DNA of 64,000 nucleotides from Intoshia linei. Its lineage: Eukaryota; Animalia; Orthonectida. Position 1 is the stretch's first letter; every line of letters starts with the position of its first letter. A program made the position numbers and the translations under genes. The notes beneath the pieces are model-generated. The model was not told the origin of the DNA, ran no database searches, and was given only the letters and a program-made list of their open reading frames with translations. The stretch is taken from positions 1 through 64,000 of the forward strand of contig LWCA01000028.1 in the NCBI GenBank assembly GCA_001642005.1, read 5' to 3'. Positions 1-64,000 of the stretch are shown here, one piece after another.

Positions 1-2787
1 TATAGATACGCAATATTATACATCATATTTGAATATTAATTAATTCTGAGTAACTTTAACATAATGTTGACGATAATTTAAATCCATTTATAAGAGTATT
101 TAATTAATTAGTTAATAATAAGGCTTTAAAATTATTGCTTAGATTACATATTTTTAAAAATCATTTTGCTAATAATATACAGTCTCAAATAAGGCTCACT
201 GTTTTAGAAAAATTTTATAGCTCAGAGAAAACGTAAAGTATTGTACTTTAGTAGTGACACTTTCAATTGTTCACTTTGAATAATCTTTCGAAATAATTTT
301 ATGAAATAGTTTGGCTTTTATTTTGTGAAATTTAAGTTTTTATGAAGTGAAAATGTTATGTAAATTTTAGTAAAAATGAATAGTCTCGTAAGGGTTAAAA
401 TTCTCATAATTAGGTTAAATTCCAGAAAAAATAAAATTGTAAATACCGATAATTTATTTCTGAATGTAGTGGTATATATTCAGTATCGGCTTTCGATGAG
501 TAAAAAATAATTTTTATCAATAAATTATTAAATTAATGAACTCAACACTTAACCCTTTGAGGAATATTCATTATTTCAAAATGAGTTATATTGTAAAATG
601 TAAAAAAAAACTACCTGAAAATTCCAACATGCTATTTTTGCACTAATCTATCCTTTTTAGATTGTTTAATTAAATTTTAATGTATATAGATTTTAGGACT
701 ATATATATTAATAATAATTATTTAATTTTTTTTTTTAATACTGTAATTTTTATCAAAAAAGGGTAAATATTAAATTTTTTTTGGAAAAAGCTGAATTTGA
801 TTATTTTTTAAATTTGACCGTATGGGCTTATCAATTTCAAATTATTCATATACGAAATTTTGATAAGGATCGTGTGTAAACATAGTAGACAATTTAATAA
901 TATTGATCAGCTGACTCAAATTATATTATGAAAATGGAAAAATACCCATTAAGATGTTATTCAAAGTGTGGTCACTTCAATGAATAATAGATAAATTGAA
1001 CTTATGCTAAATAAAGGAGGAAAAACACATTATTAAATTGTATATTGTATAACCATTTTTTATTTATTGGCCTTTGTTTATTTCGCGGCTAATTATCGAT
1101 TTTGTCTGAAAACATTTCATAGAAAGGTGACAGTATAAAAATAAAAGAAAAAAGTTAATTTACATTATTTTGGTAGTAAATACTTTATTTTTAGTAATAC
1201 ATACTTTATTAGTTTATTATTATTATTATATTATTATTTATTATAAAAGTGAAAAATTTTACCCATAAATTCAAATGAAGATAAAAAGAAGAGAGTAAGA
1301 ATATGTTAGATTTCGATGTCGCATGAGGAGTTTGATGAAATTAATCTTTCTTAATATAAAAAGGTTAATTTGCAAAAGCTTTCTTTAAAAACATCACAAA
1401 AATCTCTCTGCAATAATGGAAAAATTTGTGGATGTTTTTTGAGGAATGACATTTTAAAAACAAGAGTTATTAATTATTATAAGAACAAGATGGAAGTTTG
1501 TATTTTTAAAAAATATCCAGAACAAACCTGATATTAAGAAAAAAATATTGTAGAATTTGTTTATAATTTACTAAAATCAAGTATTTACTACCAAAATAAC
1601 GTTAAATTACCGGGTAACCAGAAAAATAATGCTATCAACAAGTGCACTTTATATTACCTTTTTTGATAGAGTTGAACTAATCATGAAAATTAACTTTAAT
1701 AGACAAAAAAATAACATAAAATGGTTGGACCTATGTTTATTGCACGAACTGTATGGTCTTACGTGTAAAATGAGTTCCCCATGCCTGTATTAGTTATTGC
1801 TAATGCAATTTTTATTGGAAGCCAGAATTACCTTTTTAAGGTAAATTTAAAAAGCCTTAGTTTATTTTTCCAACATTTTTACATTTTCTAATATTAAAAT
1901 TGCTCATACCGTGTAGTGCAGCCGTGTCAAACTAGCGGTCCGCGGGCTAAATAGTCTCTTTAATTTTAATTGAAATTCAAATTGCTCGGTTAAATTTAAG
2001 TGCGACCCGCCGCAATTTTATAAGTTACATAATTTTATAAAACAAATTCTGGATAGTTTTAAAAATCATGAGCATTATTATCTATCGCAACTCGAAAAAC
2101 TTTAAATTAATTATAACATCTGTCTAAAATTAAAAATTCTGCCCTCGCCAGAGTTACAAGCTGTAGCTGCTGTTTGTACGAAGTACATAACAGCCAAGCT
2201 AATATTGAATTTAAATGGACATTTAATTAATTTAAAGTTTTCATCTTTCTAATAAATTCGTTAAATTTCTAGGTCTTACATGTGGGGGTTATCCTAACGG
2301 TTAAGAAACATGAACTAGCTGCTGATACACTGCTGTACAAAGTACATAAGTCATGCTAGTAACACATACAATGTAATGGATCATTAATTTAAAAAAATAT
2401 ATATAATAGCATGCCAATGCATTAAAACATAATTATATAATATAACAATTAATATATTAAAAAACATAATGGAACAAAAAGCGCATAGTATATTAAGTGT
2501 GTATTATTTTCAAATAAAATGTAAAGATACTTTACTCAAGTACTCAACATGATCATTCCCAAATATCTCAATAGAATTTATGTGTAAATAAATACTAATG
2601 AGCTAAATTGAATTTTATTCAATATTTGTATATTTTAAAACTGAAAAATGTATTTAAGGTCAGTTAATTATATTTAGAAATAGTTTCATTTAAAATATAA
2701 ACAGTAATCTATTAATTGGATTTTTAAATTAAATTAAATTATATATTGACCTCTTCTATTAAAAAATTTTAAAATATAAATTAAGAC

Positions 2788-5700
2788 ATGAGCCAAAAAA
2801 ATATATCAGAGATACCTGCAAAAGGTAAAATGATAAATATACAAAGTAGCAATATTGAGAAACCATGTTCCGTTTTTGTAAAACCAAAACCTCAACCTCA
2901 ATCTGAAAAAACAGTAATGGTATACAAAAAATGTTTGTTTTTAATTGATAGGAATGGAGGTGGCAATACGTTTGTATTTATGCTACATGGACAAATATAC
3001 AAGCACCATGTTTCAAAAATTTCAAAACAAAATTTATCTGAAAGTGATACATTCATACCTGATACATGTGATGATTATGTTGATTTTGTCAATACACCAA
3101 AAATTGAAATGGCTAAAAAATTTAAATTGTGGTGGCCATACACCTATAGAATTAGACAATTTTCTTCCGTCTCTGTTAAAAATTACATTTATATTTCGGG
3201 TGGATACGACATGATCAATAACATTGTTTTAAATCGAATTATTCGGTAAATTTACATAATACTTAACTTATACATTAACTCTTTTGTTGGTTTTAATTTA
3301 ATTTCATTGTAGATACGATATCAATAAAAATACATGGCTAGAGTTGACCCATATGAATAAACCGCGAATGAATCATGCTTCAACCATTTTTAGAAATACA
3401 TTAATTGTTGCGGGTATTATGGCATTTATATATTTTTATGATCAAATCTTTATCCAGAACAGTGTTAGCTTTAATTTTGTGAGAAATATGGCGAATTTTT
3501 TTTAAATTTTAAAAACTTTGCGGCAAAATACAGAACAAAAAACAAAACTGGAGAAGTATCAGTTTGGATAGACCTAGTACAACATTTAAAAATTCCATAA
3601 CTTTGTTATCAGGGTTTTGGCACTATACCTCAAAAATTTCCACCAAAACTTGTAAAATGTCAAATATTTCTGATTTTAATTAGAATTTATATTGAACTAC
3701 AGTTGTAGCTTGACTGTTTTGTTCCAAGTTCATAACAATACCTAGCACTGCCGACGAGGACTTTTTTAATTATATCAAAAAATAAATCCAATAATTAAAT
3801 CTTATATAAAAATGCTATTATTCATTATTAACAATCCTATTATAATAAATAATAATAATTATAATTATATTAAAATATTGTGAGAAACTCTGGTCTAGGG
3901 CAGAGGTGGTGGAAGCATTTACTGTTCGAAGGTCGCACTAACGTCCCAAAAAAATTTAATAAAGCCGCAACTTTCTAAATAAAATTTAATAAAATACAAT
4001 AGTGCTTCTCATAGGTTTACTGGTCATCCAAGAGTGAATAATATATTTTTAAGCATATTTTATTTAATTTACAATTTATTTTTATTTATTTTATTTGTAG
4101 TTAAATCTTGTGAGAAAAAACCAAAATTTTGCTAAACCTTTAATGAAAAATCCCCTTTTACCAAAATTTTAGATTAAAAATCTCTCTATCTGATTTCAAA
4201 AGTAAAAACCTAATTTTACCAACCCTCAAGGAAAAAAACCACTTTTACCAACATTTTTATGAAAAATCCCATTTTACCAAAAATTGCATGCGGCCTTAAT
4301 GACGGACTTTTCCTATCTCTGGTCTAGGGTATATGGATTAATGATTATAACTTATAACCAAATAAATGATAAAAATTACTGATTTACATAAGCTTCATTG
4401 TAATATTTAGGTGGTGAAACAAATATTGGAAAATTTACTGCATCATGCGAAAAATATGACTTTGAAACTGACTGTTGGTACACTTTTTCTAATTTACCAC
4501 TATACATGTCTGGACACTCTATATTAAATTATAACGATAAATATCTATTCGTTAGTGGAGGATATGACAATAATAAAATTTTAAACCACTTGATGTATAT
4601 TGTGTTTAATTATGTGACTACATAAAGATTTTAGAATGTATGAAAATTTAAATTGGATAGAATTAGATAAACACTACCCAGTTAAAATGCGAACAGCAAA
4701 AGAAAATCATGGAATGGCTTTTTATGATGGTCGGCTTATATTTATGGGAGGTAATGAAATAATGAAGTATAATTTCAAATAATGATACAATTGATTATTG
4801 TAATAAATATAATATTATAATTGTAATATTGGATTGCAATCTTTCATTAAAACATTTCAGGTAATAAAATGGAAAAGAAGCATAAAATGACATTGAATAC
4901 AATTGAATCAATAACTATTGATATTAAATTCGATAAGGCATTAGAAAATGGAGACATTATTACACCTTGGGATTATAATTTTCCTAAATTTCTATATGGT
5001 AGACACAGTTTTGGAGTATTTCAATTTGGAAAATACATTTTTTGTTTTGGAGGAACTAATGAAGAAAAATCAGAGTTTATTAAACAAATCGAATATATTG
5101 ATATGGAAAAGAAAAAAAGTTTTATTGCTCTTCGGGTTACAGGTGATGGTATGTTTTTATTTTTAATTATATAATTAAAAATAATATAATGTAATATACT
5201 AAGTTGACTGTTATGTACTTCGTACAAACAGTATCCTAGCTCTGCCAAGGGCAGACATTATAATTCTGCCTAAAAATAAAATATATAGAAAAAGTAATAA
5301 ATAAAAAGAAAAGTACGAAGAATCAATTATATAGATTTCCACCAATATTTCTTTATTATAAATGTGTAGACGCTCAATGCACATTTTTTTTAATTGTAGA
5401 ATCAATATTTACATTTTCAATTTTTATTTTACAATTATATAATATCGAAATATTTTTGAAATATTGGTTGGTAATATATTAAAAATTATTTTTTTCCGGA
5501 AATGCGTAGATTTCTGTGATTGAAATTTTGTATTTATATCAACTGAAATACGCTGTATCAAAATTATCTCTTTTTTTAATTGTAGACCGTTAATTATTTA
5601 AAAATTTATATTTTACATTTTTATAATAGTTTCGAAACAAAACAAAATAAATACTAAAATGTTTTTTTTGATCGTGAAGGCGTAACTTTGTCAGATTGAA

Positions 5701-7631
5701 ATTTTTTCTGTGTGTTAACAGTATATAACTGTATCATCTGTACATTTTTTAAAATTATAGGGCTATTTTCATTTAAAAAAAAGGTAATATGTGGTTTTGA
5801 TTCTGATAATAAAGTTTTTTCAGGTTGCTATTTATGATAATGTTTATGATTTTAAAAACTATTCCAGAATTTATGTTATATAAAATTCTCAGAGTTTTTT
5901 AATTTTGATACAAAAGGGTAATGTAGGGTTTTGACCATAAAGATATAACATTGTAAAATTAAATATAATAATAATTTTAATATTTTGATGATTTTAATTT
6001 AATTTTTATCAGATTGTATATTTTTTATAGTTCTAGAACGGATTTGAAATTTAAAAAAAGGACAATTAAGGTTTTTGATCTTGAAGGACTTCATTTCTAA
6101 AAATTTAATTTGCGATAAAATATCACTCTCAGAAAACTGTAATAGAAATATAGAATATTTAAAACTCGACTCTTTTTACTTTATTAAATAAACTGGAACA
6201 AACAAATAAATAAACTGACATACATTTTTAACTAAATTACTTTACATATATCCTAACTTATATAAAAGGCTACGCGATTTTTGTGTGTATGTCTGTGTGT
6301 TCCACTTTATTGAAATAACCACCACTCTTAGAATTTTTTAAAGACCACATTTCAATTACAGTTTTTTCTAGGACGTAGAATAAGATAAATTTCAAGCTGC
6401 CAATTTCACATCTTACGGATCAAAAACCCCTGTTGTCCCTCTTTTTGAAAATCAAACGAGTTGGAGAATTTAAAAAAATATATACGCTGATACGGATTTT
6501 AAAATCATAAACATTATCATAAATTTAAATTTAAAAAAATTATATCTTCATGGCCAAAACCCAAAATTACCCTTCTTTTTTTAATGAAAACAGCCCTAGA
6601 ATTTCAAAAAAATTACAGGTTGTACAGATGTATCCTGTTACCACACACATATAATTTCAATCCGAATAAGTGACGACTTCACGGTTAAAATAGCATTTTA
6701 GTATTCATACATTTTTTTTCCAAAATATTTTATTAAAACATTAAAATGTGAAATAATTAACGGTTCGAAAATAAAAAAAAAAATTATTCTGATAGAGCTT
6801 ATTCCAGTTGATATAAATACAAAATTTTTCCCAGAAATCAACCATTCATGGTCACAAATAATTTTTAATACATTATCAACCAATATTTTTCAAATATTTC
6901 GATTAAAATCAAAAATTGAAAATGTAATTGATCCTTACAATTTCAAAAAAATGTACATTATACGTTAAGATTTCCAATAAAGACATTGTAATGTTTAGAT
7001 AAGGAATATTCTGAAATATAATCCTTTGCAATAATAGTAAAATTTGACTGAAATGTTTATAAATTGAAGATTCAGTTTTATACAGATTAATACACAATTG
7101 GTATTTTTAAATATTTATTTAATTGGTACTAAATATATGTCATCACATTGAAAATGACAAAATGTGTTTTTATAATTTTATTTTTTTTGGAATTTATGTT
7201 ATTTATGACAATTTTTAGGATTGGACTATTTTTACTTTATTTTTAATATTATACACACATTCTGTCTAATAAATTAAAAAAATGGGATAACAATTGTTTT
7301 TAAAATTCTTTACGCAAATTTTAACAAACAAAAAATTAAGATGGAGTAATTCACTTTATTGTAAAAAGTAATTTGATATGATGGCTCCACCTGAAACAAA
7401 TTTGGGAACCACTCCTATAAAGGATTGATAATAGTTAATAGTAGGATTTTTAAGTTAGATTTTCAATATTTCAATGAATTTATTTTTTTGGTATAATAAA
7501 AATGTGCCCTCGGCAGAGCTAGGTGCTGTTTGTACGTAGTACAAAACAGTCAAGCTAGTAATGTATAATTATTAGCAAGCTTTGGAAATTTGCAATGTGT
7601 TCAAGTTCCAGTCAACAATCAAACAATCTAA
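2788..7631 (+). CDS. Kelch-repeat beta-propeller protein (spliced, ~6 exons)
   Basis: Kelch repeats with GG and W motifs (YIYISGGYD, YLFVSGGYD, IFCFGGT). GT-AG exons at about 2788-3246, 3313-3413, 4411-4594, 4636-4750 and 4861-5148, plus an in-phase last exon 7576-7631 (ASFGNLQCVQVPVNNQTI*). Confidence 0.75.
3901..4321. mobile_element. hAT-type MITE in a Kelch intron
   Basis: CAGAG...CTCTG termini, perfect 8-bp TSD GTCTAGGG (3893-3900 and 4322-4329), internal ~30-nt TTTTACCAA repeats. Confidence 0.8.
5199..6250 (-). mobile_element. Non-autonomous Helitron, reverse copy
   Basis: Reverse-complement similarity to 6251-7558. The 3' hairpin plus TTAG/CTAG end lies at 5199-5260. Confidence 0.65.
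6251..7558 (+). mobile_element. Non-autonomous Helitron, apparently complete
   Basis: 5' end A|TCCTAACTTATATAAA followed by a TG-rich microsatellite-like tract. 3' hairpin CTGTTTGTAC-GTA-GTACAAAACAG then CTAG|T. Inserted between A and T with no TSD. Many related copies in the window. Confidence 0.75.
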
Positions 7632-8253
7632 TACCTTTTATACCAAAATTCCGTAACAAATCGATATTTATTTTTAATAAATTAAAATGATGTATATGTT
7701 TTTAATAAAAAAATATTTTAAAAGAAAATTTCTCTATGGTGGCTGATGTAAACCAACTGACTGTTAAGTGTAATAAATAGCTGATGAATATAATCTTCAA
7801 TATTTTTAAATTTTATTAAGTTATCTCAAAAAAACCAACTTGAATGGTCATTTTAATGTAGTGGTCATCGATTTTTATGGATTCTCATGACAAACATAAA
7901 ATTAAAATAATAGAATCGAAAAGCCAACGCAAAATAACCCATAAAATAACGAAATTTTTTTTTAAATCAGATTTTACATATTTGTATTGTGGTTTATATT
8001 AATTTACAGTTCCATACAACACTTTTTGTCGTCAAAATATACACTTTTTACGTATATATAATGTGAGTTTAACGATCTGTAAAAATTTAATATTATATAT
8101 CATTCTAATCCTTGTAGTGAGTAGATCAATAATAAATTAAAACTATTCGGTTATCTTGAAAAAATTTTCATTTTGTTACACCTTAGTTATATGTATGTTA
8201 ATAAAGTTCATTCTTTTTTACTCATTATCAAAATTTAAATGAAACTATAAATA

Positions 8254-10262
8254 ATGTGTAATGATCTTCCAGGATTTTACTACGATCCTATCACCAACAG
8301 ATATTTCCCTGAGAATCAAAATTGCAAGAAAAAACCTGTACCAAGTAAATTTATGACCAAATTTTTATTATCGTGTAAAATTTACAGTAAATATGAAAAA
8401 TTCAAATGATACCATAGGTTATTTCATTTGTCACCAATGATTTGTGTATCATTGAATTTTATCAAAATTTACAAAAACAAATAATTTAACTTTAAATACA
8501 CAATGCTACACTATCCTTAATAAGGTTACTTATATATATGTAGAATTGAATGTCTGTTTCTGTCTGTGATACCACTTATTTCAACAACTAGAGTCCAAGA
8601 ATTTTCAAAAACACAAATTCCGAGTCATTTTTTTCCAGGGGAGAAAGTTAGATAAATACTAATCTCAGAAACTTACATTTTCCCAGTCAAAAACCCCAAT
8701 TATCCTTTTTTTTAAATCAAACTAGTTCTAGAATTTTATAAAACCTACATGTACCTAGTAAAAGCTTTCCATCCATTTTTTATTTTCAAAAATAGTATCT
8801 ACAATTTTTAGAATTATCTAATTGGTATACAAAACATCAAATACACAAAAACAAAACTATAAGTAGTTATGAATATATCAATTCATTTTCGAATGGATCT
8901 ATTAATAATATCAATTTTGCATATTTAAAATATGCATCTTTTTTTAAATCTTTAAAATTGTCGAAAATTCGTTTGAAAAAAGACGATGACTATTTAAATA
9001 CTGAATATTTTGATTGGATATACATGTACCAACCGAATTGTGATACTAGAATTATGTTTTTGGCTTGGAATCGTATGAAATCAAAATTCGTTAATGGAGA
9101 TTTTAACATTAAATGCGAGGATTCTCTATGTTTTGAATTATTACACTATGAACAATTGGAATGGAATTGGGCCATTCAAACATCTTTATTAACTGTAAAT
9201 TCTTTTTTCGATATTATCCCGAGACCCCTAGATATAGTTACATTAGAGTATGGTAATTATGTGATTATTTTGACTAATCGACACTTTACTCACTTGATAA
9301 AGCTCAATATTGAAAATTTTGTTGTAGTGGACGCACAACTTTTGAAAAGGTATAGTTTGGAAAAGTATGGTACATTGTTGATATTGAATATTAAGGTACA
9401 AGAATGCTTCTATATTGACAGCTAAAATGAAAAACTTTTATTCTATAAGTGTAAACAAAAAAGCAAACATTTATAATGATGAATTTACAAAAATTAATAT
9501 TTTTAAAAAAGAAGCCTTTATTTCATGTCAATTGATTGACGATAAAGTATGATTCTATTTATATCTGTAGTATACTATATACACTTTTAGACTGTTTTTT
9601 ACGGTGATTATAATGGTAATATAAGTTTTTGTGATACGAGGACCAGTAACAATTCCACTTTAAAGAATACCATATTTTGTGATAAATACTTGTTGAATTC
9701 CATGTGCATTGAAGATTATATTTTATATACAACTGATATTTGCGATAAGGTAATAATTTAGTAAATACATTGTATTTGTATCGTGTCTACTTTTTTATTT
9801 ATTACTAAAAATTTTTTAAATGGCGAATGTGAACAATATTTTTCTAAAAATTTGTTGAAATCGTTTTTCGCAATTTTCTCACAAATTAACTAGGAGCCAA
9901 TTATAATTGTTGATAATATTTTTAGATTTTCGTTCACGATATACGAAATTTTTCCAAGCTTTGGGATAATAGTCAATTATTTCTAAAACACAACTGTGTA
10001 TCAAAATGTGTTCTCAGAAAATACAAAGAATACGTTTATTATAGTGATTTAATCTTTTTCGTTTTTAAATGTAAATTTAGTTGACCACAATAATTATTTA
10101 TTTGTTTTTAATAAACAAGGAAATATTGTGTATAGATATCAATTCAACGTTAATGTAAATGTTCATTTAAATCAAGTATTTATCTATGATATCTTGGATT
10201 TCCCACAAATACTTGCGTTTCATCAAGATGAGTTATTTTATTTGTACAAATACCAATTGTGA
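8254..10262 (+). CDS. DCAF4: DCAF4/WDR21-like WD40 protein (divergent, spliced)
   Basis: N-terminal MCNDLPGFYYDPITNRYFP matches the DCAF4 LPGFYFDPEKKRYF motif. WD-like segment GDYNGNISFCDTR at ~9600-9640. Includes ORF 8958-9425. Confidence 0.6.
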
Positions 10263-10527
10263 TTATTATTGTATTGTAAATATAATGTATAAATGTTATT
10301 TTTGGTCCACATTCAAGACTATTAACTAGTGCTTCCAAATGAGCGATTCGAATCATTTTCAAAATAATAAAAATAATCATTTATATTTTTAACTAGTTAA
10401 CTTATTTACTACGTACAAATATCATCTAGCTCTGACCGATGGCACAGTTTTATTCTATAAAAAAATAAATTCAATAAGAAAATCTAACTTAAAAATGCTA
10501 CTATTCACTATTATCAATCCTTTAAAG

Positions 10528-11661
10528 GAGTGGTTTCCAAACTTATTTCACGTGGATCCGTCATATCACATAAATTTAATTTTAATTTAAAGTGAATTAT
10601 TCCATCTTAATTTTTTGTTAACATTTGTGTAAAGAATTTTAAAAATAATTGTTATCACATTTTTTTAATTTATTAGACAGAATGAATGTATAATCTTAAT
10701 GAATAAAATAAATGCTAAATGTGAACGCCTTTTCAAAAAATTCTGTATTGATAATAATGATAAAGATATGTGCGATTATTGTTACATGCTGATATTAGAT
10801 GGCTATCAAAGGGAAATTGTTTAAAAAAGTTTATGGAATTATTTGGTTCTATCAGTCAATGTTAAGAAAATAAACCTGAACTGGACCTTCTTCTGACTAC
10901 TGATGGAAAAACATATATGAGCTATTTAACTGATATGTTTGAAAAATTAAATACATTGAATAAGAATCTATAAGGAAGAGATAAGACGCTCGTAGAATTA
11001 AAAAATCATATATTTGGATTTATTTCACTATTAGATGTTTATATAGAAAATATTTCATCCAATAATTATAGTCATTTCTTGGGGTTAAATAAATTATGTT
11101 AGAGAATTAGCAAAAAAACAATATTATATCATTTTAATATACGTTTTGAAGATATTAAACTTATGCATATTCGATTGTGGTTGACGCAAATTTTTTTGAT
11201 AGATTTATTAAATGTAAATATCAAATACCAAAAAGAATTGCATGATAAATCTTTACAAACTGTATTTAGCATCAAAGGAACTATGATGTGGCCTACTGAA
11301 ACTTTCAAAAATTATCTGACTTCAACTACTTTTGCTAGTATTGCTTTGTTACCATTTCCATCCTCTTATTCACAGAATGCTGGTTTAGTGCAGTTTTATA
11401 CGTACTGACAAAAAAATAAATAGACTACAAATTTCAAAAACGGGACATCTAGGATTAAAGTTTACAACATCTGTACTTAATATTAATAAACTCTGTCAGA
11501 ATCGTCAGGTTCAAATGTCTCATTAATTCCAAAAAATAAATACATTATTATTGTTTTTATCATTATTTTATTATAATTCGCTCGAATTTTTTTTCAGTGG
11601 GGCCTGGGATTTTTTTTAACGTAAAAATGGGGTGTAGCATAAAAAACATTGGGAAACACTG
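10528..11661 (+). mobile_element. Degenerate hAT (Buster/Charlie) transposon with transposase relic
   Basis: GAGTGGTTTCCAAAC...TTGGGAAACACTG termini. Frameshifted transposase pieces (YLTDMFEKLNTLNK; LLPFPSSY) that match 33477-33701. Confidence 0.75.
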
Positions 11662-13208
11662 GTATATACATTCAATACACATTTTTTTTGAAATTGTAGG
11701 ATGACAGTACGGAAAGACATAATTCTATTTTATATTCAAGGTGTCTTAACCCATTTAACTAACTACCAAAACGTAAATTATTATATGAAATTCAGATTTA
11801 TTCAGATTCTGAATAGATTCTTAGTAAAAATTTCTTACAGTCGTTAATATTTTGTTGGTATTTGTAAATAAGTAATTAACTTATTATTTTTGTTGATTAT
11901 AATCAACAACCATAAAGATCTACTAACGTTGAAATTAATCCATAAGCTTAATATCATATTACCAACATTATCGTTTAGATGAATAACTAGCAGCGAATAA
12001 TACAAAATTAATAATATTATTATTATTTAAGACTTAAATTGAGTTTAATTTAAACTTTAAATGAAAAAGTATGTATAAATTATAGAAATATTATAGAAAA
12101 TAAACTATAATATATATGTTTAAATTAATATTAAGTTAAAAATTTTAAATTTAAGTTTAAACGTCGTGCGTAACTCAACCCCAAAATTTTAGCAGATTTT
12201 AATGCTGACATGATGTTTGTAATTATAATACTAGACTGTTGTAATAGTGAAGTTACAAGCATAAGTTAGAGCAGTTTTAGCAGTTCAATTTGTTGTAATA
12301 GTGAACAGTTCCAACTGAACTGTAACTTCACTTTAATATTAATAAACTTGTTTTAGCACATTTATTTCGATTTTGATAATGTTAGATTCGAACTTCAGAT
12401 CTAATAGCCTTATTCTTCATTGATACCATTACATAGACTAATTTTTACTAAGGCTAAGAGAGATTTCGTTATGTGAATGTAGTAATTTCGTCTAAATGGA
12501 AACAATACAAATATAGATAGATCATTTTCTGTAATATAACAGAAAATAATATTAAGTTTGTAATTTAACGATAAGATTTGTTGCTTTGATTCAAACTTTA
12601 TTCTGTGTTCTAGAATAAATGTGATGAAAAATAAATAAAGTATATAGTTTATATGGATATATGAAATATACTACAGTGAAACACCCTAATGATTATTTAC
12701 TTTTTCAATGCAACATTTGAAAAATATTGGTTGATAATATGTATAAAATTATTTTTCACCGTGACTGCGTAGATTTTTAGGTTAAAATTTGGTAATTATA
12801 TCAATTGGAATAAGCTGTATCAGAATATTTATTTTTTTTTTAATTGTACAACCGTTAATTATTTCAAATTTTTTGTTTTAAAAATATATTTTGTTAATAA
12901 AATAATATAATAAAAAATTGAATACTAAAGTGCTTTTTTGACCATGAAGACGTCACTTATATAATACTAGATATAACTATCATTCGTAATTTTTTAAAAA
13001 TTTTAAGGTTGTTTTCACTTAAAAAAAGGTAATCTGGGTTTTTTACCATGAAAATTACCTTTGAGATTATCATTTATGATAAGACATTAAATAAGACTTT
13101 CTTAATTTTTACAAAAAAGGGTAATTTGTGGTTTTGGCCGTGAAGATATAAGATTTTCAAATTAAAAATTATCACAATATTGATGAACTTAAAACTTTTT
13201 ACTATAAT

Positions 13209-13858
13209 TAGTGCGACCATATTTTTAACGTACTAATATTGCTTAGAAACGAAAATGTAAAAAATATATAAAAAAAATTGTGTAACTAGACAATAACTAA
13301 ATTGAGACATAGTTTGATAACCATGAGTAATTGCTGAAAATGAAATATATATTTATTAAAATTAAATTCCATTTAAAGTCCAAAAATTATTAGTAACACT
13401 AAATACTCTTTCTACATATGTATTTGAGCAATTTAGAGAATAATAAATCTGGATAAATTTTTTGAATCCATTAGTATCGATATTATCACACAAATCCTTC
13501 CAAGGAGGAATAGTAAGAGAATTTTTTATACATAAATCAATTGCAACAAATTCATTGAAGATTTCATCTCGATTTATCTGGTTAAATAAATTTATTTTGT
13601 CATAAATTGTGATACATTTTTGTATGTTGATCCAATTAACTTGAGTTTTATTAATAACAAAGTAGAATGGTGATAAATATTGAATTTGAATGTTGTTACA
13701 ATATATACTATAGATACGTAAAAATAAGTAAAAGTTATAAATAAGAAAATTTGTAATATAAAATTTAAATTCATAACTTTATTTAGTACGTTAAAAGTAT
13801 GTTATTAGCACTGTGCCAATAATGTATTTTTTTTAAAATAACGTACTTATGGTCACTA
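13209..13858 (-). mobile_element. hAT deletion derivative with TAGTG...CACTA termini (hATw-like)
   Basis: TIRs TAGTGCGACCATA / TATGGTCACTA, flanked by the direct repeat CTATAAT (7 bp). The minus strand encodes the hAT dimerisation motif SNTYVERVFSVTNNFWT. Confidence 0.7.
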
Positions 13859-14222
13859 CTATAATATGTAAATATCATAATTCTAAAACAGGTTTGAATT
13901 TAAAAATAATCGGGAATTTAGTTTTTAACCTTGAAGGACTCAATCTCTGAAATTGAAATTTGCGATAAAACATCACCCTGGAAAAACTGTTATAAGAATA
14001 TGAAATTTGTAAAACTTGTCTCCCATTACTTTCATAAATAAACAAACACATTTTTAACCATTTTACTTTATATATGTAAGGATGTAATTTAAATATAACT
14101 TTCCTTTTACCGTTAACACTAGTTTATTGTATGTCACCACTGTTACTAAAATGTTATTAAATATTATTTATTGATTACACAGCAACGCTGATAATTTAAA
14201 CATAATAATTTATCATTTATAA

Positions 14223-16460
14223 ATGATGAAAATGAATTCGTATCATAATTTGTGGTGGAAAGAGAAATACAATTTCGTAAATAATTTTAAAATGGACAAT
14301 GTAATGAAAATGATTGATAAAACTGTAAAACCAATAACAAATGGATTTCAAGCATACGATTACACAGTATCTTTTGATAGTAGAAAACTAACGATGCAAG
14401 ATCTCAATAAAGATGGAACAATTTACAAAAAAGTTATTAAACCAGGAAATGGTGACAAAATTATTCCAACAGGCACTATTTGGGGTAATTTAATTTTCAA
14501 AATTGTTTATTTTAAATTGAACATGAATAAATCTGATTTCTTTGTAAATTTTCAAAGATTTTTTTGAAATCTAAATGGGAGGTTTTTGGCATTGGATTTA
14601 CATTGTGTACAGTGTACACCTTATTAATCAATATAATTGTATAATTTAGTCGATATGACATGTTATCGTGAGTATGAAATTGAACCATCCATATCTACTT
14701 ATTTAACCGGTAAAACTGCTTGGTTGACCATTGAAGATAGTAATGTTTTCATTGTATCTTTTAAAATGAAATTTAGTTGTGGCAATTGGTTTGGTTAAAG
14801 CACTTTTATCAATGAGAGTTGGAGAAAGAGCTCAATTTTTGCTCGATAGCAAAGTCATGTATGGTGATGCCGGTTTATATGAAAATGGTACCATGAAATT
14901 TGAAAAAAACGAAAATTGTAGTAAAACAGTTTAATTGTATTTATTTCTTTTTAGTATTCTATGATATTGAATTGTACCATTTCAATGATTCTACAATTGT
15001 CCAAAAAATGCATGCAGTTCCAAAGGTATTTATTTATTATAGACAAACATTACATGTTTTATATAGAGTGAAAGACCAGATCTCGATATACAATTCCAGT
15101 ATGATTATTCTAGGAAAAACAGAATAGTAACTTTTTATATTTTTTATTTTAAATTTTTATCTAGGAAGGGAATGTTAAATTTAAGGCAAGACGATTTATA
15201 TCAGCAATTAAATTATACACTAGAGTAATTTTATTTAATTAATTTTATATAGTACACAAGAAATTATCATTTTCATAATTTTTTGATATAATTAATTAAT
15301 TAAGAACAGTAAACTAGGGACACCAAAAATTGACTATTTTATAAACAATTTGTTTATTCTTATTGTTTACAGTTTGTTACCATGATTTGTCAAATATACA
15401 AAAAGTAAATCTGTTCTTGTACAAAACTATTTTCTTTAACGTTTACTATAGGAAAATTTAGAAATTAAATTTAATTTAAATTGTGTTCTTATACAAAATG
15501 TTTACTGTATAGACAAAAATTTTTCGTAATTTTTTCGTATAATTGTAAAAAAAATAATCATGTATAGCATCGTATACATCGATTAAACAACTGATAGAGA
15601 AACAAAATTTTTTTATACATGGGGTGGTCTCATTGAATTAACCCCATTTCATTGATTTTTTTAAATTGTTGAATTGAAAATTTAGTCTATTGAGTGTCTG
15701 GAAAAAGCTCGAACAAGAACTCATATTGATAAACTACTCGTAAAAACTGAATTGGTTTTGAATTTATCAAATAGGTCTTTGATTTATTTGATAATGAAAA
15801 AATACGACGAAAGCATAAAGGATTCCCTTGATGTCTTAAAACACGATTCTTCAAATGTAAAGGCGTTATACAGACTCTTAAAGGTACATTGAATATTATT
15901 GTAAATATAGCCCTATTAGAGTCGCACAGCAGTAGATTCAGCTCTATTCGGCACTCTAGTGAAATGTAGTTGAAATTTATAATTGAGAACAATTTATTCA
16001 TAAAGCATGATAATTAAATTAGTGGGCTCTAATACGACGGGTTACAGGAAAATTATATATTTTTAATTTAAAAAATTTGTCCATTTCTACTATACTTTTC
16101 CACGGTTTTCAAAGCTCTTAATTTTTTTACACCGTTAAATGATCAATGATCAATAAAAAATTCAATGTAATATTTTAGGTCTATCGATTACTCGAAAACT
16201 ATGATGAATCCTTAATATACCTAAAAAGGTGTAGATCTTTGAACGTGATTGATTCGAATATAAACCGAGAAGCTAAACTGATTGACAGGTTGTTTGTTAT
16301 GTCTTATAACATATATTTTTTTATTTTTGTGTAAATTTATTAATTATTTTCAATTAGATATTATAAAGATAAAATGGACAAGGAAAAAATGATTTACAAG
16401 GATTTTAAACATAATTTATTAAAATATAATTGTGAAAATAAAGTTAGGATTGACATATAA
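14223..16460 (+). CDS. FKBP6: FKBP-type PPIase plus TPR co-chaperone, FKBP6/shutdown-like (spliced)
   Basis: MQDLNKDGTIYKKVIKPGNG, GLVKALLSMRVGERAQFLLDSKVMYG and FYDIELY form a single FKBP domain. TPR start EGNVKFKARRFISAIKLYTR at ~15165-15224. Last exons 16180-16460. Orthology to FKBP6 is inferred from domain architecture. Confidence 0.6.
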
Positions 16461-16520
16461 ATACTATGTACAAATATTTGTTTATTTTTGTAAATAAAAA
16501 TTTTATTTGTTTTTAATTTG

Positions 16521-18726
16521 ATGACGACACATGAAGAAAATTTGGCTTTAATTCAAATTAATAAAAGTACATTTTATATGGTATATTCAGTTTTTTTAAG
16601 GTTGTTAAAAAATTGATTTTATTTTTAACAGTTATTTTGTGACAATATGAATTATTTCAGACAGCTTTCAAAACTTAAATTTTGATATAAAAATCCTTAT
16701 ATAATTAATAATAATAATAACATAATTTCATTTAAAAAATTTAAATTAAATACATCACTGATACATTTTTTTAAATTTTCGACTGTTGATACCAGTGGTT
16801 CAAATAGTGTGCAGATTTTAAAAATATTTTTTTTTATTGAATCAAAAGAAAATATAAAACGTTTATGAAAAAGGAAAGGTTTTTCTCATAAGATTTGATA
16901 AAATATTGGAAACAAAGGATATTTCCTTTACACATTGGTAAACTAATTTTGTATTTTGTGGTTTGATTAAGTGCATTTTTCATTAAAATGTTTGGTAAAA
17001 TCGGATTTTTCAAAAAAATATCGGTAAAAGTAGATTTTTCCCTGATGGTTTCAAATGGTAGTTTTTATTAAATTTTATGTTTATGTTTGGATGGTGGGAT
17101 AAAAGTGGGATTTTTGAAATAACGTAGTAGTCGTCTAAGCTTCGGGATAAATCCCAAACATCTGTCAACTGTAATAAATATTAAAAATTTTCAATAAAAA
17201 TCAAGTACCGTATATACGTATTCCTAACTTTTTTGACCACAAATTATTTGTATTAAAAAGTTGAATACTATTATAAACTATAAATTTAAATTTGATATCA
17301 TATCAACTGAAACATAATTTAGAAAATGATGAATGTGGCAAACAATATTTTTTACCTATTTTAGCATTCTCGTTTTCCTTTGTCTGTGGGTGCAGTGTAG
17401 GTTTATATAAATGTAACATTTATTTATTGTTTTAAAATAGCATATCCATCTCCAGTTTTACCGATATTGGTGAAAGAAGGATTATTGAGTGAATATTCCA
17501 AAACATGGTACGCCTCTCTGCTTAGTATTGGTGCGATTTTCGGAGGACCTATAGCAGGGTATATCTCTAGATGTTTAGGAAGGAAAAAGTGTATTTTATT
17601 TACGACTCTACCTTTATGTTTGGGTTGGCATTTGACCAATGTTGCAGAATTTGTACCAAAGAATTATGCTTTCATATTCTTACTTATTTCTAGAATTTTT
17701 GCTGGTATGGGGTTTTCGATGGCAATTTTGGTGTGTACAACTTATATGAACGAAAGTGTTTCAAAAGATAAAAGAGGATTATATTCAACGTTTTTTAGTT
17801 TAGGAATTTCCAGTGCAATTTTAACAATGTATGGCATTGGAAATTTAATACATTGGAGCACAACTACCATCATTTGTGTTGTTCCATTGATAATTACCAT
17901 ATGTGTTACTATATATAGCCCAGAAAGCCCTCGGTGGTTAATTCAAAATAACAAGTATGCTGAAGGAATTGATTCATTGACATGGCTAAGAGGCTCAAGA
18001 AGAAATTCAGTTATAGAAGGAAATGAAATTTTAAATTCGCTTGAAAAGGAGGACAATAAGAAACCCACATTTTACTGTAAAATGATGATGATGCAATCTA
18101 GAAAGTATTACAAACCTTTTATAATTTGTTTATTTTTGCACATTATTCAACAATTAACGTTTATTAATGGGATCTTGAGTTATTCAAACGAAATATTAAT
18201 TGATGCAGGTTATCGGAAAACGGATTTGTTACCATTAATGACCATTGGGTCTATACAATTAATTGCTTCAATATTATGCACTCTATTACTAGATAAATGC
18301 GGCAGGAGGCCTTTATTGCTTGTCAGTATATTAATTTTATTTGGTTCTTTGCTATCGTTTGGTATTTATTACAATGTGGCACAAGTGTCAAGTTGTTATA
18401 AATTTCCGAAATACATTGTTGTCATTGTTTTGGCTACTTACTTGTTTGGGTTTAATTTGGGATTAGCCATTATCCCATGGACGATTATGACTGAAATTTT
18501 ACCACCAATTACCAGAGATGATGTTGCTTCTTTTATAACAATTTTAAATTGGACTTTGGCCTTTATCACAACGAAAATATTTATAGGTGCTCAAAAATAT
18601 CTTACCACGTACGGTTTTATGTATTTAAATGCCATTTTTACTTTTTTCGGTTTTATTTTTGTAATTGTTATTGTACCGGAAACTAAACACAAATCTCTCG
18701 AAGAAATTCAAAATTCAATCTATTAA
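16521..18726 (+). CDS. MFS sugar porter, Tret1/GLUT8-like
   Basis: Motifs GRKK, ESVS..RG, PESPRWL, QQLTFIN, DKCGRRPLL and VPETK in ORF 17467-18726. Upstream exons 17323-17400 and, probably, 16521-16566 are in phase. Confidence 0.9.
16793..17180 (-). mobile_element. hAT MITE fragment (TTTTACCAA tandem-repeat family)
   Basis: CAGTGGTTC terminus and reverse-complement similarity to 20781-21888 and 38599-39400. Confidence 0.55.
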
Positions 18727-19264
18727 ATGCAACATGTCTACTTTCTTTTTACTGTATTATTGGTACAATTTAATTTTGAAGGCCAGAAAAATATCTTTAA
18801 ATGTACAGTATTTTAAAAATTAAAATGTTTTTTTATTCATTCGATTTAATGATTACTTTATATTTTTTATTAAATTGTACAATAGGGTGTCCACTTTTTT
18901 TATAAGAAAAACCTATTTTGCATGTGGATGCCTTTTTGATTTTAAACATTTATTACTCAAAAAAATGAAATCGGTTAATATTTACTTCTTAAATGTAATT
19001 ATTGCAATTCATCAAAAACCAAAATAAATTTAAAAAAACATGGTACACAAAACATGATAAACACATCAAGAGAATTACCAACATAATTATAATTTTTAAA
19101 TAAAAAAATCAATAAAACCTTTATAAAAAAACATTTAAATAATTTTATTTCTACTCCACTCCGAACGAGGCCACGTATGTACTCATTTATAAATCAATTT
19201 TCTTGTTCTATTTAATTTTCGTTCTAAATTAAACATTAAATTTAAATCGGGTCAGCGTGAGTAG

Positions 19265-19795
19265 ATGGAGGAAATAAAATTGGGTAAAATCTTGATAAAA
19301 ATAAACTTTATGTGTAGTTCTGAAAGCGATTTATCAAGAAATTTATAATAAAAGTGGATTTAAAAAAACCAACATACTTTATGCTCTGAGAGCTTCAGGT
19401 CAATCACCAATCGAAGAAAGTGTGAATGAAGCAACACAAGACATTAGTTTATTATTATAAAACAAATTCATACAATTTAGATGAAAATGACGAAATTACA
19501 TTAAATGAATTTTTAAAAATATGCGACACAATCGGACTAAAAACGAAAAAGGAACAATATGAGCAATTGAATGAAACATTAGAATATTTCGACAAAAATG
19601 ATACAAATATTATCAATTGGAATGAAATGAAATTATGCTTGTTTCAATTTGGATTCGATGAAAAGGAATTGAAAGAAATGAAGGAAGTACTAAAGATACC
19701 AAATAATGGAGAGTGTAGTTTAAAAGGCAAGAAAATTTATAAAATTTAATATATATACCAATATAGATGTAATAGAAAAATTTATGGAAAATTAA
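19265..19795 (+). CDS. Calmodulin/myosin light chain-like EF-hand protein (spliced)
   Basis: ALRASGQSPIEESV (compare CaM RSLGQNPTEAE), EITLNEFLKIC and FDKNDTNIINWNEMK. The last exon is joined by a probable GC-AG intron. Confidence 0.7.
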
Positions 19796-19835
19796 TAAAT
19801 TATTCGAAAATTTTACAATTCCAAAGATTAACAAT

Positions 19836-22800
19836 TTAAAGGGGTGTAGTTTTTCCAGAAAATTTGGTTTTAACAGTTTCCGCTTTATCAAAATTCCCTT
19901 CTAAATCATCAGCTTCCCTGGAAAGCTGTGCATTGTAATTTTTGTTAATGTTATTTATGAAAGAATCAAAAGAGTCTGTGCATACTTTCATTCCCGATAA
20001 ACCATTACCAATTCCGTCAAGTGTTTTTTTGTAATTAGTTTTACACTTGAACATGTCTAATTCAGGAAACGAATTTACCAATTTACTAAATTCTAAAATG
20101 TGACCGGATTCTTCTTCAGAAAATGGCGATTTTATGTCTTCGTCCAGGTCAACTTTATCATCGTGCGAATTTTGAATACCTTTAGTATATGCAGTATCAG
20201 TTAAATTTTCAAAAGTTGGTGTAACTGCAGCTAAATGATCAGCGTCTCTTAGTGTCACCGGAATTTTTGAAAGTTTTTTGCATTCGAAAGCCTTCATAAA
20301 TAGTGAACCAAATGGTATACAGTCAATTGATTCCTCTTTTCTGTTTTTGTATTTAGACCAATCGATAGCATCCAAGTTTGCAAAGACTGGATTATTTAAT
20401 GGAGGAAGTGGGTCATACATGGCACTTTTATTATCAGATTCTCTACTCAGCCTCCTGCAGAACTCACTAGAATTTGATGTTAGAATACTCTTTCTAGAAT
20501 TTATTGGCTTTTCAAATTGACGATATTTGTTTAATAAGTTACAATTCTCAGTTTTATCACTAGCGTGCGAATTTGACCAGTTTGAATGTGCACCAGGATC
20601 CAAGTAAGAAATTTCCATAGATTTTGAATAATGCATACTTTTTGTACCCATCGCATCAGGTTCAAGCAAGGCATCTTCTAATGTTTCTTTATCTATCTAA
20701 ACAATAAAATACTTGAGTAAAAAATTTATTTATTCACGAAACCAATTTCGTGTGTTGCAGAACTACTAACCACAATAGTACAGTATTTCTCGATTGGGGT
20801 CCGTGAGATTCAAATAAAATATAAAAAAAATTTATCAAATTTTGTTGTTTTCCTCTATCAAAGAGAATCCTTTACTGGAGATAAATGAATGTCTGTGTGT
20901 GTGTAACAATTTATTGAAAAAATTGACAGTCAAAATTTAAACAAATCCAATTTCTAATACAGTTTTTCCCAGAGAGCTAAAAATGTGTATTAAACGTCTA
21001 CACATTTCCAATAAATTAATATGGGTGGAAATATATATAATTGATTCCTTCGGGTTTTTTTGGTTGCTAGGAAATTTTGATTCTCATTTTCAAAACATTT
21101 TGTTTACAAAATATTTTTAAAATACTGTTAAAAATTTAAATTAAAACTACATCAACAAATTACTAAAATTAATATTATTTCAAAAACCCCATTTTAATTC
21201 TAGCATTAATAAAATTTAATAAAAAATACCATTTCAAACCATCAGAAAACAATTCTATTTTACCAAACCTTATGAAAATAATCCACTTAATCAAAACCTA
21301 AAATAAAAAACCCCATTTTTCGAATAATCAACTTAATCAAACCATAAAATAAAAAATACCATTTTAATAACCGTTAAGGGAAAAATCCTATTTTTCCCAT
21401 ATTTTTTTATGAAATTCCGATTTTACCAAATCTTATGAGCAAACCATTTCTTAATTCACAACCTAAAATAAAAAATCCCATTTTTCCTGTATTTTTTGAA
21501 AAGTCCATTTAATCAAACCACAAAATAAAAAATACAATTTTAACAACCCTTAAGGGAAAATCCCCTTTTACCAATATTTTTTTGAAATTCCAATTTTACA
21601 AAATCTTATGAGCAACAGCTTATTAATCAAAAATAAAAAATTTCCTTTTTTCAATATTCTCTGTTGAAAAATCCACTTAATCAAACCCCAAAATAAAAAA
21701 TATAATTTTACCAACCCTAAATAGAAAAATCCTCTTTTTTCAATATTTTATCGTAAATACGATTTTACCAAATCTTATAAGCAAAACTTTACGTTTTTCA
21801 TAAATGTTTTATATATCATGTTTCCTTTTGGTTAAAAAAAATTATTGTGAAATTTGGATCCGTATACTATTTGAATCGGAAATCACTGCACTAGTGGTTT
21901 ATCAGTCATCTTTAAATGTTTCTAGTAATTAGTAATAAGTAGTTTCTCACTTTTTTCCAGCTTTACGCTGCTACAGTAAAAAAATTTTCCTATACCTTAA
22001 TTTGATTTTCTATTAATGAACAATAGTAGCCACGACAATTAGGTCCACCAACCTGAAAATCAGCTATTTAATCTACACACAACCGAATCAACCAAACTCG
22101 AGGCCAATGCCAAAAATGTCAAAAATGATTTAAAAAAAATTTCGTCGAGGTCACAAAAAAAGTTATCAGAATACGCTAGGTTCGACTGTTGGTCTACGTA
22201 AAAGCGTTAAATCATCGTTATAAATAATACAGGTTTTGGTTATTGCAAAAATTTTGATTCAACCAGGACTGCAATAACCGTTCAAAGCAATTGATTTTTT
22301 GACAAATGGAAAAAACTATCAAGTCGGTTATACAAAAATTTAATTTTAGTTCATTTGTTGCGATACATATTTTCAATTTTTGCCCTAAGAGTTTTGACTA
22401 ATTAGTCAAATAGATTATTTGTCTTGCAAGTTTCTTATTTTGAAGGTAATTCAACCAATTTAAAAAATCCTAATTTAGTCAGTTCAAAATGTAACTGGTC
22501 TATGAACCACAGTGAGGTTCTGCAACACAATCCAAAGTTCCAGTTCAAAATAATTTGTGTTAAATGGTGTTATTGGACAAGTTAAAACATAATATTCAAT
22601 ATATTTAAAAATTGTATTTCAGCCATTATGAATAAAAATTAAATCAATAGTCACTAAAATAAAGCTGAAAATGTTGTCTAGTCAAAAATTCATACGCTGT
22701 CTGTATTTAAATTTCCATAGGTCGATGGTCGATTAAATTATTCGAATAAATAATAATTCAATACAAATCAAATGAAATTGATTGGCTGTATTAAAAATTT

Positions 22801-23841
22801 AACAAAAAAGATGCAACAATTAAAAATGCAAGAGGTGTATGATACATTTTTTAGAGACCCATTCAAATGCATAATTATCATAGATTAAATTCCTAAAATG
22901 AACTAAGGAACTGGGTGCGGAACGCGATTAAAAAATTTAAATACCTTGGAAGAACAAATAATTTTGTTATTTTCAGATATACTTTTATTGACTTTAAATA
23001 ATTCTTCTTTAGCTTTGTAGATACCTAAAATATCACGATTGTAATTAACACCCATTGAAATGATTCCTAAAGGAGTATTAACTTCGCCAACAAAAAAGTG
23101 TTTTGCGGCATAAGGATCGGCTAAGTTATCAATAGTCCTATCTCCCACATACAATTTATAACACATGGAAAATTTATCACTAGAAAGTTGGTCGACAGCC
23201 CATTGGTAAGCAGGAAGGGTTCTGGAGATTAAAAGTAACGATTTTAAAATTTGAGTCATATTATGATAAATATTGTAAGACATTGAATTTGAATTGGTGG
23301 AGTATATTTTTTCATTATTAATATACCAAGTCTCAATTATAATGTGATTAAATTCATCGGAAGGATTTTCTCCATTTATACGATTCAATTTTTTGCATTG
23401 ATACTTGGAGTTGATACAAATGGAAATTTCAATACAAATGTCTTGGTTCGGTTCCAAGCATTCATCGAGTATGACTTGTTTCATTTCATTTAGCTTGGGT
23501 ACATTTTCTGGGAGAACAATATTAAACCAATTTTTAGATAATTTTGAAATGAGTTTATCATCATTTTTTGAAGTGGAACATTCCTTGTTCTCTGCAACTG
23601 GACAGGGAGGACGGCATGGAGTATTGAGTGGAACTCCCGTCCTAGATTGACATATAATTTGTATAGCTTTTAAATAAAAATTTCGTAGATAATTCGAAAT
23701 TTCAAAATTTGTAGATACACTCAGCTTCTGCATTTGAGTATCAGATTTTAAGTTTGTTAAATGATTTATTGGTTGCATCTTTTCAAATTGTAAATTCGCA
23801 TTCAAAAGAGCAGTCTCTCCGTCTTGATATTTTTTTGACAT
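19836..23841 (-). CDS. ATG13: Autophagy-related protein 13 (HORMA domain plus disordered tail)
   Basis: KAIQIICQSR, WFNI, IIETW, LKSLLLISRTLPAY and VGEVNTPLG are ATG13 HORMA hallmarks. C-terminal exon 19836-20696. Middle exons are uncertain. Confidence 0.85.
20781..21888. mobile_element. hAT MITE with internal tandem array, in an ATG13 intron
   Basis: CAGTATTTCTC...GGAAATCACTG termini. TSD CAATAGTA/CACTAGTG (6/8 match, central TA). Tandem array at ~21180-21790. Confidence 0.75.
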
Positions 23842-25924
23842 GCAGATTAGTATATACGGCACGATCTTGTATTATCTTTGTTTTAGTAGATTTTTGAAAA
23901 AAAAACAAATTCAGTGCGTGCAGACATAGTATTAAACTTGCTATTAAATGACAGATTTAAATGTATTTGATTAATTGTGTAAATATCAATTCTGTTTCTA
24001 TTCGATTCTTTAAAAATTTTAATTTCTCAAACAACTTGAAAACTAGTTTCAAATCTTCTTATAATCTTCAAAATGCAACTTTATTTAGCTCAAACACTAC
24101 TATATTGTATTGTTATTTATAGGTCACTATGTATCTACAGAAATAATTTACAATAATCTTGAATTATCAACAAATTTTGTGATTATTAAAAAAATTTATT
24201 TGGCTTATTTTTTTCTCTATTATGTTATCATTATAACCATTGATAATTATAGCAATTGTATTCATCTGAAATTTGCGTCTATAGTCAAATATTAGGCTGT
24301 ATATAATTTATTCTTAAACGTCAGTTGAAAACTAATAAATTATTACAATGAATCTTTGTTTAATCATAAAAATTTATCACATATAAGTTTTGCATAAACA
24401 CGTGTAGTCTAATTCTTGAGGCTTGAAATCTTTGCAAAAAATTAATTACACATAGTTACGAAAAAGCAATAAATAATTTGCTAGCAAATTGCTAGTAGCA
24501 ATACACTATTTCTCGGTTTGATTTTACAAATAAAACCTTCATGCTGCTTATCATTGATCATTGAAACATGAAAATTCGTAACAATTTGAGAAAAATTAAA
24601 ATTATTTTACGTTAGTCATATTGGAAATTTATGGAATATCGAATTTAAATTTATTTCGTAAAATTTATGAAATTGCAGTCGTAGTTATAGAACTACTCAG
24701 TGGAAAAGTTTTCTGACAACTCTGCTAACATAAAGTGGCCAGAAAAATACGTTATATTACTTAAATTTAGTCTTAATTTATTTGGAATAAATTTCAGCAG
24801 AAAATTTTTGTTTGTCATTTAGTATTTTTGACTTTAACACTAAATAAACTAAAATTGATAGTACGTATTTTTTATGGCCTCTTTAGCTAGAGTGTCCAGT
24901 ATGGTGTCATATTTTTTCGAAAATGTTAGAATTCGATGGACAATTAGCACTAAAACACTTTTAGTGCTATTTAGTAGTATATAGCTATAGTGTGTATTTT
25001 TAAAATAGAAAAACTAGTTCGCAATCAAAAACATTTAACGCTATCTAATAAAGTAGGTTAAATATAACGCAAAAGGTTAAAATAAAAAAAATTGTTATTC
25101 AGCCCTTCCAATTTAATTTCATTGAATATAGTTGATATGATACAAAAACATACATTGTCTATAGAAAAAGAATTTGATACATTGAAAAACATCAGTTTCA
25201 TAAATGACCCTTGCCAATACAAAGGAAATTTAATTTAAAAAATAATAATTGATGCAGATGATATATCACCATTTAGTTCATTTTTTGAGAAATGACCCAT
25301 CTACGTCAATTATCTTGATACATTAAATTAAATTGAGTTAAATTTAGTACACCTGGAAGCGATTTTTATTTTGAACAAGTAGAAATCACTGTTTCTGCAT
25401 CATTTTTTTAAAAATACATCTACATGGCGAAAAAATTCCTAAAACAGGCATATTTGATGGTCATTGGAAATGGTGAATGAAGTAGATATGTGGAGTGTTA
25501 TATATGATTGGAAAAGAAAAATCTTTACGTTACACTGTGTGTAATACACACTACGAAATTATAAACAGAAATGAACACTATTAATGAATACTACTAACAA
25601 AATGAAGCGGATTATATGAAAAATATAATTATAATATATACTGAACTGTTAGTAAAAAATGTTAGTTTATTTATAGATCAGAAAGACTGTACTAATTATA
25701 ATAATCTAATAATAATAATAAATAATTAATTATAAAGAAAATTTGAATAATCTAACCATTAATGATAATGAATTTCATCAGTATTATCTAATGACCATAT
25801 AATTTGACACTACATATTCGTTATTCTGCCGAGTTTAAAATAAGTAATTAAGGAAAATATTGAACAACATTTATCAAAAATATAAATTTACAATATTTGA
25901 AATTTGACATAAAATTAACATATT

Positions 25925-28900
25925 TTACAATTTATCGTTTCGATCACATTTTTTGGAATAGTTCATACCAAACAAATAATTTAAATCTGAAGGCAAATAC
26001 ATACTTGTAGGAATAGATGGTTTGGATTTGTTGATATTGACTAATACATTCTGAGGGTTAACTGTATGGGATAAATTAAGAATCTGAGATGAAGTCGATA
26101 TGGGATCATAATTAACAGAATACCCACAACTTGATACTGGACCTTTAAAAGGAGTATATGGCATAGACCCATTTAAAGAATTTCTAGATACACTGTATAG
26201 AGATGGCATAAGTGTATTAAATTGAGCGTTGGTAATATTTGAAAACGTTGATGTGTACTGGTAAGGTAAAGGAACATTTGAAGGACACGTAATATTTACC
26301 ACATCAACAAAATTATGTGAATTATCTTTTGGTACAGTAGTTGACTTTTTGATATTTTCATTGACATTCCGAACATGCTTATCTGTAAAAAACTGATATT
26401 TCTTTTTATGTAAGCTAGACCTAGGATTATTCAAAACTGTTTCTGATTTTGAAAATTTTTGTTCCTCGTTTAAAACTGATATAATGCTGTGATTGGCCAA
26501 ATTTTCATTTTTTGAGTGCGTTTTTAAAATTGGAGAAACACTATAATTTTCAGGTGAATTATCGGCATTTCCATTATAAATCATTTCATCAAGTTTAGAG
26601 TCTATTCGATTTTTGCAGGTACCGCTGTTGGAAAGATTGAGGATTTGGTCAGTCTAAAAAATAATTTAAATCGAAATTTACAATAAATGCGACTTTTCTT
26701 ATACAAATAAAAGCCAAAAATGTATAAATCATAAACACAAAAAAATAAATATTTTCAGTTATATAAAACAAGTTGCTTTACTTTTTTTAAATGTACAGTT
26801 TTTTGTCTACTGCAAAGTTCTTTAGTAAAATTTTTCACATAAACTGCATCTTTCGAATTTTTTCCACCCTAATTCAAAATAAATTTCAAAATAACAAATA
26901 AAACCAAAAGCAGCGTAGAATCCTTGAAAATTTTGTCAATTTTTTCATTTATTGAAATGACCATATTTTGAATTTTTTGGTTGTATTTATGCACAGATTC
27001 AATTTTATTTTCTTTGATACTCTATGCAAATTAAAAATTATATATACCAAAAATTACATTTAAATTGTTCTTTAATGTATTTAAATCAAACATGGCATCT
27101 TCATGTTCAAAATTTTTAAAAAACTTTAAACTTTCGTTACAAGTTTTTTGAATAGATTCCTGAAAGGCTCGAAAAACATTGCTAGATATTTGGTTATTTT
27201 GATACTTGTGACAAATAATGCACAAGTCTTTCTCTTCAGTTTTATTTACTGGCTCGGTTAGATTTGATTTAGGTGATTCATCCTGTTTTACTTTTATTTT
27301 ACGAACTTTTTTCGTAACTTTGGGTTTAATTTTCAGGTAATTTCTTTTAGGATCAAAACTATCATCGCTCGATGATTGACATTTGGTAGATTCTTTTATA
27401 ATGGGAGATTTTGAATCGTCATTGTACATTTGGGTTAGTTTCCATCTATGGCGAGTAATTCTTCCACACACATCATTAGAATCCCAATTTTCACTAGTAT
27501 TCTTATATTTTTTAACAAACTCCTCGTCATTTTCATGTATATATACAGAATCTTTTTTTACATGTTTACGTTTAGGCTTATCGTCATTTTCAACGGATTT
27601 TGTTTCAATTGACTCTTCAGGTTTAAGTAAAACAACATCAACTTTATCAACTACTTTGGGAATAGTTAAATTCAGTAAATTAAGCTTATCCTTCTTTTTT
27701 CTTTTCTTCTCCACCTTAAACATATTTTTTAATTTATGTCTTATGTCGTTTTCATGTTTCACTTTAGGTTTATGTTTGTTGTTTTGTTTTACACTTGGTT
27801 TGTTCTCATTGTTGTTAAAATGAACTAAACATAGGTAAGATGTATAAATCACCAACATACCGGAATTACGAGAATGAATATTATTTTTAACAATCATTTT
27901 GATACGATCCATGTTTAACTAAACCAATAATCAAATTAAATTAATTTAAATAAAACTGTTTCATTTAATTTTTCTATTTTGACTGGTTTCGGGCTCTCCA
28001 ACTTGCCATGGTGCTCTCGTTTCTTTTTAGTATTTTTTTCATCAGATGTTACAAGTTTAACAGAATTTATACTATTGAAATATTTTTCAACCTAAAAATC
28101 CATATTAGAGTAAACATTACACGCATTACATTTTGGCTATCAATAACGTGCAAATAAAAGGACACTTGCTTATCCGTCCATGAAACGTTAGATTTTTTGG
28201 ACGGACACAAATCCAATTCTTTAACTCGCATGATACATCCAATGTCAGATAAACTACGATCCGAAACACGCATCTTCATTTGACAAAAAGCCCTAGACGA
28301 AATAATTTGTGTTTTTTCTCTACAATTCTGAAAGCATTGCTTTAAAGTGTGATCGATTTTAGGACCAAACATGTAGTTATTCACGAAAATTAATCTAAAA
28401 ATATATAAAATTTAAAACCTAATATTTAACTCGCTATCATATATTAAATGCTTGTTTTTTTTTTCCAAAAAATTTCCTTTGACCAGCTAAAATAAATAAG
28501 ATAAATCACACACTAAATAACCGCGAAATCCGAGTAGCCTCTACCGAGAAACGACATTAAGTGTTTAAATTCGTATTCAAAAAGAACAGCGAAATAAGCA
28601 GGAATATCAGATTTTTCTATTCCTATACATTTCTTGCAGATTTGCAAAGCAGCAATGTGTACTATCACCTAAAATATTCATTATAGAATATAATATATTT
28701 TTAATAATGCGTTACAAATTCAAAAAATAAAATTACATTTCCTATGCCGCTTCCAAGATCGACAAATTGTTGGTTTGGTTTAATTTTAACAACTTTTGGT
28801 AAATGCTGTATAAAATTAAACGAAGATTCTCCATAAACCTAGAAAAATAATAATTTTTGATCAAAAAATGTAATCCTTAACTTATATAAATTCAGAATAA

Positions 28901-30902
28901 ACAAGATAATGAATGTGTTTAGTGTAGAAAGACCACACTGAAGTCATACAATTTAATAATGTCTATATTAGAATAAAATGTTATAATTATAGAAAATAAC
29001 ATAAAATCTTCATTAAAAAATACAACCACCGACGGTACTCAGTAAATATACTATATAACTGTTAAAATTTATTTATGCATTTAAAACTTGATTTTTTTTA
29101 ATATTTAAAAGGAAAGAATATTTTTATCAGTCCTTAGATAAAAATTTACATATCAATGTAAATGCAGTCATATTTAAACATTGGATAAGTTTAGATAGCA
29201 TAAATTAAAATTGAATTGGCGACGTGTGGGGAAAATCATTAAAATTATTTAGACTGTGAAAGAGTTAAATTCAATTTAATTAAAATATAATTGACACAAA
29301 TATTATTTTGAAATATATTTTTTATGATGTGAACTTAAATTTTTTTCTAAAGGTTTCGATCTTTGTAACTATTACCTCCACTGACCCTTACCATTTACCC
29401 ATGCTGCGTTGGTGGTGTAATTAATTACTAAAACGCATAAAAAGGTACTATGTTTGCAAAAATTTGTTTTATCTAACCCATTTTCTCTCAATGTCACCAA
29501 TGCTCATACAAAAATAAAACATTAAAAGGTGAATCACAAAGTAAATATTAATGCAGAGTTTCCCAAATGTCGGTCCGTGAAATGTTTTTACCGATCCGCA
29601 AAATAATTTTTTTAATGTTGCCTAGTAATTTCGCTTTAATGGTCCGCAATAAATTGTATCATTTATTACCGATTCACTATCAAAAAAGTGTGGGAACCCC
29701 TGGATTAATGTATGGCATATTTAGAATCATGTTAGCATTTGCAAATTACAATGTATTATTCACGATAAAAATCTCTAATTTCGTCACTTACCGTTTACAA
29801 ATAAAAAATATCACATTTGTAGGAAATATCTACACTGTACATTGTACAGTACCAAACATACCGTAACCGAGACTCTATTTGATAATCTCGACAAAATTTT
29901 GGTATTATGGAGCGATCATTTTTTCAAATTAAGTATTGAAAAAAAATATAGTGTTGAATATAACTATTTTGTGTATTAAATTGAACCCGTCAAGTCACTT
30001 GAAACATGCACATAAAAAACAAGATTCCACAGTCTGAAATGTACAAACTCTAAATACATTATATATATTTTTGGATACACAAAAAATTGACTAAATTTTC
30101 ACTCTAATCGCGGATAACTTAATATTGTTAAGAATAAATAAATTTACGTTTGGTGAAAAAGCTTCATAATCGTTTAATTTTTCCGGTCTGACAACAGCTC
30201 TTCTATACACTGTAGTCATAATAAACTCTAAAAGTTCCTCCTTAATTTGATCTTTTGAAATGGAAAACTTTTTACCCAAATTATTCTAAAACAAGAACAA
30301 TTAAATTTAAAAAATTTAAAACAATTAAAAAAAATTTACCGGAACATAATTTGAAATAATATTGTTATATCTATTACATAAGGATTTAACATATTCAAAT
30401 CTAAAATGTGGTAAATTAGTAACAGAAAAAAAATTACGTTAAAGTATTATCAAAAGAAAATAACAAGGAATTTAACTCGTCATATTCTGGACAAAATTTG
30501 GCGACTATTCTATAATTGATGTTAAATATTGAAAAAATTAAAAATAAAAAATATTAAAACCTTATATTAGCTATGACTTCATTAATAATATTAGAATTAT
30601 TTTCCTAAAATGAAATGTAAAAATAATTTTGAAAAATGTACAGTATTATTCGAATACCAAACAAACATTTGTTTATATTCATAGCCAATGGGAGACAGTA
30701 ACGTTATCTCGTTATCTTTGGACTTGTAAGAATTAATACGCCATTGCCTGAAATTATTTACAGGATTCCGGTGTTCAAGTATACATTCTTCTTTAACAGA
30801 GGAATATGAAGGATATCCTTTGTAAGTTTTCAAATTGTGGGTATTAGTGGGCGGCGTCTTGAAATTAGATAAGTTACTAAATGTAGACAGATTGAATGAC
30901 AC
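25925..30902 (-). CDS. DOT1L: Histone H3K79 methyltransferase DOT1L (spliced)
   Basis: VYRRAV..PEKLNDYEAFSPN|VYGESS, FVDLGSGIG, CIGIEKSDIPA, KGNFL and IFVNNYMFGP..IISSRAFC, followed by a Lys-rich low-complexity C-terminus. Confidence 0.93.
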
Positions 30903-32643
30903 TTAAAAGTTGAGTAATAATAAAATTTCAATTTTAAAGCTGGACATTGAAAATTCCAATAATGATTCTGAATCAATAAAAGTTTATATGGAAATGTATA
31001 AATTTCTAGATAAACAGAACAGTAAAATATAATTTGCGTCAAGTCAAATTTAAAATTTCATAGTATGTAGTCAAAACAAAAATTTACAAAATGAGATACA
31101 TGACAATTTTACATCTAAAGATTTTATATTTACCTATATTAAATTTTTCAATTTTATCACAGATATTTGGACAGAAATTACTACAATAAGAAAAAATACG
31201 TTTCAAATTAAATGAAACAAATAGATACGATATAAACGTATTTCCAAAACTTACAAGTTGTAACTTGGCAATTACAAGTACATTAAAGTTAAAGTTTATA
31301 CAAAATTAATACAATATTAATTCAATTTCATGTGAATAAAGTTACAAAGCCAAATCGAACTAATTTTTTTACAAAGCATATTGTAAACATTTCCATTCTC
31401 TTGTTATTTTTATAACAGGCAATAACAACTGAAAATACGATACTTGTTTATATTTATATTTATATGCATATCGGACGTTAATCAATCAATTTAGTATGTA
31501 TTACGTAAGTTACATATTTTTAAAAATTAAATAAAGTTTTAAATTTGAAGCTTATTCTGCAAAAAGCCCTTTGTATGTTATCGAATTTAACACGTAAAAT
31601 CAATATATCCATTCAGCTTTATTATGGCACCAATACAAATGTAATACACTCCTAGTCTGAGACTAAAAGTTAGACTACAAGTCCTTTTTAACGATATTCA
31701 TTTTTTGTATATAATTTGTATGAACCTTTTTAATTTTAATTCAAAAATTTTAAAAATATTGGTTTATAATATATTCAGTTATTTTTTATATGAGATGCGT
31801 AGATTTCTGAGGTTAAAATTTTGTATTTATCAACTGTAATAAGCTGTATCAGAATAATATTTTTTTAATTGTAGGACCGTTAATTATTTCAAATTTTTTA
31901 TTTTACAAATAATTAATTGTTAATAAAATAGTTTAGAAATAACAAAATGTATACTAAAGTTTTTTAACTTTTTTCACCGTGAAGGTGACTGTCAGATTGA
32001 AATGTTTTATGTGTTAACTATCGACTGTAATTTTTTTAATAATGATGAGATTTTTAAATTACTGCAATGTTAATGACTTTCAAACGCGTTTCAGAATATA
32101 TTTTATTTTTTTAAATTTTGAGTCTTATTTTAATTGCTATTGCAATCGCCAGTGTGATCGTGATTGCTGCGATACCTATAGTGTCGGTGTTAATTGTACT
32201 CACCACTGGACTAGAAAAAAACTACTTTTTATGAGTTAATTTAAAATGTCTGGAAATATTGTATACCGTGTTACTTGATCATAATTAAGTGCAAAGTTGA
32301 GATATTGTGATAAGGATCGCTAAGGATCAAGGAAGTAAGACTCGCGAAGCATGCCTACTGACAGCACACACATTAAGGTTATATAAATAAAGGATGTAAT
32401 TTTTTTAGGTTTCACAGCGAAAAGTGGTTGAATATGTCTGTACCATATCTAATAAAAGCTAGTAAGCAATAAAACTAAGAAAATGTGGACCGCAGCGGTT
32501 GAAAATGAAAATGAGTGGTTGTTATAAAAGTGTGGGACTTAACTAAAATTGTTGCTACAACATGACAATATTTATATTATATTGTTTATACTTTACAATT
32601 TGTATCTATGTGTCAAATTTAAAAACAAATAAAAACATTTAAA

Positions 32644-35600
32644 ATGTCTTTAAACCTACCAAGTTATAACAAAGTTGAACAGGTAAATATAAATCCATTT
32701 CATCACAAATATAATATTACTATGTTCATAAATTTACATTATTTTAAGCAAATATAATATATAAGAATATACATTAGACTGGTATAAAATGGGACCCAAG
32801 AGTCGCATAAGACCGGTCGATTAATTATCAAAATTATTTAAATTTTTATATTTGTTTCAGTAATTACATCAATTACTCTGTAATAATAAGATTAGTTTTA
32901 AGACCCAAAAATATTTTTTTTGTATGATCCTCAATTTTCATCTATCCGGGACCTGTTGGCTTTCCGCGGGTATAATATCAGTCTTATATACAATAATGTT
33001 TAAACTAAAATATAAACATTTAAAAAAAATTTAGCTGCGCAAAGAGAAATTTCATAAATCTCATCATTTGTATGTAGTTAATGAAACGAACATTGTTTCT
33101 AATTCAAAGTCCGGTATAGGGGGAGAAAAAATTTTAGAAACTGCCCCTGTCAATAATCGAAGTGAATTGGAATCATGTAAGAGAAAATCAGAACCCACAT
33201 GGTTAGCATTTGATAAAATGGTATTTTAACAATACATGATATTAAATATTTAAAGAAAATTTACATTTTAATGACAAACTTTCATATTTTTTAAGTTTTT
33301 GAAAAATTCAGTAACTGTTATTGTAAATCAGTGTTTCCTAAGTTGAAAATCCCAACCTTTTTTATGCTAGATTCCACTTTTACTCTTAAAAAAATCCCAG
33401 GCCCCACTAAAAAAAATTCGTGCGAATTATAATGAAATAATGATAAAGACAATAATAATGTATTTATTTTTTAAAATTAATGAGACGATTGAGCCCGACG
33501 ATTCTGACAGAGTTTATTACTATTAGGTACTAATGTTGTAAGCTTTAATCGTAGATCTCTCCTTTTTAAAATTTGTAGTCTATGTATTATTTTTTTCAGT
33601 AAGTCTAAAACTGCACTAAACCCGCATTCTGCTAAATAAGAGGATGGAAATGGCAACAAAGCAACCCTAGCAAAAGTAGTTATAGTCGGATAATTTTGCA
33701 TATACTCAGTAATTTAGTTAAATTTGAATTTAATACCCCACGATCATTAAAGATATATTTGTTTTTTGTCATTTTAATAATACAATTAATTGGGTTAAGT
33801 ATCACATAATTACTTATAAACCTGAGAATATTGTATAAAATTAACAATAAATTAATCTAAAGTTTTTATATTCCTATAAATTTGTAATATTTCTCAGGTT
33901 CCACCAAATTTCCAATGTCCCACTAAAAATTTTGTCATTCCCCACCAGTGGGGCCTGGCCCCACGGTTGGGAAACACTGTTGCAAATTATTATTACGGTA
34001 CCGAAAAAGTTACAAGAAAAAAAATTTGAAAGTTTAGAAATGCAGTGGTCGCTATAAAAGTGACCAATATTGAAGGTTTTCGATTATTTAGTTTTTTTAA
34101 GTAATTTGTGTGTTTATTGTGAAGATGAAAATTGTTGAGGTTTCAATTTTAACACTGCTGATGATTTAAAAATTTTTTTTTTTCATTTTTTAAAATAAAG
34201 CCAATTTGTGGCTAGGAAGGTGATAATTTTTAAATTTGGAATTTATCTTAGTTTTTGCATCGGAAAAAACTGACTTTTAATTTTTGTTCATGAAATTTTT
34301 GGGACTCACATTTCTCATTAAATGGTTAGAAAGAACAAATAGAAACACATTTTTAGCAACTTTTTTTACTTTACATATGAGTAGTACTTATTTAACATTT
34401 ATTGTATTGATTAATAAATTGTGTATGAATATCAAAATTTGTTGAAAATTTACTATAAAACTGAAATTTAATTATTTATAAGGATTAGAATATTTTGTGT
34501 TTTTTTTATAAAAATTTGCAAAAAAAATTCTGTTTTGTATTTAATTAGGAGACAAGTTTTTAATAATTTTTTAAATTTTATATTTTTATAGGTTTTGTCT
34601 TTTAATGCATTTTTCCAAGAATCTGTTGTAGAATCTCAACATGAAAAATATAGAGTTAGAAATTGCAAAGTATATTTTTACCTTGAAGATGATACTATCC
34701 AAGTCGTCGAAGAAAAATACAAAAATTCTGGAATGACACAGGGTATGTTTTACAAATACATTCCATTGTAATTAAATTTTTGAATTATGTGTTAATTTTT
34801 AGGTACAATTCTAAAAAGGCATAGAATAAAAAAACCAGCTCCATATAGTTATGAATATTATACTGTGGAAGACTTTAATGTTGGCGATGAATTACAATTG
34901 TACTCTACAAAATATAAATTGGTCGACTGTGATAAATTTACACACACTTTTTTGACTCGATTAGGTGTTAGAGTAAATGCAGATGAAGATAGGGATAAAA
35001 CTGTACCAAAAGATCCGTACGTAGAATATCGCAAAAAGGTAAACTGATGTCCATTATCTAGAGCAGGGCTTTTTAACCTATAAATTTAGCACCCCGTTAG
35101 TCAGATCAATGATAATGACAATATTTTTTCACCTAATTTTTAAAGATTTTAAAGATTCAATAAAAATTGGGTCAAAAAAACCTCCTTTAAAAACCCTACC
35201 AAATTTTGGTTTTATAGGTTTACAAAATCTAAATATGCTGTGTGAATATCTTCTTTTTTTTAATGTCGATATTGACACGACATTTATCACGTGTGTATCT
35301 TTTTTGAAAATATAAAATAGGTTGATGATAACATGAAAGCAAAACGACCATATGAATCACATGATACTCTGCGAAAGTTTATACAATTTGACGGAAAAAT
35401 TTTGAGATTTTTATGTTATTGGGATGACACAAATACAATGTTTGGAGATAAACGAAACTTGATACTTAAATATTATTTGAGCAATGATACTATAGAAATT
35501 GTTGAAGTGTATAAGCAAAATTGTGGAAGAGATGCGGTTCCCATATTTTTAAGAAGACAACCTTTACCCAAACACTTGGGTCGACTTCAAGCTCCAGGTT

Positions 35601-37734
35601 AGTATTATTGTATGTTTCAGTACATTTAAAGTTACACCCTGAAAAATCTGGTGAATAATGGATTTATTTGAAACTTACATTTCAACTACATTTGTATTAT
35701 TTTTTAAATAATCAATTTCAACAAATTTTATGGAAAAACCAATTAACCAACACATAATATAATGTTTCATTTTAATTGAATGATAAATAAACCATTTATT
35801 TAATCTAATACTGCGTGGAAAATTAGTTTTTTTGGACTTGGTAATGGTGAACTATTCACAGAAAATTTCGTAAGGTCACTACTATTATTTCCATGTAATT
35901 TTGATAAACAAACTCGATTTTATGGAGGGTTATACCAAATAATAATATATTATATTATAATTTAAAGGAATGATAACTGATAAAACGCTGTTAAATGTGT
36001 TTGGAGTTAGTGGAATGAATAGTCGATATATTCAAGACGCTTGCCGGGTAATTTATACTAATAAAATTTAAAATGTATATTCTCTTTATTTTCAAAACAA
36101 TTGCATTTACTATAAGGCATTGTTTAGTTAAATGACATAAACGTGAGCAATTACACTGATGCTGATTTCAGAATAGGTGCCAGTATTAACATAATGGGAA
36201 GAAATATTATTATACATGATTGCGATTCATTTACTCGTGAATTTTATCGGCTCAAATACAATTTAGGTTTGAAATTTAAATTTTAAATATAATGGTTAAA
36301 TGTGAAAAGTACATTTATACATTAAGGCTAATTTTTATAAAAAATTTAAAGTTGGCCTGAATAAAAAATTACTAAAATCTTACTTAATTGAAAAATGTTA
36401 GACATGGAACCGCTTAAATGTGAAACAAAATGTTACGCTCCAAAATTAGACATGGAGGAAACCATTCCAGCACACGATGGAATAGGATCAGCTGAAGATA
36501 GTTATTCATCTTGTATAAGCTTAATACCGAAACCTCCACAAAAAGATTTTATTAAATTTTTAACTCTTGATAAAAACGGACTAGAAAGTTATACTTTGCG
36601 ATTCAATTGCCTTTTGGATAATGTAGATAACACCGACAACAAAGATCGACGATTTATCATATCGTTTCATTTATCAGATGACACAGTTGAGATTCATCAA
36701 ATGGTTGGCAGTAATTCTGGAATACAAGGCGGTAGATTCTTACAACGCCGTAAAATCAATAGGTTTGAACCAAAAGAAACCAAAACTCTCAAGGATGAAC
36801 GCGATTATCTAATTTCTCAAGATTTTTATGTTGGTGCTCGACTCAAAATCTTTTCTCATTGTTTTTTGATTAACGACGCAGATCAGTATACATATAAATA
36901 CATGGAAGAAAACAAGTCTAAGGTATTTTAATAAAAATTTTATTTATTTATTATTATTTAATGATATATTTAGTATCCAAAAGCCAACTCAAATTTAGTA
37001 TTGGAAAAATTACAAAAAATTGTTAAGCTCAACATTGTAAATGAAAAAATCAGTGAAGCATGTTTATGCTCAAAATTGGTTTATTCGTTATCAGATATAA
37101 ACGACGTAAAAACTGTGGCTATAACCGCCATTGAAGTGAAATCATGGTTGTCCCAAAAAAAATTGGATTTGATTGATACAATTTCGGCCCACGAATTAAT
37201 TACTTTGTTTAGAGAATTTTCAAATAAGGAAAAACAACAAAAGAATGATTATTATAAAGATTTTTGTTTAAAGGACATTCAAATGTACATTAAATCAGAA
37301 TTAAAAAACTTGGACTACACTGAATATGATTTAATTGTTAGATATATACGAAATATTTATGAAAGGTAATTTCATTTATTAAAATAAATTAAAAATTAAA
37401 ATTTAGCTGTATAATTACAAAAGAAGAATTACTCAAAACATTGAAAGCTTGTAGATTACCAATAAACATGGATAAGTTGAACTCGTTGTGTGATAAGTAA
37501 TTATAAATAGAAATTAAATTAAATTACCTTTTTTATGTAATTTTAATTTATTAAAGATATGTAATGGAAATGGGACCAGAGATTGATGTAGAAGAATTCT
37601 TAAAATCAATAAATTGGTGTTTGGACATGTCAAATGAATTTGGAAATGAAAACGATTTTACTCCGAAAATTAACAACAAATCGATAATATTGATAAACGA
37701 AATAATAGAGGCAATATTTATTAAAAAACCTTAA
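32644..37734 (+). CDS. EFHC2: EFHC2/Rib72 axonemal protein with three DM10 domains (spliced)
   Basis: PTWLAFDK, FYLEDDTIQVVE..NSGMTQG, LRFLCYWDD..YYLSNDTIEI..NCGRD and PKPPQKDF..FHLSDDTVEI..NSGIQGGRFL. Confidence 0.9.
33329..33979 (-). mobile_element. Buster-type hAT deletion derivative in an EFHC2 intron
   Basis: TIRs CAGTGTTTCC / GGGAAACACTG. 8-bp TSD TTGTAAAT/TTGCAAAT. Transposase C-terminus LLPFPSSYLAECGFSAV...DLRLKLT...AQSSH at 33477-33701. Confidence 0.88.
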
Positions 37735-37756
37735 TTATGTACATTTTATAAATAAA

Positions 37757-40700
37757 TTAGTTTGATTCACTTTCACTGGTTCCCAGTTGCGTATTTATAT
37801 TACTTTTGGGTTTTGATGTTTCAGCTAGGTTTCTAAAATTAAATAAAATTATGACCAAAGCATTAAGTAAAAGAAATAATTACACATCTTGAGTTTCGTT
37901 AGTTTTTGAAACATCTGAATCAAAAATAAGTAATTTTTCCTCTTTGTCTTCATCCGCGTCACTAGAATCACCGCTAAATGGCCTAAAAATTTAAATTAAC
38001 AAATTAACATGTAAATTAAATAATGCATAAAAACAAATTAAGTCTACATGTTTTTAGATCGTTTCCTTTTTTTCATTGATTTTACTTTTTTCCTTCTTTT
38101 TCCGTCATTTTCATTTTCTGAAGACGAAGCAGAAAATATATCATTAATAATTTTCTTCTAAATTTTAAATTTTAATGCAAAGTTTACGAGCATTCTAAAT
38201 TTTTCTGAAACAATTCAGTCGTATGTTTATGATTAAATTAACTAATGCAATATAATAATACCGATAATAATATTACATACATGTAAAATTTTATATTCTT
38301 ATTTCAATAATATAAACCTTTTTGTTTTCATCTATTTTTTGGAAACTAGCTACTAGTTTAGACCTTTCAATTAAAGCAGCTCTTGTTTCCACATTTTCTT
38401 GCATTTTTTGATCCATTTTTAACTGTTCCTTTTTCTATTTTACAATAATTATTATATTAAAAATTTAAAAATATGGGAAAAAATAACACGATAACAAATG
38501 AACAAAACAGGCTAATTCCTGGTTAACGGAATAATTGGTGCTGAAAAAACCTTATCACGTTAACGAGGAATTTTTTACAAATAATGTATACATTAAAACA
38601 GTGGTTCCAGATTGGGGTCCAAAATTATATACTCGGGTCCGTGAAATTCAAATAAAATATACAAATTTTTGATCAACTTTTGTTTATTTTTATGGGAGAA
38701 TTTTTAATATTTAATACATAGTTTCTAGATGTTGATTATCCCATAGCCTAGACGACCCCTACATAATTGTTTCAAAAATCCCACTTTTATCCAACCATTA
38801 ATAAAATTTAATAAAAAATAGAATTTCAAATCCTAAGAAAGAATAGACTTTTACAGATATTTTTTTATCCCATATCGGTTCATAAGTATTATAAGCTCAC
38901 ATAGAACCCAAGTTAAAAAGGTATACTAATTATTAAAATTATAAGAATATTTCATTTTTTTGAAAAATTCGATTTTAGGGAACCTTATGAAAAAAATCCA
39001 CTTAATCAAATCACAATATTTAAATATTTCACAATAATAAAAAATTTGATTTTACCTACCCTTCAGGGAAAAATACCTTTTTTTAATATTTTTTTGAAAA
39101 ACACGATTTTACCAAATCATATCAGAAAAACCACTTAATCCAACCCCAACGTAAAACTCCAATATTACCAACGCTTAAGAGAAATGTCCTCTTTTTCCAA
39201 TATTATTTTGAAAAATCTGATTATACAAAATCTGATGAGCAACAACTTCCTAATCGAAAACCCAAAATAAAAAATAAAATTTTACCAACCTCAATAAATA
39301 AAATTATATAATGAAAAACTTTTGATTTTCATTCCATTTAACCTATATTTGCAGGTCATTTACTTCGATATAATCAACCATTATTATCATCATTAATCAA
39401 GAAAAAAATAAAAAATTTTTACGTATCTAAAGCTTAAGGCGCCAAAAAAGGTTTAGTATAATTATGATGCTAGTCATTTTAAGTTAAAATTTAACCAAAT
39501 ATTTGTAATTCAGAAAAATTCAATGGTATTTACAGAAAATAACGGTAATACCTCCAATTCAATTCTTTTGTCCAAATTCTCTTGTATAGTCTGTCGACGT
39601 ATTTTCTCTTTTTGTTTACGATCCTGATCTAAAGCTCTAGATCTCTCTAGTTGGTATTTTGTTTGACTCAATAAATCGGAACAATTTCTAATTAATTTAA
39701 AATTAGAATACATTGCAGTTAGGATATTAGGATTATTATTATATTATATTATTATTATATACATTGAAATTAGGATACATTGCATTTAAACGCCTAGTGG
39801 ATACGTTGTACATAATACACCAGTTGGACCACATTGACTGTGTCTGTGAGTCTTATACACACTATCTTAATTATCAACATCAAATTTGAGTATAAGACAA
39901 AAAGACCGGTAACAACTCGTTAAATACGATAATAAATATTAAATATTAAGTACAATTAAAATTACTGATGTTGAATTTTGGCCATGTTGAATTCAAACCT
40001 TTCTTGTACATCATGATTCATTAACAAAGAAAAAATTTTCATGGCCAAATTTAAATTTAAAATGGCTTCTTCTACTTGAATTAATTTGGACCTTTCATCC
40101 TCCATATAATTCCGAGCCATTCTCTGCAAAACTAGTGCTTGATTATAAATAATCATGGTACTAGTAGGCTGAATATGTCGAGCTTTTTTCAACACCGTTA
40201 AACAATCCTTTAATCGATTAAGACGCATATACGAACGCGCCAGGTACATTAAAATTTCAATATTAGGGTACTTGTAAAATTTGGCCAAACAATTTTCATA
40301 CATTTGAATAGCAGCCATATAATGTTGTTGTTCAAAATATACATGCCCAATATTAATCCATACATCGCTAAACTCGTTTGTTGCTTCTCGAACTTGCGAA
40401 AAAACATCTCTCGCTTCATTAAATAGGCGACGTTGAGCTAAAAGACAACCTATACCATGAGCCGCCCAAATATTTTGATCGTCATTTTTCAATACAGTAG
40501 TATATAATTGCATGGCTCGATCGTAGTGTCTTTTATCCTTATCCCTATCTCGATTTCCAGACTGCAAAGACTGAAGCCAAATATTTCCTAAAGCAATCAT
40601 TGAATAAGCGTCGTTTTTGTCCGTTTTCAATAAAATTCTTTCAAATTTCTTTTGAGAAGCGCCCCATTCATTTTTAAAATAATGCAAATTGCCAATTAAA

Positions 40701-43700
40701 CTCCAAGCTTCCTTGTCGTCTTTATTATATTGTAATGCCGTCTTGTACCAATCGGATGCATTGTAAATTTGACCATTATCACGAGCCATACTGCCTAATC
40801 GAAAATAGCAATCAACATATTGCGGACACTTTTTTAAAACTTGTTTATAAACATTGTTAGCCTCGTTGAATTTATTTAAAGCTTCGCAAGCCAGTCCGAT
40901 ATTATAATTTACGGTATGAATGAGAGACGAAAAATATTCATCTTTTTTAATATCCAACTGTGTTTCTGCGTACATTTTGGCTTTTTTGTAATAATTTAGT
41001 GATTTTTCGAAATTGTTTAAATTATAATGCAGAGACCCAACATTGTTGAGAATTTCGACAGGTACCTCAATTTGCATAACGTTTGTTAAAGTTTTTATAA
41101 GTTTTTCATATGTGTCTATCGATAGACTCGGATCGAAATTTTCCAAAACTTGAGCATACTCGATCCAAGCTTCAATATCATCATTATGGCATTTTGTAAT
41201 ATTTTCTAGGTATTTTCTCGCTAAATTCATTTTTTCGTGTTTCCCAGATTTAAGATATAAAGAGGCCAACATTTTCAAAGTTTCATAATTATCTGGAAAT
41301 GTTTTCAAAATTCTCTCTAATGCTGCAATCGCATTGTTGTATTCATGATTATTAAGATACATTTGAGCTAAGCCAAAATAAGGCAATACAAATTTACTAC
41401 TACTGTATTGATTACACTGAAAGTAATATTGAAAAGATTTTTTGTAATCCTTTTGAATGTGATGAACTTTGGCTAATAAATAACAACTTTCTGCTTTCAT
41501 TGATTCATTTTTAGTATTCTGAAAGGCGTGGATTGCAAGACTGTTTACTTTCTTATAATCTTGTTTATAGAAAAAATGGTTCGCCAAATGATTTAGAATC
41601 ATGGCTCGGTTTTGATCTAAACTGTATGCTTTAGTTAACAATTCAACCCCTTTTTTAACATTTTCAATTGTTTTTGAGTTTGTTTCAATAAGTGCCAAGC
41701 CAATTAATGCACTAACGCAATTTGGATCTAAATCCAGAGTTCTCCTGTACGCAATTCTGGCTCTATCAAAATTTTCTAATTTTGTAAAACAATGACCTAT
41801 TCCTACTCGAATGCAAGGAGGTCCATTAGGGATTAGTCTTAAAACTTTTCTGTAAAAATTTAAAGATTGTTTATAATCTTTTGCATTGTATAACAAGCAT
41901 GCTTTACCAAGCAATGCAGGTACGCACCTTTGATCCTAATAAATGTATATTATTAGAAATTAATACAAAATAAGCACATTATCCTATCCCACGATTAAAT
42001 AGCTCGAGGCCATCCGAAAATGAAAACCAGGCGCCCCAATTTTTTTGAGAACAATTTGTACAATGAACAACATGTTGCCATATGCACCTATCCAAGAATA
42101 TTTTTATTTTTTTTAATTCGAAATTTGGAAAAATGAGGCCCATTGGACCAAAATTTATATTTTTTTAAATTTTGTGGTTAAATTCGAAGTAAACTAGAAA
42201 CAAGGATAATGAAGGTTGTTTTATTACAAAATTTACTTAGCCGAAGATTTAAATAGACAAATTGTTGAAATAAAAAAAACAGACCGGAGGTGGAGGAAAG
42301 TGCGGCCTTCGAACAGTATATGTTTTCTCACCTCTGCACCAGACCATTTAAAATATTTTCAAAAAATGCCAAAAATTAGACACAGAAATTGGTTTTCGGA
42401 GATATTTTATTAGAATGTAAATTAATAAACTCAGTTTGCACTCATGTATCATCTATGAAATATAAATATTACTCTACTTTTGTAAAATTCAACCAAAATT
42501 AGTAATCTTTTTGTTGGTTTTAAGGATAAATTTATATTTATCAAAGTACCATAATTTCGCAACATCCCACAAAAAATATTCCAAAATATTACGATGTTAA
42601 GAATTATTATTATAATAGTAACATTAAAATAGAATTATATATTGTAATTGTATAAATATATTTCTGTGTTGAAATAAAAATTAACTCGGCCCAACCATAC
42701 TCACTCGTTTATATTTAAAAAATATCCCCCCGTATCCGTTGGAGGATTACACTTGAAACAATATAAGCGTATATAAATACCTTTGACAAAACATAATTAA
42801 ATTGTGTTTCTGCTTGTTCCACCTTGTCACCTCCAATTAAACAAAAATAAGCCCTTCCAAGTAAATGGTTCTAAAAAGTAAATGAATACATTGAAATATT
42901 GTTTTTACAATATTTAACCCGATACAGTACATGCAGTACCATATACAACAATGAGTGCTGGCAATCAATATAAATGTTTCCATAATTGTATATATTCATT
43001 TTTTTAAATAAACATTTTGTAGTAATTAATTTTGAAAAAAATTCACTTTTACCAACTATTTTGAGTAAATCGAATTTTATCAACCTAGTTAATTAGTTAG
43101 TCCAAAGTTTAATACTTTAAAGAAAATTAATTTAAAACATAGCATAATAAATTATTATAATGTACATTATGTTAGTTTAGATTTTTAAATTTTTTTTCGA
43201 TTGCCAGCACTAACCACGACTAAATTTACGGACAAATATTTTGCAATTTTTACTCGCCCTTTTCTATAGAATTTCTGATTAACCACTAGTACCTTCCTAG
43301 TAATTTAAATTTTTTTATAGTTAGCCCTAAATTTTATACTCCATATTTCATCATGAGCAAGGGTGGTCGATTTTCTGGTACCAGCAATTTTTTTAAATAT
43401 ATAAATAACTAATTTTTAAAATGTAAACTAAATACAATAACGCTTGTAAGTCTCTTAAAATTTATAATATTTAGAACTAAGTACTCGGAAAAAAGTATTT
43501 TTCCTTCATGGTTGCTAAAATATTGGAAACACATTCTCGTAAGGTTTCGTAAAATTGAAATTTTTATAAAAATATAGGAAAAGAGATTTTCCCTTAACTT
43601 AAGTCTTGCTAAAATTCCATTTTTTTTGGATTGGATTAAAAGTTTTTTATCACAATGTTTTTTGTAAAATCGTAAGAAAAAGATAATTAAATAAAGGGCT

Positions 43701-45472
43701 TGAAAAGGTATGTTTTATTAAATATTATTAAATTTTACTAATGGTGGGATAAAAGTGGGATTTTTAAAATAATAATTTAGCGGTCGTCTAGGCTTTAGGA
43801 TAAAATCCAAACATCTGGCAACTTTGCAATAATGTATTTTACAAAAATAAAGTAATTTTGCTGGTAATAATAAGGCACGTGCTTGTAACACATTTGACAA
43901 TGGTCAAGAGGTTCTCAATCTTTTTCAAGAATCATCCCCTAAAGTTTAGAAGAATAATTAATTAGTTTAAGCTAAAGCGAAAATTAATGTATATCGCCAG
44001 TGGCGATATATGTTCGCCACCTATAACGGTTTCACATTTTATCGTTGTATTTTGATTTTTTTCATAAAAAGTTTTATTTATTTTGCTTCTTTTTTATGTT
44101 TAAAATCACTTGAAATTTATATAAAAAAGATTTAAAAAAATTCAAAATCATTGGATGTGAAACCAATAATATTCAATATTTTAAACAAATATTTGACGTA
44201 CGAGATACACAAGTTTTGTATATGAAAAAAATTATATTTAACAAGAGGAAAGAACTCAAAAAAAGTATAAAAATAGTAATAAACGTTGAAATTTCATCTT
44301 TTTAAAAAAAAGGGTCAATTTTTGGAGGTAAAAAATATTTGTAAAACAAATATAGTTAAAGAAATAATTATGAAAATTCGTCTCGCCCATTGAAAACCTC
44401 TGATGAGAATATATTAACCATTACACATAGGCAGAAACCATGGCAGTAGAGTTGTGCTAGTGGCTATATGGCCGAGACCTACAATCATTCGGGCTACTTT
44501 TTAATTTATTAATAGGTAATGTTGGAAAATTTCTTAAATATGTCATAATTATAATGACCAATAAGATTTACAATGTTATTTTCAATTTTTGGACAATAAA
44601 CGATCGATTAAACAATGTATAGACGTGCCAATTTAAAAAGAATTAATGGGGCCTACATTTCCAATTCTAACATCTGATCCGGGCCTACCGCTATCTCTCC
44701 ACAGCCATTGTAGCAACCAATACAAACAATATATGTTAAGTAATCAATAATATATAAATTGGCGCCATACAAGTCATGAATATTAAAAAGGCGTTTTTTC
44801 CGCCCTACCCGTTGTAGTCGTCTAAAATAATGTAGAATGTCCGCAAAAAATTAAATTAAAAATGTAATCATGTTTCAAAAAATATAATAGTTTCATTCTT
44901 ACACGACACCGTGATACTGTACATGCAAAAATCTAATCCAAAATTTTTACTCCAAATCAATATACTGGCAATAAAATTAAAAGATTACAATGTCATGAAT
45001 ATTAATTTTATCAGCAATGGTGTAATTTTGGGTTGCTTTTTCAAAAAAAGTAGTTTTTTTACTGGAATCTTGTTCACAATGACCCATTTTGACATAATAA
45101 GCTGCAAGCAAATCTAATGCTTTCATTTGATCATCTTCAAAATTATCATAGGAAATGTTTGCAATTTTTGGAGCGGAAGTTAAAATGACTTCAAACGCTT
45201 CATAATTTTTTTGTCTGTAATATTCCAACTAAAATTATTTTTATTACTCTTAATATTAATAATTAAAATATTTAAATTTTTTAATTATAATTACGGCCAA
45301 TTTTATCCAAATGTGCAATGGAGCAATTTCTTGTTTTAAAATATTTAAAACTTCGCTTCCAGATGGTAAATTCGTATATTCCAATTCGATAGACTATTAT
45401 TTAACTTTTATTTAACCAAAATAAACACATTACCTCGCCTTGAGTGTTTCTTAGAGGAATTTCAATAGACAT
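37757..45472 (-). CDS. CTR9: PAF1 complex subunit CTR9 (TPR protein, spliced)
   Basis: [48 protein letters not shown] and [22 protein letters not shown]. Acidic/basic C-terminal exons extend to 37757. Confidence 0.96.
38599..39400 (+). mobile_element. hAT MITE (TTTTACCAA tandem-repeat family) in a CTR9 intron
   Basis: CAGTGGTTCCAGATTGGGGTCC terminus shared with the 20781 copy, and the same ~30-nt repeats. Right end unclear. Confidence 0.6.
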
Positions 45473-46530
45473 TTAAGTTTTAAAATTTAAATTGAAGTAA
45501 TGTTTATTGGTTATCATGTTTTCAGATATTTTTATTATAAAAATAAAAAATACCAAATGTATCAATCATTTGATATCGAGCCAAAGCTAACATGCGTCAG
45601 GCTCTTTAAAAATCAAAAATTTATTTTTTGTTAGAATTAATTAAGAATCCGTACTCGGCAGAGCTAGATGCTGTTTGTACATAGTACATAACAGAAACCT
45701 ACTTATGTATATAAAATTATTTTTACAAGTAATATCTGTTTACAACCACACTTAAAATAACCACTAGTTCAATAGTAAACGATCCAATTCCACGACGTTG
45801 ATTAAATTGTAAAACAAACAACGTAAATGTGACTCAAGAATCTTGAAATTAGGGGTGTCAGACTCAATTTGCTTGGCGGGCCAAATATGAAAAAAAATTA
45901 TTACGCGGGCCGCACAAAAAAATCTTTACTCAAAAAGTTATGTTAAACTAACATATATAATTAATTTATAATAATTTGAATTCATAAAATGGAATAAGTG
46001 TAAACATAATGTTAAAATTGTAATAATAATTCCATAATTGGGACCGCATAATTGACACTCCTGCTCAAGACAAAACAATGATAATTTTCAAGTGGCATAA
46101 AAAAAATTAAAAATCTAATCTAATTAAAAAACTAAATTAAACTCAATATCGATTTTATTAATTATACATTGATCAATAAAATTGATTGATACTTTTCCTG
46201 ACATCTTGATTTACTGACATTGGTTGTGATTTTGTAATATTGTGCTTTTAACAATATGCATTATGTTTTCATTATAATGAACTTGAGCTAAAATTATTGC
46301 AATAGCAATTAAATTAGACACATTTAATGTTTTAGTAATAAATATACTTTTGCTCACATAATTACAATTATCAAAGTAATCTGAGAGATTGAAATTAATA
46401 TACAAAATAATTTTTATAATTTCAATTTCATCTACAAACATATTTAAAATAAAGAATGTTATCTAACCTAACGCTCACAGTTAAAGAAAACATTTTACTG
46501 TTTTACAGATTCAATCATGACTACTACTCA

Positions 46531-47651
46531 ATGGAAAATTATAAAATAATATTAATTTCTATTATTTTTGGCATCCTTACTCTTGTAGGGTGTATAGAAA
46601 ATGGATATAGTCTGGTAACATTAATTAAATAAATTATATTAAAAAAGTTTACTAAACATTTAGTACATTATTCTGTCCAGAAAAAAACTTAGAACATTGA
46701 AAAACATTTTTATCGGAAATTTAGCATTCACAGATATATTCATGTGTTCCATTGTTGAACCTTTCAATATTTATCAAATGATTGTCAATCAATGGGAGTT
46801 TGGTTTCATTATGTGCAAAGTATAAAAAATTTGCTTTTTTATGGGTTAGTTTAGCGCAATAATGGGAGCCATTGCTTGTTTTGCTTCAACGTATACCATT
46901 ATCACTATTTGCGTACATCGATATATTGCAATTGTTTATTTATCAAATACCAATGTAAAAAAACAAGTCATTGTCAGCTTTATGTTGATATGGATCACTA
47001 GTATATTTATTCCTATGCCATTAATGTATCTAACGAAATATGATGGTATTTTTTAATATTATTATGATCTATCAACAATATGACTCATAACCCTGATGTT
47101 AATTTTATTCATAATTGAGTATTCTTCATTTATTATCAAGTATTATTTAGATTTTAGATAATGTAATTTTAGTCTTCTACGTTAAGGGCAAAATGGTCAA
47201 AATATGTATACAAAACCTCAATCATAAAATATTTGGACACTATGGATTAATTTTAATAATAACTCAATTTATAATTCCATCAATCTTGCTAATTTACATT
47301 AACTGCAGAATAATTTCTTTAATTGTGAAAAGACCAAATTTTAATAAACAAATATCAAAAAAGACAAGTAAAAATGCAATTTCAATGTATGCAACGTATT
47401 CAAATTCTTCAAATGCTCGTAATGCTAAAAATATAACAATTCTATCAATTATTATATTTTTATTCATCGCAGTATGGCTACCACTAAATCTAGTTAATGT
47501 AATGTATAATTATGGAATTAATATTGGAAATGTCGACATTGTATTGCCAGTTTGTCATTTTTTAGTGAGTCTCTCATCCTGTCTTCACCCAATAATATAC
47601 GTGTGGTTAAATACTACCATTAGACATGAATTTTTTATTCAATGTATGTAA
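46531..47651 (+). CDS. Class A neuropeptide GPCR (NPY/NPF/RFamide receptor-like, spliced)
   Basis: LRTLKNIFIGNLAFTDIFMC..EPF, WEFGFIMCK, VHRYIAIV, QFIIP, WLPLN and CLHPIIYVWLN. The true start may lie slightly upstream. Confidence 0.85.
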
Positions 47652-47789
47652 AAAAGTAAATAATAAATGTATTGTAATAAAGGGTAATTATTCAAGTAAA
47701 TAATTATAATTATATTTATTACTAGTTGACTGTTATAATGATAATTTTCAATTTCAAAATCTTATATTTTCACGGTCAAAACTGTCAAC

Positions 47790-49038
47790 TTCTTGACGCG
47801 TTCTGGTTAAATTGTACTAGACACCTGTTTTATCGCATTCCACAGTGAATTCGTGATTCAATAGAATTATATTGGGTTCTAGCAGCATATAGCCCTTGCA
47901 CTGGTAGAGTTATATGTATAGTTAATAGGTTATAAAAATATTACATCTTTATCATGCTCCAATAATTTTCTATTGGATTTAAAACTGGACTGTTAGGAGG
48001 CCAAATTATTAATTTTTCTCCATTAATAGCATTTTCTGATAAAAATGTCCTACTATATGGTCATACATGTGGAAGGTGAATCGTGCATGAATTTGAAATT
48101 GTTTTTAAATTCTTCACTCTTTGAATTGAACCATGGAAAGTAGTTCTTCTCCAAAAACTCTGTGTAACTAACTATAAAAATTTAAACATGCCAAAATAGT
48201 GAGTATTACAATTTAGAATTTAATTTTACGCCACTTGGAATTCGAAATGGTCCTAACACTTGACTATCAAGTATTACAGCCCAAAACATGACCCCTCCTC
48301 CATCTTTTTGGCAACGCAATCTAATCGGAACTTTAGCATCATTAAGTACCCAGCCTCTTGACCACCCACCCGGTCCATCTAAAGTTGCACGGCATTCATC
48401 AGTGAACATAACCATATAGAAATTTATCTTTAAATTGACTTTAACCCAATTAAGACGTTTTACTTTATGAATTGGCTTTAAAATTGGTCTTTTCGTAGAT
48501 TTTTTGACATAAGAAATGGTTTTTAATACCCTACAACGAGTATTTCTCGAGAAATTGTTATGTTACAAGTTGTAAATAATTTGGAACTAGTGGCAAGTGG
48601 TGTGGTAGATATTTCTCGCCTTAATCGAGATAATTCTCGCAGTGTCATTACTTTTTTTTGCATATTTGGACCTATCATTTTAATTATTTAATTTTTTGAT
48701 GGGTAATGAGCCCATTTTTTAATTTTCGATGGTCGCGTTTTAGAACTTTGGATATAAAGAGTTGTCTTTCCTCTGGCCAATAAGTCTGTTATTTGACTTT
48801 TTTCGTCATTCTTTTGTCTCATTTCAAATTTGCCTAACAAATTGACACACTAATTTAAGTATATAAACAATAATATGTGAATGAAAAGTTTTTTTTACAA
48901 ATTAAATTTAGTTTATTTAATGAATAATATTAACATCAATTAAAAGCCACCTAATTACGAAACAAAAAATTAAGTTTTCATTATTCCTAAAGTTTATTAG
49001 ATGAATTTTAGTGATCTGCCTAATAAATTAACACACTG
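47790..49038 (-). mobile_element. Tc1/mariner relic, probably DD37E (TRT) family
   Basis: TA|CAGTGTGTTAATTTATTAGGCA terminus at 49038. Degenerate transposase motifs FTDECRATLDGP.GW, GGGVMFWA, FMHD and WPPNSPVLNPIENYW. Confidence 0.85.
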
Positions 49039-49137
49039 TACATTGTAGTTTTTTTAATTTAGAAATACTATAACTTCACTCTACAAAGAAGTTTATTGCT
49101 ATTTAAATTTTAGACATCGAAAACTGGAGAACTCGAA

Positions 49138-50930
49138 ATGACAAAAGACATTTACTTGGATAAAAACATTCAGATATGGGCTCTATTTCCAATCACTCTT
49201 GTTACGTTGTTGTTCAGTGTTATCAGGCATTACGCCACCTTTTTGTTTACCAATAAATCTCCAGATAATCTCAAACAGATACATGACACGTACCATTTTT
49301 TAATATTCATAATATATTACGTTTTAATAGACAGGTAGTCAATAGATGCCAAACACTTCGCAAAAACTTTGGATATATACCTAAAAGGGTAAATAAGAAT
49401 GTTTATTTGTAGTTATAAAAAAACTTATTTGTCTTGAAAATCACAGAAATTTTTCGACGCGTGTATAGATACATTTTCTCTAGTTTTATAAATAACTTGT
49501 TAATAATTATAAACATCAAGTATAATTTTTTTGAGGTTTATCGTTATTTTAAACTAAACCATATTTAAAGTTTTTAAATTCATTGTTTCTACTTTTTTGA
49601 TTTACGTTCGATATAATACCTTTAATGTAGGCCTTTTTAATGAGATTGGATTATTTTGCGCTACGAGAAGATGCTTATCTGAAATTAAAACAAAAAAACA
49701 GTGAAAACCCTACACCTCAAGGTAAAACGTGTGTAATTATATAACAGCATTTTTAGATCCCATGGCCATGATGGATATGATGAAGGGCAATTTTTTCAAT
49801 ATATTTTCAATGATTGTTATTGGAGGTTGGGTTAATTGGTTTTTCTCTGGGTTTCTAGCTAGTATGTCTATTTAATTTTATTTAAAAACACTTTATTTCA
49901 GCTAAAGTTCCTTTTCCTTTGACTCATAAATTCAAACCCATGTTACAAAGAGACATACAACTTAGATCTTTGGATCCTTCTTGGTAATACATTGGAATAA
50001 TTATCTTATATTATAATATTAATTAATTACTTATATAATGTGTTTTGTTTGTCTATGTGTTATTGTTTATTTCAATAACTACCAGTCTTGGTAGTGTTGG
50101 TAAGATAAATTCCAACCTCTATCTTACGGGTGAAAAAGCCCAATTGTCCTTTTTTGAAAATCAAACGAGTTCGAGAATTTAAAAAAATATACTCTGTGAT
50201 ACGGATTTTAAAATTATAAATTTAAATTTAAAAAAATATATCTTCAAGGCTAAAACCTTAAATTACCCTTTTTTTTAATGAAAACAGTCCTAGAATTTTA
50301 AAAAATTTCAATCTGACTAAGTGACGTCTCCACGGTCAAAAAAACATTTTAGTATTACGTTATTAGTTATATGTATGTAGTACAAAACCGTCAACCTTGT
50401 TATAATATATTTTATATTAAGTTAGAGGTACTTCTAAACTTAAAAACACCGTGCTGTATTGAAGTTATGGAATATTAATTATATATAATTATTTAGGGTC
50501 AGTTCAATTTCATGGTGTTTTTTAAACTTTTTTGGGCTTCGTAGTGCTCAAAATCTACTTCTAAATGAAAAATCCGGTATACATGTTATGTTTACATAAT
50601 TATCATTCAGATAGCTCTATGATGCCAATGCCTGGCGCTCCAATGTCGGGAATGCAAGATATGACGAAAGCATACAAAGTATATATTAGTGTGTTCAACT
50701 TAGTTAGAAACTTAGTACTTACTGAGTTTTACAAAATAAAAACTCAGTCAAAGTAGTTAATTAATTGTAAGTACTTTTTAAAAAAGTTTAACACAGTATA
50801 TGTAATTATTAACTTGTAAATATATAAATGATTCATTTAGTCTGAAAGTGAAGCATTAACCTTGATATGCCATAAATGGAAATTAGATAACATTGTGGAT
50901 GAAGTAATAGACCGTTTCGAGAAAAAATAA
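49138..50930 (+). CDS. EMC3: ER membrane protein complex subunit 3 (spliced)
   Basis: [53 protein letters not shown] and [19 protein letters not shown]. Confidence 0.95.
50004..50399 (+). mobile_element. Short Helitron copy in an EMC3 intron
   Basis: A|TC 5' end, internal match to 6385-6700, and decayed 3' end GTAGTACAAAACCGTCAACCTTG|T. Confidence 0.6.
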
Positions 50931-50951
50931 TTTTAATCGTTTAATTAAAAT

Positions 50952-52499
50952 TTAATTGTTAATCAAAGTTGATCTTGTTTCCTCCATTAATTGAGGCATC
51001 AGTCGTTTTTCTGGTGGAAGGTGGCTATTATAATTGAGGACAATTTCTCGATCGGCAGGGCAGCTTTTGCTAAATATTTCATCGTTATAAATGTGTTTCA
51101 AATATTCTTTAATTGATGGAAATTCATTGACAATGTCAGTTTTTTGAAATTGCTAAATAAACAAAATTGTAAGACTTGATTCGAAAATACCATCAAAAAC
51201 ACACGCGTATGGTGCAAAATCACAGAAAGACTACAATCCGAAAACGACAATTCGTCATTTTCAGCGAAACGTAGACCTTTCTGATGATTTTTAAGAAGGT
51301 GTTTGTCTATAGTGTGTAAGCTGTTCATTAAGGTTCCCAGCTTTGCTTCTGACCAAGTACGAACGTACTGCAAAAAATACTAAAATTATTATTATTTCGT
51401 TAATAGAAATTAACTCTTAGTGTGTTTGTATGCGTGGAGGCAGCATTGCCATATTCTTCGCTATTGATGCAATTGTAAAAATAGTCAAAACTATCTAGAT
51501 AGTCGTCAATGTCAGTCACAGATACGGCTGTTGTTTCTACGCCATTCTTTGTTATTTTCATAATGTGGCATTGGCTACCACTGCTGAAATTTCGTACCTC
51601 CTTCGGGGGATTTTCTTTGTTTCAAAATTATTTATATTTAAATTTTTTTTATTTGACAATATTACATTATAGTCAAAGGTGTTACAGTTATGTACCAGTA
51701 AAATTAAAAGAATTAGTTTATTTTTGTAAAATAAATTATTGCAGTTGCCAAATGTAATTTTATCTCAAAGCCTAGAAGACCGCTAAATTATGATTTTAAA
51801 AATCCTGCCATTAATATAATTTAATACAAAATACCATTTCAAGCCTTTTATGTAAAACCCCAACGCATTTACAAAAAACCTTTTAATCCAATTTTACCAA
51901 CCCTTAAGTTAAAGTAATATCTCTTTTCTTATATTTGTTTGAAAACTTTGATTTCACTGAAACCTCACCAGAAAACTGTTTATTTAACCACAAAATAAAA
52001 AACCAAAATTTTCTGAGTGCTGAGTTGTAAACATGTAAACAAGCGTGATTGTATTCAGTTTACAAATTCCTAAAGGTGTGGTGTAAATTATATATATATA
52101 TGCAATAGATCAACTAATACTCTTATCGAGAATTACATTATATAACATTCAAAATTCAAAAAGTAAGGTCACAATGTATTATCATTAAAAGATACCAATT
52201 GCAAAAGAAGTTACAGTAAGGTGAATAAGTTTATGTTTCATCATAATCATGAGAGTCATAAAATACGATTGACACATTTGACAGGATCCTAGCTTTTTCT
52301 AAAGCACTTTTATTTAACAAAAAAACAAGAAACTTTATCCATGCCAGCCTAAACTCAAAAATAGAATATACAAAAAACTTTATACCCTGACAAAATATTC
52401 AACACATGGTAAATCATTTGGCGTTTTTTCTTGTATACTCTAAAATAATTATGTATGTCCCCTGTAATAAATGTTTACTTGGTTCGCAACATCCGACAT
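50952..52499 (-). CDS. CLIC: Chloride intracellular channel (CLIC/EXC-4-like, GST fold; spliced)
   Basis: VEYFVR-AGMDK-KKLGSCQMCQSYFMTL (compare IELFVKAGSDG..GNCPFSQRLFM), ELSFSDCSL..ILHHTRV and FSKSCPADREI. Confidence 0.85.
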
Positions 52500-52649
52500 T
52501 TGTGGAATAAAAATTAAATAAATACAAATAAAAAAGTTAGTATTAATAATATTTAATATCTATAGTAATAATAGAGCTATCACAATACTGTATAACTAAA
52601 CATATAATTGGATGTTTACAAATTAAACAACAAATATAAACAATGGCTA

Positions 52650-53006
52650 TTATTGCGGTAATCTTGACTTGGATAAATAATCCATAAACCTTGACGCTTC
52701 TAAAGATCGTTTTCCTAAAAAACGGTTGAATCGCTCGTCCGAATTTTCGATTCGTTCCAATAATCTTCGCAGTTCTTCAGATGCTTGTGATCCATATTGA
52801 TTAATGCTTCTCGTTTGCATAAACTCATCATTTAGACGACCATTAATTACTTTTCCATTTGGGTAACCGACGTCATTATAAAACTGCTTCCACTTTCTAA
52901 ATATCGGTAAAGCGACTTTGTTAACATCTGGGTCTGAATTTTGTGAATTTACTCCAACAAAGATTAAAATATAGTAGAATTTCATAAAACAATTTTTCGA
53001 AATCAT
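52650..53006 (-). CDS. Putative secreted neuropeptide precursor (amidated ...FNRFLamide)
   Basis: 118-aa intronless ORF with a hydrophobic N-terminus (FMKFYYILIFVGVNS), RK and RR sites, and a G-KR amidation/cleavage signal. Confidence 0.6.
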   Translation of the reverse strand: MISKNCFMKFYYILIFVGVNSQNSDPDVNKVALPIFRKWKQFYNDVGYPNGKVINGRLNDEFMQTRSINQYGSQASEELRRLLERIENSDERFNRFLGKRSLEASRFMDYLSKSRLPQ

Positions 53007-53223
53007 TATTAAAATGAAACTTAATGAAATCTATTGATTGCAACTTTTATTAAGAATGTAAATAAACGACACCACTTTTATTAATTGAAATGAGCAAAGT
53101 AATACATGTATAATTATAAACTAGGTACTACTGCAGAACGGATCAGAAGTCAAAATCGATAAAAGAACATACTAAAACATTTAATTTACACATGTCAAAA
53201 TATACACAGAAATTAAAACAATG

Positions 53224-56200
53224 TTAATTTTGATGATTCCCCATATTAGCATTAAAAGGACCTGGAGGATAATTCAAACTCTTCACATCATTAATATCCA
53301 TTTGGGCTGGGTTGAAATTGACAGGGTTGTAATTTGCATTATTTGAGTAAATGTTGCGGTTTAATGGCACGTAATTGTTAATAGGAATAAAATTTCGAGG
53401 ATACTGGTTTTGGCCACCCAGATAGGGTTGCTGCATTCTGTAATATTTCATATCGTTGGGGTAGTAATTTTGTGGAACCTGGATTGGTTTGTTCATAAGA
53501 TTATTTTGTGTATTTGGGTTAAAATTATAAGGATATGCAGGACGAGGTTGGTTCACCACAGATTGTCCGTAATTAAAAATTTCTGGTTGTCTGTAAAAAT
53601 CAAAAGACTGGCTGTATTGGCTCATGACAATATGCTGGTTTTGAGCTCGTTCATTTTCTGCGTACAAGTTATTATTATAAATTTTTTCTCTGTATATGTT
53701 CTCATTTTGTGGTTTTTCCATTTCGTTCATAAAAAGTGGATTTTGTCCATGATACATATTGTCATTTTGCAAATTTACTGGTAAAAATTTATCTGCTTTG
53801 GTATCAGGGCTACTTACTATGCTAGTATCAGTATGCATGTTTTCATCTCCAGCTCGGACATGGCTTTTATGCTTTCGTGATGAAATTATATTAGCTACCC
53901 TTGCTTTATCATGCGTTTCTTCGTTTTTGACATGTTTTGGAGCACGGTCATATGATTTTAAACTGTGGTTATTTTTACACAAACAACTCTTTTTACATTT
54001 ACTTTTATGGCGACGTTCACCCTTATGTTTAGAATGTTTGTCGCTACCTTCACATGTACTCGACTGACTAAATTCTGGCGTATGTTTTCCATGAGCATTC
54101 TTATCATGTTTTGACTTTTTACTTTTTTCACTTGGGACATTTCCTGATTGAGCATCTAAAAAATAATTTCAATAAAACAATTTGATTTTGAATTATATCA
54201 TACAAATTTTTAAAATGTATATATGAAAAAATTATGGTCAAATTCTATTAGTGCGACCATCAAATGTTAATTACCCAGTCAATTAAAAAATTATCTGTGG
54301 GTCTAATGTTTTCAATTGGTAGAGGTACCGAGTTAATTATACATTTTTAATTTTGTTGTCTAGCTTAACCTAGATGCAACGGAATATAAGTACAAATAAT
54401 TCAAAAATAAACGACCTTAAAAAAGTAAAATTAACAAACTATTTTATTTTAATGTACACTATCTGTAAATAAAAATAAACAAAACTTTTGATAACATAAT
54501 AATCCAGTTTTACATTTGCCATAATTAAAAAATTTTTTTAATTTGTTATTTTCCAAACTGTGGGTTTCAACTCTTTTATGTCTTACCTGTAACAATTAAC
54601 TAATTAATTAATTTCCACAACATGGAATACACTTAAGTGATAATGTTTCATAAAAGTAGTATAATTTGTACATCCAAGGACAGTTTAAACCAAGACGAAA
54701 TACGAGGCGTTCTAGTAAAAAAGATTGTGGGATTTTTTTGTCAAGTCTTTCAATTGCCTAATAATAATTAAATAAAGCAAAAAAAATCCCGCTCACAATC
54801 TTTTTTACTAGAACGTCTCGTAATCCGTCCTGGTTTAAGCTGTCCTTGGTACATGTTAGGGATAATTATCCCTATAATATACAGTACATTGTATTTGCAT
54901 GATAAAAATATATACAAATTAATAAACGTTTATCAAACTAATTAATTCACAACAAAATATCCTTTTATGTCAAACACATAATTTTTAATTTACAAATTGT
55001 AACATTAAACTTAAAAATACAATATATCTGACAACTTATTATTGATAACTCAATAAAAATAATTGCATTTCTCTGATAATGTATTTTTGTCGTTATTGCG
55101 AAAAATACAACCCAAATTAATAAATAAATAATAATCATTAAACTACATTATATATAGATGAATACATTTTTGTAAAAAATTTACAATATATGTAATAAAA
55201 ATTGGCTAGTCTTCGTCTCAAATTGTAATTTTGGGCAAGATTTTGAAATTGAAATTTATGATAATTTTAAAATCTATATTAGAGTGTATACATTTTTAAA
55301 TTCTAGGACTCGGTTGATTTAAAAAAAGGATATATGTGGTTTTTGACCTCAAGGACTCAATTTCTGATAAAATCTCAAACTCGAAAAACTACATTAGAAA
55401 TTTGAAAAACTACGCCTCTACCTTTCTTAACCCTTTCCCTTTCAATTTTATGTACTATCACTACACGTCTGAAATTAATAAGGCCGTCATTTACGGAAAA
55501 ATGAAATTTTACCAACTACGAAAGCTTTAAAAGATTGAGTAGTTCCATATTAACCCGTGTCACCCTCATCTACATGCATACTATGATAAACAATTACTAG
55601 GTGGTAGTTTAGGATTCCATTCTGTTACCCCTTTTTGTTTCATCATTAACGGGACAATTTTTTCAAAAAAGTATCGCCTGTAACTATTTGATATATTTTG
55701 CAATTCATAATTATGAATAGACTTCAATCTCATCATGGCTTGAACATGTCTAAAATAAATTAAAATAAAATAAAAAAAAAGTAACTTCATAACAGTTTGC
55801 TGGTAATCTTGATTATTGTAAAGGGCAGCCAGAAAATGTTGTTCCAAGTTTCCATCCTCCAAATTAAAATCAGTAGTAAAGTTAAAATTATGACTTTTAT
55901 AAAGACTATCGACATCAGTTTCAATAATATTAGAAGTGGAACTAAAATTATACGAATTTGCATCATTTGTATGAATAGGATTATTCCAGGATTTATCGGA
56001 AAACATGAATGGATTTAAACCGTACGAATTTTTATTGGTAAATCGATTTGAACGTTGATTCAAAGATTTTTGATCAATATTCTTAAAAAAAATTGAAGAT
56101 TCAGTGGATTCTGTTCCAATGTTTGTTGCGATTTTATTAATTTGAAAAATATTGTTACAAATGGAAACAAAGAGACTTCCGTAAAGAGGATCCGTAATCA

Positions 56201-59200
56201 TGGAGTCGCTAAGAATTTTTAAATTTAATTCAGTGTCTTTACTGTTTTCATCTTCTGGGATAGTTTTAGATATATGAAACTCATCATTAGTTGAATTTCG
56301 TATGAAATATGCAAACACTCCGATAAAAATTTTTTGTTCGTCCTTTTCAATATCGTACATAGATAAATTCAAAACATTAATACATTCTACAAGTTCCACT
56401 TCCAAATAATCCAATGATTGTGGCAGAATATTCAAATTTTTAGTTGATTTGGAAAATTCAAAAAGGGCCTTATAAATTGGTTTCACCAACTTTTGTTTCA
56501 AACAATAATTCACAGAATCTGAAAGTAATTCATTTCCAGCATAAGAAGTTTCCATGTCCTCATTATCATCTATATAAATCTTTTGAGATTCTGAACAAGT
56601 TTCATAATTCTTTTCCTCTTCCACTTCTACAGTGTCATTATTCTCACTTTCGATAATTTGTAATGTATCCTCCTGGTCTTCATTGTTTGACTGGACTTCG
56701 GTTTGGTCGTCGATAGATGTTACTTCAATGTCATTGTCTGTTTGAACTTCTTCCTGGTTGTCGTTAGATTGAACATCTTCATTTACAGAAACATCAATTT
56801 CATTGAAATCGTTTGTATCAATTTGATTAGAACTGTAATCACAAACATTGCTATGTTGCGTTTCGTCATTTTCATCTCGACTTTGACACTTTTCACAAGG
56901 ACATTCTTTTTCTTTGATGTCGTCATCCGTTGCCGACACTGCCACAGAATCTGTCTTACTGTTATCGATATTGCTAGAATCGATCATATGAGTATACTCA
57001 GAAGAACACTTTGGTTGTTTATTCTTGACGACTAAATCCATGGCTAAATCGCTTTCATTCTGATTAATTAAATCGCAATTATTAACAGGATCATCACAAG
57101 GTACTGCACTCATAATTGAAACATTTGAATGAACTGAATAAGAATCAAATTCATCTTGGATAGACGTTTTTGAATATTCAAGGCAGTAAATGTTATTTTT
57201 GGATATAGAATCAGATGGTTGGGCTTGATTGGATACAATCCAATTCGACTCACCTTCCACTTGCGTTGAAACTAGTCTTTTATTCTAAAAAAAATTATCA
57301 ATATATAAACACTAGGGCGTTACATTTTGTCCACAAGAAAATACATGGTCGCATAATAATTTACATTTTTCTTTAATTGTATAGTCAATACACTCTAATA
57401 TTTGCAAAAATGGACTCCCACACGACATTTAATATTAATTAAAAACTAACTTAAATTAGATTAGAATAGTTAAAAGGCAAATTTATTATCACTCAATATC
57501 AAGACCCTTAGGCGGTTTTCCTAGTTTTAAAAATTATTGCAATAAAATACTAAAACTTCACAACAAAATTAAAGCCAATTACACAATTAAATTTAGTACC
57601 GGATACTTGAAAAATACATAATTAATTAAAGTGTCACAATTTTTAAATGTTAATTTTAGGCTCTAAATAACATTTAGTAACAATTATAATTGTTATATAA
57701 GATCAAAATGTCACGTAATATTCTATACTAATGGTGGCCAAACACGGCCCGCGTAATCATGCTTTCATACTTATGTTTACATTCAAATTTTGAAATTTAT
57801 TGTTTACATTGTAAATTTTACATGTCACATTCTATTTAGATAATTAACCGTCTATTTTTGCGCATAAGATAAAATTTTCTTATCTTTATCTCCTTAATAA
57901 AACAATTGTATATTTTTAATTAGATTAACTAAATGCAATGATATAAAAATTAAATTGTTTGGTTGGTTTTATCAATAGTTGAACAAAAAAATTATTTTTA
58001 TTATTTATCAATAATAGACTAATTTTTTTTTATATTTGATCAAATTTTCTTTTATTGTTTGCAAAAAAATAATTATAAATACGTACAATTTTGAAACTTA
58101 ATAATTAAAATATACTCCAAAAATAATAATTGTTAATTATTCAAATGGAATTTTGACTCTTTAATATTTAAATAAAGCAATCAAATTTACAAGCCAAAAT
58201 AGAATTTTAATCAATTTAAATTGTTTCATGTGTATTCACGATATTTTATCGAATAAAATGAGTTTTTTGAACTCAAATTCAAGTGAATATCAAGACTCTT
58301 GCTATAAAAATTTAACACAAAACAATTGATATTCAAAAAAATAAATTTTTCAAAGTCAAATTGGAAAAACTAGGCCTTCGTTTTACAAAAATTTTTCAAA
58401 GAGTAATACTAAAAAAAGTTTAGCTACCACTGCAATATGCATGGGCGAAGGTGAATTTAAACATTTACCTCCAATTCTTTTGAAAGTCGTTTGATTTCGT
58501 ATATAATCATGACAAGTTCATTGAGAGGAAGTAAACGAAGATTTAATTTGATATCAAAAATACTCTAAAAATAAAAATTAAAAAATATGATTTAAAATAC
58601 AAATTATAATTACAAAATTTTCGTCATTACGAATGTCTGTATCTTTGTTATACCTCGATAAAATGGATAACCAATAATTATCATCGCTAAAAATAAATAC
58701 ATACATTACAATTTAAAATACCGTTTTGATTGATTCGTAAGTATTTCTTCTAATAAAAATAAAAATTATCGAATAAACTTGATAAAAACCTAGGCTGGAT
58801 ATTAACCGATCTAGTGATAGACTACTATACATTTCACCCGTATCTAAAGCAGAAAACTGATTGACATTTTCTCCTTCAAAAATTTTTTGATCGGTATCAT
58901 ATGAAGTAATCAAAATTCCACCTTCAAATATATCCGAAATAGTCAATGTTTCATCTGGAACGTCTTCACTAAAAATAAAAAAGTGTTATTTACACTAAAA
59001 AATATTACAAATCCAGTGGTTCCTGAATAGCGATAGGAGCTAAAATGAATTAAAATACAAAATCTTAATAATCATTTTAGTTCATGTAATGTGACGCCAC
59101 TTTATGTTTAAAATTGTGATTCTCAAACTAAAATGGTTACTGCAGTGCACTGGTACGAGAAAGATTAAATGAATATCATAGTTTATTTGCAACAGGAGTT

Positions 59201-60122
59201 TTAAAATCTTTCATACACCCATATATTTTATATAAATAAATTTACTTTGTTCCGAATCATAAATTATAACAGCGTTTCTCACCTTTTTTACTCTTGTGGA
59301 CCATGGAAATTTGTAGTTAGATTAAATTTTAACATAAGTTTCAATGGTGAACATTTCTTATTTATTCGAAAGAAATGTGTTATTTTTAATATAATATAAA
59401 TAATATTCTACTGATTCTTCGTAGTTGAGAAACGCTGCTCTATTTTTTGACATTTTTTGGAAAATATCAACCCAGTTATGGTTGAATAACAAGGTTTAAA
59501 AAAATATAGTATTCTACATTATTTATCTCGCATAAGTATATCAAATTCCAAAGTGGGAGTGTATTAGTAAAGTATAGATAAAATACTGCATTTCCATATG
59601 TAAAACTCTTAAAGTGTTTGTATTGTGCCGCAAACCAAAAAGTTTGAGAATCACTAGTTTGATTAAAAAAATACTCTGATAATCCAATAAAATTCTTGAT
59701 GTATCTATAGCGTATTTTATGTAGTCGTTCAATTTAGCTCTAGCAGCTTTGGTTAAACGCGGTAATATAAAGTATGAAGAAATTGCATCTCTAATTGAAA
59801 ATTCGGATCGCTCGTTTACTAAAAATTGTTAAATTAATATTAATAACTTGAAAACGTTTTTCAGGGTTTGCAGGTTTTGATTGTAGATGAAAAATAATTT
59901 TTGAACGCGGGTAAGCTATAAATTGATCCAATGCAACCTCCAGTTTAATTTCAGGTTTTTGTACAAAAAAAGGTAATTTTAATAATTCATCCATTGATAT
60001 TCTAACCAAATTATGACCATAAACTTAAAATAATACCTATCAGGAAGTTCTTCTATACATCTGAAAACTAATGCTTTTATTTCTAAATCCCTGATCATAT
60101 AAATTTCTTTCGGTTTTATTCC
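53224..60122 (-). CDS. WNK-like kinase, 3' portion; kinase core not identified in the window
   Basis: GIKPKEIYMIRDLEIKALVFRCIEELPDRISMDELLKLPFF resembles the end of the WNK kinase domain. It is followed by a long acidic disordered region, a coiled-coil-like segment and an N/Q/Y-rich last exon (53224-54155) joined in phase. Confidence 0.5.
54674..54849. mobile_element. Small foldback/MITE with ~70-bp TIRs
   Basis: CCAAGGACAGTTTAAACCAAGACG... pairs with ...CGTCCTGGTTTAAGCTGTCCTTGG. TACAT direct repeats flank it. Confidence 0.8.
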
Positions 60123-60238
60123 CTAAATAATAAATAATTGTTTTGTAAATAAACATCATTGTATATATACAATGGGGCCAGGTGATCCGCACTTTTTTTA
60201 ATATCAAAATGGCATATACATTATCATATACTATATAC

Positions 60239-60634
60239 CAGTGATTCTTAACCTGGGAAATAGCGCCCCCCTTGGAGCGATATGGGTGGCAAAAATATTT
60301 TTATCGCATCAGTTGGGATTCCAATATAACATCAGATTATAACCGTTCAATGAGCCTAGCTGGCACAGTCGTTATAGTCACATGATTATTTTGTAGAAAG
60401 GGTTTGTATTCATTTTTGGAATGTTACTATTATCTATTGGAATCTTAATGTTACTATTGGCCTTTCCATCTACTTACCTTGTTGAGAAAAGTTTTAGCGT
60501 AGTAACTGATCTTCAATCAAAAAAGCGGAACAAACTACATTTATCAAAACAGTGACTTAAAATTATGCTTAACAAATATAGCTCCTGATATTGAAAAATT
60601 ATCAAATAATCATCAATATCAGGGTAGCCATTAA
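60239..60634 (+). mobile_element. Buster-type hAT relic
   Basis: CAGTGATTCTTAACCT terminus and a frameshifted transposase C-terminus LLAFPSTYLVEKSFSVV..KKRNKL..HQYQGSH*. Confidence 0.7.
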
Positions 60635-61485
60635 TAATAAATTTTATCTTTTCTTTGTAAAGCTTAAACATTTATAATGTCATGATTCCATTTAATATTT
60701 CTAATTTCAAATTTGTTAAATTTATTCATTATAATATATTTTTCTTTTTTTTACATACTCAGTTTTTATGGTATTTTTTGTATACATTATTTTCATGATC
60801 CATCAAATTAAAAAAATAATTTCCAATTTCATTTGCATATTTCTTGAGATACCAAAAAAACAATCATTAATTGCTTTTTTTATTGTATTCTGTATCAAAT
60901 CTACTGTTAAAAAAATTTCTGTATAACATGCATTGCACATTCATAACCTTTGTAAATTAAAAAATATCGATTGTCTTTATGAGGCGATAATTTTATTTTT
61001 GTTGAAAAATGGCCGAATACGATTGCGATTTAATGATTACGATAAAATGATGGCTGAGATGCGGCAATGGCCGCCAAGAAATTTGAGATTGAACCGTCAT
61101 ACATTCTTAACTGTAAACAAAAGAGAAACAAAAAATTTCATTGAATATTTGACCTAAGTAAAAAACCTGTATGACAAAATAGCGCAACAAATTTGTAGAA
61201 ATTTTGAATTTTTAAAAAAACAAGTTGTTAATTAAATTCATCATTACGGATATTAAATAAATGTACTCGTCCTAAAAGCTATGACATGTTTGCCTAACCC
61301 GAATTATAATGAGGACACTTTCAATTTAGATATAATAATGATCAAGGATGATACCAGCATTGCTGTTTTATTACCAGCAAAATTAATCAATTTTTTGAAT
61401 ACGATTAAATTTTGATGTATAATCACAATTTGAATTAATTTAGAATAAAATCTCTTATTATCATTTCATATTATCGTTCAACAGC

Positions 61486-62085
61486 ATGAATTCATTAAAA
61501 CACTTTAAAAAAGACGGAGTTAATTACATGCAATGTTTAGTATGCTCAAAAAGAATCAAATACATAAATTCTCATTCACACATGGCGTCATTGAGGAACC
61601 ATTTAAAAATACATGGTGACTTGGACAATGTTTCTGTCACGCCAAAAATAACGAGTATTTTAGCAATTAAGAAAGATGAAAAATTTCCAAATTTGCCACA
61701 TATTCCATATCATTTTGTTAAGAATATACAAGATAATTATTCTTCACTATATAGTAATTACTCTGGAATGATTGATATTCAATATGTTGATACTATAAGT
61801 GGAAAGTGGAGAGATGACTACAATAAGTTGTATCAATTGGTTAATGGTCATAAAACCCTTAGAACTTATCATTGCAATCCGAAAATTAACTTTAGAAAAC
61901 CATGTAGCATCTCAAATGCTAGATGGAACTCTAGAAGTATATACTGCCTCAAAGCTTTTATATTAAACGTGGATAGAACGCCAAATATGATCGAAGCGTG
62001 TAATTTCATATCTTACGTGTGGAGCAATTGCTGGTTTACGTGTCGTTTCCAAAAAGACACCTACAAACCTTTGGTAATTATTTAA
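61486..62085 (+). pseudogene. Internally deleted hAT-like transposase with BED zinc finger
   Basis: CLVC..I.Y....SLRNHLKIH (zf-BED) and FRKP.SISNARWNSRSIYCLKAF, an ARW motif typical of hATm-like transposases. Candidate right TIR AAAAATCGCCCTA ends at 62922. Confidence 0.6.
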
Positions 62086-63239
62086 ACACAATAGTTTTTC
62101 GCCAAACTGAACGTCTCCGTAATCAATGTTATCTTAAATATGGTCAAACTAAGATAAGCCCTCGGTATATTCTACTCATACATAGTTATAAATATTTATA
62201 TACAAATCGTATAGTAAAATTCAGTATCCTTTTGAGCACCCTCGTAGAGTTTTCAAATAAAATATCATAAATTTATCTTTATCATTATGGACGAAACTGA
62301 TTTAAATAGATATAAGTACATTAATACTATGATCAGAACATTAGAAACACCTCAGACTGTAATATGATTGTAAAAATATTACAAGTAATATGAACGGACA
62401 AATGGTCATTCATACTCTTCATGATACACATAAAAATAATTAAACAAAACAATACAAAGAAACTTTTTAAAAGATAATTTTAAAAAATATTTGATTTTGT
62501 ACTACAACAAATAATACACATTTTATACATCTTTATTAATACTTAAATTAGAGATCGGAAACCTTTTGCATCTAGTAAACCACTTTTCTATTTTTTACAG
62601 GTGTATTAGAAATAGTAGATATGACTAACGGGTACTAAATTTAAAAAAGGTTATGAAACCCTGAATTAGATATTTACGGACATAAGACAACGCTGCTTGT
62701 TCTACAACAACTATCTAATAATGGCAATAAAATTATGTTTTAAAATTTATAAAACGGTGCTACAACCGACAAGGCCACAGAAATATTATTATTATGGCGA
62801 ATAAGAGATTTCACTATTTCAGACAGAGACAGTATTTCATCACTGTTTAGAAAAAAATTTAACAAAAAAAACAACACTACGTGAATTTTTTTGTTTTTAT
62901 GGGTTAAAAAAAAATCGCCCTAATTATAACCTATCAAGATCTGATTAACCAATACGTAGACCAACATTTGACAACTACATTGGTTATCAAATCAGCTATT
63001 CCCGGACTCACAAAATCAATTCAACGTTAATACTTAAAGTTAAAATAAGAGATTTTGCCAATCTAAGGTATCTAGAAATTTTCAACACAAAATTAAAAAA
63101 AATTAAATTGGTATATTCTTCATACTCAAAATCACTTTCCTTACTCTTGACAAATAAGATGAAAGCAATGATTGAATTTTTCCAACGTTTCAATTATACC
63201 AATCTCTACAAATATCACTCCATTTGATATTATTATAGA

Positions 63240-63647
63240 ATGTTGACAGAATTTAGAGCCTACGCGTCATCCAAACAGCTGAAGATGGTGGCCGCTTGTG
63301 TAGACTTCTTGTTTATGGCGTCGCGAGATAAAACTTACACAGCTTTGAGACTGGCCGCAATAGCAACAAGGTATTATGAACATGCATCCTTATCATTGAT
63401 GAAGGAGTTCATGATTGAGGGACGCATGGATTCATGTTTATGGTTTCATTCAGTGGCATCCACAAATGTATCAGACGAGTTGTGGAAGATAATGGAAGAT
63501 CCAGGGCTTAGTGAAAGAGACTCTCTTATACCATATTCAAAATCTATGATTATAGTAGCAAGAAGTCCATACTCATCGTCGGCGAATTCTTATTCTTATG
63601 TTAGCATGGCAACGTCCATGATTTCTATAGGACAAAGATGTTTATAA
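63240..63647 (+). other. Endogenous viral element: rhabdovirus nucleoprotein (N) fragment
   Basis: Motifs collinear with vesiculovirus/lyssavirus N: AACVDFLF, YTALRLAAIATRY, VSDELWKIMEDPG, DSLIPY and RSPYSSSAN. The segment is intronless and visibly more GC-rich than its flanks. Confidence 0.8.
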
Positions 63648-63679
63648 AAATTTGTTAAACGACATTGAAATTTGTAAAA

Positions 63680-63859
63680 ACATTAATTCTAGTAATAAAT
63701 ATATATTTCATTTTCAGCAATTACTCGTGTTTATCACAAACTTTATGTCTCAATTTAGTTATTGTTTAGTTACGCAATTTTTTTATGTATTTTTTAAATT
63801 TTCGTCTCTAAGCAATATTAGTACGTTAAAAATAGTGTCGCACAGTGCGACTCGCACTA
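63680..63859 (+). mobile_element. Terminal segment of the hATw-like family
   Basis: Reverse complement of 13209-13370, ending ...TCGCACTA. Confidence 0.7.
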
Positions 63860-64000
63860 GTTAAAATCACATCTTAGATTTAGAAAAATTTATGGTTCCT
63901 TATTTGAAAAGACAGGCATAGAATTCAATTAAAGACCCTCGCAATATATCTACCGCTATCGGATAATATACGAACTTACTTTCGCCTTTTAATTACCGAT

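Follow-up and report, generated by a model that had tools for sequence, protein, structure and literature searches.

A probable endogenous rhabdovirus nucleoprotein fragment among likely transposon remnants in the Intoshia linei (Orthonectida) genome

Orthonectids are simplified parasites of invertebrates. One analysis has placed them inside the annelids (PMC6543705). The window analyzed here, a 64,000-nt stretch of a 73,510-nt Intoshia linei contig, contains no N bases (no gap) and is AT-rich and gene-bearing throughout, with animal genes that include kelch, sugar transporter, ATG13, DOT1, DM10, TPR, 7tm_1 (rhodopsin-type receptor), and EMC3 genes. Of 120 stop-to-stop frames of at least 62 aa in the window, a single one matched a viral family, namely, the rhabdovirus nucleoprotein (N) frame described below. 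Elsewhere, a frame at 52653-53030 (-) has a hydrophobic start and an FLGKR site and by eye resembles a neuropeptide precursor, with no Pfam hit, and two long low-complexity frames at 53227-54168 (-) (314 aa) and 55584-57284 (-) (567 aa) matched no Pfam family.

The N frame is open from 63228 to 63647 (+), 139 codons from stop to stop, with an ATG at 63240 and its stop codon at 63645-63647. The original prediction had delimited this open reading frame correctly, and every motif that it quoted lies inside the frame. Its claim of an elevated G+C content also holds, no other part of the window being as GC-rich as the N frame (0.40, 165/408, versus 0.27 for the whole window). All 420-nt windows that are equally GC-rich overlap the N element, and the highest value elsewhere in the window is 0.374. 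The best-fit GC segment spans 63256-63617, with its left edge at 63198-63278 and its right edge at 63429-63663. The features of the locus are listed in Table 1.

Table 1. Features at and around the nucleoprotein fragment (positions in the window)
Feature	Position	Strand	Remarks
BED-finger/hAT-transposase-like frame	61486-62085	+	Atlas 0.90-0.93; lead only
92-codon open frame, ends in TGA 63225-63227	62949-63227	+	In register with the N frame; coding-like
Rhabdovirus N fragment, central core	63237-63644	+	Stop-free; both ends lost; roughly N residues 200-330 (whole N, 487 aa)
AT-rich junction zone, N fragment to repeat	63645-63692		Holds the stop codon; no N signal past the stop
DNA-transposon-like repeat end, likely hAT	63693-63859	+	Terminal inverted repeat (TIR) at about 63813-63859

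Decayed mobile elements are abundant on the contig. Interspersed repeats, with copies that are 66 to 91% identical and in many cases inverted, occupy 5200-7600, 10400-13200, 16800-17200, 21200-21900, 31700-33700, 38700-39200, 43400-43900, and 50100-52100, and a Tc1/mariner-like transposase fragment lies at 48209-48562 (-) (HTH_Tnp_Tc3_2, E 0.021, below the cut-off). The BED-like frame sits 1.2 kb upstream of the N fragment; its top rows in the Atlas are zf-BED, Hermes DBD, and DUF659 clusters, and it gave no Pfam hit. Just 5' of it, broken coding-like frames with no Pfam family occupy 60927-61415 (+).

On the right side of the N fragment, 63693-63843 matches 13358-13211 of the window at 138 of 152 positions (91%), and the G+C content of 63648-63860 is 55/213. 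The second repeat copy (13207-13812) is about 600 nt long with inverted ends (13211-13241 and 13783-13802) and carries a short frame at 13365-13778 (-), which presumably ends in a hAT dimerization motif; no hAT family was found in this frame with Pfam. Paired TIR ends are seen solely in this 13-kb copy, with a single end to the right of the N fragment and no partner inverted-repeat end upstream of it in the window. No 8-bp target-site duplication was recognized around the N fragment. The 8-mer that follows the repeat end occurs 15 times in the window, and none of its three other copies past 50 kb is then followed by a repeat end. At 63837-63861, the hairpin GTCGCA-CAG-TGCGAC with CTAG 5 nt on and then a T would also fit a Helitron 3' end, and the hairpin with its CTAG is the sole such site in the window. 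The sequence favors a TIR end over a Helitron because 63693-63843 matches the inverted-repeat element. The N stop codon likely belongs to the flank rather than to N. The frame that continues past it, 63631-63711 (+), reads DVYKNLLNDIEICKNINSSNKY and matched no Pfam family. It may resemble the C terminus of certain hAT transposases, and if this is true, the N piece directly abuts a transposase end.

The rhabdovirus N identity proposed in the original prediction is borne out by profile and pairwise comparisons. The HMMER comparison that it had suggested, of frame 63228-63647 with the Rhabdo_ncap profile (PF00945), gave 39.8 bits (E 3.6e-10; profile positions 179-291 of 410) against a Pfam gathering cut-off of 26 bits. 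With phmmer, spring viremia of carp virus (SVCV) and vesicular stomatitis virus (VSV) nucleoproteins made up the top 7 of 8 PDB matches of the fragment (SVCV N, E 1.7e-5, 28.3 bits; VSV N, E 0.008, 19.7 bits). Fragment residues 16-121 align with residues 189-295 of VSV N in the phmmer alignment. The conserved N motifs are intact, the S-P-Y-S-S core motif is in register with rhabdovirus N, and the Arg preceding it aligns with Lys286 of VSV, an RNA-binding residue. Against a profile of seven N sequences, the fragment scored 85.3 bits, a value biased upward since that profile was made from the fragment's own best matches, and shuffled sequences reached 6.1 bits at most (350 of 500 shuffles scored). 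Genuine N members, each left out of the profile, scored 107 to 184 bits on the core. The profile match covers 63240-63596 (iE 3.2e-24) and tblastn matches cover 63231-63638, with none elsewhere in the window, and the hhalign probability for the N core is 98.8%.

An exhaustive search of 1.84 billion protein representatives returned nine matches at E ≤ 0.001, namely, seven rhabdovirus N proteins, the locus's own gene model, and one unnamed tandem-repeat protein, and no better match to a cellular or transposon protein was found in it. The tandem-repeat protein (E 4.4e-12) aligned through seven short stretches, does not contain Rhabdo_ncap, and was set aside. The best score of the fragment in the ESM Atlas was 0.89, to unrelated proteins and with low recognition. 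Judged by its sequence, frame 63228-63647 is a piece of a rhabdovirus N gene and not a working N. The viral part spans about 63237-63640 and holds about 130 of some 480 residues, with about 70% missing relative to a full-length N (about 420 to 500 aa). At 63240, the ATG corresponds to an internal Met of N, at about residue 200, and not to the viral start.

The predicted model of the fragment is poor (mean pLDDT, 54), and Foldseek with this model found nothing at E ≤ 0.001. In this structural comparison, of a type put forward in the original prediction, the matches ranked 1 to 10 in PDB and BFVD are all rhabdovirus N proteins, at E values of 0.26 to 2.3 and in a ranking that leans partly on sequence, and it is the model of the closest relative (pLDDT, 70) that shows the two-lobed helical N fold and matches VSV and rabies virus N (Foldseek, E 7.8e-13 to about 1e-11; E 9e-15 by sequence). 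A wide VIA-align search with the pLDDT-54 model gave no match at Z ≥ 5 and no N among the 50 matches listed, an outcome that is uninformative with so poor a model. It is the sequence comparisons that carry the N identification.

The seven N relatives are those of Himastelon rhabdovirus 1 (WOC29233.1), Eptesicus fuscus rhabdovirus, psilorhabdoviruses 1 and 2, sphaeridiorhabdovirus 3, Fujian dimarhabdovirus, and Wenling dimarhabdovirus 9. Three of them belong to Betaplatrhavirus by NCBI taxonomy, and five are firm members overall, with one more by name. The ICTV 2025 table places psilorhabdoviruses 1 and 2 in the genus and also lists a Himastelon rhabdovirus by name (PMC12451637), NCBI having Himastelon rhabdovirus 1 as unclassified; Wenling dimarhabdovirus 9 is unclassified. 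The seven scored 37.1 to 50.8 bits, versus 28.3 bits for SVCV N and 19.7 bits for VSV N. The original prediction had compared the fragment with VSV, and the N homology stands, but the viruses closest to it are betaplatrhaviruses associated with flatworms rather than VSV-like ones. In Betaplatrhavirus and Wenling dimarhabdovirus 9, the N core is colinear with the fragment, with one or two small gaps, and the motifs R-x-A-x-I-x-TR, G-L, PYS-x-S-M, and S-x-YS are shared. The fragment shares 23 to 28% amino acid identity with the relatives, which share 27 to 52% among themselves over the same columns. This low identity to the nearest known N agrees with the undescribed source lineage suggested originally.

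The genus Betaplatrhavirus was set up for viruses from cestodes, trematodes, and worm-infested animals, and membership is decided by whether a virus clusters with the others in a tree of L proteins (PMC12451637); the locus holds no L sequence. The host also differs, I. linei being an orthonectid: the betaplatrhaviruses are RNA genomes from trematode and cestode hosts, whereas the fragment is a piece in orthonectid host DNA. The placement of the fragment rests on scores because the tree of eight N sequences is unrooted, without an outgroup or a starred branch, and has a very long branch for the endogenous viral element (EVE). By score, the fragment appears nearest to the betaplatrhaviruses yet farther off than any member is, and it is not filed in the genus. 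No related loci were found in the viral contigs and metagenome contigs searched. A word-index search for relatives of 76 to 244 aa yielded none among five candidates, and its sole longer protein was the locus's own gene model; with the seven-sequence alignment, the same kind of search returned just two of the alignment's own members (7,998 scored).

The N frame stays open in 1 of 5,000 dinucleotide shuffles. In a neutral simulation, the probability that it remains stop-free was 0.064 at 0.10 substitutions per site and 0.016 at 0.15, and with indels (at an assumed ratio of 0.1) it was 0.056 at 0.05 substitutions per site. Because the frame is intact and its G+C content is retained, we infer that the insertion is fairly young (less than about 0.05 to 0.1 substitutions per site if neutral) or under constraint, an estimate that depends on an assumed mutation model and is weakened by ascertainment, intact frames being those that are found. 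If the insertion is fairly young, most of the divergence from known viruses would lie in the source virus and not in decay.

In an alternative reading, the fragment would have been co-opted as an expressed gene under selection, either as a BED-finger/N fusion or as a short protein of the N core begun at the ATG at 63240, and its product might possibly interfere with incoming rhabdovirus nucleocapsids. A fusion of this kind is annotated at the N locus itself as A3Q56_00514 (OAF71728.1, A0A177BBM1), a hypothetical protein with the automatic UniRef label "Rhabdovirus nucleocapsid domain-containing protein." The model is reproduced letter for letter and in frame by splicing 61486-61826 (341 nt) to 63239-63647 across a GT-AG intron of 1,412 nt (donor, 61827; acceptor, 63238). 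However, the fusion is probably a prediction artifact, because the BED-like frame runs past the donor, by 85 codons, and both splice sites look weak: the donor reads GTTGTA and the acceptor lacks a pyrimidine tract, as judged from the splice consensus. In addition, a better-looking acceptor at 62591-62600 is skipped. The 139 stop-free codons, the intact N motifs, and an AATAAA at 63694 are in line with a working gene, but a young neutral insertion also accounts for the open frame, and a single copy is on record, with a second protein not found. Co-option is therefore judged quite improbable. The wider proposal has the worm expressing the fragment, by itself or as a BED-finger fusion, or making piRNAs from it as antiviral memory, and is unlikely. 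The fragment would fail to form a nucleocapsid or encapsidate RNA and is most likely a passive fossil; on the model of the dog whelk element described below, it might possibly serve as a source of small RNAs.

The original prediction had the element begin near 62926 and its frame continue upstream through one TGA. The TGA (63225-63227) and the coding-like open frame before it are present, but the proposed start was not confirmed, a second stop in the frame falls at 62946-62948, and a viral origin of the upstream part lacks support. Were 62926-63227 the N-terminal portion of this N gene, decayed or strongly diverged, this would account for the shared frame with a single TGA between and for a stretch (62949-63224) that is open in only 21 of 5,000 shuffles and in 518 of 20,000 random window frames. 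Nevertheless, no frame of the 92 codons has N homology (hhalign probability, 0.15%), and adding them to the N core lowers the profile score from 85.3 to 81.8, a value that all 300 random window pieces equaled or exceeded. When 100 upstream codons were added in any frame, with an X at the break, 244 to 300 of 300 random window pieces scored at least as high. The comparison has power, as left-out relatives gain 55 to 109 bits, in seven of seven cases, when extended by their own 100 upstream residues. The upstream frame also has a host-like G+C content of 0.286 (79/276), unlike that of the core (165/408; Fisher P = 0.0015). An element enlarged in this way is very improbable. The frame at 62949-63227 matched no Pfam family and did not match the frame of the 13-kb repeat copy (E 1.9). 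It is a coding remnant, not recognizably viral; a transposase remnant would be a guess.

At the other end, a frameshifted continuation of N past the stop was tried over 60 codons in the three frames and rejected, since 60, 136, and 136 of 300 random pieces scored at least as high; the true downstream 60 residues of left-out relatives add 10 to 48 bits. Neither a rhabdoviral gene-end signal near the fragment nor a direct repeat of note flanking it was found.

In the assembly, the N sequence adjoins host genomic DNA without a break, and its right flank is a host repeat. Germline integration, as originally proposed, is the best reading because the sequence lies on an animal contig beside a host repeat. 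An assembly chimera or contamination, in which viral cDNA or EVE-bearing DNA of another sampled animal was joined to the contig, might be suspected from the abrupt composition step and from the repeat on the right side, a place prone to misjoins, but it is highly improbable given that an RNA virus has no DNA stage by which to enter a genomic library, that the left flank is single copy within the window, and that the window is gapless on a contig AT-rich and gene-bearing throughout. The fragment is thus most likely an endogenous rhabdovirus N element that integrated among likely transposon remnants. Its source would be an undescribed virus, to which the betaplatrhaviruses associated with flatworms come nearest.

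Rhabdoviruses have no DNA stage, and a DNA copy requires a host reverse transcriptase. Viral RNA would have been reverse transcribed in a germ cell by the enzyme of a host retroelement, a step inferred from established EVE biology because no retroelement was found beside the N fragment. End-joining or template switching may then have placed the cDNA in an intergenic stretch littered with transposons, and both ends of N would have been lost at insertion.

A lineage that is a deep sister to Betaplatrhavirus may infect orthonectids, recently enough for the frame to be intact, and may still circulate in Intoshia, with platrhavirus-like rhabdoviruses being viruses of endoparasitic worms across phyla rather than of flatworms alone; this is a tentative but reasonable possibility. 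Dheilly et al. saw rhabdoviruses in no members of their set other than the parasitic flatworms, argue for host switching among parasites that share a host, and place the flatworm rhabdoviruses basal to those of vertebrates (PMC9241645). Were a related lineage present in an annelid-derived parasite, this flatworm-parasite pattern would reach a second phylum. A germline fossil is a far better guide than a metatranscriptome to the true host of a virus lineage, and the fragment offers a concrete probe for a live virus in orthonectid RNA data. A virome survey of 31 phyla sampled Orthonectida (PMC11097642). In the literature covered, outside which most subscription papers lie, no work linking Intoshia to a rhabdovirus or to EVEs, no work pairing platrhaviruses with EVEs, no paper on A3Q56_00514/OAF71728.1, and no virus report for Orthonectida was found.

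An N-only EVE is a known kind of element, and the I. linei host and the virus lineage appear to be undescribed for it. EVEs derived from rhabdovirus N in arthropods have usually been described as lying beside LTR retrotransposons and in piRNA clusters. Like them, the I. linei fragment is a short, truncated N amid transposon remnants, but its flanks look like remnants of DNA transposons, unlike the LTR retrotransposon settings of the arthropod elements. In the dog whelk, an N-only rhabdovirus-like DNA sequence was judged to be a host-encoded EVE, which is reportedly ubiquitous and gives rise to piRNA-like small RNAs with a 5'U (PMC6085071). The dog whelk element comes from a mollusc and is absent from the matches of the fragment at E ≤ 0.001. 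Both elements are N-only DNA sequences in lophotrochozoan hosts.
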